Positions 1 to 64,000 of a DNA stretch of 64,000 nucleotides are shown here, piece after piece. Position numbers and translations under genes: made by a program. The notes beneath the pieces are model-generated. The model saw nothing but the letters and a program-made list of their open reading frames with translations. It made no database searches and was not told the origin of the DNA. This DNA is from a virus. How positions within the stretch are numbered: the stretch's first letter is position 1; each line of letters starts with the position of its first letter. The stretch is from positions 21,300-85,299 of the IMG/VR virus record IMGVR_UViG_3300020810_000992; one strand, written 5' to 3'.

Positions 1-126
1 AATCTTGTTCCTGTATTTGCAGACGATGATGATAAAACAGGACAAAAACAAGCTACTGAAATAGCACAAATGCGTAGAAACTAAACTTAGCACTTTATAT
101 ATAAGGGAGCATACTTTAAATAGTAT

Positions 127-708
127 ATGAAACAAATTATGAAAATATCAACAGCACTATTCTTTTTGACACTTGGTATAGCAATGTCCTTTGCCGCAGG
201 CAATTCAAATGCAGACACAAACTTTGCAAAACCAACGCCGCTTGTAACAAAAACTGATACTCCACAAATACATTGTTTGGCAATGAATATCTATCACGAA
301 GCACGAAATGAAAGTCTAGCAGGACAAGCCGCAGTAGCCGATGTTGTTCTTAACCGTGTAAAAGACAGACGCTACCCAAACACAATATGCGAAGTAGTTC
401 ACGACGGTCCAATCAAAGAAAGCTGGAAGACACGTCAAACACCTGATCCAGATGATGCTGTATTTCATCCAATTCGTAATCGTTGTCAATTTAGTTGGTA
501 CTGTGACGGAAAGTCAGACGAACCAAAAAATCGTGTAGCATGGGAATCTGCTAAATTACTTGCATGGCAAATACTTCGCAAAGATCGATTTGTAGGAGTA
601 TCACAAGGTGCTACTCACTATCATGCAACCTATGTAGATCCAGCGTGGGCTCGTTCATTTAGACTAGTTGGCCGCATTGATACTCATATTTTCTACAGAG
701 CAGATTAA
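127..708 (+). CDS. SleB-like cell wall hydrolase (Hydrolase_2)
   Basis: Signal peptide; CLAMNIYHEARNES, VLNRV, CQFSW, GATHYH and HIFY motifs. Confidence 0.9.
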   Translation: MKQIMKISTALFFLTLGIAMSFAAGNSNADTNFAKPTPLVTKTDTPQIHCLAMNIYHEARNESLAGQAAVADVVLNRVKDRRYPNTICEVVHDGPIKESWKTRQTPDPDDAVFHPIRNRCQFSWYCDGKSDEPKNRVAWESAKLLAWQILRKDRFVGVSQGATHYHATYVDPAWARSFRLVGRIDTHIFYRAD

Positions 709-723
709 CTTTACCAAAATAGG

Positions 724-752
724 TTGACTTTAATGTTAACCTGTCTTATAAT
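724..752 (+). promoter_or_regulatory. sigma70-type promoter
   Basis: TTGACT-N17-TATAAT upstream of the lipoprotein cluster. Confidence 0.75.
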
Positions 753-787
753 AAGAGAACATTAACAAAAAGGCTATGGAGGCTTAA

Positions 788-1300
788 ATGAAAGGCATTA
801 TTAAACTAGCGGCAGTAGGAGCACTTGTATCTATGCTAGGTGCTTGCTCAACTTATACAACTATTGCTGAACGTGACGAATATGCACAACCTAAATGGTA
901 TGCAAACTGTGTAGAGTCAGGCGTAAGCGGATACTTTTGGTGGAAACAAGAATATGCATATGCTTGTGGCGCCGGCGAAAGTATTTTTGTACAAGCCGCT
1001 GAAGAACAAATGTATGCTATTGCAATGAATAACTTTGCAAAACGTATTAACAGTGAAGTAAACTCTACAACTAAACTGCAATTTAACGATAACAATGGTT
1101 CAGAGTCTAGACAAACTAGCACAATGATCAGTTATGAAGTTAAGAACACAACTATCCGTGAACATATTGCAAAAGAAACTGGGACATTTAAGTACCAAGG
1201 TAAAATGTATACCTTTGTGAAACTTAGATTGAACAAAGAAATTTTTGATGCACTTGTTCAGGAGGCTAAAAATGCTAAAGTTGTTGCAAACAACGGCTAA
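788..1300 (+). CDS. lipoprotein (LPP20-like)
   Basis: Lipobox LGAC; GGAGG SD; family call tentative. Confidence 0.7.
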   Translation: MKGIIKLAAVGALVSMLGACSTYTTIAERDEYAQPKWYANCVESGVSGYFWWKQEYAYACGAGESIFVQAAEEQMYAIAMNNFAKRINSEVNSTTKLQFNDNNGSESRQTSTMISYEVKNTTIREHIAKETGTFKYQGKMYTFVKLRLNKEIFDALVQEAKNAKVVANNG

Positions 1301-1628
1301 AGGTACATTACTTGTTACAGCAGTGCTGGCAATGTCAGCCTGCTCAAGTACACCTGAAACACCGGTAATGGCACAGTTCCAACCTCAATATTGCCATACT
1401 AAAAGTCAGTATACTCTGCAAGACGGCACTAAAGCAAACAGTAGGATAGATGTTAGTTGTACTGATAATCCTGAAGACAAACACTTTTTGTCATATAGTG
1501 ATATTGCAAAGAATTGCAGAGAACATTGGTATGATATTAGAATTAATAACCGATTGGAGAAGCAACGTGGGTACATTTGTCAAAAGTTTGACGGCAGTTG
1601 GGAAATCGTTAATCATCCTTATAAGTAG
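1272..1628 (+). CDS. lipoprotein, unknown function
   Basis: ATG 1272 after GGAGG; lipobox MSAC; four further Cys. Confidence 0.7.
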   Translation: MLKLLQTTAKGTLLVTAVLAMSACSSTPETPVMAQFQPQYCHTKSQYTLQDGTKANSRIDVSCTDNPEDKHFLSYSDIAKNCREHWYDIRINNRLEKQRGYICQKFDGSWEIVNHPYK

Positions 1629-2025
1629 TGTGCTATTTTTAAGTGCATGTGGAACGACATCTAATACTAACAGCCGAAGTACATATGCAAGTACTAATGC
1701 GGATTACTCTAGTCCAAGTAGTTCAATAGTTGTTGCAATGAATTATCTAAAATGGTCAACTCATAAAATGACCGCTTGGGATCAAAAACAGCAAGAACAA
1801 GCAGTATTTTTTGCATTAAACAATCTTAAAGCAGGTGAAGTTACTAATTGGTATAATGGTAATACTGGAGCAAGAGGACAGGTGCGAGTTGCGATGAGCT
1901 ATCCTCAGGGGAGTGGTTATTGTAGAGTATTACAGAGTGAAATTTATTACAATGGTAAAGACCGCAACTTCCAAGAAACTGCATGTATAAACGCAGTTGA
2001 TAATACCTGGCGCTTTGTCAGATAA
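1450..2025 (+). CDS. lipoprotein with 17-kDa surface-antigen-like C-terminal domain (true start likely downstream)
   Basis: Lipobox LSAC; WYNGNTGARG...YCR...ETAC...W pattern. Confidence 0.65.
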   Translation: MLVVLIILKTNTFCHIVILQRIAENIGMILELITDWRSNVGTFVKSLTAVGKSLIILISSVLFLSACGTTSNTNSRSTYASTNADYSSPSSSIVVAMNYLKWSTHKMTAWDQKQQEQAVFFALNNLKAGEVTNWYNGNTGARGQVRVAMSYPQGSGYCRVLQSEIYYNGKDRNFQETACINAVDNTWRFVR

Positions 2026-2046
2026 ATATACTACGAGGAAACAAAT

Positions 2047-3969
2047 TTGGCATTAGGTATTTTAGTTTTAATTACTGCTCTTACTATATCAGCAGTAGCA
2101 ATATATTATTCAGTAGCAGGTCTGGTGGCAATCTTTGCCGCGGCCGCACTTCCTATTATGATTATGGGTGGTGCATTAGAAGTTGGCAAACTCGTAACAG
2201 CAGTTTGGTTACACAAGTATTGGTCACAAGCAAAATGGTGGTTGCGAACGTATCTCGCATTAGCTGTATTGATTTTGATGTTCATTACAAGTATGGGCAT
2301 CTTTGGCTTTCTATCAAAAGCACACATTGAACAAACGAGTGCAGGTGAAGAAAGCGTAGCACAAGTTGAACGTTTAACTTTAGAAATAGATAGACAAACT
2401 AATATTATTAAACGTGCAGAAGAACAAATTACTAAATTAGAAACTAGTGGTACAGGAAACGATGCTAATATTCAATCACAGATTGATAAAGAGCAGGTGC
2501 GTATTGACACAGCATACGATCGAATTGATCCTGCTATTGCAGAACAAAATACAATTATTGCAGGCGTTACTGCATTGTTCCAACAAGAACTTGACCGCAT
2601 TGATGGAGAACTTGCAACACTACAAGGTTACATTGACGCAGGAGAAATCAAAAAAGCACAGGGCATGGTAGGTACAGCAACAGATGGTGCTTATGGTCCT
2701 AAGACAGCCGCGGCGTTTACAGCATGGCAAGACGCTAAACGTGCAGAGCGTAACGAATGGTTACAAAAGATTCAAGAATCCGCAAATTCACCTACTGTAA
2801 AAGCGGCACGTGATGAAATTGCAAGACTACGCAAAAGCGCAGAAGATCAAATTGCACAGTCAAATACACTAATCAATCGCCTGCGTAATCAATTAGGCAC
2901 AACAGATAAAACTGCTGAAATTGATGCCCAAGTTGATGAGCAGAATGCTCGTATTAAAACTGCTAATGCAGAAATCAATACGCTTACAGAAGAAAAATAT
3001 GCATTAGAAGGTGAGTATCGTAAATTAGAAGCAGAAGTAGGTCCGATTAAATACATTGCTGAATTTGTATATGGCGAAAACGCAGATAACAATATGCTTG
3101 AAGACGCTGTACGTTGGGTAATAATTATTATTATCTTTGTATTTGACCCACTAGCAGTCTTATTGCTGATAGCAAGCCAATATACCTTTGAGTTTAGACG
3201 CAAACAACTTGAAGATGACAGCGGTGACCGTCTTCGGCTCGAGAGACAGGAATATGAACAAGCAAGGGCACAGCGTATAGTTGACAACCCTGGCTATAAT
3301 ATTGATGATCTTAAGGAGGATGCGGATGAAAACGACCAACGAGAAGATAGAGAAGAGACAGAGCAAGTTGATACAAGCCTGCCTAAAGCACAACCCAGCG
3401 AAACAGTTGAAGCACAAGATGAAGCTGATCCAGTTGTGGCTACAGAAAAAGAAAGAAAATTAAATGTTACAACAAATACTACTACAACAGATGATGATAG
3501 CAGAGACGTTCTATCAAAAGATGATATTGCCAAGTCTTATCACACAGATGACAGAGTGGAACAGTCTAAAGTACAGGCTGATGAAATCAAACATCAAGAA
3601 TACTTAGAAGAAGAAAAAACGTCTAATCCAATCGAAAAAAAAGAGTTAGAATCGTCGGAAGAGTCAAACGACCTAGAGAATTGGAATAAATGGGTAGAGG
3701 CTGCCGAAGAAGCTGTTCAAAAAGAAGAAGTAGACATTCGAGCTCAAAAAGTAACAGAGCAAGAAACTGACGCTGAATGGGTTGAAGCAAAGCGTAAATG
3801 GAAAGACGAAAATCCAGATCAAAATCTAAAAGATTGGAAACATGCTTATATCTCAGGAAGAATAGAAGATCTTCCTTGGGCCAAATATGTAAAGAACTCA
3901 TACGTACAAAACGAGGAACAAAGTGAGAATTCAATTTGGAATAAATTGTCACGTGCAGACAATAAGTAA
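2047..3969 (+). CDS. membrane-anchored coiled-coil protein with putative peptidoglycan-binding motif and acidic tail
   Basis: N-terminal hydrophobic helices, long heptad region, DGAYGPKT motif, further TM segment, E/D-rich C-terminus. Confidence 0.65.
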   Translation: MALGILVLITALTISAVAIYYSVAGLVAIFAAAALPIMIMGGALEVGKLVTAVWLHKYWSQAKWWLRTYLALAVLILMFITSMGIFGFLSKAHIEQTSAGEESVAQVERLTLEIDRQTNIIKRAEEQITKLETSGTGNDANIQSQIDKEQVRIDTAYDRIDPAIAEQNTIIAGVTALFQQELDRIDGELATLQGYIDAGEIKKAQGMVGTATDGAYGPKTAAAFTAWQDAKRAERNEWLQKIQESANSPTVKAARDEIARLRKSAEDQIAQSNTLINRLRNQLGTTDKTAEIDAQVDEQNARIKTANAEINTLTEEKYALEGEYRKLEAEVGPIKYIAEFVYGENADNNMLEDAVRWVIIIIIFVFDPLAVLLLIASQYTFEFRRKQLEDDSGDRLRLERQEYEQARAQRIVDNPGYNIDDLKEDADENDQREDREETEQVDTSLPKAQPSETVEAQDEADPVVATEKERKLNVTTNTTTTDDDSRDVLSKDDIAKSYHTDDRVEQSKVQADEIKHQEYLEEEKTSNPIEKKELESSEESNDLENWNKWVEAAEEAVQKEEVDIRAQKVTEQETDAEWVEAKRKWKDENPDQNLKDWKHAYISGRIEDLPWAKYVKNSYVQNEEQSENSIWNKLSRADNK

Positions 3970-3974
3970 GTTTA

Positions 3975-4367
3975 ATGTCTAATACAATTATTAACCTTAT
4001 TACAGCACCTGACAAACTATTCAATTCAAATCCTAGTTTACTATTAGTAAATCCGGGTGACTCTGTTAAAGAAGACTTTAACACACAAGCAAACAAACTT
4101 ACAAATCCAATCAATTTATATCTTTTTGAAGGTAATCCTCTAGATGCCAAATGGCTATTAGATGTTGCACAAAGTGTTGACTATATTATATTAGATATTG
4201 ATAACACAAAAGACAATACGTGGTTAATTGGATATTTGTTAAGTTTTGGTAAAACTTTTTACTTGACAAATGAGGCACAATCAGTGTATAATATAATTAA
4301 CGTGAACAGAATATACGAACTTAAACAATTTATGGAAGGAGTAAATTATTTTGGCATATCACAATAA
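3975..4367 (+). CDS. hypothetical protein
   Basis: 130 aa ORF in gene-dense co-directional run. Confidence 0.6.
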   Translation: MSNTIINLITAPDKLFNSNPSLLLVNPGDSVKEDFNTQANKLTNPINLYLFEGNPLDAKWLLDVAQSVDYIILDIDNTKDNTWLIGYLLSFGKTFYLTNEAQSVYNIINVNRIYELKQFMEGVNYFGISQ

Positions 4368-4623
4368 TAGAGGCAACAAACCTTTTAAACCTAGAAACAA
4401 TGATAACGGTGTAACAGGACTTACTGTAGAAGTAAGAAATGGTGATGTTACTAAAGCATTGCGTATTTTCAAAAAGAAAGTACAAGATGCCGGCATTTTA
4501 CAAGAATATAAAGAACGTCAACATTACGAAAAACCAAGCGAAACACGTAAAAAAGCAAAAGCCGCAGGACGTAAACGCTGGCTTAAAGCAGTTGAAAAAC
4601 GTAAGCAAGAACAAGGCTATTAA
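4351..4623 (+). CDS. rpsU: ribosomal protein bS21
   Basis: KALRIFKKKV...ERQHYEKPSETRKKAKAAGRKR; AGGAG SD, TTG start; TTGACA-N18-TATAAT at 4263-4292. Confidence 0.92.
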   Translation: MAYHNNRGNKPFKPRNNDNGVTGLTVEVRNGDVTKALRIFKKKVQDAGILQEYKERQHYEKPSETRKKAKAAGRKRWLKAVEKRKQEQGY

Positions 4624-4625
4624 AA

Positions 4626-5210
4626 ATGACACTTACTGCCGAACAGTGGTTTCCCAGTGTTATCTGGTCAGGAATGTTGTCGGGTGTAGATAATGAAGCT
4701 ATCTCATTATTTGCATACGATCGAATGGCAGTTGACACTGGTGTACAAATATCAAATTATCTAGGATGGCAAAGTAATCCTATTCGACATGGTGATTGTG
4801 AGGAATTTGATAAACTTGTATCTGTATTAAACGAACAAATTCACAATTGTTCAGTACAAGCAGATCTTCCAGAATTGCAGGTACAGAATATTTGGATTAA
4901 CATTAATAAACCAGGTGCATATAATCACTTGCATAATCACGCTGGTGCACTCCTAAGTGGAGTATACTATGTAAAAAGTACACCTGAACAAGGCAACATC
5001 TTTTTTGAAAGAGGAGATAATGCCGAATACTTTTTACCTCCAATGGAAAAACCAAATTATTTTACAAGTACTGCAACAACTTACAAAGCAATGTCTGATG
5101 CTTTGTATATTTTTCCTGGTTGGCTTAAACATAGTGTACAGCCTAATTTAACCAAAGATGATAGAATTAGTATAAGTTTCAATTACGGAGTTAAACCAAA
5201 TGCGACTTGA
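4626..5210 (+). CDS. 2OG-Fe(II) oxygenase-like protein (TIGR02466-like)
   Basis: [32 protein letters not shown]. Confidence 0.85.
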
Positions 5211-6339
5211 AGAAGACACAAAGTTAGATTATAAAGATGTACTTATTCGTCCCAAGCGAAGCACACTAAGCAGTCGCAAAGAAGTAGACTTAGAACGCAA
5301 GTTTACATTTCGTAACTACGTTCCAGACTTTCCAGACAACATAGAAGACTATCAGTATCGTGGTATTCCTATTATGGCGGCCAATATGGATGGTGTTGGT
5401 ACTATGGAGATGGCAGATAAACTTGCAGAAGGCAATATGTTTACTTGTCTAGTTAAAACATATCCAGTTGAAAACCTAGTTGATTACTTTAATGCAGGTA
5501 TCAAAGAGCGTACAGATAATGTAGCTATGAGTATAGGTATTACTGATCATGATATGGGTAAGTTTATGCGAGTATACTCACAAGCAGATGGAAATTTAAA
5601 ATACGTCTGTGTAGACGTAGCAAATGGATATTCTGAACGATTTGCAGACTTTATTCGCAAATTAAGAAACCAGTATCCAAATATTGTAATCATCGCCGGA
5701 AATGTAGTAACAGGCGAAATGACGGAGGAATTGATTCTTGCTGGAGCTGATATTGTTAAAGTGGGCATTGGCCCTGGTTCTGTGTGTACAACTCGTATTC
5801 AAACTGGCGTGGGTTATCCTCAGTTATCGGCAGTTATTGAGTGTGCAGATGCGGCTCACGGGCTTGGTGGTCACATCATCGCTGATGGTGGATGCACTTG
5901 TCCTGGTGATGTTGCTAAGGCATTTGCCGCAGGTGCAGACTTTGTAATGCTTGGTGGTATGCTTGCTGGACACGATGAAGGTGGCGGCGAAGTAATTACA
6001 AAATATTACGAAACAAATGAACGTAACTATGAAATGAGTCAAGGCACACCAGGTGGATTTGAGAAAGTTATAGAAACTAAAAAGTTTATACAATTCTACG
6101 GAATGAGCAGTGATACTGCAAACGATAAACATTTTGGCGGACTAAAGGAGTACCGTAGCAGTGAAGGACGAACAGTTCTTGTGCCTTACAGGGGAGAAGT
6201 AGCACGGACAGTACAAGACTTGCTCGGAGGTATCCGTTCAACTTGTACATATGCAGGCGCCAAAAAACTAAAACAACTTAGTAAATGCACAACCTTTGTA
6301 CGTTGCACACAACAATTTAACGCAGTATACGCAAACTAA
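5200..6339 (+). CDS. guaC: GMP reductase
   Basis: [50 protein letters not shown]. Confidence 0.95.
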
Positions 6340-6351
6340 AGGCAATCTAAC

Positions 6352-7032
6352 ATGATCTATTACGTTCCAGTTCCTGTAGAGGACCATGAGAATCTTATCG
6401 GTAAATCCTTTGCAAAGAGGTTTGCTAACGAAATGTATTCTTACTATGCTCCGTTTATTAAAAAGGGACGGCCTATTCAATTAGCAAAAGAAACATGGGA
6501 ATATGCTGTTGCTGATAGTATTGACGGAGGTGACTGGGTAGGTGCAGGTAAAAATGTTATCGATGTTCGAGCACCCGGAATTGAAATTGATGTAAAAGGT
6601 TTAAGCTCTCAAAATCTAAACGGTACAACAACTGAAGCAAGTATCTTACAAAATAATAAACTAGAAAACGATAATTTTGCAAAACTATTTGAGAGAAAAG
6701 ATTTTTCTGCTCTCAAAGATATGTTTGTAGACCCTTTTGTTGAAAAGATTAAGGCAACAAATAACCTACATATACTATGCGCAGTAAGAGAAAAGAAAGA
6801 ACAGAAAGTACATTATTGTTTACTAAAAGTAATGCAAAAGGAAAATCCAAATTTTGTAAAAGAAATGACAATGGATGCAAAACGTAGTGTAAGTGTTCCT
6901 ATGATTGATCCAAAATACGGTAAAACATACTTGTATATCCCTAAACGTAGATTAGAAATACGCCTAAAAATGGAAGAAATGTCAAAATTTTCAGTATTTT
7001 CACATTCAATTCTTGACAATACTGATGATTGA
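6352..7032 (+). CDS. hypothetical protein, possible PD-(D/E)XK nuclease
   Basis: WEYAV...VIDV...IEIDVKG spacing resembles restriction-endonuclease fold; weak. Confidence 0.4.
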   Translation: MIYYVPVPVEDHENLIGKSFAKRFANEMYSYYAPFIKKGRPIQLAKETWEYAVADSIDGGDWVGAGKNVIDVRAPGIEIDVKGLSSQNLNGTTTEASILQNNKLENDNFAKLFERKDFSALKDMFVDPFVEKIKATNNLHILCAVREKKEQKVHYCLLKVMQKENPNFVKEMTMDAKRSVSVPMIDPKYGKTYLYIPKRRLEIRLKMEEMSKFSVFSHSILDNTDD

Positions 7033-7043
7033 GTGTATAAATA
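7013..7043 (+). promoter_or_regulatory. promoter of hsp20 (sigma70 -35/-10 overlapping a TATAAATA late box)
   Basis: TTGACA 7013-7018, N17, TATAAATA 7036-7043. Confidence 0.7.
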
Positions 7044-7048
7044 ATAAT

Positions 7049-7135
7049 GTAGGAACAGGAACGAATCCTGCTTTTACTGGAGTGCCCATAAGGGACTCTA
7101 ATATTAATCTTGCTTATTAAAGGAGAAAAAACATG
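7049..7135 (+). promoter_or_regulatory. ROSE-like RNA thermometer in hsp20 5' UTR
   Basis: Three hairpins; last pairs TCTTGCT (7108-7114) with AGGAGA SD (7121-7126) leaving a bulged G. Confidence 0.7.
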
Positions 7136-7612
7136 ACAAGACTAACAACTCTAGACCTACCTTCATTCCACAGAGCAACAATTGGCTTTGATAGAATGTT
7201 TAACGAATTAGAAAGAAACTTTGCTAATTCACAATCAAACGGTTACCCACCATACAACATAGCACAGATCAACGACGATGAGTATATGATCTCATTGGCA
7301 GTCGCTGGCTTTGGTATGGATAATCTTACAGTTGAAAAAGATGGTAACATTCTTAAGATTGAAGGTATCGCTCCTAAGGGAGGCGAAGAAGTAAACTACC
7401 TACATAAAGGAATCGGCGGACGCAACTTCCGTAGAGAGTTTACACTTGCTGATCACGTCGATGTAGTTAGCGCAGGCCTTGAACTAGGTATGCTTAACAT
7501 TCATCTAAAGCGTGAAGTACCGGAAGCACTAAAGCCTAAGCGTATTGAAATTACTGACTGGAATGGTCATGTGCAGGAAGCACACGATGTAATTGAAAAC
7601 GATAGCAAGTAA
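7133..7612 (+). CDS. ibpA: small heat shock protein Hsp20 (IbpA-like)
   Basis: IGFDRMF, YPPYNI, LAVAGF, YLHKGIGGRNFRREFTLA, GMLNIHL. Confidence 0.93.
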   Translation: MTRLTTLDLPSFHRATIGFDRMFNELERNFANSQSNGYPPYNIAQINDDEYMISLAVAGFGMDNLTVEKDGNILKIEGIAPKGGEEVNYLHKGIGGRNFRREFTLADHVDVVSAGLELGMLNIHLKREVPEALKPKRIEITDWNGHVQEAHDVIENDSK

Positions 7613-7624
7613 ACAGAAAGTCTA

Positions 7625-7646
7625 GGGGGAGTGTAACAACTCCCCC
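7625..7646 (+). terminator. GC-rich hairpin (terminator or mRNA stability element)
   Basis: GGGGGAGT-N6-ACTCCCCC; no U-tract. Confidence 0.5.
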
Positions 7647-7662
7647 ATCTAAGGAGAATTAA

Positions 7663-7968
7663 ATGAGTACAAATACTGATGTTGTAATTGAAGAACAGAT
7701 TAAAGAAGTAGTCCTTGATCCAGGCAAATTTAAAGTTATCATTTTAAATGATAATGTTACTCCTATGGATTTTGTTGTAGAAATCTTATCTGAAATATTT
7801 AAACATTCTTTTCAAACAGCACAAGAACTAACTATGGCCATTCATTCAAAAGGATCTGCTGTAGTAGGACTGTATACATATGAGATTGCAGAGCAAAAAT
7901 CAGTAGAAGCAACTAAACTTTCTCGAGAACATGGTTTCCCGTTACAAGTAGCAATTGAAAAAGAATAA
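7663..7968 (+). CDS. clpS: Clp protease adaptor ClpS
   Basis: KVIILNDNVTPMDFVV, IHSKGSAVVGLYTYEIAE, FPLQ. Confidence 0.92.
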   Translation: MSTNTDVVIEEQIKEVVLDPGKFKVIILNDNVTPMDFVVEILSEIFKHSFQTAQELTMAIHSKGSAVVGLYTYEIAEQKSVEATKLSREHGFPLQVAIEKE

Positions 7969-8016
7969 TATAAATACACTGTATAGAATGATTAACTTTT
8001 ACATAAGGAGTAAAAA

Positions 8017-8604
8017 ATGAGTTTAGCAAGTTTAACGCAGGCCGCTCACCAGAACGCAGAACGTCAAGAATTCGCAAGAAAAATGATGTCGGGTGAAATG
8101 AGCGACGCAGAATATAAAACATATTTGTGGAACATGTGGCTGGTATATGATGTACTAGAAGATGTTGCATTAAGTATGGGCGTATTTGGTCCACAAGACC
8201 TATCTATGCCAGATGATGATCTACCACTAGATGGCTTAACACAAGCTGATGATATTATGGCAGACTTTATCGAATTAGGGGGTGATGCAGATAATCCACC
8301 TGTTACTGTAGACGCAGTCGAAGAATACAGAAGCCATATTATTAAAAATTGTCAGCACGACAAAGATAAACTAATGGCACATGTTTATGTAAGACATATG
8401 GGCGACTTGAGCGGTGGACAAATGATTGCCGCAAAAGTACCTGGGTCAGGTAAAATGTATCAGTTTGCTGATATGACACACAGTGTCGATGAAATGAAAA
8501 ATGCTATTCGTAAGCGTACAAAAGACAGTATGGCCGACGAAGCTAATAAAGCATTTGAATTTTCTATTAAGATTTTTGAGCAACTAAACGATCTAAGCTA
8601 CTAG
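8017..8604 (+). CDS. hemO: heme oxygenase (HemO/Ho1 type)
   Basis: N-terminal His (AHQNAE), AHVYVRHMGDLSGGQ, DEANKAF. Confidence 0.92.
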   Translation: MSLASLTQAAHQNAERQEFARKMMSGEMSDAEYKTYLWNMWLVYDVLEDVALSMGVFGPQDLSMPDDDLPLDGLTQADDIMADFIELGGDADNPPVTVDAVEEYRSHIIKNCQHDKDKLMAHVYVRHMGDLSGGQMIAAKVPGSGKMYQFADMTHSVDEMKNAIRKRTKDSMADEANKAFEFSIKIFEQLNDLSY

Positions 8605-8605
8605 T

Positions 8606-9286
8606 ATGATCTGGAATCAGCTCATCGAATGTAAAGACCAAATCATTCAAGCATTTGACCACCACGGTGTTGAAATAAATGAACCAGGAATGGAACATTT
8701 TAATCAACCCGATGGTGGTTGGATTAATAGAGTTTGGCAAAACGAAGATGTCCGTAGGGCGCACATCGACGTAGTTGATGCTAGAGATACAAAAGGTTTA
8801 TGGATGATGCATGTTTGCATTTTCCCACAACTTAACAATGATGCACCGATTTATGGCTTTGATGTAATTGCAGGCAAAAATAAGATGACGGGTGCATTCC
8901 ATGATTTTAGTCCAACATCAAATCCTAATCATCCAATGATCAACTGGTATGAACATTCAGTAAAAGACTTTATACCTGAAAAGAAAAGAGAACTACCTGA
9001 ATGGGCAACTAACATCTTTACTCCTAGTATGGTTGCGGCAAGCAATGTACGAGAAGAAGAGTCAGCAGTTATTATTGATCTTGCACTTAACAATCTATAC
9101 GAATACTTAGACCAAGTAGGTGAGTATAATGGTTCAGGTAACGTTGATATTGTTACAGCCGGTCAAAACTATTATTGTCATAACCAGCAACAAAATCCAC
9201 ATACTCCTCGTGTAATGAAATCATTAGGACTTGCAGAAGCAGATGTAGACAAGTTTTGTACTGATATGCTTTTCCCTAAATTATAA
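8606..9286 (+). CDS. pcyX: ferredoxin-dependent bilin reductase, PcyX-like
   Basis: RRAHIDVVD, WMMHVCIFP, PIYGFDVIAG, GAFHDFSP, RELPEWA, QQQNPHT; adjacent to hemO. Confidence 0.85.
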   Translation: MIWNQLIECKDQIIQAFDHHGVEINEPGMEHFNQPDGGWINRVWQNEDVRRAHIDVVDARDTKGLWMMHVCIFPQLNNDAPIYGFDVIAGKNKMTGAFHDFSPTSNPNHPMINWYEHSVKDFIPEKKRELPEWATNIFTPSMVAASNVREEESAVIIDLALNNLYEYLDQVGEYNGSGNVDIVTAGQNYYCHNQQQNPHTPRVMKSLGLAEADVDKFCTDMLFPKL

Positions 9287-9369
9287 TAAATAAGTTAGTA
9301 ATGTACAGCGTGAGGGCTATACTTTATTAGGCTTCACATAATACTCCAACTAAAATCCTCCATAATTAA

Positions 9370-9377
9370 TATAAATA
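9370..9377 (+). promoter_or_regulatory. T4-like late promoter for the csgF-csgG cluster
   Basis: TATAAATA about 45 nt upstream of csgF start. Confidence 0.65.
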
Positions 9378-9421
9378 TGTATATGAGATAGATTGGGCAA
9401 TAATTCTCATGGAGGGCAATC

Positions 9422-9901
9422 ATGAAGAAACTTATTATACTTACTGGAATCCTGATTTCAGCTACAGTTACAGCAAATGCAAGTGAATTAGGTTGGGGTT
9501 TTAAATCGCCAGCATTTCATTATGGAAACGGTTACAGTACACACGTTCTAAGTGTAGAACAACTCCAGCATAATCGTAAACAGGATCTAGCAGATAAGCG
9601 TAGAGCTGAAGAAGATCGTCTAGCAAGAGAGCTAGAAAACACAACCTTAAACAAATTTCTTAAAAACGTAGAATCACGTATATACGCAACACTATCTAAG
9701 CAGATGGTAGACAATATGTTTGCTACCTGTTCAGATGCTAGTGGTGCAACTTGTCCTACAACAGGAACAGCAGAAATAGAAGGTTCAACTATTACTTGGA
9801 CCAAAGACACAACTACAGGAAGTATTAACCTTGTTGTTGTAGATGCAGATGGTAGTACAACAGAAATTACTATCCCAGGATCAGGGGAGTTTAATTTCTA
9901 A
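9422..9901 (+). CDS. csgF: curli assembly protein CsgF-like
   Basis: Signal peptide, ASELGWGFKSPAF..GNG, C-terminal DGSTTEITIP; overlaps csgG start. Confidence 0.8.
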   Translation: MKKLIILTGILISATVTANASELGWGFKSPAFHYGNGYSTHVLSVEQLQHNRKQDLADKRRAEEDRLARELENTTLNKFLKNVESRIYATLSKQMVDNMFATCSDASGATCPTTGTAEIEGSTITWTKDTTTGSINLVVVDADGSTTEITIPGSGEFNF

Positions 9902-10704
9902 TGAAAGCATTAATATTAGCAATATCCTTAGTACTACTTGGCGGATGTAGTACTATGCAAGAAAGCCTAAATATTAAAGACAATGCAGGTCCTGCAACTG
10001 TACAGAGAGCTCCACTTGCAGATAGAATGAATGCAGTACCAGAGTTAGATGGTAAGAAAATTACTATTGCTGTATACAGTTTTCAAGATAAAACAGGACA
10101 GCGCAAACCAGCAGACCATATTGCTAACCTAAGTTCAGCTGTAACACAGGGTGCTGAAGTTTGGGTTATTAAAGCACTACAAGATGTAGGTAGTGGCACT
10201 TGGTTTGATGTAGTTGAGCGTGTTGGTATGGATAACTTAATTAAAGAACGTCAATTAATACGTAACACAAGAGACAATTATGAAAAAGATTTAAAGGAAG
10301 GTCCTACTCCGTTAAAGCCAATGGTATTTGCAGGATTAATTTTAGAAGGCGGAATAGTAGGATATGACAGCAATGTTACCATGGGTGGTGCAGGTGCAAG
10401 ATATTTAGGAATAGGCGCACAAACAGAGTATCGTGTAGATAATGTTACTGTTGTAATGCGCCTTGTGAGCGTTAGTACTGGGCGAGTACTAATGAGCGTG
10501 GCTACGCAAAAGACGATAGCCAGTTATAGATCCGGAGCGGATGTATTCAAGTTCTTTGACTTAGGTACTAAATTAGTTGAAACAGAAACAGGGTACTCGG
10601 TCAATGAACCAGTCAATTATGCAGTTAGGGCCGCCATAGAGGCCGGCGTAATTGAATTAATTTATGAGGGAAAAGAGAGGACTTTATGGAAGTTCAAGAA
10701 ATGA
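9901..10704 (+). CDS. csgG: curli secretion channel lipoprotein CsgG
   Basis: Lipobox LGGC; AVYSFQDKTGQRK, SSAVTQG, WFDVVER, LIKERQLIR, EGGIVGYD, GGAGARYLGIG, NEPV. Confidence 0.93.
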   Translation: MKALILAISLVLLGGCSTMQESLNIKDNAGPATVQRAPLADRMNAVPELDGKKITIAVYSFQDKTGQRKPADHIANLSSAVTQGAEVWVIKALQDVGSGTWFDVVERVGMDNLIKERQLIRNTRDNYEKDLKEGPTPLKPMVFAGLILEGGIVGYDSNVTMGGAGARYLGIGAQTEYRVDNVTVVMRLVSVSTGRVLMSVATQKTIASYRSGADVFKFFDLGTKLVETETGYSVNEPVNYAVRAAIEAGVIELIYEGKERTLWKFKK

Positions 10705-10716
10705 GGGAAAAACTAA

Positions 10717-11430
10717 ATGAAACAATACCTAATAATGCTGTTCCTAGCATTGTTAATGGTACCTGGACCATCCGCGGCTAACGAAATATATATCGACCAA
10801 GTTGGGGATAATCTAGACCTAGACATTGTACAAGATGGATCGAGTAATCAGTTCGGTGATAGCACAGCTGATATTGATCTTGACGGGGACGATATGACAT
10901 TTTCAATTACTCAAACCGGAAATAACAACGACATTGCCGCTATTATTAATGGTAACACATACACAGGTACTTGGAGTTTTACAGGTGATTATAACACTGT
11001 AGACCTTACTTGTGATAGTGGTGGAGTAAATTGTGAAAACATAACACTAAACATTACAACTACAGGAGATACTAACGACTTCACTTTTGCTATTGGTGGT
11101 ACATCTAATTCAGATGGTTCAACTATAGCATTTACTGTAACAGGTGACAACAACATCATAGATACAACAGTTGATGGGGAAAGTGTAGCACTTGCTGTAA
11201 CAATTAACAACTCTTCAAGTCTAGCAACAACCAGTGCTAACGGAGATGAGGGAGTTGCAGTTACTATTGACTCAAGTGGTGATGGAAATACTAACGGACA
11301 TTCAGTTACATTGAGCGTCACCGGTGGTGGTAGCACGTATGATATTAATCAAAGCGGTATTAACGATAATACCGTAAATGCTACATTCAGCGGCGACAAT
11401 CATGATGTGGATATAACACAGAGTGACTAA
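10717..11430 (+). CDS. secreted curlin-like beta-repeat protein
   Basis: Signal peptide; ~22 aa repeats of (Q/T)xGxxN; G/D/N/T-rich. Confidence 0.75.
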   Translation: MKQYLIMLFLALLMVPGPSAANEIYIDQVGDNLDLDIVQDGSSNQFGDSTADIDLDGDDMTFSITQTGNNNDIAAIINGNTYTGTWSFTGDYNTVDLTCDSGGVNCENITLNITTTGDTNDFTFAIGGTSNSDGSTIAFTVTGDNNIIDTTVDGESVALAVTINNSSSLATTSANGDEGVAVTIDSSGDGNTNGHSVTLSVTGGGSTYDINQSGINDNTVNATFSGDNHDVDITQSD

Positions 11431-12566
11431 TGTTTAGAGCTTCACTTATTACTATCCTGATTGGCTTATATATGCCATCTGCCGCTATCGCAGTTCCTGC
11501 AGGTGCGATTGGCGAAATTAAAGGCAGTGGTGCTATTGAAAGAGGCAAGGATGTAATTGAGGGCACAAGTGGCGTAGGTATCGAAATGAACGATACCGCC
11601 GTCACAGCCAATGGTCGTATGAGAATCGATTTCAAAGACGAAACAAGAGTTGATTTAACAGAACATGCTAGATTAACTATTGACGAATTTGTATACGATC
11701 CTGCAAACGATGTTGGTTCACTATCGATCAAGGCAACACTGGGAGGTGTACGTTATGCTTCAGGGCAAATAGCAAAACGTTACCAACAGAATGTTAAGAT
11801 CAAAACGCCGTCTGCTACAATCGGAGTTAGGGGAACCGATTTTGTAATAGTAGTAGATGAGATGGGTGGTAGTATGATTACTCTTCTACCTTCATGTGAT
11901 GTAACAGGTTACTGTTACACAGGTGAGATAGAAGTGCAAACCGATGCGGGCTTTGTCGTCATGAATCAAGCCTTCCAATCAACCATGACTTCCACTAGGA
12001 TGCAACCTCCATCTCCCCCTTTATTATTAGATATAGATGAAAGTATGATTAATCAATTACTAATACTTCGTAAGCGTAATCCATATCAAGAAGAAGAATA
12101 TGAAATTAAAAAAAGATCAATGGCTATGTACGATTTCCTAGGACTTGACTTTTTAGAGTTTGACGGTTTATCTGATGATGCTTTGAATGTTGACGACATA
12201 TGGGTAACAACATTAGATGAAAGTGATTACTTACTAGGCGAATTACTATACGATATGCTAGATCAACTCAATGCCGCGCTGATGGCTATTTTTAAGAGTG
12301 AACTGGACAGGCAAAATGAAACATTACTTAAAGAAGAAGATTCAAGTATGTATGGATTTAATCCAGAGACAGGCATAAGGCTAAACAAAACAGGCACAGG
12401 TTGGCATTGGACGAGGGAAGACAATGGCGGCAACAATTACATCAGCATTAAGATGCATGATCAATATGGTTATTCACTTAATGTACAACAAGGAGACTTT
12501 GCTACTTATGACTACCGTTTGGGCACGAGCACTAATAATAGCATTGACATTGTTCAGTCAAACTAG
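11430..12566 (+). CDS. secreted FecR-domain protein
   Basis: Signal peptide; IDFKDETRVDLTEHARLTID, IKTPSATIGVRGTDF, GEIEV. Confidence 0.85.
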   Translation: MFRASLITILIGLYMPSAAIAVPAGAIGEIKGSGAIERGKDVIEGTSGVGIEMNDTAVTANGRMRIDFKDETRVDLTEHARLTIDEFVYDPANDVGSLSIKATLGGVRYASGQIAKRYQQNVKIKTPSATIGVRGTDFVIVVDEMGGSMITLLPSCDVTGYCYTGEIEVQTDAGFVVMNQAFQSTMTSTRMQPPSPPLLLDIDESMINQLLILRKRNPYQEEEYEIKKRSMAMYDFLGLDFLEFDGLSDDALNVDDIWVTTLDESDYLLGELLYDMLDQLNAALMAIFKSELDRQNETLLKEEDSSMYGFNPETGIRLNKTGTGWHWTREDNGGNNYISIKMHDQYGYSLNVQQGDFATYDYRLGTSTNNSIDIVQSN

Positions 12567-13290
12567 TTGGGCTAACGAAATATACATTGATCAAGCAGGC
12601 GATAACCTTGTGTTGACTGTTGACCAAAAAGGTTCTAACAATCAAGTAAAAGGTTATACAACTGTAGATGCTCCTATCGACGGTGCTAATAATACAGTCG
12701 TAATCAATCAAGGCTATGAAGGCAACAATTTGATCCGAATGGATATAAATGGTACTAACAATGATGTCGCAGTAAATCAAGAGCGTACAACCGCTGGCGG
12801 ATACGATACAGATAGTTACGGATATCATTCATCAAGGATAGAACTAGACGGCAATGGTAATACAGTAGATATTACACAACGCAACAACAGTGGTAGTTCA
12901 GCAGGACACACTAGTAATGTTAGATTCCGTGGAGACGACAATAGTTTGACTACACTTCAAACAGGCACAGGTGGTGCCAACGGACATCTAAGTTGGGTCT
13001 ATACACACGATACTGAGTCTAATAATACAGTAGACATATTTCAAAACAGCGATAGTGCTGATCACAAAGCAACTGTTAGTCTTTATACAGACGGTAACAA
13101 AGTAGATATCAATCAAACAGGCGCAACACAAAACAATGCTTATGTACTATTTTCAAGCAGTGCATCAGGACCTACAGATTTTACACTAAATCAAAACGGT
13201 GGAGACACCTACGGCAATGCTGACACAGGATCATACGCTACAATAAGTTGTGGCAATGTAGGAGGCTGTATAGTTACAGTCTCACAATAA
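12508..13290 (+). CDS. second secreted curlin-like beta-repeat protein
   Basis: Likely start ATG 12508 (ORF track 12424); signal peptide then ANEIYIDQAGDNL, near-identical to the first curlin; IxGxxNxVxIxQ repeats. Confidence 0.75.
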   Translation: MTTVWARALIIALTLFSQTSWANEIYIDQAGDNLVLTVDQKGSNNQVKGYTTVDAPIDGANNTVVINQGYEGNNLIRMDINGTNNDVAVNQERTTAGGYDTDSYGYHSSRIELDGNGNTVDITQRNNSGSSAGHTSNVRFRGDDNSLTTLQTGTGGANGHLSWVYTHDTESNNTVDIFQNSDSADHKATVSLYTDGNKVDINQTGATQNNAYVLFSSSASGPTDFTLNQNGGDTYGNADTGSYATISCGNVGGCIVTVSQ

Positions 13291-13312
13291 TATATTTTTG
13301 GAGGGCAAAAAA

Positions 13313-13699
13313 ATGAAATATATTTTAATGGGCATAGCTCTGGCGGTACTTTTCGTATCACCCGCTTGGGCTAACAAAAACAACGAAATAATGAAACAGT
13401 GTGTACAACAGTTCGCACCAGACTATAACAGAGCCAGTGCTTGTTACTTTGATTGGAAGACAGGTGACAACGCTGTAAAACTAGCAGAGATGCGTGATTT
13501 TCTTAAGCACAATCCACGCTATAGATTTCCAGGACAAAGTCTAAACAAGTGTTGGGGTAAGCCTCGTGAAATGCCATTTGAAAGTGCATACATTGAACGC
13601 ACAGGTGACGGCTTTAGAGCAGGTGTAAGTTACAAAGATAAACTGCCAGCAGGATGCTACGAAACAGCACCATGGGATAACCGTGATGTGGAAAACTAG
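13313..13699 (+). CDS. small secreted protein with four Cys
   Basis: GAGGG SD, signal peptide ending AWA. Confidence 0.65.
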   Translation: MKYILMGIALAVLFVSPAWANKNNEIMKQCVQQFAPDYNRASACYFDWKTGDNAVKLAEMRDFLKHNPRYRFPGQSLNKCWGKPREMPFESAYIERTGDGFRAGVSYKDKLPAGCYETAPWDNRDVEN

Positions 13700-13838
13700 T
13701 ATTGTAATGGTAACCTTCCTTTTCCTAATGCTGTATGGCATATTTGCATACAGTGGCACAAGTCAGATGTATTGGGAAAACGTAGGACCGCAATGGGATC
13801 GTATGCTTAACCCGTGTTCTTACAAAGTTTGTGATTAA
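13686..13838 (+). CDS. 50 aa membrane/secreted peptide (not in ORF track)
   Basis: MWKTSIVMVTFLFLMLYGIFAYSGTSQMYWENVGPQWDRMLNPCSYKVCD; fills the gap after the previous gene. Confidence 0.5.
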   Translation: MWKTSIVMVTFLFLMLYGIFAYSGTSQMYWENVGPQWDRMLNPCSYKVCD

Positions 13839-13896
13839 CATATATGATAATGTAAAATCATTGTACAATAAATAATAGTAGGACGAGGGCAAAACG

Positions 13897-13913
13897 TCCA
13901 TAACGAGGGTAAC
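13897..13913. repeat. 17 bp inverted repeat, left copy (covers RBS of 13917 gene)
   Basis: TCCATAACGAGGGTAAC is the exact reverse complement of 15874-15890. Confidence 0.9.
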
Positions 13914-13916
13914 AAC

Positions 13917-15827
13917 ATGAAAAAGAAACTTTTGGCAAGCGCCGTTCTGGCGGCTTTGCTTTCAACTACGGCTCTAGCCGACACATCAAGCATGAATTCG
14001 AGCGTAACTGGTATGGGTATACTTGAAAACGAATGGGTACGTGCAGGAGTAAACGGAACAGCAGGTACATTTGGTTCAGGAGGCGGCACAAGCCCAGGAC
14101 TATTATTTGATCCAACAGGTACAGGTACATTCAATCCAAGTTACGACTACCTAACACCAGGATCACCGTTTGACGGTTTTAGTGTTAAAGTAGATGGCAC
14201 AAACTACTATAATAACAATGCCAGCGGTACTGCAATCGCAAATGACGGCAACGGACTTACAGACGGTGAAAACAGTTTAAGTTGGACAGGCGGAGTAGAT
14301 AGTGTGTTTAATATTACAAACACTTATTCACTTGCACCAGCAACACCATATGTAGATATTTCATCAAGTATAACAATGTTAACTGATGCAACAACACTAT
14401 CATTTGGTAAGTATATCGATCCAGACAGCCAAGGTATGCCTGGCGATAGTTCAGCAACAGACAACGTACTAGGTTATGGTGTTATTCCAAGCACAAACGT
14501 TGCGTTCTCAGAAGCAACTGTAAGTCGTTATGCACTGGGTATCTACACAACAGACACAAACGTAACAGCAGGTGTTGAAGGGTGGACACAAGAAGCAGAC
14601 GGATATGAAGGTACAAACTATACAGATGCAGATGGCAATCCTGTAAACTATGGTACTGGTGATGACACCATTGGTATTAGTTGGACTTGGACAGGTGTTA
14701 GCACAGGCGATATTTTAACAGCAAGTTATGCTTATATCTTTGGACCAAGTGCATTTGATGCGGCAAGTGATGCTGTAGAAGGCGGAGCAGGTGGTGGTGA
14801 CACTACAACAACAGACAGCTGGGGTACAGTTGAAGATGTTGGTTCAGCAACTGATGCGGCAAGTGGTGGAAGTGAGCCAGTTATCACCTACAGTGATCCT
14901 GTTGTAGACACAGATCGTCCTGTACTAACAGCAAGTATCACACACCACACAGCAAGTGAAACTGTTACTGTGCAAACTATTGACAGAGAAAAAACAACAA
15001 CTGTTACAACACCAATGGAAATTATTACTTACACAGATGGTGTAGAAACTGCTAGAACAGACACAACTAGCGACATCGTAACAACTGTAACTGATCCAGG
15101 ATCATTCACAGGACGTATTGATCAAGCGGCAACTGCACAAGACGTTGTAGGTAGCACACTAAGAACGTTAGACTTCAAAAACATTCAAGGTATTAGATCT
15201 AACAGCAAGTACGACAATGGCATGAGCGGTAGCACAACTGGTGCCGTTATTGGTGGTAACAAAGAACTAGAAAACGGTGTTACTATTTCAGGTGGCTTTA
15301 CAAGACTAGGCACAGCTCTAACAGGTAACGGTGATTCGGTTGATGCAGAAACTACAGCATTTGCTGGTGGAGTTGCTAGAGATGGTGTTAGTGTAGAACT
15401 ACGTCATGCAATGACAGACTACACAATGTCACGTACTATCGGCGACTTTGCTAATACAGGCAAAACAGCAGGTACAGACACAAGTGCTAGAATTATGTAC
15501 TCACCAGAAACAGGCAAAGTAAATCCTGTGTTCGGTTACACACGTGGTAAGCGTACAATGGACGGTTATGAAGAAGCAGGTTCAATCCAGAGTGCTAGAA
15601 CAGTAGCAGAAACAGATGAAATGTATGGTTATGGTACTGTAGGACTACGTGGCGATCTAGGACTAGTTGACTTTACGGCAATGCATCACACAGACGGTGT
15701 TAATGATATTTCATTAGGCTTAGAAAAAGATACAGGCGATGTTACTTGGAGAGTAGAAGGCACAAGAAGCATGACAGACTTAGGTTCAACTAATGCCATT
15801 TCTGCAGGATTGGTAATTAAGTTCTAA
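13917..15827 (+). CDS. secreted/outer-membrane protein with autotransporter-like C-terminal beta-barrel
   Basis: Signal peptide; G/T/D-rich passenger; Thr-rich linker; amphipathic C-terminal strands ending GLVIKF. Confidence 0.6.
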   Translation: MKKKLLASAVLAALLSTTALADTSSMNSSVTGMGILENEWVRAGVNGTAGTFGSGGGTSPGLLFDPTGTGTFNPSYDYLTPGSPFDGFSVKVDGTNYYNNNASGTAIANDGNGLTDGENSLSWTGGVDSVFNITNTYSLAPATPYVDISSSITMLTDATTLSFGKYIDPDSQGMPGDSSATDNVLGYGVIPSTNVAFSEATVSRYALGIYTTDTNVTAGVEGWTQEADGYEGTNYTDADGNPVNYGTGDDTIGISWTWTGVSTGDILTASYAYIFGPSAFDAASDAVEGGAGGGDTTTTDSWGTVEDVGSATDAASGGSEPVITYSDPVVDTDRPVLTASITHHTASETVTVQTIDREKTTTVTTPMEIITYTDGVETARTDTTSDIVTTVTDPGSFTGRIDQAATAQDVVGSTLRTLDFKNIQGIRSNSKYDNGMSGSTTGAVIGGNKELENGVTISGGFTRLGTALTGNGDSVDAETTAFAGGVARDGVSVELRHAMTDYTMSRTIGDFANTGKTAGTDTSARIMYSPETGKVNPVFGYTRGKRTMDGYEEAGSIQSARTVAETDEMYGYGTVGLRGDLGLVDFTAMHHTDGVNDISLGLEKDTGDVTWRVEGTRSMTDLGSTNAISAGLVIKF

Positions 15828-15840
15828 GTAAATAACTGTA

Positions 15841-15906
15841 GAGAGGCACAGTTAGTTCTCCGCATTTAATAACGTTACCCTCGTTATGGAAGCTACTGTG
15901 CCTCTC
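15841..15906 (+). ncRNA. candidate structured small RNA containing the right copy of the 17 bp inverted repeat (15874-15890)
   Basis: GAGAGGCACAGT/ACTGTGCCTCTC 12-bp closing stem, inner ATAACG-TTACCCT-CGTTAT hairpin, TAAATA box at 15829-15834. Confidence 0.55.
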
Positions 15907-15927
15907 GTCATGAGTGCTAAATACTGT

Positions 15928-17985
15928 ATGACGAAGTATATCACACATTGGACAATAGCGTTTGTAACGGCTGTAGTTATGATACTCATACACTACGGGG
16001 ATGGTACCCTTGTCCAAACGGCTCGGCTGAAGCAATTTGATCTACTTCAAACATCGGATCAGCCACTATTATCCCAAGATATTGCGGTAGTCACCATCGA
16101 CGAAACAGCTATTGAAAAGTACGGGCAATGGCCTTGGAAGCGAGATGTTCTAGCAGACATAGTCTGGAGACTTCGAGAAGCAGGTGCTGGTATTATAGTG
16201 ATACCTATTATCATGTCAGAGTCTGATAGACTTGGCGGCGACATGACATTAGCCGAAGCACTTGTAGGGAACGGTGTAGTTATTGCCCAAACGGGAACTA
16301 CGTCTGGAGTTAATCGTAATGCTGTCCCTAGAGGCGTTGCGAAAATTGGTGATCCGTTGCCATTTATGTTTGAATGGCCAGGGATGTTAGGACCAATACC
16401 ATTGCTAGGAGAAAATGCCGACGGTGTAGGAGTGTTAAACACTAATCCAGAAATCGACGGCGTGGTACGTAGAGTACCTCTCCTTGTACGTGTTCAGGAT
16501 GAAACGTACCCTGCTTTAGCAGTGGAGGTAATACGACTTGCAACAGGAGCACCTAGTTATCAGGTTAAAGCTAACCAAGGCGGCATTGAGGCAATTCGTG
16601 TACCAGGTTATCCGACAATAAAAACAGATCCAAATGCACAAGTTTGGTTACGCTGGAACAAACAATTTGAAACTGTTAGCATAGCTACAGAAGATCTAAG
16701 TATTGTAGAAGGCAAAACTGTTATAATCGGAGTAACCGCAGAAGGCATAGGCGGTTTAATCGCTAGTCCGCTTGGACCACAATTTAATTATATTCCATCA
16801 GCAGTGACCCTACAAACAGTAATAGACGGAGATCAAATTCAACGTCCTTACTGGGCACTACTTGCAGAATTGATCACAACAGCAGTCTTGGGCATAGCCC
16901 TTGTGCTACTTGGACGATTTGCACCTTACTGGTTAGTTGGAATTAAATTAATTGTATTTGTGGGAGGACTCGCTTATGTTGCTCATTATGCATGGGCAAA
17001 CTACCTATACCTTTTAGATGTAACAATGCCAATAGTAACTGTTATTCTTGTAGGATTACATGCAGTATTCAATAGATTCGTAAGCGAATTCTTTGAAAAA
17101 CAAAAAATCAAAAAACAATTTGCAGGTTACGCTTCGCCAACTGTTGTTCGTATGCTACAGGAAAATCCAAGTTTAATCAAAGACGGTATGAAGAAAGAAG
17201 TTTCAATTTGTTTCTCAGACCTACGTGGCTTTACACCACTAGGTGAATCGTTTGGTGATGATGTAAAAGGTCTTACTCGCATTATGAATGGGTATATGGA
17301 CAGCATCACACAGCCTATACTTGATGCTGATGGTATGGTTATCAAATACATTGGTGATGCAAGTATGCATGTACACAATGCACCTATTGATGATCCTCAT
17401 CATCCTCGAACAGCAGTCGAAACAGGACTGCTCATGTTAAAGGCAGTGGAGAAATTTAATGAAACAGTTATTATTCCGGAGGGGCGTCCCCCTGTTGGTA
17501 TGGGTGCTGGCATTAATACTGGTCTTGGTTATCTTGGAGAAATGGGATCGACGGCTAGACACAGCTATGACGTCCTTGGAGATGCAGTCAGTACAGCCGC
17601 TCGTATTGAAAGCAAGTGTAAAGAGTACGGATGTTTATTACTTGTTGGAGAAAACACATACGAAGCAACCAAAAACAATTTCTTCTACCTCAAAGTAGAT
17701 GATTTACAAGTTAAAGGTAAAAGTGTTGGACTAAGCATTTATACAGTGCTTGATGGTATGAATAAAACTTCAGATCGTAAGAGCCAAAAACTACATGAGC
17801 AAATGCACGAAGCATATAGATCTCAGCAGTTCGATGAAGCTATTTGGCTTTGCGAAAGATTAATGAGACACTTTGATGGCAAGATGGAAGGTTATTACAC
17901 AATGTGGATTGAACGCTGTGAGTATATGAAAACTCAAGAACTTCCTAAAGACTGGAACGGCGTCTTTATCGCCACAAGTAAGTAA
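15928..17985 (+). CDS. CHASE2-domain class III adenylate cyclase
   Basis: IDETAIEKYGQWPWKR, DGVVRRVPL (CHASE2); three TM helices; FSDLRGFT, KYIGDA, GINTG, YDVLGDAVSTAARIE; likely start 15928 (ORF track 15886). Confidence 0.93.
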   Translation: MTKYITHWTIAFVTAVVMILIHYGDGTLVQTARLKQFDLLQTSDQPLLSQDIAVVTIDETAIEKYGQWPWKRDVLADIVWRLREAGAGIIVIPIIMSESDRLGGDMTLAEALVGNGVVIAQTGTTSGVNRNAVPRGVAKIGDPLPFMFEWPGMLGPIPLLGENADGVGVLNTNPEIDGVVRRVPLLVRVQDETYPALAVEVIRLATGAPSYQVKANQGGIEAIRVPGYPTIKTDPNAQVWLRWNKQFETVSIATEDLSIVEGKTVIIGVTAEGIGGLIASPLGPQFNYIPSAVTLQTVIDGDQIQRPYWALLAELITTAVLGIALVLLGRFAPYWLVGIKLIVFVGGLAYVAHYAWANYLYLLDVTMPIVTVILVGLHAVFNRFVSEFFEKQKIKKQFAGYASPTVVRMLQENPSLIKDGMKKEVSICFSDLRGFTPLGESFGDDVKGLTRIMNGYMDSITQPILDADGMVIKYIGDASMHVHNAPIDDPHHPRTAVETGLLMLKAVEKFNETVIIPEGRPPVGMGAGINTGLGYLGEMGSTARHSYDVLGDAVSTAARIESKCKEYGCLLLVGENTYEATKNNFFYLKVDDLQVKGKSVGLSIYTVLDGMNKTSDRKSQKLHEQMHEAYRSQQFDEAIWLCERLMRHFDGKMEGYYTMWIERCEYMKTQELPKDWNGVFIATSK

Positions 17986-17992
17986 GTATTAA

Positions 17993-18109
17993 CTAGTCCT
18001 TACAATCATCACAATTACACTTAAAGCATACATCGTTTACACAATGTTCGCAATCTTTATCCCTATGACACTCGTGACCGCAATCGCATTCTTTTTCAGA
18101 GTCTGTCAT
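17993..18109 (-). CDS. metallothionein-like Cys/His-rich peptide (not in ORF track)
   Basis: MTDSEKECDCGHECHRDKDCEHCVNDVCFKCNCDDCKD; TAATG coupling to upstream gene. Confidence 0.6.
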   Translation of the reverse strand: MTDSEKECDCGHECHRDKDCEHCVNDVCFKCNCDDCKD

Positions 18110-18444
18110 TATTTTTTTCCAGTGGAGTCAAATACTTGACTACGGCTTTGGTACTTGTTAACTAGGCTTTCTAGTTCTTTTGCTTGTTCTTCTGTAAGAT
18201 TTTTATCTAGCAAATGTTTATGTTCTAGTACCATTGACAATTTCATATTCATACGAATCATGTCGTTATCTAACATTCGTACACGATCAACCAGTTTAAT
18301 AAGTGTACCCATTGTTTCGCCTATAACTGGATCAATAGTTTCCGTTACCCAACCCCATATAAAGTAGATAAAATATCCCATGCCGCCCGCGGCAACAATA
18401 GGAAATCCTAAGTCTTTAATTGTTTGTGCTAGATCTAGCTCCAT
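18109..18444 (-). CDS. small membrane protein (YvrJ-like), paralog of 19735-20013
   Basis: LGFPIVAAGG TM helix then DRVRMLDNDMIR coiled coil. Confidence 0.65.
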   Translation of the reverse strand: MELDLAQTIKDLGFPIVAAGGMGYFIYFIWGWVTETIDPVIGETMGTLIKLVDRVRMLDNDMIRMNMKLSMVLEHKHLLDKNLTEEQAKELESLVNKYQSRSQVFDSTGKK

Positions 18445-18664
18445 GTTTTTTGCCCTCTTCGTATTTCATTATTAGTGTTGATAAATGATCTGACTTTCTA
18501 AGTATACCGTTTTCGTCTACAACAAATACATCGCCAGGTCTATATAGTGCATTAGTTTTGGGGCTGCCGTCTCGATTCTTGCCCATAACTTCTCCAGGCC
18601 AATCACCCTTGACAGTAAAACTACCGTCTGCAAAACTTTCTACATTATAGTCCATCCAAATCAT
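18416..18664 (-). CDS. hypothetical protein
   Basis: ORF in minus-strand operon; likely start MIWMDY. Confidence 0.55.
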   Translation of the reverse strand: MIWMDYNVESFADGSFTVKGDWPGEVMGKNRDGSPKTNALYRPGDVFVVDENGILRKSDHLSTLIMKYEEGKKHGARSSTNN

Positions 18665-18665
18665 T

Positions 18666-18866
18666 TTACTTACTTCCACCAATATATCCACCAATGACAC
18701 CAATCAATCCTGTGACTGACATCTTCATTAGTGTAATAACACTTTCATCAACTGGTCTATTTTCTTCTAGTGCCACAATGTAGTCGCCTACAATAATAAC
18801 ACCTAACAGTAACAGTACTCCAGATGTAATCATTAGTACTACAATATCTTTAAAGTTTTTAATCAT
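18666..18866 (-). CDS. small two-TM membrane protein
   Basis: Two hydrophobic helices; AAGGA SD. Confidence 0.6.
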   Translation of the reverse strand: MIKNFKDIVVLMITSGVLLLLGVIIVGDYIVALEENRPVDESVITLMKMSVTGLIGVIGGYIGGSK

Positions 18867-18876
18867 AGTCTATTCC

Positions 18877-19713
18877 TTATTGCCTAATTGGTTTCTTTAT
18901 AATTGTTGGGAACGAATCTCGGTAATCAACTTTATAGATTGTTGGCACTTTAACTTTAAATTCATTACTAGTATAACCTAGATCTGAAGGCTTCAGCGTT
19001 ACAAACAGCGTTGTGTGATGTGTTCCGCTTCCCTCTCTCTTGTAACCACAATTAATAGCAAATTTAAATCCGTTTGTCGCATCAACAGTGTATGTTGTCA
19101 CAAGTTCTACGGCTGGATTGGTTTTGAGTTGGTAATTATTTACTCCCCACCACAATTCAAAACCTTCTGGATATACCTCTGGACTTTCGTCCCAATGAAA
19201 AGTGTAGATTCCTTTACTGGATTGCCCGGTTGTATCCGACTGGCTATGTTCATTGGTTTGTGAATGAGTGATCTCAGTACTACCTTCTACAGACAAATCG
19301 TCAGTGCCGACTTTGACCTTCACGCCTACTGTTACTGAGTTAGTGTATGATACACTGTTTGATGTAGTGCTTGACGAATCTACTACGGCTTCGTATGTAT
19401 AGTGTTGCTGATGAACATTTTCATCTAGTGTGATTGGTTGTGGATAATTACTGAATCCGCCTGCGTTTTCTGTCCATGTTACAGTCATATTACTGTCGAA
19501 ATAATTCTGATACACATGGTTGTAATTGTCATCGAAAAAATACAGTGTAGATTGATCTGGATATACTCCCGAATTGTGGTAATGGTATTTTTTACCTTTG
19601 TCATGAGTCCAAGTTCTACAAGTATGCTCTGGTAATTTATATGTTCCACATTGTTTATTAGTTGCTCTATCTAAAAATTCTGCTACTAGTGCGTTCATGT
19701 TTTCGTAAATCAT
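18877..19713 (-). CDS. putative aerolysin/ETX-MTX2-like beta-pore-forming protein
   Basis: S/T-rich strands flanking alternating hairpin SVTVGVKVKVG-TDDL-SVEGSTEITHS. Confidence 0.5.
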   Translation of the reverse strand: MIYENMNALVAEFLDRATNKQCGTYKLPEHTCRTWTHDKGKKYHYHNSGVYPDQSTLYFFDDNYNHVYQNYFDSNMTVTWTENAGGFSNYPQPITLDENVHQQHYTYEAVVDSSSTTSNSVSYTNSVTVGVKVKVGTDDLSVEGSTEITHSQTNEHSQSDTTGQSSKGIYTFHWDESPEVYPEGFELWWGVNNYQLKTNPAVELVTTYTVDATNGFKFAINCGYKREGSGTHHTTLFVTLKPSDLGYTSNEFKVKVPTIYKVDYRDSFPTIIKKPIRQ

Positions 19714-19734
19714 TTTGTTTCCTTTTTAAAGTTT

Positions 19735-20013
19735 TTAATCACGTCTTGCATCTTCTTTGCCTTCATTTGCCGCAATACGATCTACATTGGGTTTTACGCC
19801 TAATGAATATGATAATAGTGCATCAATTTTAACTAAATCGTTGTTCATAGTTTGAACTCGATTATCCAATTGTTTAATAATATTTTTGAGAGTAGTTACT
19901 GAGTCAGTAACTCCTGCTAAAATAAATTTTAATGTTAGAAAAACAAATCCGCCAGCTGCCAATGCGCCAGCGATTGGAAAACCAACATCTTTAGCTAATG
20001 TAAAAAAATCCAT
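19735..20013 (-). CDS. small membrane protein (YvrJ-like), paralog of 18109-18444
   Basis: VGFPIAGALAAGG TM helix then DNRVQTMNNDLVK; TAAATA box upstream. Confidence 0.65.
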   Translation of the reverse strand: MDFFTLAKDVGFPIAGALAAGGFVFLTLKFILAGVTDSVTTLKNIIKQLDNRVQTMNNDLVKIDALLSYSLGVKPNVDRIAANEGKEDARRD

Positions 20014-20126
20014 AATTCATCCTTCACCTATGCTTATATTTACCATATTTGAGTGGCATATCTACTTGACATTATTAAATAATGATGTTACAATTAGACA
20101 TTAAACTACAAGGAGACACACAGTTT

Positions 20127-20660
20127 ATGATTGAAGGTTTTAAACCTCCGTGCGTAACTTTCCGCACACGAGTTAGAGATGAAAGTATTGAAGGACCAAA
20201 CCCATACCGTTGGGAAGATTTAAGAAGCGATGATCTTTTTAAAGGCAAAAGAGTTGTATTGTTTAGCTTACCAGGTGCATTTACACCTACTTGCTCTACA
20301 TATCAACTACCAGGCTTTGAAGAAAATTATGACGCTATCCGTAATAATGATATTGACGAAGTATACTGTATTTCAGTTAACGATGCATTTGTTATGAATG
20401 CTTGGGCTAAATCACAGAATATTCAAAATGTAAAAGTTATTCCAGACGGTTCAGGAAACTTTACTCGTTTTATGGGTATGTTGATTGGTAAAAACCATTT
20501 AGGATTTGGTTTGCGCAGTTGGCGTTATATGTGTATCATTAACGACGGTGTAGTTGAAAAGTGGTGGCAGGAACCTGGCATCAACAACGAAGGCACTGAT
20601 AATGATCCATACGAAGAGTCTACCCCAGATAATTGTTTAAACTATCTGCAAGGACAATAA
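20127..20660 (+). CDS. peroxiredoxin (Prx5/Redoxin family)
   Basis: LFSLPGAFTPTCS, CISVNDAFVMNAW, RSWRY; TTGACA-N17-TACAAT at 20066-20094. Confidence 0.93.
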   Translation: MIEGFKPPCVTFRTRVRDESIEGPNPYRWEDLRSDDLFKGKRVVLFSLPGAFTPTCSTYQLPGFEENYDAIRNNDIDEVYCISVNDAFVMNAWAKSQNIQNVKVIPDGSGNFTRFMGMLIGKNHLGFGLRSWRYMCIINDGVVEKWWQEPGINNEGTDNDPYEESTPDNCLNYLQGQ

Positions 20661-20870
20661 ATGAGCGGCCAGCGCAGATATCTTAGAGTCTGGGCTCGTA
20701 CAGTTGGAATGCCAATTGGTATTACAGATGACGATAAGCCGGAGTTTCTTCCTATATCACAAGATGATGTAAGAAAGGCTCTGGCTTTTCGTACCTTTTG
20801 GATTATACTGCATATTGTTACCTGTGTGATGATTATCGCAGGTAACGGTAGAAACTTAGGATTTTGGTAA
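20661..20870 (+). CDS. small membrane protein
   Basis: C-terminal hydrophobic helix. Confidence 0.55.
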   Translation: MSGQRRYLRVWARTVGMPIGITDDDKPEFLPISQDDVRKALAFRTFWIILHIVTCVMIIAGNGRNLGFW

Positions 20871-21319
20871 TGTTAAAAAAATTAAATATTAAAGATGTGC
20901 TAGAACTAATCGAGGATGATCCTGTTCGACCACATATTACAGCGGAAGATCGTACACGGAATGGTCGTGAAGTATATGCATTATATGAAGACCAATATGC
21001 TACAGAAGCACCTGTGCTACACGAAGGTCCACGGGCAGTCATTTGTGTAGCATATACTAGTGAAGTTCCAACAAACGAAGATGATTTAAACAATATAGGA
21101 ACAGATATTGCAGTATTTTATACCGTTTGGAGTTACGAAAAAGGTGCAGGAAGAGACATTGTATTTACTGTTGCAGAACATATTAAATCACAATATCCAG
21201 ATGTAAAACGATACGTAACATTAAGCCCGTTAACAGAAATGGCTAAGAATTTTCACCTAAAAAATGGTGCAAAATTTATTGCAAAACACTTAAATTGCCA
21301 AAATTTTGAGTATTTTTAA
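20864..21319 (+). CDS. hypothetical phage protein (possible GNAT-like fold)
   Basis: FYTVWSYEKGAGR...TLSP..EMAKNFHLKNGA. Confidence 0.6.
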   Translation: MVMLKKLNIKDVLELIEDDPVRPHITAEDRTRNGREVYALYEDQYATEAPVLHEGPRAVICVAYTSEVPTNEDDLNNIGTDIAVFYTVWSYEKGAGRDIVFTVAEHIKSQYPDVKRYVTLSPLTEMAKNFHLKNGAKFIAKHLNCQNFEYF

Positions 21320-21396
21320 GAATTTTTACCAAAAACGCTTGACATAAATAGTAGTAGTTGTTATAATAGTGTATAAACATTATAAGGCTACTTACT

Positions 21397-21837
21397 ATGA
21401 ACCAAATCGAAACTATTGGTGGAACAGCTAGACAGCGCCGGTATGCTAGGTCTATAGTTGAGTTTTGTATTAAAAATTTGATGCCACGTATGCACACACT
21501 TGACATCACTATAAAACTCTGCAAGCCAGACGGAGCATTGGGCTATTGCTTAGAGGCTGATAACAATCGAACTTTTGAAATTGAAATTGATAAAACTCAA
21601 TCACTACGTGCTTTGCTAGAAACTGTAGCACACGAAATGGTACATGTTAAGCAGTTTGCTCGCAGAGAAATGCATCCTTCAAAAGACGAATGGTATGGTA
21701 AAACTTATAATCCTAAAAAAGTAAGTTACTGGGATCTTCCTTGGGAGATCGAAGCACACGGTCGCGAAGTAGGTTTGTTTATCCGTTGGGCTGAATACCA
21801 CAAACTTGCTGATAAGAAATGGACACAAGATAATTAA
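21397..21837 (+). CDS. zincin-like metallopeptidase
   Basis: TVAHEMVHVKQ (HExxH), PWEIEA; TTGACA-N17-TATAAT at 21339-21367. Confidence 0.75.
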   Translation: MNQIETIGGTARQRRYARSIVEFCIKNLMPRMHTLDITIKLCKPDGALGYCLEADNNRTFEIEIDKTQSLRALLETVAHEMVHVKQFARREMHPSKDEWYGKTYNPKKVSYWDLPWEIEAHGREVGLFIRWAEYHKLADKKWTQDN

Positions 21838-21875
21838 TATTACATGCGAACATTGGTTAACGAAGGAGGAGTAAC

Positions 21876-22922
21876 ATGCCGCAAAAAATTACAGCTGAAA
21901 TCTCAGCACAAGAATTTCAAGACAGTTTTGGATTTGCAGAAGAAAGCGGATTGTACAATGATCCGCTGTTTAGACTTGTTGTAAACAAGTTTGGACGTTG
22001 TTATTGGCTATTGGCTCATGACAATTTGCAAGGTCCACGTTTTAGTGGTAACAATGTTTATTACCAAGGAAACAACTCTCGTCTAATTAGAACAATCTAT
22101 CCTAATGCAAAACGCATTATTGATGTTGGTGCTAACGTAGGCAACAATACTATTGCATATAGTGAATGGGCAGAAAATGTTGAATCATTTGAGCCTACAC
22201 CTACTACACTTAAAATGTTAAAAGCAAACATTGCTATTGCTCAAAAACAAAAATTAAAGGGTGTATATTGGAAAGGTACTGACGAAGCAGGTAACGTCTT
22301 TAGAGATGAAGATGCAACTGCTGGTTGGTATACTTACAAAGGTGTACATCAAAATATGGCTGTTGTTGCAAATGTTACAGTACATGAAGTTGCCGCAACT
22401 AATCGTAATGAAGGTACTATTGATATTTTAGATCATACTGATCACGGTGGACACAATCACGTTGTACTAGATAGCTCAAACGTTAAACTACGAGATAGTC
22501 AAAACTTAGTGCCTGTTCCGGCACGTACAATTGATAGTTATAATTTTGAAGATGTAGATGCAATTAAAATTGATGTTGAAGGTAGTGAATTACTAGTTAT
22601 ACAAGGCGCAAAAGATACAATTGATCGCTGTCGTCCTAGTGTACAAGTTGAAATTGTACCTAAGCAGTGCAACTTGTTTGGTTATGAGCCTCAAGATTTA
22701 TACGACTTCTTTGCAGATCGCGATTATGTTTGTGTAAGTGCAGTAAGACGTCCTGCAAATGCTGATCAGCGCGGAATGTTTTTTGGTAAAGATATTGGAA
22801 TGAAGCATCAACAAATCAAAAAGTATATGGATAGATTATTCGTACCACGCGAAGTACACCTAGCAACAGATTATGGTGCAATGGAACAAGCAAATAACAA
22901 TTTTGGACAATTATTCGATTGA
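21876..22922 (+). CDS. FkbM-family SAM-dependent methyltransferase
   Basis: IIDVGANVG, FEP, IKIDVEGSELLVIQGA. Confidence 0.88.
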   Translation: MPQKITAEISAQEFQDSFGFAEESGLYNDPLFRLVVNKFGRCYWLLAHDNLQGPRFSGNNVYYQGNNSRLIRTIYPNAKRIIDVGANVGNNTIAYSEWAENVESFEPTPTTLKMLKANIAIAQKQKLKGVYWKGTDEAGNVFRDEDATAGWYTYKGVHQNMAVVANVTVHEVAATNRNEGTIDILDHTDHGGHNHVVLDSSNVKLRDSQNLVPVPARTIDSYNFEDVDAIKIDVEGSELLVIQGAKDTIDRCRPSVQVEIVPKQCNLFGYEPQDLYDFFADRDYVCVSAVRRPANADQRGMFFGKDIGMKHQQIKKYMDRLFVPREVHLATDYGAMEQANNNFGQLFD

Positions 22923-23043
22923 CATTATTCGATTAATATCGTATACTGTATAGACAATGAGGCAATAAGTCAATAGTGATGAGCCTGTTGTATATGGAAC
23001 ATAGAAACGTTCCGATAATTTAAACAGTCTAAGGAAACAAACA

Positions 23044-24492
23044 ATGAAAGAACCATACGTAAGTCTATTCAATTATGTAGACAACTGGAAAAAGTCAATC
23101 AACTTTGGATATGCTGACAGCATTAAATCTGCCTACGGAGAAGATCTTTCAATCTTCTTTGGTCCGGAAGAAGAACGAACACCTATCAAATTTTTAGAGC
23201 CTGAAGATTATCAGCGTAAACTATCGCTGATCAAACGTGCAACTATTCCTAATTTGAATGTTAGCAAAGGTGCCCTTAACCTTGAGTCAATGGGTACAGT
23301 AGACTTTGTTACTGCATTTAAAATGGCACTTGATGCTATGCACAGTATCATTGATCCTGAAACAGGCAAACCTGTACTTTACGGTGTACAACTACAAGCA
23401 TATAACTTAGAAGAAGCAGTCATGAATGGACTTGCTGTAGATCAAAGTCTTGTTGCTATGAACATGAAAGCACAACGAGTAATTTACTTGTGGCGTATGT
23501 TTGAGATTGCAATGAACTTTGACAGCAGTCTTGTGTTTGGTGCAAAAGGGCGTTATGCCGCAGACGAAGAACGTGTGTTCCTTAATGATGGTATGCAGGG
23601 TTCAATGGCACTAGCACTTCATGGAGTAAAAACTCTTATTGTAGGCTTTAGTATGAAAGACATGCCTTATATTGACTTTAACCAGTTCTTGGCTTGTAAT
23701 GCAGATGTTGTTCCTATTACAGATTATGACTTTGTAAAAGTTCGTAACAACAGAGCAATGGAAATGCTAAAAGCAGGGCTTGATGTTAAACTAGAAGATC
23801 AGCCAGCATATAATTTGTCAAAGGTACTTAGTGATGTAAACATTACACTAGTACCAGAAAGTGCAACACCTGGTGCAGGCGAAACAAAACACACTGCTCA
23901 TATGCAAAAGCATTTCAAAGAGTTTTGTAAAGACAGCTACTCTAACCGTTTTGCATTCCAAATGGCGCTTAAATGTGTACGCAATGCTTGGCACTTCTCA
24001 GCAATTGATCATGCACCAGTATGGGGACTAACTGAACTGTTTAGTCAAATGCCTAAGAAAGCAGTAACAGACGATCTGCTTATTAAGATTGGTCAAGTAA
24101 TGAGCGAGCGTTGGAGTTCAAGTAGTAAGGTATGGGGCGATGTACTTAAATCTATTCGCGATCAGTATCCTGAAAAGACCAAAAGCGGCAAGTATACTGA
24201 GTGGAAAGATCATCGTTATACAGCAGGTGTAAACCGAGGACTGATGATTGCGGCTTCAATTAAATCGTTAATTGACAATCGCGAAGCATATATTCAATCA
24301 CAGCCTGGCAAACAAAAAGGCTACGATATTAAACTTCCTACTCCTAGCAAAGGCGGATTAGATTTTGAAATTGATATGCCGTATGTGTTTACTGATGCTG
24401 GAGGTAAAGTTGCAGAGTTTACTCATGCAGTTACTAAGACAAAGAAAGAAGTAGATAAAGTAGAAGACGATAAGTTTGCGGAGTTCATGTAA
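23044..24492 (+). CDS. hypothetical protein, possible ParB/Srx-like domain
   Basis: QR...FLNDGMQG resembles the DGQHR motif; own promoter TTGACA-N17-TATACT 22919-22947. Confidence 0.45.
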   Translation: MKEPYVSLFNYVDNWKKSINFGYADSIKSAYGEDLSIFFGPEEERTPIKFLEPEDYQRKLSLIKRATIPNLNVSKGALNLESMGTVDFVTAFKMALDAMHSIIDPETGKPVLYGVQLQAYNLEEAVMNGLAVDQSLVAMNMKAQRVIYLWRMFEIAMNFDSSLVFGAKGRYAADEERVFLNDGMQGSMALALHGVKTLIVGFSMKDMPYIDFNQFLACNADVVPITDYDFVKVRNNRAMEMLKAGLDVKLEDQPAYNLSKVLSDVNITLVPESATPGAGETKHTAHMQKHFKEFCKDSYSNRFAFQMALKCVRNAWHFSAIDHAPVWGLTELFSQMPKKAVTDDLLIKIGQVMSERWSSSSKVWGDVLKSIRDQYPEKTKSGKYTEWKDHRYTAGVNRGLMIAASIKSLIDNREAYIQSQPGKQKGYDIKLPTPSKGGLDFEIDMPYVFTDAGGKVAEFTHAVTKTKKEVDKVEDDKFAEFM

Positions 24493-24953
24493 TGGCAGAC
24501 TTGGTTCAAGTTAGAGAAGAGGGCCTTCGGGCTCTCTCCTCACGCAAGTTTCATCCACAAGATGATAGTAGAACTTACGGAACATTTTTTGAAATGTTTA
24601 AAAAATCTACCAAACAGGATCAGTTCTTAAAACTTATTTGGGCACACTCAGTTAAGTGGGAAGGTGATCCGTTTGAACTTGCTCGTATTGCTCCAGACGA
24701 ATGTCCTATTTTTGGCACGCCGTTAGACTACGGACGCGGATTTAATAAAGTTACAAATCCTAATATTGATAATTATGACGGATTTTTTCAACCAACAGTA
24801 GATCACAAACTTGCTAGATCACTTGGCGGCAAAGACGAAATTAGTAACTATGTAATTGTTTGTCGTAAAGCAAACCAATTTAAAAGTGATATGGGATCTA
24901 AAGAAGAATTGGATACGTTCTACAAAGGAATGGTTGACATTTATTTTAGTTGA
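24492..24953 (+). CDS. HNH endonuclease-like protein
   Basis: CPIFG...PTVDHKLARSLGGKDEISNYVIVCRKANQFKS. Confidence 0.8.
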   Translation: MADLVQVREEGLRALSSRKFHPQDDSRTYGTFFEMFKKSTKQDQFLKLIWAHSVKWEGDPFELARIAPDECPIFGTPLDYGRGFNKVTNPNIDNYDGFFQPTVDHKLARSLGGKDEISNYVIVCRKANQFKSDMGSKEELDTFYKGMVDIYFS

Positions 24954-24971
24954 TGCTATAGTATAAACATA

Positions 24972-25721
24972 ATGTTACTTCAAGAGGCAAATACAATGAT
25001 GGAACTTCAACGTAAGGCATTACCTTTGAAACAAGTTAGTACAGTAGATGCACTAGCAGTTGCATATGCGGCTTACCGCATTAACAACAATACTTACAGT
25101 AAAGACACTCGTCGCTTCTCAGAAGAAACACCTACTCAATTTGACAACAAGAGTCTTGTGCGGTACTACTGGGAAAAGAAACACAATGTAGCAGAAGCAC
25201 AATGGATTCCTACAGACTTCGTAATGTTTGAGCCCACTGAAGAAGACTATGCTAGTGTACAAGAAGCACTCAAGTGGATGAAGCGTTATGTAATGATTGG
25301 CTTAGGTGAGCTAGACAGCTTCAAAGCAGATATGGTTACAGAACTTAACAAAGAACAAGTACCGTTTAAGGGTATGGGTCGTATTGCCTTTGCGCCAGAG
25401 TTTATCAAGCGTGATATGCATGAAAGCAATCTTAAGAAAGAGATCCGTGTAGAGTATCGCGATAGCCAATACTTAGGCAAAGAAAAGGATAGTGTAGAAG
25501 CAGTGATTGCTATCCTTGACAAGCGTTATAGCACACAATGGGAGAGCTATAACTACACAGCAGTTACTACAGAAGGTAACCTAGTGAGCTTTATGAACAA
25601 GTTTGCATATGATGTAGGCGCTATGCTACGCTGTAAGGCTAAGGTAAAAGCACAGACTAAGAACAAGTTGTTCGAAGCAAACGAAACTAGACTAAATTAC
25701 GTTAAACTTTATAAGGTGTAA
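24972..25721 (+). CDS. hypothetical phage protein
   Basis: 249 aa ORF; TTGACA-N17-TATAGT at 24934-24962. Confidence 0.65.
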   Translation: MLLQEANTMMELQRKALPLKQVSTVDALAVAYAAYRINNNTYSKDTRRFSEETPTQFDNKSLVRYYWEKKHNVAEAQWIPTDFVMFEPTEEDYASVQEALKWMKRYVMIGLGELDSFKADMVTELNKEQVPFKGMGRIAFAPEFIKRDMHESNLKKEIRVEYRDSQYLGKEKDSVEAVIAILDKRYSTQWESYNYTAVTTEGNLVSFMNKFAYDVGAMLRCKAKVKAQTKNKLFEANETRLNYVKLYKV

Positions 25722-25723
25722 AA

Positions 25724-25951
25724 ATGAAAACTAAATTTGATAATACGTGTACAGTTACATGTACACATAACGATAATGTTGTAGAAGGCGAAGTTGATAA
25801 TTTTAGAGAAAAAGATTCGATGAGCGTATATATTGCAACAAACAAAATCCATTTTAAATGGAATGGAAAAACTTATGTAGGAAATATGGCAGGTATGGAA
25901 TTTACTACACCTGGTCCAACTGCATATTCATACAATGAAGGGAGACGATAA
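25724..25951 (+). CDS. hypothetical protein
   Basis: 75 aa ORF in operon. Confidence 0.55.
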
Positions 25952-25952
25952 T

Positions 25953-26570
25953 ATGCCACTAGTACCAATGGTGATTGAAAAAGAAGCTCGCGGAGAGCGT
26001 TCATACGATATTTACAGTCGTTTGATGAAAGACCGTATTGTTATGCTAAACGGTCCAGTAGAAGATCATATGGCAAATCTAATCGTGGCGCAGTTGTTGT
26101 TCCTTGAATCAGAAGCACCTACTAAAGATATTAGTTTGTATATTAACTCGCCGGGCGGTGCAGTTACAGCAGGACTTGCTATCTACGACACCATGCAGTA
26201 CATTAAGAGCGATGTGCGTACTATTGTAATGGGTCAAGCATGTTCAATGGGTTCATTCCTAGCACAAGCAGGTGCCGCAGGTAAGCGCATTGTGCTACCA
26301 GAAAGCCGTACAATGATCCATCGTGTTAGCTCAGGCACACGTGGTACAAGCGGTAGTGTGTATGTACAAGAGCTAGAGTTTGAAGATGCTCGTCGTTCTA
26401 TGGAAGAATCAAAGAAAGTAAACAAGCGTCTTACAGAGTTGTATGTTAAGCACAATACGGCAAATAAGACGTATGAAGAAATGGCCGAGACTATGAAGTT
26501 CGATACATTCCTTACTGCACAAGAAGCAGTAGAATGGGGACTTGCAGATTCAGTAGCGGAGAAACGATAA
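25953..26570 (+). CDS. clpP: ATP-dependent Clp protease proteolytic subunit
   Basis: [19 protein letters not shown] (Ser), MIHR (His), DTFL (Asp). Confidence 0.95.
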
Positions 26571-26758
26571 TGCAAGTGCAACCTAAAGATACAAGCAAGG
26601 GACACTTTTATGTGAGTCTTGCTAAGAGTGCTCTGAGACTAATTGGCGCAAGTTGTTTTATTGGTTTAGGGTATTTTCTAAGTCTTCCTTTAATGTTAGT
26701 GGGCGGTGTACTACTATTTGCCGCAGAAGTGCTAGGCATTGTTGAGGAGTTGGTATGA
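26570..26758 (+). CDS. small membrane protein
   Basis: HFYVSLAKSALR then hydrophobic helices, AEVLGIVEEL. Confidence 0.6.
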   Translation: MQVQPKDTSKGHFYVSLAKSALRLIGASCFIGLGYFLSLPLMLVGGVLLFAAEVLGIVEELV

Positions 26759-26937
26759 GCGATGGAGGTAAAGGCAGTGGAAGAAGAAAAGGTGCAGACG
26801 ATGAAAAATACAGAAACAACTACGACAGAATCTTTGGTAAGCGAGACAGTAGCGAACCTAAAGGGGATTCCGACACGAGAAGAACTAATGGAGATGCTCC
26901 ACAAGGAAGTATTGGAAATAACATTCCTAAAACTTGA
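26755..26937 (+). CDS. small basic hypothetical protein overlapping next gene
   Basis: GAGGAG SD; ATGA coupling; MSDGGKGS..YRNNYDRIFGK. Confidence 0.5.
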   Translation: MSDGGKGSGRRKGADDEKYRNNYDRIFGKRDSSEPKGDSDTRRTNGDAPQGSIGNNIPKT

Positions 26938-27160
26938 CGGTGATGAACGTACAATGCCTTGTACACTTATTCCAAGTTATCTCCCTCCTGCTAAAAAAGA
27001 CGCTCCGTTGACTCAAAAGAAAGTTCGAGAGATTTCAGACAAGGTTGTAGCAGTTTGGGCATTAGAGAGTAATGCCTTTCGTAGCTTCCGTTATGATCGT
27101 GTAAAAGAGGTAAAGGTACTCGAAGGTCTATGGAGAGGCACAACTGATGAAAACGTATAA
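26801..27160 (+). CDS. WYL-like/SH3 beta-barrel protein
   Basis: ITFLKLDGDERTMPCTL...VWALESNAFRSFRYDRV. Confidence 0.7.
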   Translation: MKNTETTTTESLVSETVANLKGIPTREELMEMLHKEVLEITFLKLDGDERTMPCTLIPSYLPPAKKDAPLTQKKVREISDKVVAVWALESNAFRSFRYDRVKEVKVLEGLWRGTTDENV

Positions 27161-27323
27161 GTACGAAGACTTATTTTCAGACATTCCAGATGATCCTGAA
27201 AATGTGTTGCTAACTTTTCCTCCTGAGATTATGGAAGAAGCAGGATGGAAAGAAGGCGATACACTTAGATTTGAAGTAGTCAATGGCGGCCTTTCAATTA
27301 TAAAGGTTGACAATGTTTCATAA
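27147..27323 (+). CDS. AbrB/MazE-like small protein (not in ORF track)
   Basis: MKTYKYEDLFSDIPDDPENVLLTFPPEIMEEAGWKEGDTLRFEVVNGGLSIIKVDNVS. Confidence 0.65.
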   Translation: MKTYKYEDLFSDIPDDPENVLLTFPPEIMEEAGWKEGDTLRFEVVNGGLSIIKVDNVS

Positions 27324-27909
27324 ATTCTTTCCTACGTTAATTGCAGAATTTGATCTTAGTAAAAAAGTAGATAATGATACTATCCTAAAGAAAATAGGAA
27401 TTAGTGGTCTACAGATGCATGGCATCTTAAATAAGGGATTGAGCAGTTACCTAGGTGGATATGATTGTTTGTTAACACGATTAGCAATGCACGATTTACG
27501 CAGTGCTATTCAAGAGTGTCTTAATGAGTATTGTAAAGAAGCAGGTCTAGAACAAAATAAAATTGTAAACAGTTGGTGTAATGTATTAAAAGAAGGCGGC
27601 AATGTTAAACGACACAGACATGAAAAATCAGTACTAAGTGGTGCTTACTACCCAGTGAGCGATGCAGACGACTGCCCGTTGTTTATTGAAAATCCCAATA
27701 CTGTTTTTAAAATGACTGAAAGTAAAGTTAATGAAACAGAATACAATACAGAACGTGTAGGCTTTACTACTGAAGCAGGTAAACTAATTATTTGGCCAAG
27801 TTACTTGTATCATGAGACTCCTCGAAATGCAAGTGATGATCGATACACGATTAGTTTTAATACACTAGACTTGTCCTATATTAATTCTTTACATAAATTA
27901 GAAGATTAG
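27313..27909 (+). CDS. 2OG-Fe(II) oxygenase-like protein
   Basis: SWCN, HRH, LSGAYY, IWPSYLYHE, RYTISFN. Confidence 0.82.
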   Translation: MFHKFFPTLIAEFDLSKKVDNDTILKKIGISGLQMHGILNKGLSSYLGGYDCLLTRLAMHDLRSAIQECLNEYCKEAGLEQNKIVNSWCNVLKEGGNVKRHRHEKSVLSGAYYPVSDADDCPLFIENPNTVFKMTESKVNETEYNTERVGFTTEAGKLIIWPSYLYHETPRNASDDRYTISFNTLDLSYINSLHKLED

Positions 27910-27956
27910 ATAAAAAAAGTCTTGACAATAGATATAGAAGGTGTTATATTAATAAT

Positions 27957-28409
27957 ATGAAAAATACATTAGCAATGGCATGTGTGGCACTAGCGATAGC
28001 AGGTCCTGCATATGCAAATAAAACTAGTTACGCAAACATTGAGGATCACTATAAAACAGTTATCCAACAGAGTCCGTATAAAGTAGAAGTATGCAGAGAT
28101 GTGCAAGTACCTACAAAAGGTGCTAATACTTTTGACAAGGACTCAGCAATCATTGGCGGCATCATTGGCGGCATCATTGGTAATCAAGTTGGTAAAGGTA
28201 GTGGCAAGGAAGCCGCAACCGGCGTTGGTGCTCTAACAGGTGCTATTATTGGTGGTAACAAACAAGGACCTACAACTTATACAACACAACGTCAGTGCGA
28301 AATTGAAACTCGTTACAAAGAAACACAGAAGGAAGTATACAGTCATAGCACAGTTACTTTCAGCGATGAGAATGGTCGTAGCTATACGCTCAGTTTTCAA
28401 AAGAAGTAA
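27957..28409 (+). CDS. glycine-zipper 2TM secreted protein
   Basis: Signal peptide; IIGGIIGGIIGNQVGKGSGKEAATGVGALTGAIIG. Confidence 0.85.
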   Translation: MKNTLAMACVALAIAGPAYANKTSYANIEDHYKTVIQQSPYKVEVCRDVQVPTKGANTFDKDSAIIGGIIGGIIGNQVGKGSGKEAATGVGALTGAIIGGNKQGPTTYTTQRQCEIETRYKETQKEVYSHSTVTFSDENGRSYTLSFQKK

Positions 28410-28505
28410 TTGACATGCACTAAATAAAGTGCTAATATAATAACGTAAACTAAAAAGGAGAAGTGCTAATACGGTTGATATAACCGTAAAAGGATAAATA
28501 AATGT

Positions 28506-28850
28506 ATGAAAACTACATTAAAAGGATCCTTAGGATTAGTACACATAATGACTGACTTAACTGAAAAAGGTTATGAAGTCTTTACTCCACTTAGTGAGCA
28601 TTCAACAGTTGATTTGATTGCTTACAAAGATTATAAGTGCGAACGCATTCAAGTTAAGTATAGAGAACCATATCGTAACAGAGTAGAGGTTCCTATGCAC
28701 ACAGTACAAAATGGTAAGAAAGCGCCATATGATACTAAAGAAATTGACTTGTTTGCAGTTTATTGTCCAAGTTGGGGCATTAAATATGTTCCACCAAAAG
28801 AAGACGGTAAAGGCTACTTTCTAAAAGAAGCAGACTTTACTAACGAATAG
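28506..28850 (+). CDS. PD-(D/E)XK endonuclease, I-Ssp6803I-like (free-standing homing endonuclease candidate)
   Basis: KGSLG..DLTEKGYEVFTP..VDLIA..RIQVKY..Y....IDLFAVY; stop codon overlaps first base of tRNA-Ser. Confidence 0.75.
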   Translation: MKTTLKGSLGLVHIMTDLTEKGYEVFTPLSEHSTVDLIAYKDYKCERIQVKYREPYRNRVEVPMHTVQNGKKAPYDTKEIDLFAVYCPSWGIKYVPPKEDGKGYFLKEADFTNE

Positions 28851-28939
28851 GAAGATTGGCCGAGTGGTTTAAGGCGGGGGATTACTAATCCCTTGTACGT
28901 GAGAGCGTACCGTGGGTTCGAATCCTACATCTTCCGCCA
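28850..28939 (+). tRNA. tRNA-Ser(ACT)
   Basis: Acceptor GGAAGAT/ATCTTCC, G73, CCA; anticodon loop TT-ACT-AA (28884-28886); long variable arm. Confidence 0.9.
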
Positions 28940-28940
28940 A

Positions 28941-29014
28941 GCGGGTATTGTGTAATGGTAAGACCTCAGATTTCCAATCTGATGATAGGAGTTCGATTCT
29001 CCTTACCCGCTCCA
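28941..29014 (+). tRNA. tRNA-Gly(TCC)
   Basis: GCGGGTA/TACCCGC, loop TT-TCC-AA, U73, CCA. Confidence 0.93.
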
Positions 29015-29034
29015 ACAACAACTAAGGAGGACTT

Positions 29035-29229
29035 ATGTTCTTTGGAGTAGCTCTAATCATGGCTTTGTTCGTCCATGACAATAAAGAGTTTTTCGACACA
29101 GTCGAACAGAACAGAAAAGACGGAATGTCTTGGCATTATGTAGGCAAGCAGGAACCAGATAATAATCCTGCTATTACAGTCAAAGACTTTCAAAACAAAG
29201 ATGTAATTTTTTGGAAGATGGATAAGTAG
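29035..29229 (+). CDS. small hypothetical protein
   Basis: AAGGAGG SD; hydrophobic N-terminus. Confidence 0.6.
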   Translation: MFFGVALIMALFVHDNKEFFDTVEQNRKDGMSWHYVGKQEPDNNPAITVKDFQNKDVIFWKMDK

Positions 29230-29236
29230 AATGTTA

Positions 29237-29312
29237 GCCGGCGTGGCACAGTTGGTAGCGCAAGGGTTTTGTAAACCTTAGGTCGGGAGTTCGAGTCTCT
29301 CCGCCGGCACCA
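29237..29312 (+). tRNA. tRNA-Thr(TGT)
   Basis: GCCGGCG/CGCCGGC, loop TT-TGT-AA, ACCA end. Confidence 0.93.
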
Positions 29313-29332
29313 TTTAACTTATCCAAAATAGA

Positions 29333-29361
29333 TTGACAACGATAAATAAAGATAGTATAGT
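29333..29361 (+). promoter_or_regulatory. sigma70-type promoter of leader/tRNA-Trp/tRNA-Cys unit
   Basis: TTGACA-N17-TATAGT. Confidence 0.8.
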
Positions 29362-29393
29362 ATACACATACTAAAGAAACAAGGAATAGATAA

Positions 29394-29462
29394 GTGTTAA
29401 GAACATCACAACAGTCATCATTACAGTGCTGGTGCCCTTCAAAAGGAAGGGGTATGTCTTAA
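29394..29462 (+). CDS. putative attenuator leader peptide, 22 aa, with Cys-Trp-Cys control codons
   Basis: AAGGA SD 29381-29385, GTG start, MLRTSQQSSLQCWCPSKGRGMS; TGC-TGG-TGC at 29427-29435. Confidence 0.75.
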   Translation: MLRTSQQSSLQCWCPSKGRGMS

Positions 29463-29491
29463 CGCGACTTTGTAAAAAGTTTATTTTAGAC

Positions 29492-29527
29492 AAGCCCCTA
29501 GCACTAATAATGTTAGGGGCTTTTTTT
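29492..29527 (+). terminator. intrinsic terminator (attenuator 3:4 hairpin)
   Basis: GCCCCTAGCA-N7-TGTTAGGGGC followed by T7. Confidence 0.9.
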
Positions 29528-29537
29528 ATGAGTTTTT

Positions 29538-29621
29538 GTCGGGTCGGTACAGTTGGAGTGGTACACTGGTCTCCAAAACCAGGACGAGAGTCAGGGGGTT
29601 CGAATCCCTCACCCGATGCCA
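29538..29621 (+). tRNA. tRNA-Trp(CCA), atypical
   Basis: GTCGGGT/ACCCGAT, G73, CCA; loop CT-CCA-AA; C at position 8; 11-nt variable region. Confidence 0.85.
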
Positions 29622-29626
29622 AATAT

Positions 29627-29701
29627 GTGAGCGTGGCGGAATGGTTACGTACCGGATTGCAAATCCGTGTAATGCAGGTTCGAGTCCTGTCGCTCACTCC
29701 A
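29627..29701 (+). tRNA. tRNA-Cys(GCA)
   Basis: GTGAGCG/CGCTCAC, loop TT-GCA-AA, U73, CCA. Confidence 0.92.
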
Positions 29702-29720
29702 ATTATAAAGGATAGGAATA

Positions 29721-30038
29721 TTGCAAAAACGAGGCGAATTTAATTTAACTGCAACACTGTACGACAAGCGAGGGCGTATTCTCGCTGTAGGCACAAACAG
29801 TTATTCAAAGAGTCATCCTTTGCAAGGTAAGTTTGCTGTTGAAGCAGGAAAGCCTGATGCAATATTCCTACATGCAGAAATTGATGCACTACGTAGATGT
29901 AAGGACTGGTCGTCGATTAGAAAGATTGTAATTGAGCGTTATGATATAAACGGTAATCCAAAACTTGCAAAACCATGTAAAGTGTGTCAACATGCAATTG
30001 AAAGCATAGGTATTCCAGAAATTGAATATACTGAGTAA
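29721..30038 (+). CDS. zinc-dependent deaminase (cytidine deaminase/TadA-like fold)
   Basis: LHAEIDAL and KPCKVC zinc motifs; TTG start after AGGA. Confidence 0.8.
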   Translation: MQKRGEFNLTATLYDKRGRILAVGTNSYSKSHPLQGKFAVEAGKPDAIFLHAEIDALRRCKDWSSIRKIVIERYDINGNPKLAKPCKVCQHAIESIGIPEIEYTE

Positions 30039-30112
30039 ATTCTAAATACAAATCAGGTTGACAATCTTAACTAATGGTGCTACACTATATAAAATAAACA
30101 AGTGAGGCAAAT

Positions 30113-31420
30113 ATGAGAACACAACCACAAGATATTATCGCAAAGCTAGAAGCTGATAACAGTAAGTTAGCTAAACAAGCAATCTTACAAGAAGCACTTG
30201 ACGAAGGTGTTCCAGAGTTTTTTGAAGGCATTAAACTAGCACTTGATCCACTTGTAACATTTGGTGTTAAGAAAGTTCCAGAGCGTACAGACGTACTTAC
30301 AGGACAAGGATTGGATTGGAATTCATTCAAATATCTTGCTAATCAACTTATCAACCGTGAACTAACAGGACATGCGGCACGTGATGCTATTGAACTAGCA
30401 ATGAGCGTTGCAACTACAGAACAATGGAATGGATTTTATAGACGTATCTTAATCAAAGACCTACGTTGCGGTGTAAGTGAAAAGACTGTTAACAAAGTAG
30501 TGCCAGGTTGTGTTCCTGTGTTCACTTGTGCTCTTGCACACGACTCAGCTAACCATGAAAAGAAAATGGTTGGTAAGAAACAGATTGAAATCAAACTAGA
30601 CGGTGTTCGTGTACTAGCAGTATGTCGTGATGGCAAAGTAGAATTGTTTAGTCGTAACGGCAAACAGTTTCATAACTTCCCTCATATTATTGCAGAGATT
30701 GAAGAAGTATTAGCAACTAAGCCTGCACCATATGACTGTGTGCTAGACGGTGAAGTAATGAGTGCTAACTTTCAAGATCTAATGAAGCAGGTACATCGTA
30801 AAGATAATGTACAAAGTGAAGATGCTGTTCTACACTTGTTTGATTTTATTCCACTAGAAGATTTCCAAAAAGGTGTATGGAATAAGCCACAAACTTATCG
30901 TAGTAACTTAGTCAAGTATTGGGTACTAGAAAATGAAAGCGTTTTAAAGCACGTACAAGCGTTGGACTGGGAAGAGGTAGACCTTAGTACTCCCGAAGGT
31001 GAACAACGCTTTGTAGAGCTTAATAAAGCGGCTGTAGACGGTGGTTACGAAGGTGTAATGATCAAAGACGTTGATGCACCCTATGAGTGCAAGCGGACTC
31101 ATGCTTGGCTCAAAGCCAAACCATTTATTGAAGTAACACTTTCTGTTACAGACGTAGAAGAAGGAACAGGAAGAAATGAAGGACGACTTGGGGCTCTTGT
31201 ATGCGCTGGGCAGGATGACGGGAAAGATATTAGGGTTAATGTCGGCAGTGGCTTTACGGATGATAACAGATCCACTTTTTGGACTGATCGCGATGCTCTG
31301 CTTGGTCAGTTGGTGGAAGTTCGCGCTGACGCAGTAACTCAAAACCAAGACGGTACTTACAGTTTGCGTTTCCCACGCTTTAAAACATTTAGAGGTTTCG
31401 AGGTTGGAGAAAAAATTTAA
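30113..31420 (+). CDS. ATP-dependent DNA ligase
   Basis: KLDGVR, LDGEV, EGVMIK, WLKAK, VGSGF, SLRFPRF; TTGACA-N17-TACACT at 30058-30086. Confidence 0.95.
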   Translation: MRTQPQDIIAKLEADNSKLAKQAILQEALDEGVPEFFEGIKLALDPLVTFGVKKVPERTDVLTGQGLDWNSFKYLANQLINRELTGHAARDAIELAMSVATTEQWNGFYRRILIKDLRCGVSEKTVNKVVPGCVPVFTCALAHDSANHEKKMVGKKQIEIKLDGVRVLAVCRDGKVELFSRNGKQFHNFPHIIAEIEEVLATKPAPYDCVLDGEVMSANFQDLMKQVHRKDNVQSEDAVLHLFDFIPLEDFQKGVWNKPQTYRSNLVKYWVLENESVLKHVQALDWEEVDLSTPEGEQRFVELNKAAVDGGYEGVMIKDVDAPYECKRTHAWLKAKPFIEVTLSVTDVEEGTGRNEGRLGALVCAGQDDGKDIRVNVGSGFTDDNRSTFWTDRDALLGQLVEVRADAVTQNQDGTYSLRFPRFKTFRGFEVGEKI

Positions 31421-31421
31421 G

Positions 31422-32105
31422 ATGGAAATAGAATTTATTTGTGGCGACCAGCATGTTTTAAAATATTTTCCTATTCGACCAGCTAAAGAAGTATTGCCCG
31501 AATGGTACAGTAAATTAAAAGCAAACGACCCTACTATTGCAAAATGTGTGCCTGTAAGAGATATGATTACATCAGGATACATTATTCCTAACGCTTACGA
31601 ACAGGCAGTAGGAGTAGAATTTGATGGTGAAGTTGATCAAGTAGGTAGAATTTATCCCGTAGAACGTATTGGCGAATTTTATACAGTACTAGATCATATG
31701 ACAGACCCAAACGCCGGACATACACATGATCAGTGTCCTGTTGATATAAAAGGTAAGAAAAAAGGTTATTTCAAAATTAATCTTCCTTGGCGTATTAAGA
31801 CTCCAAAAGGTTATAGTTGTTTGTTTGTACAACCGTTTTATCAATTTCAAGATGACATTACTGTTATGCCAGGTATAATTGATACAGACGAATTTGATTT
31901 ATCAATGATTAACTTTCCGTGTTATCTAAATGATGTAGAAGCATTTTTAAAACCTGGACGTCCATTAGTACAAGTTATTCCATTTAAAAGAGATAATTGG
32001 ACACATAGTTTAAAATTTGAAGAGCCTACTAAGTCTAGCAAAATGAATTTTTTCTTACATAATATGTACAAAAGAGCATTTCATAACAAAAAACGATTCG
32101 AATAG
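31422..32105 (+). CDS. hypothetical protein (DUF6065-like)
   Basis: LPEWY, KCVPVRD, PWRIKTPKGYSCLF, PGIIDTD, PLVQVIPFKR. Confidence 0.6.
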   Translation: MEIEFICGDQHVLKYFPIRPAKEVLPEWYSKLKANDPTIAKCVPVRDMITSGYIIPNAYEQAVGVEFDGEVDQVGRIYPVERIGEFYTVLDHMTDPNAGHTHDQCPVDIKGKKKGYFKINLPWRIKTPKGYSCLFVQPFYQFQDDITVMPGIIDTDEFDLSMINFPCYLNDVEAFLKPGRPLVQVIPFKRDNWTHSLKFEEPTKSSKMNFFLHNMYKRAFHNKKRFE

Positions 32106-32173
32106 TCAAATTAGGTTGACTTTTTAATAAGTTACATATATAATAAAGCATTAACAGTTAGGAGACTTATGGC

Positions 32174-33481
32174 ATGGCTACTGCAAAATCAATTTTACAA
32201 AAACCCAAAAAGAAAGTTGTACGTGGAGCTCCACGTATTAGACGAGGGTCAAAAATTTCATCTCCTAGTTGGGAAGGTTGGGAAGAATGGACAGGCGAAC
32301 AGATCCATCGCCATAGAGAATTTTGCCGTGCTTTTTATTATGAAAACTTTAAGCCTGTTGACTTATATCAAGCAATATTTAAGTGGATGGAAACCAGTGG
32401 CGACTACACTAAAGAGCAAGTTAAGCAAGCAAAGTCTGCTCCTAATTATGTACTAAGCGTTACAGCAGGTACTGTCGCACATACATTACTAGATGGTGCT
32501 CCTGACTACAACGAAAAGGAAAACGCATACTGGGAAAGCCTTCCTGGTACAATGGGCAGTAAAAAGCCTGTAAGCGAGTTTTTGAAAAAACGAATTGAAG
32601 AAGCGATTGAAGTAGGTTCAAAAGTTGTAGAAGTTAAGAAGGAAGAAGAAAAAGAAAAGTCCAATGTATATGTTCCTACTATCCAAGAACGTATTAGAGA
32701 ACAAGTTGGACTTCAGATGGAAGCAATCGACGAATGGCTAGATGGGTGGATACGAGACCCAAAGTCGTTTAATCCTAAGGGATTTGACTTTAAAACACAT
32801 TTCCAAAAAATGGCTGTTACACAAGCACATGCTAGAAAAATTGCGGCATTTTTTGATGGAGAAATTGCTGAATATACAGAATTACTAAATCCGCCAACTA
32901 AAGCAAAAATTGCAAAGATGGACGAACATGCTCAAGATATGTTACAGCAACTTAAAGAAGGGTATTCACATTTATCTAAAGATGATGTTAAAAAGATTCT
33001 TGAAGCATTAGAAAATATCCAACAAGCATGTCAACTAGTAGTTGATACTAGCAAAGCAACTCGTAAGACTAGAACACGTAAGCCAAAGAGTGCTGATAAA
33101 CTAGTTGAAAAACTCAAGTATCTTAAGGTTGATAATAAGTTTAGTCTTGCAAGTGTTAATCCTGTAGACGTTGTAGGTGCAAGCGAGCTTTGGGTGTTTA
33201 ATGTTAAAACACGTAAACTAGGCAAGTATGTTGCACAGAATATAGACCCAACAGGTAGTCGTCGTGCAGGAAGTGGGCTTAGTGTAAAAGGTACTACGAT
33301 TATTGGGTTCAATGAAGAATTGAGTGTGCAGAAAACGCTACGTAAGCCTGAAGAAAAAATTAAAGAATTTAAAGGTGCAGGAAAAGTTAAGTTACGTACA
33401 TTTTTAGAGGACATTAACGCTGTAGATATCAAACTCAACGGACGAATTAATACTGATACTATACTTCTCAAGGTAAGTTGA
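32174..33481 (+). CDS. hypothetical phage protein
   Basis: 435 aa; GGAG SD; TTGACT-N17-TATAAT at 32116-32144. Confidence 0.7.
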   Translation: MATAKSILQKPKKKVVRGAPRIRRGSKISSPSWEGWEEWTGEQIHRHREFCRAFYYENFKPVDLYQAIFKWMETSGDYTKEQVKQAKSAPNYVLSVTAGTVAHTLLDGAPDYNEKENAYWESLPGTMGSKKPVSEFLKKRIEEAIEVGSKVVEVKKEEEKEKSNVYVPTIQERIREQVGLQMEAIDEWLDGWIRDPKSFNPKGFDFKTHFQKMAVTQAHARKIAAFFDGEIAEYTELLNPPTKAKIAKMDEHAQDMLQQLKEGYSHLSKDDVKKILEALENIQQACQLVVDTSKATRKTRTRKPKSADKLVEKLKYLKVDNKFSLASVNPVDVVGASELWVFNVKTRKLGKYVAQNIDPTGSRRAGSGLSVKGTTIIGFNEELSVQKTLRKPEEKIKEFKGAGKVKLRTFLEDINAVDIKLNGRINTDTILLKVS

Positions 33482-33492
33482 TAAATACTTAC

Positions 33493-34560
33493 ATGAACCA
33501 GTTAGACAACATCAGAGAAGGTCTCGCACATCTTGGGTCAGCGATCGAGACTATTGCAAACACATCGGCCCCTGAAACTCCGCCTGCAACTGTAAACAGT
33601 ATTAGCGGAAATGCAATTCATGGCGGTAAGATTACTCTGCTACGTAGTACTGGTATTAAAGACCTTGCTTCAAGAACATCATTACTAGTTGAAGACGATC
33701 AAATTACTGTAGGTACTGCCGACATTGATGAAATTGTAGGAGACCTTAATATTGAAGGCTCGTTGACAGTAGGCAGTGAACTTACTGTAAAAAAACTTTG
33801 TGTTGATGAACTTATTTCAACAGAGAAACGCACAACATCAATGGACTTTCAACCACAAAACGGATCATTAGATATGGTCGGAATTCAGTGGAGGAAAGAC
33901 GGAGAAAGTACAAAACAGATTGTTTGGAAAGGTAACGGATTCTATGTTAGTAACGATATTGATTTGCATAGAAAAGCTAAAATCCTAATTGACGATATTC
34001 CTGTACTAAGTGCAGACTCATTAGGTGTTACTATACAAAAAAGTAGTTTAACAGAAGTAGGCACATTAAGCAATTTACGTACAGAAGGCGATGTAAACAT
34101 CGACAACTTTGTACTCTATGATAGCGGAATGATGCGCTTTTCAATCGGGTGCGAAGCACCTAATGGACAACTAAGTGTAGCAAGCAATGAAGCAGAGTTT
34201 GTTGTTGATCCTGAGTTTGATCATGTAAGAGTAGGAACTTATACTACAAGCAAACTAAGTATTATTACAGATAATCAAGACCGTATTATCATTGGACAAA
34301 ACGGTGGTATCGAATTAAAAGGAACTGTAGGTATTAATGTACAGTATCCCGGAACTGATGTTGATTTACAAGTTAATGGTCCTGTAAGAATTCAAGATAA
34401 AAAAATTGGTGTTGCTTCTGAAATTCCTACAACAGGAAACTTCAATAAAGGTGATTTATTATATAACACCAATCCTCAAGCTGGCGGCTGGGTTGGATGG
34501 ATTTGTATTGAGGGTGGCACACCCGGAAGCTGGAAAGCATTTGGAGCGATACAAGAATGA
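33493..34560 (+). CDS. putative virion/tail-associated beta-rich protein
   Basis: Beta-strand repeats; C-terminal GWVGWICIEGGTPGSW; TAAATA just upstream. Confidence 0.55.
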   Translation: MNQLDNIREGLAHLGSAIETIANTSAPETPPATVNSISGNAIHGGKITLLRSTGIKDLASRTSLLVEDDQITVGTADIDEIVGDLNIEGSLTVGSELTVKKLCVDELISTEKRTTSMDFQPQNGSLDMVGIQWRKDGESTKQIVWKGNGFYVSNDIDLHRKAKILIDDIPVLSADSLGVTIQKSSLTEVGTLSNLRTEGDVNIDNFVLYDSGMMRFSIGCEAPNGQLSVASNEAEFVVDPEFDHVRVGTYTTSKLSIITDNQDRIIIGQNGGIELKGTVGINVQYPGTDVDLQVNGPVRIQDKKIGVASEIPTTGNFNKGDLLYNTNPQAGGWVGWICIEGGTPGSWKAFGAIQE

Positions 34561-34964
34561 AACTAGTACACGATATAAATGCACAAGCAGTAGGTTCTAT
34601 TAAAAATGGATTAAATGCATTAAGCAATGCTCTATTAGAAATTAATTCAATTGTAGGTGATTCTACATCACGTATATATGTTGACAACGGTGTGCTACGT
34701 ATTAACGGTATAGCTACACATTCGGAAAAATTAGGTATAGGTGTTAGCAAGGTATCTGATGGAGTATGCCTTGAAACATCTGGTGCTGTTAAATTTCAAG
34801 GAAAGAAATTTGAAGTAGGTAACAGTATTCCTACACACGGAATTTATAATACAGGAGACATTGTATGGCACGATACTCCTAAACCAAATGGTAATGTAGG
34901 ATGGATATGTGTACAAACAGGAGCTCCAGGCCAATGGCAACCATTTGGTAACATTGGAGCCTAG
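34557..34964 (+). CDS. short paralog of preceding gene's C-terminal domain
   Basis: GDIVW..P..GNVGWICVQTGAPGQW. Confidence 0.6.
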   Translation: MKLVHDINAQAVGSIKNGLNALSNALLEINSIVGDSTSRIYVDNGVLRINGIATHSEKLGIGVSKVSDGVCLETSGAVKFQGKKFEVGNSIPTHGIYNTGDIVWHDTPKPNGNVGWICVQTGAPGQWQPFGNIGA

Positions 34965-34966
34965 TA

Positions 34967-35299
34967 TTGTTTAAACATTTTAAAAGGCTTTCCTCATTTT
35001 GGATATGGGTTGGAAGAATTGCGCCAATGGCAATGTTAACAGCTATAGGCATAAGTTATGCATTTGACCTTATTACTCTAATAGATCACTTATTGTTTGC
35101 AACGTTAATTGTTTTTGCAATATTTGCATTTGCATGGTGGTGGTGGACTATGGATACTGTTAAAGCACTTTTTACAATGTTTAGTACTGCAACAGAAAGA
35201 TTTAATGAAGTAATGACAGAGCTTAAAAGTTTAAAGTTGGATGTTAAAGATGCTAATAATAGGCAACGGAACAAGTCGACAGACAGTAAATCTAAATAA
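34967..35299 (+). CDS. membrane protein
   Basis: Two TM helices, WWWW. Confidence 0.55.
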   Translation: MFKHFKRLSSFWIWVGRIAPMAMLTAIGISYAFDLITLIDHLLFATLIVFAIFAFAWWWWTMDTVKALFTMFSTATERFNEVMTELKSLKLDVKDANNRQRNKSTDSKSK

Positions 35300-35819
35300 T
35301 ATTTACGGTACTGAGAAAATCGGATGCAATGCAATCTTTCGAGATGTATATACCGATTATCTAGTTTGCTGTGACAAACGGATGGTAACACAAGCTATTG
35401 CACACGGACATCCCGATATATACACTAGACAACGTTGGGCACACGATTTTAACAGTGACAGTGTACATTCACTTCCAGACTTAATAGAACATGGAAAAGA
35501 ACGAAAGGACGACCCCTTTCATTGGGGTAGCGGTCCATATGCAATATTACTTGGCGCTACTATGGATACTAATATTCAAATAGTTGGATTTGATCTATAC
35601 GGCATAAACGGTAAAGTAAATAATATATACAGTGATACATCAGGATACAGTCCTAGTAACACTACAGCAGTAGACCCAAGCTACTGGGAATACCAAATTT
35701 CAAAAGTATTCAACTGGTTTCCTAATACACACTTCAGAATATATAACACAGAAGATTGGTTACTTCCAAAAAGTTGGAATTTGACTAATGTTTCACTTGA
35801 CAAGTTGAGTAATTTATAA
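35250..35819 (+). CDS. glycosyltransferase-like protein (Maf/GT29-like Rossmann fold)
   Basis: IIGNGTSR, GCNA, DYLVCCD, WGSG, IVGFDL. Confidence 0.55.
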   Translation: MLIIGNGTSRQTVNLNNIYGTEKIGCNAIFRDVYTDYLVCCDKRMVTQAIAHGHPDIYTRQRWAHDFNSDSVHSLPDLIEHGKERKDDPFHWGSGPYAILLGATMDTNIQIVGFDLYGINGKVNNIYSDTSGYSPSNTTAVDPSYWEYQISKVFNWFPNTHFRIYNTEDWLLPKSWNLTNVSLDKLSNL

Positions 35820-35825
35820 TATAAT
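35797..35825 (+). promoter_or_regulatory. sigma70-type promoter of queD
   Basis: TTGACA-N17-TATAAT. Confidence 0.8.
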
Positions 35826-35849
35826 AAGTAGTATTAATAAACAAGGACT

Positions 35850-35893
35850 TGGCGTCAACCCTTCTAATTCTGCCGCCACATATTTAATAGGAG
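35850..35893 (+). promoter_or_regulatory. candidate pseudoknot riboswitch in queD leader
   Basis: TGGCG/CGCCA stem; loop CTTCTA can pair with TAGGAG SD. Confidence 0.4.
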
Positions 35894-35900
35894 AAAATAT

Positions 35901-36350
35901 ATGGCAAGACATCTAAGTACAAAACACTACGGACACAACATTGGCTTATCGGCAGTGTTCCGTCAACCTAACGCAGATCACTCACACTGTCATTTGCTAC
36001 ATGGTTATAGTCTAGCATTTACATTTACATTCGGATGTGATGAACTAGACAATAAAAACTGGGCAGTTGACTTTGGTGGACTAAAACCTTTAAAGGCTTG
36101 GTTAGAAGATAGTTTCGATCACAAAGTAGCAGTTGATGTTAATGATCCTCACATGGATACATTAAAAGATCTTGAAGAAAAGGGTCTAGCAGAACTACGT
36201 ATCTTTGACGGCGTTGGTGCAGAAAAATTTGCAGAACATGCATTTAATTTTGCAGACAAACTAATCCGCGAAAAGACAAACAATCGTTGTTATTGTGTAA
36301 GAGTAGAATGTGCCGAACACGGCGCCAACTCAGCTATCTACGAGGTATAA
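35901..36350 (+). CDS. queD: 6-carboxytetrahydropterin synthase / PTPS family
   Basis: HCHLLHGYS, VDFGGLK, FDHK, AEKFAE, EHGANSA. Confidence 0.88.
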   Translation: MARHLSTKHYGHNIGLSAVFRQPNADHSHCHLLHGYSLAFTFTFGCDELDNKNWAVDFGGLKPLKAWLEDSFDHKVAVDVNDPHMDTLKDLEEKGLAELRIFDGVGAEKFAEHAFNFADKLIREKTNNRCYCVRVECAEHGANSAIYEV

Positions 36351-36354
36351 TCAT

Positions 36355-37239
36355 TTGGTTAAGAAGTACATCGAAGGCGAGACTAAAGACGATCGTAAGG
36401 CTCGTAAAGAAGCTGAAAAATTACGTAAAGAACAGGAGAAGACGCAGAAAAGTGTCCAACCTGTTCAAGATTTGCCGCAGAAAAATGCGGAACCTCAACC
36501 CGTTGTACAAATACCAAACGAACTAAAAGATACTAAAACATACGTTGTTTGTCTTAAACATGGATCAAAGTATAGTTCAGAATACGTAAACAAACTCTAT
36601 AATATGGTAAAACGACACACTACGTTGCCATATGAGTTTGTTTGTTTTACAGATGATGTACGAGGAATAGACTCACATATCCGTACAATTAATTTACAAC
36701 AGATAGGTGTACATGGTTGGTGGTATAAAGTTATTTTCTTTGATAAAAATTTTCCGCTAAACGGAAATATCTTATATTTTGATTTAGATATTGTAATTAA
36801 TGCTAATATTGATAAACTGTTTATGCATAATATTGATGACTTTGTAATTTGTAGAGACTTTAATCGTTCTCTACGTAAAGACTGGGCCCAAATGAACAGT
36901 AGTATCTTTAGATTAAAATCAGGTAGTATGGGATATGTATACGATGATTTTGTAAAAGACCATGATATGATTATGCGTAGGTTACATGGAGATCAAGACT
37001 GGATTATGGCAAAAGTATATCCTGAAAAAGGAAAATGGAGTTACTGGCCTGATGAGTGGATTCAAAGTTATAAGTGGGAAATGCGAGATAGAGCCGATCT
37101 AGCAAAAATTGGTAACATACGAAATTTTACAAAGAAGGCAGAACCAAAAATTTTGCCTAAAACCTGTGTTGCTGTATTTCATGGTGAACCTCATCCGCAT
37201 CAGTGTGAAGATGATTGGGTTAAGGAGAACTGGAAATAA
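36355..37239 (+). CDS. glycosyltransferase (GT-A fold)
   Basis: CLKHGSKY..YVNKL, CFTD, GWWYK, YFDLD, NSS, GDQDWI, VFHGEPHP. Confidence 0.8.
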   Translation: MVKKYIEGETKDDRKARKEAEKLRKEQEKTQKSVQPVQDLPQKNAEPQPVVQIPNELKDTKTYVVCLKHGSKYSSEYVNKLYNMVKRHTTLPYEFVCFTDDVRGIDSHIRTINLQQIGVHGWWYKVIFFDKNFPLNGNILYFDLDIVINANIDKLFMHNIDDFVICRDFNRSLRKDWAQMNSSIFRLKSGSMGYVYDDFVKDHDMIMRRLHGDQDWIMAKVYPEKGKWSYWPDEWIQSYKWEMRDRADLAKIGNIRNFTKKAEPKILPKTCVAVFHGEPHPHQCEDDWVKENWK

Positions 37240-37537
37240 TGTGGACTTTACTTATTGTTAGTATGGTATTTGCAACAGATGATACTATGGAACCTCGTGT
37301 AGCTGAATACGGCCGGTACGAAACTAAACAAGAATGTTTTGCTGAATGGTACAAGGTAAGTTCAGAATTTACACAAGGCGAAACAGCATGGTGTGAAGGA
37401 ATAGACAATGGATGATTTGGATAACAAGGTAGACATTTGGGAACACCGAAATCTACAAGGCGAAGTCTGGGAACTACAGCGCAAACTTGAAAAACTTCGC
37501 GAAGAGTTTAACGAGTTTAAAAATAGGTTAACTGGCG

Positions 37538-38251
37538 ATGGAAAATAAATTTATATTTGATGTAGACGGCACATTAACCCCAAGCCGTCGTGGAATGGAT
37601 GCAGAGTTTCAAAATTTCTTTTTAGATTTTTGTTATGCTAACAAGGTTTACCTTATTACAGGAAGTGACAATCCTAAAACTGTAGAGCAAGTTGGTGAAG
37701 ATGTTGCTACAGCAGTACAGCGAATTTATAACTGTAGTGGAAATGATATATGGGAAGCCGGTGTTAACGTACACACTAGTGAATGGAATCTACCTGAAGA
37801 TCCTCATCAATGGTTATCAAAAATATTAAGTGAAAGTCAGTTTTCTTTAAGAACAGGCTTACACTTTGAACATCGTCCTGGTATGGTAAATTTTTCAATT
37901 GTAGGACGTAATGCTAACAACGAACAGCGTAAAATGTATGTTGCATGGGATGAAAAGTATAACGAGCGTAATAATATTGCAGGTCAGTTTAATGCTATCT
38001 TTCCAGAACTAGAAGCTCGTCCGGGAGGAGAAACAGGCATTGATATTGCCCCAAAAGGAGCGGATAAAAGCCAAATTGTAAAAGATTTTAGTACAACAGA
38101 TGTATTACATTTCTTTGGCGATCGGATGGACAAAGATGGTAATGATTATCCTTTGAAGAAAGTAATCATTGACAATGATCTAGGAATTTGCTATAATGTA
38201 AACAGTTGGTTAGAAACTTTTAAAATTTTGGAAAAGATACATTATGATTAA
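37538..38251 (+). CDS. HAD-IIB hydrolase, eukaryotic-type phosphomannomutase-like
   Basis: FDVDGTLTPSR, GSD, EHRPGMVNFS, GGETGID, FFGDRMDKDGNDY. Confidence 0.85.
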   Translation: MENKFIFDVDGTLTPSRRGMDAEFQNFFLDFCYANKVYLITGSDNPKTVEQVGEDVATAVQRIYNCSGNDIWEAGVNVHTSEWNLPEDPHQWLSKILSESQFSLRTGLHFEHRPGMVNFSIVGRNANNEQRKMYVAWDEKYNERNNIAGQFNAIFPELEARPGGETGIDIAPKGADKSQIVKDFSTTDVLHFFGDRMDKDGNDYPLKKVIIDNDLGICYNVNSWLETFKILEKIHYD

Positions 38252-39332
38252 ACGTATAGGCTTTGCTTGCAAATATATGCATCCGGATCAGACGCAGAAG
38301 AAGAAACTACTAGAAGAAATTCAACGACCATTGAACACACGTAGCACCACAGTGCAATGGTTAAATAGACAAACAAGAGATGTTGCAGAAGAACGCTTGT
38401 GGGACATCATGGTGCATAACATTCAGTCATACTACAACTTGATTGAATACGTAGGGAGTTTACCTGATGAATTACGAATGGTACGATTGGGCAGTGATGT
38501 CCTTCCTGTATACACTCAGTCTGACTGGTGCTATTACTGGAAACGTAGTGATGTGGTCAGCTATTGCGAAAAGCATTTCGCAAGGGTCGGCGCCCTCGCT
38601 AGAACGCTTGATGTTCGCTTGTCTATGCATCCTGGGCAGTTTACTGTTTTGGCTAGCGACAACGAAGATATAGTAGATAGGAGCATAGAAGAATTTGAAT
38701 ATCACACCGATGTCATCCGCTGGATGGGCTATGGACAGTCATTCCAAGACTTTAAATGCAATGTACACATATCGGGTCGAAAAGGTCCACAAGGCATCAT
38801 CGACGCACTTAAAAGACTCTCGCCTGAAGCAAGAAACACCATCACAATCGAAAACGACGAAAACAAGTGGGGACTCGAACACAGCCTCGAACTTGCAGAC
38901 CACTGCGCACTCGTGCTTGACATACACCATCACTGGTGCCGTGAAGGTGAATACATTCAGCCTACCGACGATAGATTTGCTCGCGTAATTGACAGCTGGC
39001 GTGGTGTGCGTCCTGCAATTCACTACAGTGTTAGTAGAGAAGACTTGCTGGACAGACACGCTAAAGGTAAAAAGCCTAACATGAAGTCATTACTAGAGCA
39101 AGGATTTAAGAAAGCAAAACTACGAGCTCACAGTGATTACATGTGGAACCGTGCTGTTAACGACTGGGCATTAGGATTTAACAACTATGCAGATATTATG
39201 GTAGAGTCAAAGTGTAAGAATCTAGCCAGTATTGCACTACATAAATATAAAACACAAGGAGAACACAAATGGTCAAAAAATGGATTACAGCAAGACTCAG
39301 TGAAAGAACCACTCTTGACGGAGCAATTTTAA
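38244..39332 (+). CDS. uvsE: UV DNA damage endonuclease
   Basis: IGFAC, RLGSD, RLSMHPGQFTVL, TIENDE, VLDIHHH, HYS, AHSDY, MVESK. Confidence 0.92.
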   Translation: MIKRIGFACKYMHPDQTQKKKLLEEIQRPLNTRSTTVQWLNRQTRDVAEERLWDIMVHNIQSYYNLIEYVGSLPDELRMVRLGSDVLPVYTQSDWCYYWKRSDVVSYCEKHFARVGALARTLDVRLSMHPGQFTVLASDNEDIVDRSIEEFEYHTDVIRWMGYGQSFQDFKCNVHISGRKGPQGIIDALKRLSPEARNTITIENDENKWGLEHSLELADHCALVLDIHHHWCREGEYIQPTDDRFARVIDSWRGVRPAIHYSVSREDLLDRHAKGKKPNMKSLLEQGFKKAKLRAHSDYMWNRAVNDWALGFNNYADIMVESKCKNLASIALHKYKTQGEHKWSKNGLQQDSVKEPLLTEQF

Positions 39333-39436
39333 TCGGCGCAGGCGTAGCGTTCTTAATCTTTAAACCAATTGCAAGCCTAGTAGCATACGGTGCTATTGCT
39401 TACGGTGCTTGGACAATCTACAAAAGAGAAGACTAA
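39269..39436 (+). CDS. small membrane protein (not in ORF track)
   Basis: TAAATA and AGGAG upstream; MVKKWITARLSERTTLDGAILIGAGVAFLIFKPIASLVAYGAIAYGAWTIYKRED. Confidence 0.6.
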   Translation: MVKKWITARLSERTTLDGAILIGAGVAFLIFKPIASLVAYGAIAYGAWTIYKRED

Positions 39437-39720
39437 AGTTTATCAATTGTAGTGTCAACATCAACTGACAAATCAAGTCTTTTACGTTGCTCAACACCTT
39501 TACGTTGAGCAAATCGTTTAGGATCGCAATCAGGGCAAACGTGGATATAGAAGTCGTCTAATCGCTTCGGGTCCACTTTGCCCTTTTCTCTTTTAAACTC
39601 TTGATGACAGTCATCGCATTCAAAGACAGCATAACTACGTAGTCGCTTGTAAGGATGAGTCTTTCCCTTCTTACTTTTGCGCACATAAAATCTAATTTCT
39701 TTTTCTATTCTTTTGAACAT
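39433..39720 (-). CDS. small zinc-finger-like protein
   Basis: CDDC...CPDC; basic; likely start MFKRIEK. Confidence 0.6.
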   Translation of the reverse strand: MFKRIEKEIRFYVRKSKKGKTHPYKRLRSYAVFECDDCHQEFKREKGKVDPKRLDDFYIHVCPDCDPKRFAQRKGVEQRKRLDLSVDVDTTIDKL

Positions 39721-39779
39721 ATTGTATTTATTTACGTTCGGATTATAGAATATAACATAAATACATAGGAGTAAGTTAA

Positions 39780-40103
39780 ATGAGCATAGTAAAATTAACA
39801 GACGAAGCAATAAATCAGATGAGCACCATGCTTAAAGAGCATGATAGAGGTGCTATTAGACTAAGCATGCAAGGCGGCGGATGTGCTGGTTTTAAGTATA
39901 ACTGGGAATTAGAAGATGCTCCTGACGAAAACGATGAAGTAATTGACTTACCAGATGGGAAATTTGTAATTGACAAGGCGAGCATAATGTTTTTGTTAGG
40001 CTCAACAATAGATTACAAAAAAGAAGTATTTGGTTCGTACTTCGATATAAAGAACCCTGCAAGCACCAGTAGTTGTGGTTGCGGTGAAAGCGTAGGATTT
40101 TAA
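39780..40103 (+). CDS. iscA: A-type Fe-S carrier (IscA/SufA/HesB family)
   Basis: GGGCAGFKY, GSTIDY, NP..SSCGCGES. Confidence 0.9.
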   Translation: MSIVKLTDEAINQMSTMLKEHDRGAIRLSMQGGGCAGFKYNWELEDAPDENDEVIDLPDGKFVIDKASIMFLLGSTIDYKKEVFGSYFDIKNPASTSSCGCGESVGF

Positions 40104-40106
40104 TCA

Positions 40107-43100
40107 ATGGCAAAACAAGATATTTACTTAGGTGTTGAGGGTAACGACGGTACTGGTGATAGTATTCGCGAATCGTTTCGTAAAGCAAATGAAAACTTTA
40201 CAGAACTTTATGCTGTCTTTGGACAGGGCGGAACTATTAGTTTTACTGCACTAAACGATACTCCAACAGCAATTACACCGAGCGGATTACTAATTGGTAA
40301 CACTGCTGGTACAGAATTAGTACAAAAAACTCTTACAGCAGGCGACGGTATTAGCATTGACAATTCAAGTTCAAGTAATATTACTATTACTAATACAGGT
40401 GCAAATATTAACGCTGACACTAGTCCAATTTTAGGTGGACCTCTCAGTGGCAACAGAGTTTATTCTATTGGACTAATTGCAACATCACCAGAGGCTATTG
40501 CAGAATTTAATACTACACATGGTTCGAGCATTACTATTGATGATCTTGTTACAGACAAAAAATTCCAAGATCAATACTACGCACCAAATGTAACATTTGA
40601 ACCAAATAAATCTGTTCTTGCACGTCAAGAACCTTCTAACGCTAGTGAATATCAAAAAACAATTAGTGAGTACAGAGGCGGAAATCTTGTAATTAATGAT
40701 CACGGTCTAGATTGGAGTGCAAACGGAACTAAATGGCGCTACTCTACAACTGGAACTCCTCCAGGAGGACTGACAAACAATACTGATTACTTTATTCGTT
40801 TTGTAAATGAAGATCAAGTTAGTATTCATGCAACAAAAGAAGAAGCACAAAATAACAATGATACATCAAGACAAGCAGTTAGCATTGCACTTGGTGTAAC
40901 TACACAACCAAATGGTCAAGACTTTATTAAAGATATTACATACGATGAATCGCTATACGGATTTTACAAAGATGACGAAGCACTTCCACGTAAAAATGTA
41001 GTTAGACGTCAAGGTGATAAAATGGAAGGTGCTCTATACCTTCATGATCATCCCGGAGATTTGTCAGGAGTTGACACAGGAAATGCTGAAGACTTGCAAG
41101 CCGCAAGTAAATTATACGTAGACAATACATCATATGCATCAACTGAAGATTTATTTGTTACTAAACAAGGCGATGACACACAAGCACGTACTCCAGTAGG
41201 CCTTGAAGGTCGCGGACTTAGTTATGCTTATGGCAGTTTAAAGGCAGCGTGTTTAAAAGCACAAGAAATTGTAGAAACTGCTCCAATTGAACCAGGTGCA
41301 TATAGACAAACAATTACATATGACGATGGTAAAGGAGTGTCCCTAGTAGTTGCAGAAGGAACTACTAACTTAAACACTTCTGCAGAAAATGCAATTACGT
41401 ACCTAAGAAAAAATAAATTATTCATACAAAAAGCAATCATTGATTATGTAAACGATACATTCCCAAGTCTTTCATATCAAGCAACTAATGTTATTAATCC
41501 AAGTACCGAATCAATTCTTTTTAGAAATAAAGAATTTATTATGGAAGAAGTTAAAGCATGGATTAACCATAATATTGGTAATGCTAGTGTTGGTACACTA
41601 TGGTATGACTTTAGATATAATAGTGCTAAATGTAAACGAGATGTAGGCTATATTGTTGATGCTTGGATTAACGACTTGTCAAAAGGTGGCAACATTGAAA
41701 CACGCAGAGTTGCATCTAGTTATCTAGCTGGATTAAGAAATGCTGTAGGTAGATCAGATAATCTAAGCAACACTCAAGATCAAATTGCACAAACAAATGC
41801 CGCAATTGAATTTGCTAGAGATCTTGTAAAGCAATATGTTCTTACAAATACAGCATATACTCCTAAACAAGGAACATTTGTTGTTGATGCAAATAACTTA
41901 ACAGCAGTTAGTTTTGAATTTTATATTGGTTCGTCATCTAAAGTACATACATATGTGAACGGCGGACTAGTAAATGGTAACTTAAATGTAAGCAACTTTA
42001 CTTACGATAACGTTACTGGTATTGCTACACTGACAACTACAACCAACCACGGATTTAGTGCAGGTGACGTTGTTTCAATAAGCGGAATTAATATCAGTTG
42101 TACAGATGGCAACTTAGTTTATCCAGAGAGCTTCTTACAAGATACTACCAACGGATATATTGTAGAATCAGGATCTGGAAACAAAGATGTTATCGGAAGA
42201 GCTGATATACTTACAACGACAATTACTGATGTAATTTCAAATGGTTTAACTGCTCTAGCAAATCCAATAGGAACAGAATTGCCAGGCACTACCTGTGAGC
42301 GTGATGTTGGATTAATGATCGAAGGAATGATCCTCGATATTGGAAATGGAACAAATGCTAATATCAATGCACTACAATCAGCACTAAGATATTTTAATAG
42401 TCCATCTGGTGCAAAGGCAAGAATTACACAAGGTGTTGAAACAAGAGCCGCTATTGCTAAATTAAAACAAATTGTTAATCAAGTTATTAGTAACGTTGAT
42501 TTGCTAACACAGTCTAAAAGATTTGCTGTTACTCCAAATAATCTAGCAACTAATACGTTCGAAGTAAATGTTGGAGTGTCAACCGTCGTTCATACATATG
42601 TAACCGGCGGTACTATTACATTTGGCGGTAATACATTTGATGTAAGCAACTTTGCATACAACAACATAACAGGATTAGCTGTAGTTACTACAACTACTGC
42701 ACACGGACTTAGTTCAGGTGATGTTGTTGTAATTGAAAATGTTGTATTTGAATGTGCAGGATACGAAGGTACTAAAATTTATCCAACTGATTACACAACA
42801 TCAGTACCGCAATGGCTAAACAGCAACATTAATGATGTTAGTAGTACAGTTAAAGATGCTATTAATACAAAATTCGATATTATTTTAGATATCCTTACTA
42901 ACGGATTCATTGCAAAAGATAACTATACTCCTGTTGAAGGAAGCACTTATACTATTGACTTTAGTAACGGTGCAGGTAATGATAGTACTGACCAAGGTAT
43001 TAATACAAACGTTGATATTCTTCCAGGAAAAATTATTGTTGGTAAGACATCAGGAGCAAGAGGACGCATTGTAAAATATATAAGCGGTCTAGACTTAGGT

Positions 43101-46100
43101 GGTACAGTATACGACAGAGTCGAAGTTGTGTTAATTGAGCCAACACTATTTAAAATTGGTGAAGAACTTGAATACGGTAACCCAACTGCTGAAAAGCAAA
43201 TTACTATTCACGTTGAGTCTGGTATTTACTATGAAGATTATCCAATTAAAGTTCCTGCTAACGTTTCTGTTAAAGGTTCGGACTTTAGACGTTGTCAAAT
43301 ACGTCCTGCAAGAAGAATTTCACAATCGCCATGGGTACGCACATACTTCTATAGAGACAAGTTATTAGATAATCTTAAAATTACAGATTGGTATGGTGCA
43401 GATATTGCAACAGCGCAGGACATTAGTCTTACAGGTACAAACGAAGTTGGCGGTACTATTACAGTAACTCCAGCAGATAATATTTCTCCAACAGCCTGGG
43501 ACGGCGCTTGGTTCTATACCGACAACGGAGCAGTTGGTTTAATTAGTAATGCCGACGGTGGAAGTAGTTTTGATGTTACTTTGACTGTAGATATTTTACC
43601 AAACTTAAATAATATTTCTAGTGGTGCATGGCATATTAAACAAACAAGAAATTATGGATACCATTACTTAACAGATCCTAATGATTCAACTAGTGTTCCT
43701 AAGACTAATGATCAAATGGATGTGTTCTTAATGAACGATGCAACAAGACTTGCAAATATGTCATTCCAAGGACACGGAGGCTTTGCACAGGTACTTGATC
43801 CTGCAGGTCAAATCCTTATTAAATCACCTTACACACAGGTTTGTGGTAGCTTCTCCGGAAGTATTAATAAACAGGCATTCCGAGGTGGTATGTATATTGA
43901 CGGTTTTGCTGGTAACTTAGAAACAGTTATTACTAGTAAAGACGACAACTATACACTTAATGTTCAATCGGCAGCAGGTACAGGTTTAAGAATTAGAAAA
44001 CCACAAACACCTGCTCCATTCTTTATTAATGGTATAAGATATCAAGTTGATGCAGTTTCAGAATACGACGGCGGGACAGGTACAGCAAAATTATTAATTA
44101 ACAAACTTTCAAATGAAGGTAATGGGTATACTGATAGTACATTCCCACAGCCAATCTTTATCCAGACTGCTGGTAACAGAAGTATGTTGGCAAACGACTA
44201 TACTCAGGTTAACGATTTAGGTTACGGATTGTTCTGTAACAATGCGTCACTGTCAGAGCAAGTTTCAACATTTACATACTACAACCACACAGCGTTCTTT
44301 AGTAATAATGGTTCGGAAATTAGAGCTCTAAACTGTTCTAACGCCAACGGTAACTATGGACTTGTTGCCGCTGGATCAGATCCAAACGAAACTGTTGACA
44401 TTGTTACTTCACTACGTAATATGCAACAGCCTGCTAAAGTATATAATGATCCAACTAACGTATACGGATTTGGTGAATTTAATCATAATGCAGGTAACTT
44501 TAGTATATTTGTTTATGATTGTGACTATCATCCATATGCAAATAGTATTGTTGATGTTTATACTTCCTCAGGAGTTACATCATACGAAGTAACAGCAGTT
44601 AGTGCAGTTGATGTTCCAGTTAGTAATACTGGTGGATACTCGGGTGCTACCGGACCAACTGGAAGAAAAGGTGCTAATCAAACGATTTATAGGTTATCAG
44701 TTTCAGGCGACACTGGATTAGAAAATGCTATTACTGGTTTACATAATCCTGCATTAGCAAGTGATGCTTCACCATATGTAACAATACGTATGAACAAGAA
44801 TCACTTGTTCGACGATGTTGCAGGTGTTACAAGTATTAGACCTTCAACAGCAGTTATCTTTGAAGAAAATACAGATAGAGTATATAGAAGTATTAGCTTT
44901 AATAATCAAGACAGTGATAACAGTGCATTACCTGCAGATCGATTCCAGATTGTATTTGATGGCGGCTTTAGTCACGTTAACTTAACAATGCGTAATGTAG
45001 AAGCGGCATTGAACACTTATGCAGGTGTTGGTACAACAATGGGTGCTACAGCAGGTGACGTTGTGCTTGCTATTGAAAAAGTAACAGCAAGTTTACAAGC
45101 TAGACTTGCAAATAACGATATGATTTTCTCCTTCCACGGAAAAACACACATTGTTGCAAACTATACAGACAGAGGCGACTATGCTACTGTACAACTAAAT
45201 GACTTACCTGCAAGTAATATTAATAGTGTAGGTGGATTGTTTAGTGCATCTGGACTTGCAGAATCTATTATATTCAGTGGAAACGCAACAAGAACTATTC
45301 CTCTTTCGTTACAAGATGGAGAAAGTGCTAGTATCACAGTTGGTATTTCAACACTAAGAGCTAACGGACATGACTTTGATAAAATTGGTACTGGCGGTTT
45401 CAACACTACTAACTATCCAAGTATTATTTACGGTGATCCAGTTAAGCCAGCGGCACAGGCAAACGAAGTCAATGAACGAGGCAAAGGGCGTGTGTTCTTT
45501 GCAAGTACTGACCAAGACGGATTCTTTAGAATTGGTAAGTTCTTTAGTGTAGACCAAGGAACAGGTACTGTTACATTTGCGGCAAGTATTGCTATTAGTA
45601 ACTTGGATGGACTTGGATTTAAACAAGGTGTTAGAATTACAGAATTTAGTAATGATGATACAATGTCAGATGCTGATCCAGCGGCTGTTCCTACAGAGTT
45701 TGCCGCTGAAGGATTTATAACACGTAGACTACATTTTGATAGAAACGGTACTAAGCTAGTTACAGGAACAATTGGTGCAGGTGTACTAGCAAGAGATGGT
45801 ACTACTGAAATAACCGGCGATATTAATGCTGGCGGCTATAAGTTCTATAATCATGCTGATCCAACAAATCTTCAAGATGTTACAACTAAAAGTTATGTTG
45901 ATGCTAGAACACCATTTGGCCCAGAAGCAATTGGTGCTAATATTGGAAATAGACAAACTAACGACATACTAGTCTGGAGCGGTACAAATTACGATAATCA
46001 TACACTAGCAGGTGACGTTTCATTAACAGTAGCAGGTAACGTTGCTACATTTGCAATTACTTCAGATAGTATTGTAAATGGAGATATCAATTCAAATGCA

Positions 46101-47291
46101 GGTATACTACAAAGTAAACTTGCAATGAACGCGGCTACTACTAGAGCAAATGCTACTGGTATTGTACAAGCAGATTTAGGACTAGCAAGTTTTGATAGTG
46201 GTGACTTTACTGTAACCAATGGTTGGGTAACACTAAAAGATAGTTCAGTTGATTTTGCTGATTTACCAGAAATTGCACAAAATACAGTGTTTGGTCGAAC
46301 AAACGCAAGTGCAGGAGATGCATCAGCTGTTACATTTGCTGATGTTGTTAACATTGGTGGGTCATTTACTACAACAGGCGTTGCAGACAGAATTGTTAAA
46401 ACAGGAACTGATGGTAGAATTGATGCACAGTCGTACTGGTTAGATAACTATAAAATTCTAGACCAAACTTCAAATACAATGACAATGACAACACCGGGTG
46501 GTGCTAAAGTGTTTGATACTGTTGGTACAGTACCAAGTAATACTACTTCAACATTCCCTGGAACAATAAAAATTGGTAGTACAAATAGTGTTCCGTCATT
46601 CTTCCAAAAGAATAGTAGTTATGGTGATCCGTCAGATGCTACACAGAACTCACCTGTATTAGCAAGTGACTGGATGTATACGTCATTTATTGAAGCGCCT
46701 GGCGAAAAGGGTGCTTCAAGTACAGGCATTGCAATTGGTGCTGGTACAGGATTTAGTAGTGCTGGTGAAGTTAGTATTGTAGCAAATAATAACGTTGCTT
46801 CAGTAATATTTAAACAGTCAGCAGTAACACCAAGTTCAAATGGTGGTTATGACTTAGGTACTAGTAATTTAAAGTTCGGTACAATTTACGGTACAGCAAC
46901 AGCGGCACAATATGCTGACTTAGCAGAAAATTATTTAGGAGATAATAGTTATGAACCTGGTACAGTGCTTGTATTCGGCGGACAAAATGAAGTAACTATA
47001 ACAGACAAAGTAGGCGACAGAAGAGTAGCAGGTGTTGTTAGTACAAATCCTGCACACTTAATGAATGTTGATTTGTTTGGTGATTTTGTAAACGCAGTTG
47101 CATTAACAGGTAGAGTACCTTGTAAAGTATTAGGGCGGGTAGAAAAAGGAGACTTACTAGTTACGAGTGCTATCCCGGGCTACGCTATTGTAGACAATGA
47201 TCCTAAGATAGGAACTGTAATAGGTAAGGCGGTGGCCAGCAAAGACACCGATGACCGCGGAACAGTTGAAGTGGTTGTAGGGAGAGTATAA
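40107..47291 (+). CDS. giant virion structural protein (tail fibre/baseplate), 2394 aa
   Basis: T4 gp9/gp10-like N-terminus (NDGTGDSIRESFRKANENF), internal repeats, C-terminal YADLAE...VALTGRVPCKV chaperone/autoprocessing-like domain. Confidence 0.75.
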   Translation: MAKQDIYLGVEGNDGTGDSIRESFRKANENFTELYAVFGQGGTISFTALNDTPTAITPSGLLIGNTAGTELVQKTLTAGDGISIDNSSSSNITITNTGANINADTSPILGGPLSGNRVYSIGLIATSPEAIAEFNTTHGSSITIDDLVTDKKFQDQYYAPNVTFEPNKSVLARQEPSNASEYQKTISEYRGGNLVINDHGLDWSANGTKWRYSTTGTPPGGLTNNTDYFIRFVNEDQVSIHATKEEAQNNNDTSRQAVSIALGVTTQPNGQDFIKDITYDESLYGFYKDDEALPRKNVVRRQGDKMEGALYLHDHPGDLSGVDTGNAEDLQAASKLYVDNTSYASTEDLFVTKQGDDTQARTPVGLEGRGLSYAYGSLKAACLKAQEIVETAPIEPGAYRQTITYDDGKGVSLVVAEGTTNLNTSAENAITYLRKNKLFIQKAIIDYVNDTFPSLSYQATNVINPSTESILFRNKEFIMEEVKAWINHNIGNASVGTLWYDFRYNSAKCKRDVGYIVDAWINDLSKGGNIETRRVASSYLAGLRNAVGRSDNLSNTQDQIAQTNAAIEFARDLVKQYVLTNTAYTPKQGTFVVDANNLTAVSFEFYIGSSSKVHTYVNGGLVNGNLNVSNFTYDNVTGIATLTTTTNHGFSAGDVVSISGINISCTDGNLVYPESFLQDTTNGYIVESGSGNKDVIGRADILTTTITDVISNGLTALANPIGTELPGTTCERDVGLMIEGMILDIGNGTNANINALQSALRYFNSPSGAKARITQGVETRAAIAKLKQIVNQVISNVDLLTQSKRFAVTPNNLATNTFEVNVGVSTVVHTYVTGGTITFGGNTFDVSNFAYNNITGLAVVTTTTAHGLSSGDVVVIENVVFECAGYEGTKIYPTDYTTSVPQWLNSNINDVSSTVKDAINTKFDIILDILTNGFIAKDNYTPVEGSTYTIDFSNGAGNDSTDQGINTNVDILPGKIIVGKTSGARGRIVKYISGLDLGGTVYDRVEVVLIEPTLFKIGEELEYGNPTAEKQITIHVESGIYYEDYPIKVPANVSVKGSDFRRCQIRPARRISQSPWVRTYFYRDKLLDNLKITDWYGADIATAQDISLTGTNEVGGTITVTPADNISPTAWDGAWFYTDNGAVGLISNADGGSSFDVTLTVDILPNLNNISSGAWHIKQTRNYGYHYLTDPNDSTSVPKTNDQMDVFLMNDATRLANMSFQGHGGFAQVLDPAGQILIKSPYTQVCGSFSGSINKQAFRGGMYIDGFAGNLETVITSKDDNYTLNVQSAAGTGLRIRKPQTPAPFFINGIRYQVDAVSEYDGGTGTAKLLINKLSNEGNGYTDSTFPQPIFIQTAGNRSMLANDYTQVNDLGYGLFCNNASLSEQVSTFTYYNHTAFFSNNGSEIRALNCSNANGNYGLVAAGSDPNETVDIVTSLRNMQQPAKVYNDPTNVYGFGEFNHNAGNFSIFVYDCDYHPYANSIVDVYTSSGVTSYEVTAVSAVDVPVSNTGGYSGATGPTGRKGANQTIYRLSVSGDTGLENAITGLHNPALASDASPYVTIRMNKNHLFDDVAGVTSIRPSTAVIFEENTDRVYRSISFNNQDSDNSALPADRFQIVFDGGFSHVNLTMRNVEAALNTYAGVGTTMGATAGDVVLAIEKVTASLQARLANNDMIFSFHGKTHIVANYTDRGDYATVQLNDLPASNINSVGGLFSASGLAESIIFSGNATRTIPLSLQDGESASITVGISTLRANGHDFDKIGTGGFNTTNYPSIIYGDPVKPAAQANEVNERGKGRVFFASTDQDGFFRIGKFFSVDQGTGTVTFAASIAISNLDGLGFKQGVRITEFSNDDTMSDADPAAVPTEFAAEGFITRRLHFDRNGTKLVTGTIGAGVLARDGTTEITGDINAGGYKFYNHADPTNLQDVTTKSYVDARTPFGPEAIGANIGNRQTNDILVWSGTNYDNHTLAGDVSLTVAGNVATFAITSDSIVNGDINSNAGILQSKLAMNAATTRANATGIVQADLGLASFDSGDFTVTNGWVTLKDSSVDFADLPEIAQNTVFGRTNASAGDASAVTFADVVNIGGSFTTTGVADRIVKTGTDGRIDAQSYWLDNYKILDQTSNTMTMTTPGGAKVFDTVGTVPSNTTSTFPGTIKIGSTNSVPSFFQKNSSYGDPSDATQNSPVLASDWMYTSFIEAPGEKGASSTGIAIGAGTGFSSAGEVSIVANNNVASVIFKQSAVTPSSNGGYDLGTSNLKFGTIYGTATAAQYADLAENYLGDNSYEPGTVLVFGGQNEVTITDKVGDRRVAGVVSTNPAHLMNVDLFGDFVNAVALTGRVPCKVLGRVEKGDLLVTSAIPGYAIVDNDPKIGTVIGKAVASKDTDDRGTVEVVVGRV

Positions 47292-47812
47292 TGGCACAGC
47301 AAATTATAAACATCGGAACTAGTGCTAACAAGGGCAACGGTGATCCAATTAGAACAGCTTTCACAAAAGTTAATGATAATTTTACAGAAGTATACGCAAA
47401 AATTGTTGCTATTGAAAATGGAACAATTAATGTTGTAATTTCAGATGTTAAAGGTAGTGTGCATGCTGATGATAGTACACTAATGATTGACGGAATATCT
47501 GCACAAGTTGTTGGTCCTGTTAATAATAGTAGTGTAATAACTACATCTTTAGTAGCAACAACACTAACAGGAGATCTAACAGGCGATGTTACAGGAAATG
47601 TAACAGGAACAGTAACTGGAACACTTTTAGGTAACAGTACAGGATATCATACAGGTGATATTACAGGTAGTGTTTTTGCAGACAATAGTACAATACTAGT
47701 AGATGCAGTAAATGGAACAATACCAGGCTATGTAAGTTTAACAGTTTTAAAAGCGACAGCGGCAGCAAGTATAGACTTCACCGACTTTCAAACAAGAATA
47801 GCGGCATTATAA
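47291..47812 (+). CDS. structural protein with gp9/gp10-like N-terminus
   Basis: NKGNGDPIRTAFTKVNDNF; TGDL/TGDV/TGNV repeats. Confidence 0.7.
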   Translation: MAQQIINIGTSANKGNGDPIRTAFTKVNDNFTEVYAKIVAIENGTINVVISDVKGSVHADDSTLMIDGISAQVVGPVNNSSVITTSLVATTLTGDLTGDVTGNVTGTVTGTLLGNSTGYHTGDITGSVFADNSTILVDAVNGTIPGYVSLTVLKATAAASIDFTDFQTRIAAL

Positions 47813-47822
47813 GGATAAAGAT

Positions 47823-49679
47823 ATGGCAAATAGAATACCATTAATTGTTGACAGAGATGATCAAAACAAACTAAAAGAACTTCCGGTAGGTGACAATTTA
47901 AATCTAACAGGAAGTGGAATAGTTGGAGCGGCTAACATTGAGGCAACAGGACTTACTATTGCAGGTGTTAGTTATAATCCATTTAGTGGAAGTTATAATG
48001 ATTTAACAGATAAACCTAATGTAGCCGCTACTACAACAGACTTGCCCGAAGGTGCTAATCAGTATTTTACAAATGAAAGAGTAGATGATAGAGTTGCCGC
48101 AATACTTGTTGAAGGTACTGGTATTGATATTACTTACAATGATTTAACTGGACGTATCACAATTACAAATACTGGTGGTGGTGAAGGTGGTGGAAGTGAT
48201 ATTCCTACAAACTTTACCGGATTAGCATCTAATCAAGTAATGAAGTATAGTACAGCTGATGAGGCCTGGATTAATGGAAGTGTAGCTTATTCTGAAATAC
48301 TAGGAAGACCAACATTTGCATCAGTAGCAACAACAGGTAGTTATAATGATTTAACTAATAAGCCTGATTTGGTTAACGACATTAATGATTTGTCCGATGT
48401 TGATACATTTTCAACAGCACCGACATTAGGACAAGTATTGAAATGGGATGGTAGCAAATGGGCTCCTGCAGATGATATTACATCAGGCGGTGCTGGCTTA
48501 GATGCTACAACATTAAATGGCTTTGCTGGGTCATATTATTTAGACTGGGCAAACTTTACTAACAAACCTACATTGTTTAACGGAGAATGGGGAAATTTAG
48601 TTGGAACTCCAACTACATTATCTGGATACGGAATTACTGATGCTGTTACTACAGCCGGTGATTACACACAAAACGGTAGTGTTACATTTAAAAGCGATAC
48701 TGGTATTATAGTAGGCGCAACTGATAATGTTAAATTGTATGTTAACAATGATGTAATTCTTGCAACAACTTTAAACGATCAGGACTTAGATATTAGAGTT
48801 AAGCCACTTTCCGGTGAAGTTACTGCAATTAAAATCGACACTGGTACACAAAGAATTGGTATTTTTAATTCATCACCTGGACGTAAATTAGATGTAAGTG
48901 GAGATGTTAATGCTACAGAATATTATGGCAGTGGTGCTAACTTAACAGGAATTACATTAGGACAAGTTTTAATTGGGGGTTCTGAAACCAGCAATAGTGT
49001 TAGTTTTGGTAATGTGACACCGTTTACAGCAAATACATACAACTTAGGTGCATCGAACAATCGTTACCAAAATACATATTCAAATTTTTATTACGGTGAC
49101 GGATCTAATCTAACAGGACTTAGTGCAAGTATTGTTTCAGGATTAGCAAGTGTTGCAACAAGCGGAGCATATGCAGACATATCAGGTACTCCAGTACTAG
49201 CAAATATTGCTACATCAGGATCATATGGAGATTTGGTTGGAGCACCGTCAATTCCAACTGATATAACAGACTTAGGTATTAGTGACGGAACTGTTGGACA
49301 AGTACTAACAACTAACGGTGCAGGAGTATTTACATTCCAAGACGCAGGAGATTCGATTGGAAATTTAACTGTAACTAATAGTACAATAACTACAACAGAT
49401 GCGGCGATTACATTTACTGACGATGTAGTGTTTAGCGGATCAGTGAGTGCAGATAGCTTTACTGGTACTGGTACAGGAACTCCTATTATCGATAGTGCGG
49501 CAAGTATTGAGCTACAAGCCGTTGACGCAGTTAAAATTACTACTAGTCCATTACGTTTAGCAAGTTTTACAACTACTGAACGAAATGACTTAACGCCAAG
49601 TAATGGCGATATGATTTATAATACTACTACAAATAAATTCCAAGGCTATGCAAATAGTGTTTGGGTAGATCTACATTAA
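47823..49679 (+). CDS. tail fibre-like protein
   Basis: Repeated SGSYNDL..KP and GQVL motifs. Confidence 0.7.
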   Translation: MANRIPLIVDRDDQNKLKELPVGDNLNLTGSGIVGAANIEATGLTIAGVSYNPFSGSYNDLTDKPNVAATTTDLPEGANQYFTNERVDDRVAAILVEGTGIDITYNDLTGRITITNTGGGEGGGSDIPTNFTGLASNQVMKYSTADEAWINGSVAYSEILGRPTFASVATTGSYNDLTNKPDLVNDINDLSDVDTFSTAPTLGQVLKWDGSKWAPADDITSGGAGLDATTLNGFAGSYYLDWANFTNKPTLFNGEWGNLVGTPTTLSGYGITDAVTTAGDYTQNGSVTFKSDTGIIVGATDNVKLYVNNDVILATTLNDQDLDIRVKPLSGEVTAIKIDTGTQRIGIFNSSPGRKLDVSGDVNATEYYGSGANLTGITLGQVLIGGSETSNSVSFGNVTPFTANTYNLGASNNRYQNTYSNFYYGDGSNLTGLSASIVSGLASVATSGAYADISGTPVLANIATSGSYGDLVGAPSIPTDITDLGISDGTVGQVLTTNGAGVFTFQDAGDSIGNLTVTNSTITTTDAAITFTDDVVFSGSVSADSFTGTGTGTPIIDSAASIELQAVDAVKITTSPLRLASFTTTERNDLTPSNGDMIYNTTTNKFQGYANSVWVDLH

Positions 49680-49688
49680 GGAGTCGCA

Positions 49689-52196
49689 ATGAGCGAACGC
49701 GAATATATTGTTAGCTTGAATCGCGGTGTTGATTATGATTCTTTTTGGAATCAAATTGAAAACACTAGTGAAGACGATGGATTTGTTCCGGCTAGACGAG
49801 TTGATATTGTAAACAACAGAGACGGCAGTTTGAGAAGTTGTCACTATAGTTTAACAGACGAAGAAGCAAAAACTCTTACAAATGACCCTAGAGTTTACAG
49901 TGTAGAAATTCCTCCAGAACAGCGTGACGATATTCAAATTGGGTTGACAGCACAAGAAATAGCCAACTTTAATAAAACTACAGTTGATGCAGGTAATTAT
50001 AGAGACTGGGGTAAAATACGTCATAGCTTTTTAGTTCAACCATATGTTGGAAACGAAACCACTAGTAATTTTCCATATATATTCGATGGCACTGGTGTAG
50101 ATGTTGTAATTCAAGATAGTGGACTACAAGTTGACCATCCAGAGTTTGCTATTGATGATCTTGATATTGATTACAGAAATGGCTCAATTATTGACGTTAT
50201 AGGTGATGGCAGTGATTTCTTCAAACGTGAAGTTACTGTTAACGGTGTAAGAGTTATGGGTGCTGGCACAGTAGGTGGACAAACAGCAGTACCAGATGCA
50301 TGGTTAGAAAAAGTAGCACGTATGTTTGAATTATTTACAGATCCAAATGGTGCAGGCATTAACGAAGAATACCAAAGAAATTTAATTAAAACACTCCGTG
50401 GTGATGCAGGAACTTATCACGCAGGCTTACCAACTATACAAAGAGTAGCAAGAGGTGCAGGAGCAGATTACACTCCAAACTTCTTAACTGATGCAGGTGT
50501 TCTTGCTTGGAACTTAACTAACCTGTTTGATACGACTGTACAAAATGACATGGTATGGTATTTAAACTCAACTGGTGATGGGTATGGCGATGGTGACATT
50601 GACGCACAAGAAGTTATTGAACACGTATTCCACACACTACACATGCACGGGTTACCTGCAGACGATATAAAACTATATCAGTTCTTAGCCGCTGACTGGC
50701 AGACAGGTGATTTGTATGCCGCAATGGAAGAAGCATACGATGCTGGCAAGTGGGATCCATCAGGTTATCAAGAAAATCCAGATGATTGGAAAACAGATGC
50801 AGATGCATTTGAAGTAGCCGCAAAAGAATACTTGTTCCTACTAAACTTTGCTATGTTTGAATACACAGAATTATGGGACGGTGGAAGTCTTGCTCCAGAG
50901 TGGACAGATGATATGCGCACTCAAGCAGGCATTCTAGCAAATAACCCATTAGGTTATGCATTCCATAACACATACATTGCTCCAATTATTAGCAAACCAT
51001 CACTTGCAACAATTAGAAGCATATTCCAAGATGGTAACACACCAGCACAAGACAATCCAGCAATAGCAGGTGGTTCAGGATATGTTGCAGATACAGGATA
51101 TAGAGTACATCAAATAAATTGGGCCGAAGCAAGTGGTTTACCTTTTACACAAAGTTCAAACCATTATAGAGATTATCACGGACACGGCACACATGTTGCA
51201 GGCACAGCCGCAGGATTAAATTTTGGATGGGCAAAAAATGCACGTATATACTCTGTTAAGCTCGCTGGACTGGAAGGGTCTGGAGATAGCGGCACTGGTA
51301 TTAGCACAACATATGCATTTGATTGTATTAAACTTTGGCATAGAAATAAACCCATAGATCCAACGACAGGATTTAAACGCCCTACTATTGTAAACATGAG
51401 TTGGGGTTACAGTGCAGGGTATGGCGATCGTCCGGATGGTGTAAGTGATCTTGTTTATCGCGGTACAACTTACAATCTAGGTAACGATCCAGACTTTAAT
51501 AATACTGCACACCGTACTAGTACATACGGATTTTATCCATATTTTACAAGTAGTGGTTATCGATATCCTGTTAGAATTGGTTCTATTGATGCAGATGTAC
51601 AAGAATTAATTGATGAAGGCATACATGTATGTATTGCCGCAGGAAATAATAGTTTTAAAATAGATGTGCCAGGCGGTGACGATTATGACAATATTGTGTT
51701 TAGTTCAGGAGGAACAGGATTCTATCAAAGAGGAAGTTCACCATATGATGATCAAGCATTTATGGTAGGATGTCTAAGTGCAACTACTGCATCACCCGAA
51801 CAGAAAGTTGGTTTTAGTTCAAACGGTCCAGGAGTTGACATTTATGCGGCTGGTCATAATATTATTAGTGCAAGTAGTAATATTAATCAGATTGGTGGCG
51901 TAACTTATTTTAATAATTCTAGTTTTAAACAAATCAATATTAGCGGAACTAGTATGGCAAGTCCACAAGTATGTGGTTTAGGAGCAATTTATTTACAAGC
52001 AAATCCAGACTGGAGTCCAGCACAATTACGTGATCGTTTACATAAAGACAGTGCATCAACATTAGAAGATGGGGGTCTAACTGATTATGCTGATACTTCA
52101 CAAATTAGTGGAGGTCCTAATAGATTAATGGTAAGTCGATATGGTGTTGTGTCACCATATAATAGTAACTTATATGCTTTAGGCAAAAAGCGGTAA
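49689..52196 (+). CDS. subtilisin-like (S8) serine protease with large internal insertion
   Basis: VDVVIQDSG (Asp), HGTHVAG (His), AAGN, SGTSMASP (Ser). Confidence 0.88.
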   Translation: MSEREYIVSLNRGVDYDSFWNQIENTSEDDGFVPARRVDIVNNRDGSLRSCHYSLTDEEAKTLTNDPRVYSVEIPPEQRDDIQIGLTAQEIANFNKTTVDAGNYRDWGKIRHSFLVQPYVGNETTSNFPYIFDGTGVDVVIQDSGLQVDHPEFAIDDLDIDYRNGSIIDVIGDGSDFFKREVTVNGVRVMGAGTVGGQTAVPDAWLEKVARMFELFTDPNGAGINEEYQRNLIKTLRGDAGTYHAGLPTIQRVARGAGADYTPNFLTDAGVLAWNLTNLFDTTVQNDMVWYLNSTGDGYGDGDIDAQEVIEHVFHTLHMHGLPADDIKLYQFLAADWQTGDLYAAMEEAYDAGKWDPSGYQENPDDWKTDADAFEVAAKEYLFLLNFAMFEYTELWDGGSLAPEWTDDMRTQAGILANNPLGYAFHNTYIAPIISKPSLATIRSIFQDGNTPAQDNPAIAGGSGYVADTGYRVHQINWAEASGLPFTQSSNHYRDYHGHGTHVAGTAAGLNFGWAKNARIYSVKLAGLEGSGDSGTGISTTYAFDCIKLWHRNKPIDPTTGFKRPTIVNMSWGYSAGYGDRPDGVSDLVYRGTTYNLGNDPDFNNTAHRTSTYGFYPYFTSSGYRYPVRIGSIDADVQELIDEGIHVCIAAGNNSFKIDVPGGDDYDNIVFSSGGTGFYQRGSSPYDDQAFMVGCLSATTASPEQKVGFSSNGPGVDIYAAGHNIISASSNINQIGGVTYFNNSSFKQINISGTSMASPQVCGLGAIYLQANPDWSPAQLRDRLHKDSASTLEDGGLTDYADTSQISGGPNRLMVSRYGVVSPYNSNLYALGKKR

Positions 52197-52216
52197 ATAC
52201 TGTATAGGAGCAGAAT

Positions 52217-52918
52217 ATGGCAATACAGACAATTAATATCGGAACAATCGCAAACGACGGAACCGGAGATGACCTTCGTGAAGCGTTTGTAAAAGTTAAT
52301 AATAACTTTTTAGAACTCAATGCAAGAGATCCAGAAAGAACAACAGCCGCAAACTTAGGAGCGTCGGGACAAGGTATATTTGCACAGTTAAATGGTGCAG
52401 AACTACAATTTAAAAAGATTGTTGCAGGCTCAGCTGTTACTCTTGCATCTGATGCTAATACTATTACTATTAATTCTACTGCTACTGGATTGCCTAGTAT
52501 ACAAGTTTTTGCAGATAACAACAATACTATTGTTGATGCTAATAATGATACATTAACTATTGCCGGTGGAAATCTTGTCACTACTAATTTAGTAGGAAAT
52601 ACAATTACTATTGCTTCTGAAACATCTTTAATTACAGACACTAATCCAAGACTTGGTACTAATTTAGACGGTGCTGGAAATAAAATTTATGGTACAAGCG
52701 ATATTGAAAGTAATATTTGGGGCATTGACATTCGTCAAATGGACGGTATACAATCATTTATTAATCAACTTGATTTAGGAGAAGCACTTCCTACATCTTT
52801 TAGTAATGCATTAGAATATCTTTCACGTAATTTAGTTATTGAATTTGACGATGGTACTCAAACATTTACAGCATCAAATGAAGTAACAGCAGATATGGGA
52901 ACACTACCTGTAGCATAA
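52217..52918 (+). CDS. structural protein with gp9/gp10-like N-terminus
   Basis: INIGTIANDGTGDDLREAFVKVNNNF; TAAATA and AGGAG upstream. Confidence 0.72.
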   Translation: MAIQTINIGTIANDGTGDDLREAFVKVNNNFLELNARDPERTTAANLGASGQGIFAQLNGAELQFKKIVAGSAVTLASDANTITINSTATGLPSIQVFADNNNTIVDANNDTLTIAGGNLVTTNLVGNTITIASETSLITDTNPRLGTNLDGAGNKIYGTSDIESNIWGIDIRQMDGIQSFINQLDLGEALPTSFSNALEYLSRNLVIEFDDGTQTFTASNEVTADMGTLPVA

Positions 52919-52939
52919 ATATGTATATAGGAGTAATAC

Positions 52940-55900
52940 ATGGCAAATATCCTTTGGACAGTTAGCACTGGACACAGCTTAGGAACAATTAATGAAAGTA
53001 TTGTACAGACAATTGACTTGCCTGTAGATAATACTGTTGACTCTATTAGATTAATTAGTGGAGATTTACCAGGTGGTTTAAGAATAGAAAATTTAACACT
53101 ATCAGGAACACCATTTGAAGTTAAAGAATTAAAAGATTACGAATTTGTTTTAAGAGCAAAAAAAGGAAATAGAGTAGAAGACATTACTCTAACAATTACA
53201 ATTGACGGTGCTGATGCTCCAATTTGGATTACACCTGAAGGTCCGTTACCGTTAGGACCAAATAATAGATTTTATATTTTAGATAGCAGTCCTGTAGATT
53301 TTCAATTACAAGTTATCGATGCTGATTTGCCAGCAGGTGATAATATTGAATATATTTTAGAAGATGACGGCGGCGAGCTACCACCCGGAATATCATTAGA
53401 TAGAACAACTGGTAAACTTACAGGAATTGTTGAGCCACTGCTGGCGTTGGAACAAAGAGCTAGTGCAGGATTTTTTGACACCAATTTGTTTGGTTCTTTC
53501 CCATATGACTTTGGTATTAAAAGTTTTAATGGATTTGAAAGTTACTATTACGATACAACATTTTACGACTATGCAGTTCCTACTCAAAGTCCTAAAAAAC
53601 TAAACAGAAATTATCAGTTTACTGTTTCAGCAAGTGACGGTGTAACTATTATTAAGCGTAAGTTTCAAATTTACTTAGTTGGTGATGATTTCTTAAGAAC
53701 TGATAATACAATTATGCAAGTTGCAACTGGGTTGTTTACTGCTGATAACACATACTTACGAGCCCCAATTTGGTTAACGCCTAGTGATTTAGGATATCGA
53801 CGTGCTAATAACTATGTAACATTATTCTTAGATGTGTACGATCCAACTAGTAATCAAGGTATTATTAGTTTTACAGTTAAACCGTCAAATGCAGATGGAA
53901 CAGCAAGTATATTACCTCCGGGTATGGAACTTGATAGTATAACTGGTGAGATTGCAGGGCGTGTTCCTTATCAGCCAGCAGTTACGAAAGAATACAAATT
54001 TACAATCGAAGCACTAAGACAGCTTGGTTCTTCATCATCTACTTCTACACAATTTTTTGCAAACAACTTAGGTAAGAGTCCTTGGACTCAAATTAATCCT
54101 CAATTTGAACCAACTGATTTATTTTATCCAGATGACGAAAACAACTTTTCTTTCTCAGACTTTGCTGATAGTTATTTTAATACAGGAAATACTGAAACAG
54201 GTTGGTTAGTGTTTAGCGAAGTTGCGTTAACTGAAGATGATGCAAGTGATAATAAAAATTATGTTGCATTAGATATTGTAGATACAAAAGTTTGGGTTAT
54301 TGAACAAGGTAAAGTTGTTGCTTCTAATGCAGATAGTGCATTAACTAAAATTGAAAAAGGAACAACAGATTATAATAGAGGACAGTTTATTGGCACTATT
54401 GCTAACGTAGGTTATAAGACTTATGATAATAATGGTGCAGTTACAGCTAATAAAGTAGTTACTATTAGTTTTTATAATTATGAAAAACAAGTAACTTCAG
54501 AAATTAATCCTACGGTTGCTAAAGATAAAGAATTTACATTAAAACTATTAGGTGAAGTTGAAAGTGCCATTACATGGAACACACTAAGTGATCTTGGAAA
54601 TCTAAGAGCAAACTTTACATCTACTCTTCGAGTAAATGCATCAAGTAACGTTCCTAATGCTGTTGTATTATATTCACTAAAGTCAGGTAGATTGCCTCCA
54701 GGTATCATATTAGCAATTGATGGACAACTTCAGGGTAAAGTTAGACAGTTTGGTACTGTTGATTTACCTGGATTAACAACTATTGATAAAACTACACAAA
54801 CAACTACTTTTGACGGTGCAACAACAACTATTGATAGAAGTTATACATTTACTGTCGAAGCAAGAGATCAGTTTAACTTTAGTGCTAGAACACAAGAGTT
54901 TACTATTACTACAACAGATCCAGATGATATTTTATATAGTAGTATTACTATGATACCATTGCTTCCTAAAGAACAGAGAAATACATATAGAAACTTTATT
55001 TCTGATCCGACAATCTTTACTCCTGGTAGTATTTATAGACCAAACGATCCAACGTTCGGACTACAGCCAGAAATTAAAGTATTAGCATATGCAGGTATTG
55101 AAACTAAAAACATTAGAGAATATGTTGCGGCTATTGCTAAAAATCATAAGCGAAAAAGTTATAAACTTGGAAATATTAATAAAGCAATAGCAAAAAATGT
55201 TGGAAGTAATGATACAGTTTACGAAATAATTTATGTTGATGTTATTGATCCGGCAGAACCCGATATTGGAAAAACTAAAACTAGTTTTACTGCACAATCT
55301 AAAAACAGAATAACAGTAGATAGTATTCAATATGCAGTTACAGACGACAATACTGGTGTTGGTACAGGCGAAGGATTTTTTGAAATTACACTAAGAGGCG
55401 GTGATGATAGATCTCCGGCATCATCTGGTGTTATTACATTTTATACTAGAAGTGGACCTGTACTATTTACTCCAGGCGGCGGCTTTACATGCGTGTTACA
55501 AAGTGGTCAAGAAGTTACTGTAGCAGACATTAATAACAGTATTAATTCTGATCCTTACAGATTTAGACCAATTAGCAATACTATTAAAATTGACAGCGAT
55601 GCTATCAAAGTTAGTGAGAGTAATGATCAAACTAGGTATATAAGTAATATAACTAATATGAGAGATCGAATTAGAGCAATTGGTAATAATTTAAGAGAAT
55701 TTTATCCGTTGTGGATGCGTACTCCACAGAATGTAGGTGAGCCAGAGTTAGGTTATAAATTAGCAATTCCATTATGCTATTGCTTACCCGGCGAAGCAGA
55801 TAACATTTTATTAAATATTAAAAACAGTAATTTTGATTTTAAAAGTTTAGGTATAGAAATTGAACGTTATAATATTGACAGTACACTAGGTAATAGTAAC

Positions 55901-55942
55901 GAACAATATATTCCGTTCGCAAACTATCAATTCAATGTATAG
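52940..55942 (+). CDS. large structural protein with Ig/cadherin-like repeats (baseplate-associated)
   Basis: Repeated LPPG..L...TG.L.G and Y.FT..A motifs. Confidence 0.7.
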   Translation: MANILWTVSTGHSLGTINESIVQTIDLPVDNTVDSIRLISGDLPGGLRIENLTLSGTPFEVKELKDYEFVLRAKKGNRVEDITLTITIDGADAPIWITPEGPLPLGPNNRFYILDSSPVDFQLQVIDADLPAGDNIEYILEDDGGELPPGISLDRTTGKLTGIVEPLLALEQRASAGFFDTNLFGSFPYDFGIKSFNGFESYYYDTTFYDYAVPTQSPKKLNRNYQFTVSASDGVTIIKRKFQIYLVGDDFLRTDNTIMQVATGLFTADNTYLRAPIWLTPSDLGYRRANNYVTLFLDVYDPTSNQGIISFTVKPSNADGTASILPPGMELDSITGEIAGRVPYQPAVTKEYKFTIEALRQLGSSSSTSTQFFANNLGKSPWTQINPQFEPTDLFYPDDENNFSFSDFADSYFNTGNTETGWLVFSEVALTEDDASDNKNYVALDIVDTKVWVIEQGKVVASNADSALTKIEKGTTDYNRGQFIGTIANVGYKTYDNNGAVTANKVVTISFYNYEKQVTSEINPTVAKDKEFTLKLLGEVESAITWNTLSDLGNLRANFTSTLRVNASSNVPNAVVLYSLKSGRLPPGIILAIDGQLQGKVRQFGTVDLPGLTTIDKTTQTTTFDGATTTIDRSYTFTVEARDQFNFSARTQEFTITTTDPDDILYSSITMIPLLPKEQRNTYRNFISDPTIFTPGSIYRPNDPTFGLQPEIKVLAYAGIETKNIREYVAAIAKNHKRKSYKLGNINKAIAKNVGSNDTVYEIIYVDVIDPAEPDIGKTKTSFTAQSKNRITVDSIQYAVTDDNTGVGTGEGFFEITLRGGDDRSPASSGVITFYTRSGPVLFTPGGGFTCVLQSGQEVTVADINNSINSDPYRFRPISNTIKIDSDAIKVSESNDQTRYISNITNMRDRIRAIGNNLREFYPLWMRTPQNVGEPELGYKLAIPLCYCLPGEADNILLNIKNSNFDFKSLGIEIERYNIDSTLGNSNEQYIPFANYQFNV

Positions 55943-55976
55943 TGCTGATAAATAACAGTACACGAGAGGATTAAAA

Positions 55977-56573
55977 ATGGCAAGTAATATTAATGACACT
56001 GGCGTAAATCAAAACTACCCTGTTGCAGGTGTAGATAACGATTCGCAAGGATTTAGAGATAACTTTTCAGTTATTAGAAGCAATTTTGTAGCGGCAAAGG
56101 CTGAAATTCAAACACTACAAAATACAACTGCACAAGGAGTTACATATAACTCTGAGACAGGAACTAACGATTTTTTGAACAGTACAGTAACAGGTTTAAA
56201 TCTTATTAACAGTACTGAACAATCATATTCAGCACCTGGTACAGTTACTTCTAGTCAAAACGTCAATCTAAGTAGTGGCTTTTATCAATCTTTTACAGTT
56301 GGTGCGGATATTACATTTAACCTAACTGAATGGAACAGTGATACTGGTAAGGCAGGTAGAGTAAGAGTGTATATTAAAAATGACTCTGTACAAAGAACTA
56401 TTACATTTACATCAAATGAAAATGCTGGTACAATCAAACGAGGACCAACTTGGCCTACAGAAGATAGTACTGCCGTAATTGATGTACCTAATACTAAAAC
56501 GTTTGTTTTTGAATTTGTTAGTTTTGATTCAGGCGCAACTGTATATGCCGACTATCTCGGTATATTCGAATAA
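55977..56573 (+). CDS. structural protein
   Basis: YPVAGVDNDSQGFRDNF N-terminus; late box upstream. Confidence 0.6.
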   Translation: MASNINDTGVNQNYPVAGVDNDSQGFRDNFSVIRSNFVAAKAEIQTLQNTTAQGVTYNSETGTNDFLNSTVTGLNLINSTEQSYSAPGTVTSSQNVNLSSGFYQSFTVGADITFNLTEWNSDTGKAGRVRVYIKNDSVQRTITFTSNENAGTIKRGPTWPTEDSTAVIDVPNTKTFVFEFVSFDSGATVYADYLGIFE

Positions 56574-56575
56574 AA

Positions 56576-56815
56576 ATGATACATCCTTTTAGTGAAGATA
56601 CAAAAAATTTAACAGTCCAGCAGTGTTACGATAAAATTGCTGAACTATCAAATAAGTACTTTGTTACACAAAATCCTCAGCTACGCGAACAAATTTCTAC
56701 ATTTATAGAATATTACAAACAAGAAGCTATTACCAAAGAAGCACAATTACGAATTGAGCAACAAAATCAAGATAATGGCAATTTAGATCTTGACAGTTTG
56801 ATTAATATCAGTTAA
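56576..56815 (+). CDS. hypothetical protein
   Basis: 79 aa ORF in operon. Confidence 0.55.
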   Translation: MIHPFSEDTKNLTVQQCYDKIAELSNKYFVTQNPQLREQISTFIEYYKQEAITKEAQLRIEQQNQDNGNLDLDSLINIS

Positions 56816-56824
56816 ACTGTATAC

Positions 56825-57349
56825 ATGATTATGAAAACAGATTCTTTAGGAATACCACGATTCTCAAATCGCGACTTAATCGATATGATCTATAGTGGTC
56901 ATGTGGATAAAGTACACGTTGTACTATGTGATCCAAGTGATGACGTAGATAAATTTAATTCTGCAATGGAAGAACAAGGTATGAATCCATTGCAAAAGTA
57001 TATTCCATTGGATGTAGATCAAAAGACTTTTGACGGTGTATGCCAAAGTGAATGGTTTATGCCACAAGAGTATAAAGAACTTGATGTCTATAGTTTTGTA
57101 ATGAACAAAGCAGGTGATGATTTAGCAGAATTAAAAAGAGTTGAAGAAGAACTTGCACAGTTTAAAGTACGAGGCATGACTAACTTACTACGTTACATGA
57201 TCTATCTTGTAGACTTTATGCGTGAGAATAACATTGTATGGGGTGTAGGACGTGGATCAAGTGTAGCAAGTTATGTGCTGTATTTGATAGGTGTACATCG
57301 TATTAATTCAATCCAGTTTGACCTGGATTGGCGTGAGTTCCTTAGATAA
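56825..57349 (+). CDS. DNA polymerase III alpha (DnaE)-like fragment
   Basis: RVEEEL...YLVDFMRENNIVWGVGRGSSVASYVLYLIGV..I; only 174 aa. Confidence 0.8.
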   Translation: MIMKTDSLGIPRFSNRDLIDMIYSGHVDKVHVVLCDPSDDVDKFNSAMEEQGMNPLQKYIPLDVDQKTFDGVCQSEWFMPQEYKELDVYSFVMNKAGDDLAELKRVEEELAQFKVRGMTNLLRYMIYLVDFMRENNIVWGVGRGSSVASYVLYLIGVHRINSIQFDLDWREFLR

Positions 57350-57384
57350 GTACAGTATAATAAACCTTTAACAGGAGAAATAAA

Positions 57385-57780
57385 ATGGCAGTACAACAAA
57401 AGGGTCGTAAGCAATATAGAACAATGACAGGTAAAGTTATTGATATGGATTTGCTTAGACAAAGAAATGAACTAACTCCAGCTGTAGGCAATGCTCGTGT
57501 AAATGCACGTGGCGACGAACTAGGCCCAGGCGGAAAAATTATTAAGAAGCGTGAAGAGTTGCTTCGAGATTATTATGCAGAAAATGTCGAACCTACTGAG
57601 TTTGAACAGCCTGCACCTAAAGAAAAAGCTGAAGAAACAGCAGAACCACAAAACACTGTAGAAGTAGAGCAACCAACAAGTAGAAGTACAAAAGCTCAAC
57701 CTGGAAAAACTAAGGCCGAATCAAAAACTCAAGACGATTGGGTTGAAGACGATGACGGCAACTTTGTACCAAAAGGATAA
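57385..57780 (+). CDS. hypothetical phage protein
   Basis: AGGAG SD; AVGNARVNARGDELGPGG. Confidence 0.65.
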   Translation: MAVQQKGRKQYRTMTGKVIDMDLLRQRNELTPAVGNARVNARGDELGPGGKIIKKREELLRDYYAENVEPTEFEQPAPKEKAEETAEPQNTVEVEQPTSRSTKAQPGKTKAESKTQDDWVEDDDGNFVPKG

Positions 57781-57788
57781 AGAAGAAA

Positions 57789-58241
57789 ATGGATTTTGAT
57801 TACGAAGCAATGGCCAAAGGCAAAAAAGGTATTCAGGCATCAGTAAAAGCAAACACCATCAGACCTATTCATAATCGAGTGATTGTAAAGAATATGCACT
57901 TTGGTGATACTACTACTAACGGAGGTATCATTGTACTAAACGATGATGGTAAAGATCGAGGAATTAAGCCTCGTTGGGCACAAGTAGTTTCAAAAGGTCC
58001 TGAAAACGACGATCCTTATAATGAAGGAGATTGGATCTTAGTAGAACACGGTCGTTGGACTAGAAGTTTTGACGTTGATTTTGGCGACGGAGAACCTATC
58101 ACTATGAGAACAGTTGAAGCAGAGAGTATTCTTATGTGGGATACTGAACGACCTGAAGATATGTTGTTCGGTAGTAAAACAGGTGCAACTAGTACTACTA
58201 CTCATCGTCCAGAAGACTTTACAGGTATGCCTCCGGTATAA
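57789..58241 (+). CDS. groES: co-chaperonin GroES-like
   Basis: IRPIHNRVIV, TTNGGII, VVSKGP, GDWIL. Confidence 0.8.
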   Translation: MDFDYEAMAKGKKGIQASVKANTIRPIHNRVIVKNMHFGDTTTNGGIIVLNDDGKDRGIKPRWAQVVSKGPENDDPYNEGDWILVEHGRWTRSFDVDFGDGEPITMRTVEAESILMWDTERPEDMLFGSKTGATSTTTHRPEDFTGMPPV

Positions 58242-58394
58242 AAATGAATCTGTCTAATGTTTCAACAGAAGCACTAAAGGCTAAACTAAAAAAATTAGAC
58301 GCAGTATATCACATAACAGATGATGTCCAAATGCGTTATAAAATAATGCAGGCGGAAGACCAAATTAAACAACAACTTAGAGAAAGAGGCGAAA

Positions 58395-58802
58395 TTGAAT
58401 AACGTAGTAGATATAAACAAATACCGTGACTTTGTAAGCGAAGTTACGAGTGATGCAAGTAATGATCTAGAAGCAATGATTGTTAGATTGCGTGAATTAA
58501 ACAAAACAGTAAACATTAGTTTACTAATGACAGGAGCAATTGGTATTGCATCAGAAGGAGGCGAGTTTGCAGAAATTGTTAAAAAATGTGTATTCCAGGG
58601 TAAGCCTTTGGATGATGACACTAAGTTTCACATTAAGCGAGAACTTGGCGATATTGCTTGGTATTTTGCTAATGCTTGTAGGAGCATCGGTGAAGACCCT
58701 AGTGCAGTAATTGAAGAGAATGTTCGTAAACTAGAAGCACGTTATCCAGGTGGATCATTTGATGTCCACTATTCCGAAAACCGCAAAGACGGGGATCTAT
58801 AA
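58395..58802 (+). CDS. MazG-like nucleotide pyrophosphohydrolase
   Basis: GIASEGGEFAEIVKK, RELGDIAWY, NVRKLEARYP. Confidence 0.88.
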   Translation: MNNVVDINKYRDFVSEVTSDASNDLEAMIVRLRELNKTVNISLLMTGAIGIASEGGEFAEIVKKCVFQGKPLDDDTKFHIKRELGDIAWYFANACRSIGEDPSAVIEENVRKLEARYPGGSFDVHYSENRKDGDL

Positions 58803-58807
58803 ATTTA

Positions 58808-59392
58808 ATGGATTATGAAAAAGAACGAAAGATTCTCACGGATGTTGATGGTGTTCTTCTAGATTGGGAATCTGCATTTACAGCATGGATGGGAGAACGT
58901 GGTTACACCCCAGTAAATCCCGAAGTATATAAACAATCAGTACGATATAACATTGAACAAGAATTTGCAGATTCATTAGTACAAACATTTAACGAATCAG
59001 CATGGATGGGATATTTAAAACCTTTACGTGATAGTGTAAATGCACTAGATCAGTTTTCAGCTAGTCACTGGCACTTTGAATGTATTACAAGTCTTAGCAC
59101 AGATCACTGGGCAGGAGAACTGCGCCGCACAAATTTAAACCGTTGGTTTGGTAATACTGTTCGAAGAGTACAGTGTATTGCTACTGGTGCAGACAAAGAC
59201 GATATCCTAAAAGAATACGAACCGGGACATTGGTGGATTGAAGACAAGCCCGAAAATTGTGAAGCTGGCCTAAGAGCTGGGCATAAACCTATCTTAATTG
59301 ATCATCCATTTAATCAGGAATACAATAATCCCGATGTCATTCGAGTAAAAGATTGGCAAGAAATTTATAATATCATAACCAAAAGTTCTTGA
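58808..59392 (+). CDS. HAD-family 5'(3')-nucleotidase-like protein
   Basis: ILTDVDGVLLDW, CITS, WIEDK. Confidence 0.8.
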   Translation: MDYEKERKILTDVDGVLLDWESAFTAWMGERGYTPVNPEVYKQSVRYNIEQEFADSLVQTFNESAWMGYLKPLRDSVNALDQFSASHWHFECITSLSTDHWAGELRRTNLNRWFGNTVRRVQCIATGADKDDILKEYEPGHWWIEDKPENCEAGLRAGHKPILIDHPFNQEYNNPDVIRVKDWQEIYNIITKSS

Positions 59393-59440
59393 CATCTTCT
59401 CAGTAATTTGTTATAATTTATAAAAATTAGGAGTATGATA

Positions 59441-59605
59441 ATGAAGTTCCCCAAACCACAATCTAGCGGAATCGGTACAACTGGTGTAACTGGTGTTGCA
59501 CTGTTAGTATTGCACGTTACAGGATACTTAACAGGGTGGGCATGGCCTATCCTGTATATACTATTGATTATGTCCGCAATGGGACAGGAAAACAGAAAAG
59601 GGTAA
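59441..59605 (+). CDS. small membrane protein (not in ORF track)
   Basis: TTGACA-N17-TATAAT 59389-59417, AGGAG SD; MKFPKPQSSGIG..GWAWPILYILLIMS. Confidence 0.55.
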   Translation: MKFPKPQSSGIGTTGVTGVALLVLHVTGYLTGWAWPILYILLIMSAMGQENRKG

Positions 59606-59732
59606 TATGGCAAAAAGAAACAAACTTGAAAGAAAACTAGATGAGTACAATCACACAATGGAACTAGTAAGAACTATTGTTCCGATCGCTGTCTTAGTTT
59701 TACAAGTTATTATATTAATGAAGTTGGTATAA

Positions 59733-60278
59733 ATGGCAACTCACGGCATGATTGATTTAGAAACACTGGGCGTAGAGCCAGACAGTGTCATAATGACCCT
59801 CGGAGCAATTAAGTTTGATCCGTTCACTGATGACGAACCTTACAGTCCATTGTATCTAAGATGTGACATTGAAGAACAATCAGAGTTACTATGTAGATCA
59901 ATCGACGATAACACTATTGCTTGGTGGAGTAAACAAAAACAAGAAATCCAAGATGAAGCATTTGGTGATCATGAAGGCCGTGTTAATATGGATCAACTTA
60001 CAAAAGCAATTAATAAATTTTGCGTAGGAGTAGATTACTTATGGTGTCAAGGCCCTTTGTTTGATTATGCTATTCTACAAAATTTATACAAGCAAGTAGG
60101 AAAACCTTGTCCTTGGAATTTTTGGCAGATACGTGATAGTCGTACACTATTTGCTATGATGCCTCAGGATCCGCGTAAAGCAATACAAGAAGAACTTCAT
60201 AACGCACTAGCAGATTGTTACTATCAGGCTAAATGTGTACAACAAACATACAAACATTTTGGAGTAAAGGCAAGATAA
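59733..60278 (+). CDS. DEDD 3'-5' exonuclease (DexA/DUF5051-like)
   Basis: MIDLETLG, FDYAIL, RDSRT, HNALADC. Confidence 0.85.
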   Translation: MATHGMIDLETLGVEPDSVIMTLGAIKFDPFTDDEPYSPLYLRCDIEEQSELLCRSIDDNTIAWWSKQKQEIQDEAFGDHEGRVNMDQLTKAINKFCVGVDYLWCQGPLFDYAILQNLYKQVGKPCPWNFWQIRDSRTLFAMMPQDPRKAIQEELHNALADCYYQAKCVQQTYKHFGVKAR

Positions 60279-61195
60279 TGAAAGAACTATGGGTAGAAAA
60301 GTATCGTCCTAAGACGGTAGACGGTTATGTATTTAGAGATGACCATCAAAAGTCACAAGTAAAGCAATGGATTAAAGACGGCACTATTCCTCATCTACTG
60401 TTTAGTGGCAATGCAGGTATTGGTAAAACAACCCTTGCTAAAATTTTATTGAATCAATTAGAAATTAATGATTTAGATGTGTTAGAAATCAACGCAAGTA
60501 GAACAAACAGTGTAGAGGATGTTCGTGATAAGATTGTGAACTTTGTACAAATGATTCCATTTGGTGACTTTAAGGTTGTACTGCTAGATGAGGCTGATTA
60601 CTTGAGTCCAAACGCACAGGCCGCACTACGTGGTGTTATGGAAGAATATCATACTACAGCACGTTTTATTTTAACATGTAACTATCCTAACAGAATTATT
60701 CCTGCACTGCATTCAAGATGCCAAGGCTTTCATATTGAACGCATTGATCAAACGGAATTTACAGCTAGAGTTGCAGAAATCCTTATTACAGAAGGCGTAA
60801 CTCCGGATTTGGATACCCTTGATACATATGTAAAAGCAACTTATCCTGACTTGCGTAAGTGCATCAACATGGTGCAAATGAATAGTGTAGACGGTGTATT
60901 AGTACAGCCTGAAAAAAGCGATGCGGGAGATGCTGACTATAAACTTGCATTGGTTGAATTATTTAAAGCAGGTAAAATTAGTGAAGCACGTAAACTTGTA
61001 TGTAGTCAAGTTCGTCCAGAAGAAATGGAAGATATATACAAATGGCTATATGATAATATTGAACTTTTTGGTGATGAAGAACGACAAGAAAGCGCAATTC
61101 TTATTATTAAACAAGGTTTGGTAGATCATACGCTTGTAAGCGATCCAGAAATTAATCTTGCGGCAACGATGATTAGGTTAGCGAGACTGAAGTGA
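60278..61195 (+). CDS. sliding clamp loader AAA+ subunit (RFC/T4 gp44-like)
   Basis: LWVEKYRP, GNAGIGKTT, EINAS, LLDEADYL, AQAALR, SRC. Confidence 0.93.
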   Translation: MKELWVEKYRPKTVDGYVFRDDHQKSQVKQWIKDGTIPHLLFSGNAGIGKTTLAKILLNQLEINDLDVLEINASRTNSVEDVRDKIVNFVQMIPFGDFKVVLLDEADYLSPNAQAALRGVMEEYHTTARFILTCNYPNRIIPALHSRCQGFHIERIDQTEFTARVAEILITEGVTPDLDTLDTYVKATYPDLRKCINMVQMNSVDGVLVQPEKSDAGDADYKLALVELFKAGKISEARKLVCSQVRPEEMEDIYKWLYDNIELFGDEERQESAILIIKQGLVDHTLVSDPEINLAATMIRLARLK

Positions 61196-61219
61196 AAACT
61201 TTAATTTGCGGAGAGAAAA

Positions 61220-61408
61220 ATGTCTAGGACACTATTAGACGGTACAGAAGTTAATGAACTGTCGGAGCCATTACAGTTAGTAGTATACACCAAGTGTCCT
61301 GAGAAATATAAACTAATAGATATGGAAACAGGTGAGGAGTATATAGGCACTCGCCCTTCTCAACATGAGTTCCATTGGAGGAAAATAAATGACGTATCTA
61401 GTAAATGA
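61220..61408 (+). CDS. small hypothetical protein
   Basis: GGAG SD; [18 protein letters not shown]. Confidence 0.55.
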
Positions 61409-61727
61409 TAATTGTATCAAATGTAAGCATACTGATTGTGTAGAAGTATGTCCAGTAGACTGTTTTTACGAAGGTGAAAACATGTTAGTTATTAATCCCG
61501 ACGAATGTATTGACTGTGGTGTTTGTGAACCAGAATGTCCGGTAGATGCTATTATTACAGATTTTAATGATGTTGATAACAAATGGTACGACATTAATTT
61601 TAAATACTCAAATACATGGCCTAACATATCTCAAAAGAAGGACGCACCTGCCGATGCTGAAGAGTGGAATGGTGTAGAAAATAAATTTGAAAACCATTTT
61701 AGCGAAGCACCTGGAGAAGGAGATTAA
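61389..61727 (+). CDS. fdxA: 7Fe-type ferredoxin
   Basis: [19 protein letters not shown]...[12 protein letters not shown]; alphaproteobacterial-like C-terminus. Confidence 0.92.
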
Positions 61728-62048
61728 ATGAAATTAAAATGTAAACATATTTTATTGAGTTACGATAAGGCTGAAAATAGCTCACATGAAAGACCATTAG
61801 GTGTAGCTATGAAAGATGCTGAACAATTAATTATTGAACTAAACAAGGGTACTATTTCATTTGCAGATGCCGCAGGAAAGCATAGTGCATGTGCAAGTGG
61901 GCCAAGACACGGCGGCGACCTTGGATGGTTTGAAGAAGAAAAAATGCATCCAGACTTTAGCAATGCTGTAAAGGTACTTGGTATCGATACTATTGGGCCA
62001 CCTATTCTTACACCGTGGGGTGTACATATTGTATTAAGGACAGGTTAA
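61728..62048 (+). CDS. parvulin-type peptidyl-prolyl isomerase
   Basis: HILL, F..AA..HS.C.S, GGDLGWF, TPWGVHI. Confidence 0.9.
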   Translation: MKLKCKHILLSYDKAENSSHERPLGVAMKDAEQLIIELNKGTISFADAAGKHSACASGPRHGGDLGWFEEEKMHPDFSNAVKVLGIDTIGPPILTPWGVHIVLRTG

Positions 62049-62581
62049 TGGTAGAATATGAGTATTACGATTGGAATAGTTTAATTACTGAAACTGACCG
62101 ACAATCAATGTGTCGAGATGTTTCAGCAGGTATTGATGCTGGAAACTTCTGGACAAATAGTCCGAAGTATCAAACTAACTGGAATGTATTTCAGCAGTTT
62201 ACAGATTTGAAGATGAGTTTTATTTGGTCATGTTTTAAATATTTAGGACGTGAAGTACAGATCAAACAAATACAAAGTTGGAGCTTTCGTACAAGTTTAG
62301 AAATTGCAGAAGACAGAAACAAGCTATGGCATCATCACAATCATAATACTGAAACTACTACAGTAAGTGGTGTTTATTATATGCATTTACCTGATGATGT
62401 AGCAGACTTAAACACAGCAGGAACAGAATTAGCACCGAACGGTGTTGACGGCGAAGGTAAATTCTTTACACCTTGGAAGACTGGACAGTGGATGATCTAT
62501 CCTGGAAAAATTTGGCACCGTCCAGGAATTTTACAATCACACAATGATCGTTTTATTGTAGCGGCAGATATGGAGTTTTGA
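62048..62581 (+). CDS. 2OG-Fe(II) oxygenase-like protein
   Basis: WHHH, SGVYY, IYPGKIWHRP, RFIVAAD. Confidence 0.7.
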   Translation: MVEYEYYDWNSLITETDRQSMCRDVSAGIDAGNFWTNSPKYQTNWNVFQQFTDLKMSFIWSCFKYLGREVQIKQIQSWSFRTSLEIAEDRNKLWHHHNHNTETTTVSGVYYMHLPDDVADLNTAGTELAPNGVDGEGKFFTPWKTGQWMIYPGKIWHRPGILQSHNDRFIVAADMEF

Positions 62582-62582
62582 T

Positions 62583-63071
62583 TTGATTAAAGCAATTTTA
62601 GCATGTGATGACAATGGCGGCGTAAGTAAAGACGGTACATTACCGTGGCCGCATAATACTACAGACTTGCAATGGTTTAAGAACAATACAGCAGGACATG
62701 TTGTTGTTATGGGATCCACTACTTGGGCAGATCCCCACATGCCAAGGCCTTTACCTAAACGTATTAATGTGTTAGTAACTTCGCAAGTATCCAAATATAC
62801 TAACGACGGAATGGATGGCATTATTCAAGGTGACTTGAACATGCATTTAAGAGTGTTAGAAAAAACATACCCAGGATTAATAATTTGGGTGATTGGCGGG
62901 CCTAATATTATTGAGCAGTGTTTAGATAGTATTGAAGAATTTTATTTAAGTCGTATCCCAGGCAATTATGATTGCGATACGCATTTGCCTTTAGAGCAAA
63001 TTGAAGAGATGTTCTTTTTGACACACGAAGAAGAACATCCTGAAGTTATATTTCAAATTTGGAAGAAGTGA
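62583..63071 (+). CDS. folA: dihydrofolate reductase
   Basis: LPWP..DLQWFK, VVMGSTTW, PLPKRINVLVT, VIGG, CDT. Confidence 0.92.
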   Translation: MIKAILACDDNGGVSKDGTLPWPHNTTDLQWFKNNTAGHVVVMGSTTWADPHMPRPLPKRINVLVTSQVSKYTNDGMDGIIQGDLNMHLRVLEKTYPGLIIWVIGGPNIIEQCLDSIEEFYLSRIPGNYDCDTHLPLEQIEEMFFLTHEEEHPEVIFQIWKK

Positions 63072-63931
63072 TGAAACAGTATCTTGATGCCCTACAATAT
63101 ATTTTAGACAATGGTGAAGATGTTAGTGACCGTACAGGTGTAGGTACACGCACAGTATTTGGTTATCAAATGCGTTTTGATTTACGTAAAGAGTTTCCTG
63201 CTGTTACTACTAAGAAACTTGCATGGCGAGCTGTTGTAGGAGAATTATTATGGTTCTTAGAAGGTTCAACAGATGAGCGTAGACTTGCTGAAATTACATT
63301 TGAAGCAGACAGAACAGAAATTTGGGAAAAGAAAACCATCTGGACTGCTAACGCTGATGCACAGGGTGTAGCACTAGGCTATCGTAATGATGATTTATAT
63401 AAAGAACTAGGACCTGTATACGGAAGTCAATGGCGTGATTTTAACGGCGAAGGATTTGATCAAATACACAATATTATTCGCCAACTTACTACAGACCCAG
63501 ATAGTCGTCGTATTATTCTAAGTGCGTGGAATCCTAATCAACTAGAAGATATGGCACTTCCGCCTTGCCATACACTTAGTCAGTTTAAAGTTATTAACGG
63601 CAAACTTAGTTGCCAAATGTATCAGCGTAGTGCAGATATGTTCTTAGGCGTTCCTTTTAACATTGCTAGTTACAGTTTACTTACGCACATGTTGGCACAA
63701 ATCTGCGGGTTAGAAGTGGGCGAGTTTGTATGGACTGGTGGTGATTGCCATATCTATCAAAACCACTTTGAACAAGTTAAACAACAACTTGAGCGTACTC
63801 CTATGCAAGGTCCTACACTAGAAATGCCCAAGTTTGAAAATATTGCAGAACTATTAGAAACTGTTCCTAGTGATTATAAACTTATTGGTTATAATCCAAT
63901 GGATAGTATTAAGGCACCGATGGCAGTATGA
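63071..63931 (+). CDS. thyA: thymidylate synthase
   Basis: DRTGVGT, ELLWFL, GPVYGSQWR, SRR, MALPPCH, YQRSAD, PFNIASY, HIYQNH. Confidence 0.96.
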   Translation: MKQYLDALQYILDNGEDVSDRTGVGTRTVFGYQMRFDLRKEFPAVTTKKLAWRAVVGELLWFLEGSTDERRLAEITFEADRTEIWEKKTIWTANADAQGVALGYRNDDLYKELGPVYGSQWRDFNGEGFDQIHNIIRQLTTDPDSRRIILSAWNPNQLEDMALPPCHTLSQFKVINGKLSCQMYQRSADMFLGVPFNIASYSLLTHMLAQICGLEVGEFVWTGGDCHIYQNHFEQVKQQLERTPMQGPTLEMPKFENIAELLETVPSDYKLIGYNPMDSIKAPMAV

Positions 63932-64000
63932 AACAAAAATTTATTGAAGCATACATGGACGTTGCAGAACGTTTTGCACAATTAAGTTCAGCAGTGCGTT
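63928..64000 (+). CDS. probable dCMP deaminase, N-terminus only (runs off window)
   Basis: MKQKFIEAYMDVAERFAQLSSAVR after thyA. Confidence 0.55.
   Translation, partial: MKQKFIEAYMDVAERFAQLSSAVR

Follow-up and report, generated by a model that had tools for sequence, protein, structure and literature searches.

The nearest described counterparts of the locus reported here are the regions encoding a type VIII secretion system (T8SS) in pelagiphages (PMC9599517, PMC7029224), including HTVC008M gp014-019 and Methylophilales phage Melnitz gp99-104. For podo- and myo-pelagiphages, the available part of PMC9599517 reports CsgF, CsgG, CsgA/B, FecR, another CsgA/B and adenylate cyclase, the cyclase being 'frequently' present in podophages, and describes expression of the T8SS-FecR-cyclase block in metatranscriptomes. 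According to the accessible portion of PMC9004378, Melnitz-infected cultures showed no clumping. An absence of csgA/B from this phage, also indicated there, was rejected here, the Melnitz record annotating 'curlin associated repeat protein' twice. Among bacterial systems, the secretion genes can be compared with E. coli curli (csgBAC/csgDEFG), and the association of FecR with CHASE2 with the Burkholderia 'BiofilmReg' operon (PMC5192318), which combines a LysM-FecR gene with a CHASE2 histidine kinase. In S. meliloti, the accessible text of PMC5498481 indicates that the FecR-domain gene smc02177 is not needed for signal perception, that its neighbour smc02178 lies near cyaD1, and that deletion of CHASE2 in CyaD1 results in constitutive cAMP.

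The locus has the same genes in the same order as the pelagiphage T8SS regions; its carrier, too, is a T4-like myophage, and CsgE was found in neither. It differs from them by three extra genes between curlin 2 and the cyclase (for two proteins of 128 aa and 50 aa and for an autotransporter), by its salt-marsh habitat and by a larger-looking carrier. The core six-gene block is already published and is not new. The initial annotation had presented the sensor-to-second-messenger chain as poorly described, a view that has to be revised given that PMC9599517, in its available part, reports a T8SS block including FecR and adenylate cyclase; the words 'autotransporter' and 'CHASE2' have no occurrence in that paper. 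We regard the locus as an enlarged version of a cassette already in print, viral curli (type VIII secretion)-FecR-adenylate cyclase, and, jointly with the mechanism proposed below, assign this reading a probability of roughly 55%.

Organization of the cassette and its carrier phage

The window, i.e., the whole stretch of 64,000 nucleotides analysed, is part of an 85,299-base IMG/VR virus record with an estimated completeness of 24%, and the habitat of the carrier phage is salt marsh, coastal water. The phage origin proposed for this DNA is borne out by the virus record itself and by T4-type clamp loader, baseplate and tail-fibre genes in the window, which confirm a T4-like context; an endolysin-like gene is located at 127-708. 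A relative, L003, sits on a 236-kb contig, and the carrier phage of the window appears larger than the cultured carriers.

As initially annotated, the cassette is a cluster of nine co-directional ORFs on the + strand (9422..17985), all with intact reading frames. Every gene identity was upheld, by Pfam for six genes and, for the autotransporter, by a fold model together with a homologue matching PF03797. The features are:

9370..9377, + strand: late-promoter-like box TATAAATA, a T4-type motif 45 nt before the csgF ATG
9422..9901, + strand: csgF, 159 aa, exported (Pfam CsgF 2.7e-11, 44.2 bits, cut-off 25.8)
9901..10704, + strand: csgG, 267 aa, type VIII secretion channel, a lipoprotein of the outer membrane (Pfam CsgG 3.2e-51)
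10717..11430, + strand: curlin-repeat protein 1, 237 aa, exported (Pfam Curlin_rpt 3e-5, 24.3 bits, cut-off 20.7)
11430..12566, + strand: FecR-fold exported protein, 378 aa (Pfam FecR 8.7e-9)
12508..13290, + strand: curlin-repeat protein 2, 260 aa (Pfam Curlin_rpt 9.8e-8, 32.3 bits)
13313..13699, + strand: 128-aa exported protein with Cys residues, conserved in L003, L006 and L007
13686..13838, + strand: 50-aa protein with an N-terminal hydrophobic segment, overlapping the 128-aa gene
13917..15827, + strand: type Va autotransporter, 636 aa (fold model; Pfam match of a homologue)
15928..17985, + strand: CHASE2 receptor class III adenylate cyclase, 685 aa (Pfam CHASE2 1e-38, Guanylate_cyc 2.7e-16)

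Overlaps of 1 nt join csgF to csgG and curlin 1 to FecR, and a 59-nt overlap joins FecR to curlin 2. All nine genes are closely packed, and their products are envelope proteins. The most likely starts are ATG 12508 for curlin 2 (ORF open from 12424, AAGGAG preceding this ATG), ATG 15928 for the cyclase (ORF open from 15886) and ATG 13313 for a 133-aa ORF, hence 128 aa. A hydropathy scan combined with reading by eye placed a signal-peptide-like hydrophobic stretch at the start of seven of the eight proteins encoded upstream of the cyclase, in agreement with the earlier statement that nearly all are exported; by the same approach, the N-terminal stretch of the 50-aa protein is membrane-anchor-like. 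The cluster also occurs on contigs from four metatranscriptome libraries, each piece showing 0-2 differences, carried-over DNA being possible.

The box noted earlier before csgF is present, but its motif is not enriched in the window (four copies versus 7.9 expected), where all three + strand copies are intergenic. Of the 18 phage loci compared, only three (the window, HTVC008M and L012) have an exact TATAAATA in the 200 nt upstream of csgF, and L005 has a copy at +15 relative to csgF; the box is not conserved among phage loci.

csgF, csgG and curlin-repeat genes

The csgF product matches phrog_35372 at 1.7e-52, and a sequence search of the PDB returned no match. Over residues 1-265, the phage CsgG matches 3x2r, the E. 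coli protein, at 6.9e-56; it contains the lipobox LLGGC and scores 212 bits with the NCBIfam CsgG model versus 44 bits with HfaB; its identity to CsgG of cultured phages is 48-52%. When aligned with the E. coli protein, NF is replaced by NL and Tyr is not kept, at positions that presumably belong to the constriction loop.

Curlin-repeat protein 1 is rich in N, G, S, T and D, almost devoid of K and R, and found throughout the family alignment (A8). In 22 of the 31 loci analysed, the gene that comes directly after FecR has a Curlin_rpt match; this count covers 63 of the 92 slot ORFs. The curlin-like proteins exceed the Pfam repeat threshold only, the NCBIfam CsgA/CsgB equivalogs reaching 16-21 bits versus cut-offs of 160-165. 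The cassette shares with E. coli curli a CsgG aligned over its full length, a CsgF family member and exported curlin-repeat subunits. Its subunits, at 237 and 260 aa, exceed those of E. coli in length and stand well apart from the CsgA/CsgB equivalogs; additional components are a FecR-fold protein, an autotransporter and a cyclase. The 85-kb record (24% complete) yielded no CsgE, and the cluster ORFs gave no Pfam match to CsgC or CsgD.

FecR-fold protein

In the model of the FecR-fold protein, an N-terminal beta domain is followed by an acidic helical linker, modelled with low confidence, and then by a small beta domain at the C-terminus. The protein ends in I-x-I-x-Q, a motif present at the end of 54 of 56 distinct complete homologues. 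Residues 52-209 superpose on the PupR CCSSD (6ovm; Z 15.3, rmsd 2.6 over 135 aa), and region 21-115 on the retention module of MpIBP (5ix9; Z 10.2, rmsd 2.5, 73 of 76 residues). The anti-sigma part is absent from the protein, and the cluster revealed neither a sigma factor nor a transducer partner. Identity to cultured phages is 43-46%, and metagenomes contain 4199 relatives at E<=0.001.

In alphaproteobacteria, the phage FecR profile finds its best matches in the N-terminal domains of long RTX or cadherin proteins: 18 of these 30 matches lie in frames of more than 1000 aa, and six directly behind a TolC-like gene. Judging from the model, the FecR-fold protein resembles the MpIBP/LapA retention module, a relation that is new here, as are the missing anti-sigma part and the giant RTX adhesins as best bacterial relatives. 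As in the plug-linker-adhesin layout of P. fluorescens LapA (bioRxiv 10.1101/198937), a flexible stretch is followed by a distal domain. In contrast to giant T1SS adhesins, the phage protein is small (378 aa), Sec-exported and without RTX repeats or T1SS signal, and the pore encoded beside it is CsgG instead of a TolC-like protein.

With the proteobacterial FecR and CHASE2 pairs, the phage shares an exported FecR-domain protein without anti-sigma part and a CHASE2 membrane receptor. In the Burkholderia pair, however, the output is a histidine kinase and FecR carries LysM, whereas the phage output is a cyclase; in addition, bacterial pairs adjoin, while the phage genes are split by curlin 2 and a variable slot and joined to a secretion system. 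The phage FecR gene overlaps both curlin genes, and between it and the cyclase lies a gap of variable length (195-5351 nt); its link to the curlin genes is the closer of the two.

Variable slot between curlin 2 and the cyclase

The 636-aa protein has no Pfam match of its own (PF03797 not reached), but a homologue of 45% identity (L007) matches Autotransporter PF03797 at 1.1e-7. The parts of the 636-aa protein are a signal peptide, a passenger (ca. 28-300), a beta-hairpin stalk, a helix (403-417) and a 12-strand barrel ending in VIKF. The AlphaFold model (pLDDT 74, about 90 at residues 400-636) places the helix before the 12 strands and superposes on the NalP translocator (Z 26.6, rmsd 1.9 A over 237 residues) and on EstA (Z 24.5), Foldseek matching NalP 1uyn at 4e-8. 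Signal peptide, passenger, helix-in-12-strand barrel and terminal aromatic residue are shared with the type Va proteins NalP, EstA, AIDA-I and Hbp, from which the window protein differs in being phage-encoded and in having a mutarotase-like passenger, not a beta-helix or an esterase. Based on Z scores of 14-18 with N-terminal domains of GH15, GH65 and GH94 enzymes and with mutarotases, the modelled passenger is predicted to be a galactose-mutarotase-like beta-supersandwich of the sugar-binding type. Metagenomes contain 1582 relatives of the autotransporter at E<=0.001; it occurs in 12 of 80 IMG/VR loci, in six distinct groups, and adjoins the cyclase in four of five loci found with it.

The 128-aa protein, which had no family match in Pfam, NCBIfam or PHROG, has 58-65% identity in L003, L006 and L007 and is found in 4 of 80 IMG/VR loci. 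The adjoining 50-aa protein has 84% identity in L003 and 43% in L006 and L007. The two small ORFs are real genes, conserved as a pair in these three loci. The autotransporter with its predicted sugar-binding-type passenger and the two small exported proteins in the variable slot are new here.

CHASE2 class III cyclase

The cyclase has hydrophobic segments at 17-43 and 322-399 and an extra C-terminal stretch of about 80 aa, and is matched by PDB class III cyclases down to 8e-19. Residues D445, D491, K487, D566 and R573 are invariant in the cyclase alignment (A2). Ser occupies the Asn position of GD.VN.A.R, leaving five of the six canonical residues. The same replacement occurs in 8 of 13 phage cyclases and, among the IMG/VR cyclases in which the motif was found, in 40 of 44, while Asn is kept in 30/30 bacterial CHASE2 cyclases with the motif. 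Ser at the catalytic Asn is a trait of this cyclase lineage that is new here, and for this reason the cAMP output could be weak or altered. The 85-kb record (24% complete) yielded no cNMP-binding protein.

Conservation and co-variation across loci

The co-location of FecR and cyclase genes with csgFG, on which the initial annotation depended, holds across IMG/VR. FecR lies downstream of csgG in 73 of 80 loci, the seven misses being contigs cut less than 2 kb after the csgG start, and the cyclase is present in all 39 loci with at least 9.8 kb downstream. With 62 distinct FecR sequences and CsgG identities of 60-80%, the core order csgF-csgG-curlin-FecR-curlin-...-cyclase is maintained over dozens of phage contigs and is identical in Melnitz, HTVC008M, L003 and L005; key residues are invariant in the family alignments.

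A mirror-tree analysis of 39 non-redundant loci gave r 0.75 for FecR versus CsgG and r 0.48 for FecR versus the CHASE2 domain (partial r 0.46 given CsgG), all confounded by shared descent and linkage; CsgG versus CHASE2 reached only 0.25. CsgG was better tracked by the C-terminal FecR half in 988 of 1000 subsamples, and CHASE2 by the N-terminal half in 970 of 1000. In bacteria, a FecR gene adjoins the CHASE2 gene in L134 and in 3 of 35 alphaproteobacterial CHASE2 loci; other cyclases are closer to that of the phage than those of the three loci. A bacterial chromosome (L064) has FecR and csgG without cyclase.

Proposed role and alternative explanations

In the mechanism that we propose, lipoprotein CsgG and CsgF would form an outer-membrane channel in the infected cell, through which both curlin-repeat proteins would exit to build surface fibres. 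Since its gene overlaps both curlin genes, the FecR-fold protein would be made in step with the curlins; it may act as a periplasmic adaptor or anchor of the fibre/pore apparatus and would be the most likely contact of the CHASE2 domain. The autotransporter would show a sugar-binding-type beta-sandwich on the cell surface. Provided that its active site has remained functional with Ser in place of Asn, the inner-membrane cyclase could convert an envelope cue into cAMP. The net effect would be a sticky, re-surfaced infected cell with its physiology re-set via cAMP. We counted against this explanation the missing clumping of Melnitz cultures (PMC9004378, available part), the curlin-like proteins exceeding the Pfam repeat threshold only, the CsgE and cNMP-binding protein not found in the 24% complete record, the Ser-for-Asn replacement, the non-conserved box, the possible carry-over of DNA into the RNA libraries and the confounding of the mirror-tree correlations.

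A different emphasis, possible but doubtful, makes the fibres mainly an antenna, with fibre state or an outside cue passing through periplasmic FecR and CHASE2 to cAMP. Such a relay is suggested by the match of the FecR fold to the PupR cell-surface-signalling domain, by the bacterial FecR genes adjoining CHASE2 receptor genes, including the Burkholderia operon, by the constitutive cAMP of CyaD1 without CHASE2 (PMC5498481, accessible text), by the cyclase in every full locus, and by the partial correlation between FecR and CHASE2, tracked better by the N-terminal FecR half. This adjacency is, however, exceptional in bacteria and concerns cyclases that are not the closest to that of the phage; moreover, smc02177 is dispensable for signal perception in the same source, FecR is packed with the curlin genes ahead of a variable slot, L064 does without a cyclase, podophages have one only 'frequently' (PMC9599517, available part), and neither an anti-sigma domain, a partner in the cluster nor the catalytic Asn is present. 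That CsgG, with or without CsgF, serves as a pore and not as a fibre exporter is improbable. The available parts of the respective articles view CsgG as a pinholin- or secretin-like lysis-timing pore (PMC9004378) or as an open channel through which nutrients or cofactors are taken up (PMC7029224, PMC9599517), and the CsgE gate not found in the record, the altered NF and Tyr positions, the Melnitz cultures without clumping and the endolysin-like gene of the window are consistent with these proposals. Yet the pore gene has two conserved neighbours that encode exported curlin-repeat proteins, also in the Melnitz record contrary to PMC9004378 (accessible portion), and a pore alone would leave FecR, autotransporter and cyclase unexplained. 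CsgG is also an outer-membrane lipoprotein, as indicated by its lipobox, and therefore cannot act like a pinholin in depolarising the inner membrane. Finally, a captured bacterial gene block carried as inactive DNA, with no role in infection, is very unlikely: all frames are intact, gene order is kept across the 62 FecR sequences and the CsgG divergence given above, thousands of FecR and autotransporter relatives populate metagenomes, and key residues are invariant across the alignments.

Gene organization of the cassette and its phage carrier

Nine open reading frames (ORFs), all on the + strand between 9422 and 17985, form a cassette that most likely re-surfaces the infected cell with predicted fibres and an adhesin, together with an attached, cAMP-making envelope sensor. 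The gene cluster recognized in the initial annotation proved to be real, with six of its nine ORFs named by Pfam and the autotransporter identified by its fold. The Pfam-named genes are the following, all on the + strand:

csgF, first gene, + strand: Pfam CsgF at 2.7e-11 (44.2 bits against a cut-off of 25.8)
csgG, + strand: Pfam CsgG at 3.2e-51; E. coli CsgG at 6.9e-56, full length; lipobox
Two curlin-repeat proteins (curlin 1 at 10717-11430, curlin 2 after the FecR gene), + strand: Pfam Curlin_rpt at 3e-5 and 9.8e-8 (24.3 and 32.3 bits; cut-off 20.7)
FecR-fold protein, 11430-12566, + strand: Pfam FecR at 8.7e-9
CHASE2 cyclase, last gene, 15886-17985, + strand: Pfam CHASE2 at 1e-38 and Guanylate_cyc at 2.7e-16

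Genes overlap by 1 nt at the csgF/csgG and curlin 1/FecR junctions and by 59 nt at FecR/curlin 2, and the probable true starts of curlin 2, the 128-aa protein and the cyclase are at 12508, 13313 and 15928, respectively. Based on hydropathy and reading by eye, a signal-peptide-like N-terminal segment occurs in seven of the eight proteins encoded upstream of the cyclase, and the N-terminus of the 50-aa protein resembles a membrane anchor. The genes that follow (18109-20013) lie on the opposite strand and converge on the cassette end; they include small paralogues of 111 and 92 aa, both matching phrog_18771, which flank two small ORFs and a 278-aa ORF belonging to no known family.

A TATAAATA box is found 45 nt ahead of csgF. 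This motif is not enriched in the window (4 observed vs 7.9 expected), and an exact copy precedes csgF in only 3 of 18 related loci, with one further locus at +15. Scanning of 9000-18600 revealed fewer sigma-70 promoter-like sites than in shuffled sequences and no convincing terminator. Just upstream of the cassette, at 7036-9286, Pfam identified HSP20, ClpS, heme oxygenase and ferredoxin-dependent bilin reductase genes, the latter two being a phage-borne pigment-synthesis pair; TATAAATA boxes also occur in the spacers ahead of HSP20 (7036) and heme oxygenase (7969).

The carrier was recognized as a T4-like myophage because PHROG matches in the window included a T4-type clamp loader, a baseplate-wedge connector, tail fibres, a head protease and thymidylate synthase, among others. 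Five tRNA genes were also found. The window covers bases 21300-85299 of an 85,299-base IMG/VR virus record, whose completeness CheckV rated at 24%. At 40107-47291, a 2394-aa ORF with tail-fibre PHROG matches is followed by several large fibre and baseplate-connector genes.

The first part of the cassette has the predicted composition of a type VIII secretion (curli) system, with a CsgG outer-membrane lipoprotein channel, CsgF and exported curlin-repeat subunits. The curlin-repeat proteins carry signal peptides and may be amyloid-type subunits; they do not reach the NCBIfam equivalog cut-offs for CsgA or CsgB. No match to the CsgE periplasmic gate (PF10627, E<=0.01) was detected in the 85-kb, 24%-complete record under conditions that detected the E. 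coli control, and sequence comparison of CsgF with the PDB gave no meaningful match. The identification of the CsgG-like gene as the holdfast-anchor gene HfaB was rejected, with 44 bits vs 212 bits for CsgG.

Comparison with described phage cassettes

The order csgF, csgG, curlin repeat, FecR, (curlin repeat), adenylate cyclase on one strand is that described in PMC9599517, and the carriage of this viral T8SS-FecR-adenylate cyclase cassette by a tailed phage also applies to the window. The same six genes are similarly ordered in the Methylophilales phage Melnitz (gp99-104) and the Pelagibacter phage HTVC008M (gp014-019), both of which differ from the window in lacking its three extra genes. 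In the available text of PMC9599517, the whole block, adenylate cyclase and FecR included, is described from both podo- and myo-pelagiphages and is reported as expressed and as present at each of 65 surveyed ocean stations; the words "CHASE2" and "autotransporter" do not occur in that text. A "curli operon" of pelagimyophages and a "sibling capture" idea appear in the part of PMC7029224 that was available. For Melnitz, the accessible portion of PMC9004378 proposes a pinholin- or secretin-like pore and states that csgA/B are missing, with FecR and the cyclase never mentioned in that portion. Unlike this text, the Melnitz GenBank record (10067-12861 of the locus) annotates two "curlin associated repeat" proteins, a FecR-domain protein and a cyclase. 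Literature searches for CsgG, FecR and phage returned nothing relevant besides PMC9599517, and those for a CHASE2 adenylate cyclase in bacteriophages only unrelated print. The cassette as such is thus already in print, and the window copy adds little to the basic finding.

Linkage of the cassette genes in phages and bacteria

Scanning of the IMG/VR database with a CsgG profile yielded 552 confirmed stretches, and local profiles were then applied to the best 80. A FecR homologue was found downstream of csgG in 73 of these 80 loci, which hold 62 distinct FecR sequences, and in each of the seven misses no more than 1056-1970 nt follow the start of csgG. All 39 loci with 9.8 kb or more downstream contain the cyclase, which occurs in 51 loci altogether (inverted in two), at 195-5351 nt from FecR. 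The initial annotation had read the cluster as a relay leading from a surface fibre through FecR to cAMP and had considered this chain poorly described; the linkage of FecR (73/80) and cyclase (39/39) supports part of its interpretation, and the claim of poor description is contradicted by the available part of PMC9599517.

The interval between FecR and the cyclase behaves as a slot of variable content. Pfam analysis of 63 of the 92 slot ORFs (duplicates and the smallest omitted) revealed a curlin-repeat protein as the first slot ORF in 22 of 31 loci, the remaining ORFs being small unknowns, including a recurrent one of ca. 160 aa, or the autotransporter. This 160-aa ORF, which has no Pfam match and is absent from the window, recurs in the slot of five loci (L155, L157, L187, L223 and L229), and similar slot ORFs of 154 and 163 aa occur in two others (L214 and L176).

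In bacteria, a CsgG profile scan of one genome per species identified 79 loci. A phage-type CsgF was found in 13 of them, and all eight with enough DNA hold both FecR and cyclase. Three of these contigs (L016, L022 and L026), with gp45 clamp, gp44 clamp loader, RegA and UvsX genes, are T4-like phage contigs binned into metagenome-assembled genomes (MAGs). Seven other loci (L009-L014 and L050) are likewise phage DNA filed under bacterial MAGs. The labels of such phage contigs include Sphingobacteriales, Rhodobacterales, Pirellulales and Legionellales, among others, and because of this mis-binning they are uninformative on hosts. The other 66 bacterial csgG loci have no class III cyclase within 10 kb. 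A FecR-type gene adjoins the csg cluster in only one of these 66, a genuine bacterial chromosome represented by a 773-kb gammaproteobacterial contig (L064), in which a curlin, a csgF-like gene, csgG, a 452-aa unknown, a 321-aa curlin-like gene and FecR stand in a row at 8533-14090, the cyclase being absent. This array counters the statement, in the available text of PMC9599517, that bacterial curli operons do not include FecR. Another locus (L018) has a FecR-type gene 8 kb from the csgG cluster.

An autotransporter and small exported proteins in the slot

The 636-aa protein had no family match, and Pfam PF03797 gave none at E<=0.01. Its AlphaFold model (pLDDT 74 overall and ca. 90 over residues 400-636) comprises a helix (403-417) followed by 12 strands and closely resembles the NalP translocator (Z 26.6, rmsd 1.9 A over 237 aa; Foldseek 4e-8) and EstA (Z 24.5). 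The modelled C-terminal 12-strand barrel with an internal helix points to a type Va autotransporter. One homologue (L007) matches PF03797 at 1.1e-7, and among the relatives listed 1 of 120 carries this domain. The passenger (ca. 28-300) resembles the N-terminal beta-supersandwich of GH15, GH65 and GH94 enzymes and galactose mutarotase-like proteins (Z 14-18). This fold commonly binds sugars and does not in itself imply a catalytic role.

The autotransporter family has 1582 relatives at E<=0.001, and its profile gave no match to PDB sequences at E<=1. It occurs in 12 of the best 80 IMG/VR loci, in six distinct groups. Used as a query, the autotransporter retrieved five loci; it adjoins the cyclase in four and is solitary among metabolic genes in the fifth (L004). 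Genes for the 128-aa and 50-aa proteins are conserved together, as a pair, in three loci (L003, L006 and L007), and the 128-aa gene was found in 4 of the best 80 IMG/VR loci; the top ESM atlas score for the 128-aa protein (0.78) was not usable. The window copy reveals a variable cargo slot for extra surface proteins, occupied here by an autotransporter with a predicted head of sugar-binding type.

The CHASE2 cyclase

The last gene product has the predicted architecture of CyaD1-type receptors, with CHASE2 between hydrophobic segments followed by a class III catalytic domain, and full-length phmmer comparisons gave 312-368 bits to the best 12 of 34 sampled alphaproteobacterial CHASE2 receptor proteins. 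Class III cyclases use two metal-binding Asp, a Lys/Asp pair for ATP and an Asn/Arg pair for the transition state. D445, D491, K487, D566 and R573 are all present in the window cyclase, and the six-residue catalytic set is incomplete in that Ser replaces Asn. The metal Asp pair, the Lys/Asp pair and the Arg are invariant in 13 phage cyclases, and Ser occupies the Asn position of GD.VN.A.R in eight of these 13, those of the window and Melnitz among them. Of the cyclases in which the motif could be located, 40/44 from IMG/VR have Ser (seven more sequences had no motif match) and 30/30 bacterial CHASE2 enzymes have Asn. As the window copy brings out, most myophage cyclases bear an altered catalytic residue. 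No cNMP-binding protein was found in the 85-kb record, a fragment.

Cyclases of the Ser lineage have a C-terminal extension of ca. 80 aa; in HTVC008M, which is closely related to Melnitz, the cyclase is of the other type, in which Asn is present and this extension is lacking. The Melnitz cyclase (12877-14928 of its locus) and that of the window share 66% protein identity, with 78% identity at the DNA level over ca. 700 nt. Since CsgG and FecR of the two phages are only 48% and 43% identical, the cyclase gene seems to have been exchanged between phage lineages.

CHASE2 was identified in 43 of 101 sampled alphaproteobacterial genomes, and a FecR gene stands next door in 3 of 35 CHASE2 loci for which 1.5-kb flanks were read. 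The three FecR-linked bacterial cyclases were considered as nearest relatives of the phage cyclase and rejected, as others were nearer. Associations of this kind have precedents in the available texts of PMC5192318, which describes a Burkholderia operon with LysM-FecR and a CHASE2 histidine kinase, and of PMC5498481, according to which the FecR-domain gene smc02177 of S. meliloti adjoins smc02178, a gene near cyaD1, and is dispensable for signal perception. A CHAT-domain gene is a further recurrent neighbour of CHASE2 receptors; in two bacterial genomes it lies just upstream of a CHASE2 adenylate cyclase (L089:3-1337 and L090:2521-3930), with an MtxA-like gene in between in the second.

The FecR-fold protein as a probable envelope adaptor

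The model of the 378-aa FecR-fold protein (pLDDT 72) comprises a beta domain (25-190), an acidic helical stretch modelled with low confidence (200-305), in which a D-x-L-x-x-D-x-L motif is invariant, and a small beta domain (309-376). Residues 52-209 of the model match the cell-surface-signalling domain (CCSSD) of PupR (Z 15.3), which suggests a periplasmic FecR fold. With respect to the C-terminal STN-type subdomain of FecR-type regulators, the match spans PupR residues 111-249 only. The N-terminal cytoplasmic anti-sigma domain and membrane span are absent: the sole hydrophobic segment is the signal segment at residues 4-27, which leaves no space ahead of the beta domain starting at 25 and so excludes an anti-sigma domain. 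Within the cluster itself, Pfam identified no TonB-dependent transducer or ECF sigma partner.

A second resemblance points to adhesins. Residues 21-115 match 5ix9, the N-terminal domain of MpIBP (Z 10.2, rmsd 2.5, 73/76 residues; Foldseek E 0.055, TMt 0.72), which suggests the N-terminal plug fold of the retention module of T1SS adhesins. According to the available text of bioRxiv 10.1101/198937, 5ix9 was the template for the LapA "retention module", proposed to act as a plug in the TolC-like pore, through which a flexible stretch is threaded. In contrast to the giant RTX adhesins of type I secretion systems, the phage protein is only 378 aa long, has a Sec-type signal and is devoid of RTX repeats. 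The phage FecR profile matched 137 of 401 alphaproteobacterial genomes. Among its best 30 places, Pfam FecR was found in 26, a frame of more than 1000 aa (up to 6679 aa) in 18, and RTX, cadherin, Calx-beta, He_PIG or FG-GAP repeats within the first ca. 800 aa in 14; six lie directly behind a TolC-like gene and one beside CHASE2. Among the literature matches listed, none joins the retention module, RTX adhesins and FecR. Rather than an iron regulator, the product of the "FecR" gene is more plausibly an envelope adaptor akin to the N-terminal domains of adhesins, and it would be tied first to the fibre and pore side.

Sequence co-variation bears on which partners this adaptor may contact. Across 39 non-redundant loci, FecR distances correlate with those of CsgG (r 0.75) and of periplasmic CHASE2 (0.48), CsgG vs CHASE2 giving 0.25; the partial correlations (0.74 for FecR-CsgG and 0.46 for FecR-CHASE2) were each matched by 0/999 permutations. 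The C-terminal half of FecR tracks CsgG better than the N-terminal half in 988/1000 subsamples (r difference ca. 0.10), and the N-terminal half tracks CHASE2 better in 970/1000 (ca. 0.07), a pattern opposite to that expected from gene order alone. These effects, small and confounded by descent, lend weak support to a hinge role of FecR. Complex prediction with separate alignments for CHASE2 (periplasmic residues 38-336) and the mature FecR-fold protein (22-378) scored 0.00, uninformative either way.

The C-terminus also invites comparison with the fibre subunits. A phi-x-phi-x-Q end resembling that of curlin 1 is found in 54 of 56 distinct complete FecR-family sequences, and in its loose form also in 179 of 1105 control frames. 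When the profile of the FecR C-terminal domain was compared with that of the curlin 1 family, the two matched over only 8 columns, at the very end, with a probability of 4.9%; the likeness is therefore that of a short motif and not shown homology.

These features can be assembled into a bolder scheme, in which "FecR" is a pore-threading anchor and hinge and not a regulator. The N-terminal domain would stay periplasmic as a plug, like the MpIBP/LapA retention module under a TolC-like pore, the acidic linker would thread the CsgG channel, and the fibre would be held or seeded on the outside by the small C-terminal domain, whose phi-x-I-x-Q end recurs in curlin 1. The plug would simultaneously contact CHASE2, so that fibre load or pore occupancy would be read out as cAMP. 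That plug, linker, fibre-holding end and CHASE2 contact all hold jointly is unlikely. If the scheme is true, type VIII secretion fibres would be tethered in a novel way and coupled mechanically to a second messenger, an arrangement invented or assembled in phages.

Distribution and presence in RNA libraries

Few envelope-remodelling gene sets of marine phages are as widespread as this cassette. If infected cells truly turn sticky and re-set their cAMP, this would matter for particle attachment, carbon export and the transmission of phages in dilute water. Among the matches listed, the stretch was found in 24 runs, mostly 2018 salt-marsh metagenomes and also marine ones, nine of which are recorded as metatranscriptomes. 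Contigs from four metatranscriptomes cover the cluster with 0-2 differences per piece; such contigs do not prove transcription, reveal neither strand nor transcript ends and may derive from DNA carry-over. One base at position 13307, in the intergenic spacer that separates curlin 2 from the 128-aa gene and outside any frame, is missing from contigs of three RNA libraries, which reflects either a population variant or a homopolymer error.

Follow-up and report, generated by a model that had tools for sequence, protein, structure and literature searches.

Why should a phage place a short leader and a transcription terminator directly in front of its own tRNA genes? The question is raised by an uncultured marine phage in which this arrangement precedes the genes for tRNA-Trp and tRNA-Cys, within a stretch of 64,000 nucleotides that was analyzed as a whole (henceforth the window). 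An original prediction held that the locus is an attenuator, whose leader codons Cys-Trp-Cys report on exactly those tRNAs that are encoded behind them.

The promoter, Shine-Dalgarno site, 22-codon ORF, TGC-TGG-TGC triplet, hairpins, terminator and both tRNA genes listed in that prediction are all present in the window, on the plus strand. A sigma-70-type promoter of the leader-tRNA unit (TTGACA-N17-TATAGT, 29333..29361, score 11/12) is followed by the Shine-Dalgarno sequence AAGGA (29381..29385), which as read from the sequence lies 8 nt upstream of a GTG start codon. This codon opens the leader ORF (29394..29462, from the ORF list), which ends in TAA and has the translation (M)LRTSQQSSLQCWCPSKGRGMS. 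Its candidate control codons TGC-TGG-TGC occupy 29427..29435, with the TGG at 29430-29432 being the invariant one in relatives. The last four sense codons (29448..29459) constitute segment 2, which has as alternative partners the start region, a C-rich strand and segment 3 (29488..29499); the latter in turn can pair either with segment 2, as an antiterminator, or with segment 4, as the terminator. Folding further indicates a small hairpin, GACUUU-GUAA-AAAGUU, followed by a U-rich tract (hairpin at 29466..29481), which we infer to be a candidate pause site for RNA polymerase. The intrinsic terminator (29492..29527) consists of a 12-bp stem and a 7-nt loop (stem-loop 29492-29522) with a run of seven T residues, and just 10 nt separate this run from the 84-nt tRNA-Trp(CCA) gene with an extra variable arm (29538..29621; Rfam tRNA, 40.6 bits). 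This would be the first regulated gene, and tRNA-Cys(GCA) the second (29627..29701; supported by a tRNA call and the Rfam scan). A small zinc-deaminase-like ORF (29721..30038; Pfam PF00383, E 1.1e-06) comes next and is inferred to belong probably to the same transcription unit; no promoter- or terminator-like site was found at 29701-29721 ahead of it. In three relatives (L002-L004) the deaminase-like ORF lies between tRNA-Pro and tRNA-Cys.

The leader as a whole (29368-29535) folds with a z-score of -4.4, and none of 200 shuffled sequences folds as well. The antiterminator postulated in the original prediction, a helix of 29448-29459 with 29488-29499 enclosing the GUAA-capped hairpin, is borne out in the window (29445-29503: -22.4 kcal/mol, z -5.0; 0/200 shuffles as good), as is the terminator with its T run (-19.1 kcal/mol, z -4.5). 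The two structures share positions 29492-29499. Folding of the window with segments 2, 3 and 4 together favors the terminator, and hence any switch between the two structures must be kinetic.

Exact-pattern scans of marine viral and metagenome contigs recovered 126 distinct copies of the element. Segment 2 served as the anchor of these scans and its invariance in the family is thus by construction; in a scan with a different anchor, 47 of 49 matches share the segment 2 motif. Nineteen copies too near a contig end were left out, as was one without a T6 run by the rule used (L148), and another that contains an N was left out of the alignment (L160). A looser pattern, TGGTGC..GGGTATGTC, gave mostly chance matches, with at least three real new copies among the matches listed. 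Two further candidates (L137 and L140) were rejected as copies on account of chance terminators. The family forms one fairly tight clade, and therefore counts across it are not independent. In cultured phages the leader was not found in a blastn search of 28800-30100 against a phage collection, where only the tRNA parts matched; a query combining the majority-type leader with tRNA-Trp likewise matched only in its tRNA parts at the sensitivity of blastn. The neighboring ligase yielded only distant matches in tblastn searches (at most 36% identity). A tRNA-Trp(CCA) gene stands behind all 126 copies (in L187 it was missed by ARAGORN and read by eye), and it is the first gene in 125 of them, the exception being L322, where tRNA-Cys precedes tRNA-Trp.

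The leader ORF, whose conservation had been proposed as a check of the attenuator, is open in 124/124 aligned copies, with a length of 17-24 codons. The +1 and +2 frames are closed in 84/124 and 98/124 copies, respectively, and length changes between the start codon and segment 2 are multiples of three in 117/124. An SD-like tetramer is found at -16 to -4 in 112/124 relatives, and the start codon is ATG in 96 and GTG in 28 of the 124, the GTG start of the window having been missed by the original prediction. All 124 leaders possess a Trp codon, located 13-19 nt upstream of segment 2 in 115 of them. The residue before Trp is Cys in 76/124, the remaining 48/124 having N, Y, R, G, D or others in its place; Trp is followed by Pro or Cys in 123/124. 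Of the proposed Cys-Trp-Cys control codons, only Trp is thus invariant in relatives, which the original prediction had not recognized. The 94 distinct leader peptides are barely constrained in sequence and not conserved beyond this Trp; the entropy by codon position is 0.60/0.74/0.76, with the third position not markedly more variable. An open frame combined with an unconserved peptide fits a leader rather than a functional peptide. The 5' leader therefore appears to contain a short ORF with a putative ribosome-binding site, the translation of which remains an inference.

The conserved 5' fold of the family is a helix between start and stop codon that encloses two hairpins, and it too was absent from the original prediction. 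In the window it joins the start codon and codons 2-3 (29394..29402) to the last codon, the stop codon and three further nucleotides (29457..29465, by folding). Counted per sequence, this helix covaries in 124/124 copies: the start base pairs as A-T in 96 and as G-C in 28, with no mismatches; a TAA stop is accompanied by TTAA in codons 2-3 in 28/28 copies, and a TGA stop by complementary codons 2-3 in 94/96, the remaining two pairing through a U·G wobble. The duplex has -12.7 kcal/mol, as against -3.9 for shuffles. RNAalifold on the 124-row alignment missed the helix because of alignment gaps, and hence the count per sequence. The hairpin CCCTTC/GAAGGG (29435..29451), originally predicted as the 1:2 structure, does exist in the window, where it sequesters the G run of segment 2, but it is not the conserved 5' fold of the family; in relatives the partner of the G run is a C-rich strand, GTGCCC or GGCCACC, that follows the Trp codon. 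As read from the alignment, the Trp codon also lies within a covarying hairpin, CAACA:TGTTG, which changes to CAATT:AATTG when Cys becomes Asn, and part of the invariance of Trp may thus be structural. At the position of 29466-29481 a hairpin of at least 5 bp, followed by AUUU(U), is present in 120/124 relatives.

A further observation concerns the codons around Trp. If these codons were read as a gauge, they should correspond to the tRNA genes behind each leader, and such co-variation had been put forward as a check in the original prediction. It is indeed observed: 166 of 184 non-Trp downstream tRNAs have a cognate codon in the leader, compared with 138.8 ± 3.8 matches expected from global shuffling of clusters (maximum 152 in 5000) and 144.8 ± 3.3 from shuffling within classes (maximum 158). 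From this analysis we left out 17/124 copies with less than 800 nt of downstream sequence. The tRNAs upstream of the element show no excess of matches (49/99, against 46.9 ± 3.0 after shuffling), in a control that excluded 54/124 copies with less than 1500 nt upstream. Only leader positions -8 to +4 relative to Trp contribute to the excess of downstream matches, with none seen at -10, -9 and +5 to +8. Individual relatives illustrate how the two sets change: a leader with R-W-C-P-E precedes tRNAs for Trp, Pro, Cys, Glu and Arg (L012), one with C-W-C-P-S precedes Trp, Pro, Ser and Cys (L011), and one with I-I-C-W-C-P-S-Q, the Ile codons being ATA ATA, precedes Trp, Ser, Gln, Cys and Ile(UAU) (L014). 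A tRNA-Cys gene lies downstream in 60/107 relatives, and the leaders of 59 of these 60 contain a Cys codon; 30 leaders have a Cys codon and no downstream tRNA-Cys. The 18 of 184 downstream tRNAs without a cognate leader codon include Arg(GCG), which is matched in 0/8 cases. Phylogenetically independent pairs, when pooled, give 18.6 changes in the same direction, 1.7 in the opposite direction and 37.8 unchanged (sign test, ~2e-4). The tree used for these pairs was built only on short non-ORF flanks and the tRNA-Trp gene, and the pooled test mixes tRNA kinds that may share branches; among tests of single tRNAs alone none reach 0.05 (medians 0.06-0.25). As the leader codons track the tRNA genes behind them, the phage probably makes these tRNAs only when those codons are read slowly. 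Judged from sequence, the control codons are cognate to the products of the putatively regulated genes, as an attenuator with a tRNA output would have it.

Support for the antiterminator outside the window is weaker. Across the family the 2:3 duplex has a mean of -10.5 kcal/mol, versus -8.3 when the 9-nt flank is shuffled; the terminator arm by itself gives -7.4. In 53/68 unique cases the duplex is better than shuffles. Only a core in which the G run pairs with the C run is constant in this helix; relative to shuffles the flank contributes about 2 kcal/mol more, and conservation of the far half of the antiterminator is poor. Compensatory change, which had been suggested as a further check, is visible in the family alignment for stem variants of the terminator, but two-sided changes in the 2:3 helix could not be seen because segment 2 is the search anchor. 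Folding with a masked ribosome, also suggested originally, does distinguish two states: the predicted pairing of the 5' arm of the terminator is 0.38 with a ribosome on the stop codon and 0.59 with one stalled at Trp, the stalled value being higher in 110/124. It did not yield a clear state in which absence of a ribosome leads to termination, as the antiterminator is already predicted (0.66) when truncated transcripts are folded at equilibrium with no ribosome present. The branch from no translation to termination consequently rests on the order of folding, which is itself inferred.

Taken together, these observations support the interpretation of the locus as a ribosome-mediated transcription attenuator similar in type to that of the trp operon, through which the phage would control its own tRNA genes. 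We place the probability of this reading at roughly two in three; the support is from sequence comparison and prediction, and no regulation has been measured. Under the proposed mechanism, in which the direction of the switch is inferred, a strong promoter would produce a leader RNA of ~160 nt with the 22-codon ORF. With no ribosome on the ORF, or with one that has finished at the stop codon, segment 2 would be unavailable, either because the start-codon region and the C-rich strand that follows Trp sequester it or because the ribosome itself covers it; segment 3 would then pair with segment 4, and transcription would end 10 nt short of tRNA-Trp. When a charged cognate tRNA is short, a ribosome would stall at UGG or at adjacent codons, namely Cys in the phage of the window and Pro, Ser, Ile-AUA, Gln, Glu or Arg in relatives. 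The stall would leave segment 2 bare to pair with segment 3, the terminator would be blocked, and RNA polymerase could go on to transcribe tRNA-Trp, tRNA-Cys and, probably, the small deaminase gene. Once made, these tRNAs would end the stall, so that the tRNA pool would be under negative feedback.

It is conceivable that the element is instead a free-standing small-RNA gene, producing a stable RNA of ~160 nt that acts elsewhere, with the ORF being incidental and the tRNAs arising from constant leakage of the terminator or from upstream transcription. The strong structure of the RNA with its covarying closing helix, the unconserved peptide, and the fact that alternation of ATG with GTG and TAA with TGA would also be expected from transitions within a helix are all compatible with this proposal. 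Terminated attenuator RNAs, moreover, are reported to act in trans in Sinorhizobium (PMC6614838). Such a role could hold alongside attenuation. As a replacement for it we nevertheless regard a small-RNA gene as improbable: it does not account for a frame that is always open next to mostly closed ones and varies in steps of three, for the properly spaced SD-like site, for leader codons that follow the downstream and not the upstream tRNA set, or for the constant position of the element directly in front of tRNA-Trp.

A second alternative, similarly weak, retains translation of the leader and dispenses with a specific gauge: the switch could sense any general slowdown of translation, or could work with the opposite sign, such that leader translation is needed for read-through. 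Classical attenuators usually carry several control codons, and the single Trp codon of the element could speak for such a switch, as could the antiterminator predicted without a ribosome. So could the W-P-P sequence found in 68/124 leaders, polyproline being a known intrinsic site of ribosome stalling. A general slowdown sensor, however, has no need for a match between codons and tRNAs that is specific in both kind and position, whereas a switch of opposite sign would form a positive loop, with the tRNAs switched off just when they are in short supply; furthermore, segment 2 is covered by a ribosome that has reached the stop codon.

Far less room is left for a sensor made of RNA alone, comparable to a T-box, in which tRNA-Trp would be read through pairing of its CCA anticodon with the invariant UGG, without involvement of a ribosome. 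Both the invariance of the UGG and the closed multi-helix fold of the leader, with a terminator/antiterminator pair downstream of it, are reminiscent of such sensors. Yet T-box leaders measure 200-300 nt, far more than the present one, and no T-box covariance model matched 28700-29800 at E-values up to 10. A single specifier also cannot explain why neighboring codons track tRNAs for Cys, Ile, Ser, Gln and Glu, and a T-box would have no use for an SD, a start codon and a frame that are conserved.

Evidence on promoters and spacers agrees with transcription of the tRNAs through the leader. A promoter scoring at least 10/12 is found in the same position in 110/123 relatives, with the end of the -10 element mostly 30-32 nt upstream of the start codon. 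An independent tRNA promoter after the terminator, which would have spoken against the original prediction, was not seen in the window: a scan restricted to sigma-70-type sites detected no second promoter-like site of at least 9/12 on the plus strand at 29362-29917. The distance from the T run to the first tRNA is below 30 nt in 93/124 relatives, which leaves no room for a separate promoter. In about 30/124 relatives an insert of 70-95 nt separates the terminator from tRNA-Trp. The terminator has a family mean of -19.7 kcal/mol (n=124), and a terminator-like site occurs no more than 200 nt upstream in 128/130 tRNA-Trp contexts. Among 234 loci of the family it precedes only the tRNA block led by Trp, with 0/62 for Thr, 0/53 for Gly and 0/37 for Leu. 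Metatranscriptome contigs from three of four runs span the terminator, which could reflect DNA in the RNA library; these libraries are available as assembled contigs, and starts, ends and levels of transcripts cannot be shown from them. The end of one contig at 29530 (run X3) was rejected as an RNA 3' end since it continues into a strain variant. That the terminator is a plain insulator, which ends an upstream unit of tRNA-Thr and a small promoter-proximal ORF and leaves the Trp-led tRNAs to a phage-specific promoter invisible to a sigma-70-type scan or hidden among other signals in the 70-95-nt inserts, is barely tenable given the short spacers, and it leaves the ORF, the start:stop helix and the codon match unexplained.

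If the element is indeed an attenuator, phage tRNAs would be supplied on demand rather than constitutively, which would show one way in which the tRNA genes of phages are regulated, so far a largely open question. The element would also represent a compact natural sensor that can be re-programmed and that reports how available individual tRNAs are. Because codons and tRNAs match across relatives, reporter fusions can test the idea directly, and this match is also relevant to the view that phage tRNAs counter attacks of the host on tRNA. A more speculative extension, to which we lend only tentative credence, is that it serves as a programmable gauge of the tRNA pool, rewritten codon by codon along with the tRNA cargo, and that its trigger is the loss of host tRNAs during infection, either through tRNA-cleaving defenses or because the host's synthesis of tRNAs is shut off. 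In such a viral sensor-and-repair loop, replacement tRNAs would be produced only when needed and only to the extent needed. The physiological trigger is purely an inference.

Leader-peptide attenuation is textbook knowledge for amino-acid operons. No published account of a leader-peptide attenuator ahead of tRNA genes was found in a literature search that did not cover early papers on the tRNA regions of phages T4 and T5 or supplements. A tRNA operon is mentioned only in passing in the accessible part of PMC3082878. An attenuator-like leader of E. coli tRNA-Phe genes was considered as a precedent and discarded, with respect to pheV only, as this gene has a promoter directly upstream of the tRNA and no leader. 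Arrest peptides of the TnaC type are conserved, end in Pro-stop and act without an intrinsic terminator. A TnaC-type arrest peptide with Rho-dependent termination was likewise dismissed, as the phage peptide is unconserved beyond Trp, has Ser or Phe as its last residue, and is followed by an intrinsic terminator. Rfam scans of 28700-29800 at E-values up to 10, and of L322, L014 and L012 at gathering level, returned only tRNAs above the cut-off; in 28700-29800 the Trp_leader model (RF00513) reached 19.3 bits against a cut-off of 41 (E 0.5), so that the element is not a member, and Thr_leader and the PyrR site reached 22.2 against 55 and 32.4 against 54, respectively.

An extra set of tRNA genes is also known from the trn array of Anabaena sp. 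PCC 7120, which is silent and is switched on when translation is impaired (PMC8421152; PMC10272220). That array is controlled by the repressor TrcR at direct repeats of its promoter, and it is chromosomal or plasmid-borne, not phage-borne (PMC8421152; PMC10272220); the strings 'attenuat' and 'leader' have no occurrence in PMC8421152. If it indeed places parts of the translation apparatus under the control of charged-tRNA supply, the phage element resembles both the pheM leader and the T-box riboswitches. The outputs of the pheM leader, which belongs to the pheST operon, and of T-boxes are synthetase genes; the T-box, moreover, reads the tRNA directly and without an ORF, whereas the phage leader has one.

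A close architectural parallel is the class of trpL (Escherichia coli), hisL, pheL and leuL, with which the element shares a promoter, a short leader ORF with control codons, a terminator, and a stop codon at which a ribosome completing the ORF would cover segment 2. An antiterminator that excludes the terminator, as in this class, is clear in the window and only weakly supported across the family. The spacing of the Trp codon to segment 2 is also like that of trpL. The phage element differs from trpL in its carrier, in an output of tRNA genes rather than amino-acid biosynthesis genes, in having one Trp codon instead of a tandem pair, and in a two-part anti-antiterminator, one part of which is a covarying helix that buries the start codon. 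Multivalent attenuators are represented by thrL, for Thr and Ile, and ilvL, for Ile, Leu and Val. Like these, the phage leader combines control codons for several amino acids, in that the codons around Trp match several of the downstream tRNAs; unlike them, it appears to have its set of control codons rewritten from phage to phage together with the tRNA cargo, and what is gauged would be the product molecules themselves.

The leader lies in an 85-kb IMG/VR virus record with a completeness rating of 24%, and every feature listed in the original prediction is present on the + strand of the window: a promoter TTGACA-N17-TATAGT (29333-29361) scoring 11/12, a Shine-Dalgarno AAGGA 8 nt ahead of a GTG start, a leader ORF of 22 codons (29394-29462) containing TGC-TGG-TGC (29427-29435), a hairpin (29435-29451), and a terminator with a 12-bp stem and T7 run (29492-29527). 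The genes for tRNA-Trp(CCA) and then tRNA-Cys(GCA) start 10 nt past the T7 run. No sigma-70-like site besides the leader promoter was found on the + strand up to 29917, and a scan of the window leader region found no Rfam family for the element. Upstream, a PD-(D/E)XK endonuclease ORF (28506-28850; PF11645, E 1.1e-17) ends where a tRNA-Ser gene with anticodon ACT, and hence A at position 34, begins (28850-28939). Downstream, a 105-aa zinc-deaminase-like ORF (29721-30038; PF00383, E 1.1e-06) begins 20 nt past tRNA-Cys with no promoter- or terminator-like site between.

Four related contigs, found through this deaminase-like neighbour, carry the same leader between tRNA-Thr and tRNA-Trp. Exact-pattern scans, anchored on segment 2 (29448-29459, the last four sense codons) and the stop region, matched 111 stretches in viral contigs and at least 118 in metagenome contigs, mostly from marine samples. 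Removal of duplicates and 19 incomplete copies left 126 distinct versions among the matches listed, in 124 of which tRNA-Trp(CCA) is the first downstream gene (ARAGORN). In one copy (L187), reading by eye gave a tRNA of Trp type whose anticodon stem is mismatched, and in the contig L322 the leader is followed by tRNA-Cys and then tRNA-Trp. The invariance of segment 2 in these scans is by construction, because it was the search anchor; an alternative anchor in the 5' part of the ORF recovered 49 stretches, 47 with the same segment 2 and 2 differing by one base. In one of these two (L350, ATG to ACG) the leader precedes a Trp-like tRNA whose anticodon region, by eye, is unlike the usual CTCCAAA loop of the family and whose anticodon loop may be enlarged. 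No cultured phage with the leader was found in the phage collection searched.

The window tRNA-Trp (29538-29621) is 84 nt long, has a variable-region stem-loop and scores only 40.6 bits against the tRNA model; lengths of 84-91 nt occur in 24/125 family loci, the remainder being 74-78 nt. About 30 of 124 loci have a 70-95-nt insert between terminator and first tRNA (for example at about 3154-3241, - strand, of the contig L013, and about 756-846 of L322, both outside the window). At -20 to -27 kcal/mol, most inserts fold into a cloverleaf-like element with a 10-bp closing stem ACTACACTA/TAGTGTAGT and 2-3 inner hairpins, for which ARAGORN and Rfam both gave no call. In three contigs (L002-L004) the deaminase-like ORF lies between tRNA-Pro and tRNA-Cys, within the attenuated block, and L013 has a permuted tmRNA gene (4929-5274, - strand; tag peptide ANDNYAPEMALAA; ARAGORN) between two tRNA blocks. 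Upstream of the leader, the ACT kind of tRNA-Ser occurs in 10 of 70 family loci and GCT in 9.

An alignment of 124 copies bears on whether the ORF is translated. The aligned start codon is ATG in 96 and GTG in 28, and in all 124 the frame is open for 17-24 codons and contains one or more Trp codons; the two alternative frames are interrupted by stops in 84 and 98 copies. The distance from start to segment 2 is 40, 43, 46, 49, 52 or 55 in 117/124, an SD-like site is present in 112/124, and 110/123 have a promoter of at least 10/12. The copies encode 94 distinct peptides, and variability at the three codon positions is 0.60/0.74/0.76 in the largest class. Since the frames are open, the lengths change in steps and third positions do not stand out as markedly more variable, the frame is maintained and the peptide is not, as would be expected of a leader and not of a working micropeptide. 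In many majority-type copies (such as L167 and L242; prevalence uncounted) the -10 region reads TATTATAAATAC, where a TATAAATA box like that of T4 late promoters shares bases with the sigma-70 -10 hexamer, so that leader transcription might take place early as well as late.

The correspondence between leader codons and tRNAs was examined in the 107 copies that have 800 nt or more of downstream sequence. A cognate leader codon exists for 166 of the 184 non-Trp tRNAs behind the terminator, as against 138.8 ± 3.8 (maximum 152; 5000 shuffles) when tRNA clusters are shuffled among leaders and 144.8 ± 3.3 (maximum 158) when they are shuffled within the two leader classes. The excess runs from position -8 to position +4 around Trp, where z peaks at 8.8 (position -2), and was not found at -10, -9 and +5 to +8. 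For Cys, codon and tRNA occur together in 59 copies, the codon alone in 30, the tRNA alone in 1 and neither in 17. Independent pairs differing in a tRNA, drawn from a tree of the non-ORF parts, were compared for codon change in the same direction, the opposite direction or no difference: Cys 2.8, 0.0 and 7.2; Ile(UAU) with ATA 4.8, 0.0 and 2.2; Ser(UGA) 4.9, 0.1 and 3.0; Gln 2.6, 0.0 and 4.4; Gly 1.0, 1.5 and 1.5; and all 13 tRNA kinds summed 18.6, 1.7 and 37.8. The pooled sign test gives about 2e-4, with the caveat that pooled pairs may share branches, and no single-kind test reached 0.05. Both the counts and the pairs bear out the covariation of leader codons with downstream tRNA identities by which the original prediction was to be judged. 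To control for an effect of codon usage across the genome, tRNAs encoded upstream of the leader were treated likewise, and they show no excess (49/99 matches in 70 loci vs 46.9 ± 3.0 shuffled). No terminator precedes any other tRNA block within 234 family loci. The correspondence is incomplete: Arg(GCG) is matched in 0/8 cases, and the window leader retains Pro and Ser codons though no tRNA-Pro or tRNA-Ser lies behind it.

Folding predicts both alternative structures that had been proposed, the antiterminator (29445-29503; -22.4 kcal/mol, z -5.0), formed by segments 2 and 3 (29488-29499), and the terminator (29488-29527; -19.1 kcal/mol, z -4.5; family mean -19.7 kcal/mol), and in addition a domain spanning the ORF, closed where the start- and stop-codon regions form a 9-bp helix (29390-29472; -23.4 kcal/mol, z -3.4). 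On its 3' side this helix takes in the final sense codon, the stop codon and the three nucleotides beyond it, which pair with the region of the start codon: the first base of the start codon forms A:T in 96 copies and G:C in 28 without a mismatch, a TAA stop is accompanied by TTAA in codons 2-3 in 28/28 copies and a TGA stop by the complementary codons 2-3 in 94/96, and the duplex averages -12.7 kcal/mol vs -3.9 with shuffled partners. Two hairpins sit within it. The first has a 3' strand that includes the codon preceding Trp as well as the beginning of TGG, and the partner strand changes in step with it, CAACA:TGTTG becoming CAATT:AATTG or CAATAT:ATATTG upon replacement of Cys by Asn or Tyr (read by eye, without a formal count); in the second, the G run of segment 2 is bound to a C-rich strand downstream of Trp. 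A hairpin of 5-7 bp followed by AUUU(U), which 120/124 have past the stop codon and ahead of segment 3, is inferred to be a possible pause site.

The antiterminator is the weakest part of the element. When segment 3 is left free to vary, its C run is the sole constant part, and the 9-nt flank gains about 2 kcal/mol relative to shuffled ones (-10.5 vs -8.3), beating its own shuffles in 98/124 copies and 53/68 unique combinations. Because the terminator prevails when segments 2-4 of the window fold jointly, any switch must be kinetic. With ribosome footprints masked and transcripts ended before the terminator 3' arm, the 5' arm is predicted to pair upstream with a probability of 0.66 if no ribosome is present, 0.59 if one is at Trp and 0.38 if one is at the stop codon. 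This modelling fits a scheme in which a finishing ribosome would lead to termination and a stalled one to read-through, and leaves the outcome of the untranslated state to folding order. Twenty RNA-library runs contain at least part of the stretch, and in three of four salt-marsh metatranscriptomes single contigs from about 28900 to 29653 cross the terminator; as these data are assemblies, possibly including DNA, they show neither transcript ends nor regulation.

The comparative evidence supports the attenuator reading. From sequence alone, we put the full mechanism, a ribosome-mediated attenuator controlling tRNA genes, at roughly two chances in three, and have greater confidence that a translated leader and terminator gauge the tRNAs behind them. 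The literature search, mostly without subscription journals, found no attenuator ahead of tRNA genes, and the phage leader does not qualify as a member of the Rfam Trp_leader or T-box families. Within the accessible literature, the nearest published concept is an array of silent tRNA genes in Anabaena, which is induced by translational stress and differs in being controlled by a promoter-bound repressor (PMC8421152, PMC10272220). In layout the element matches the trp-type attenuators, and the phage leader would represent a new form of this known type of control, with tRNA genes as its output.
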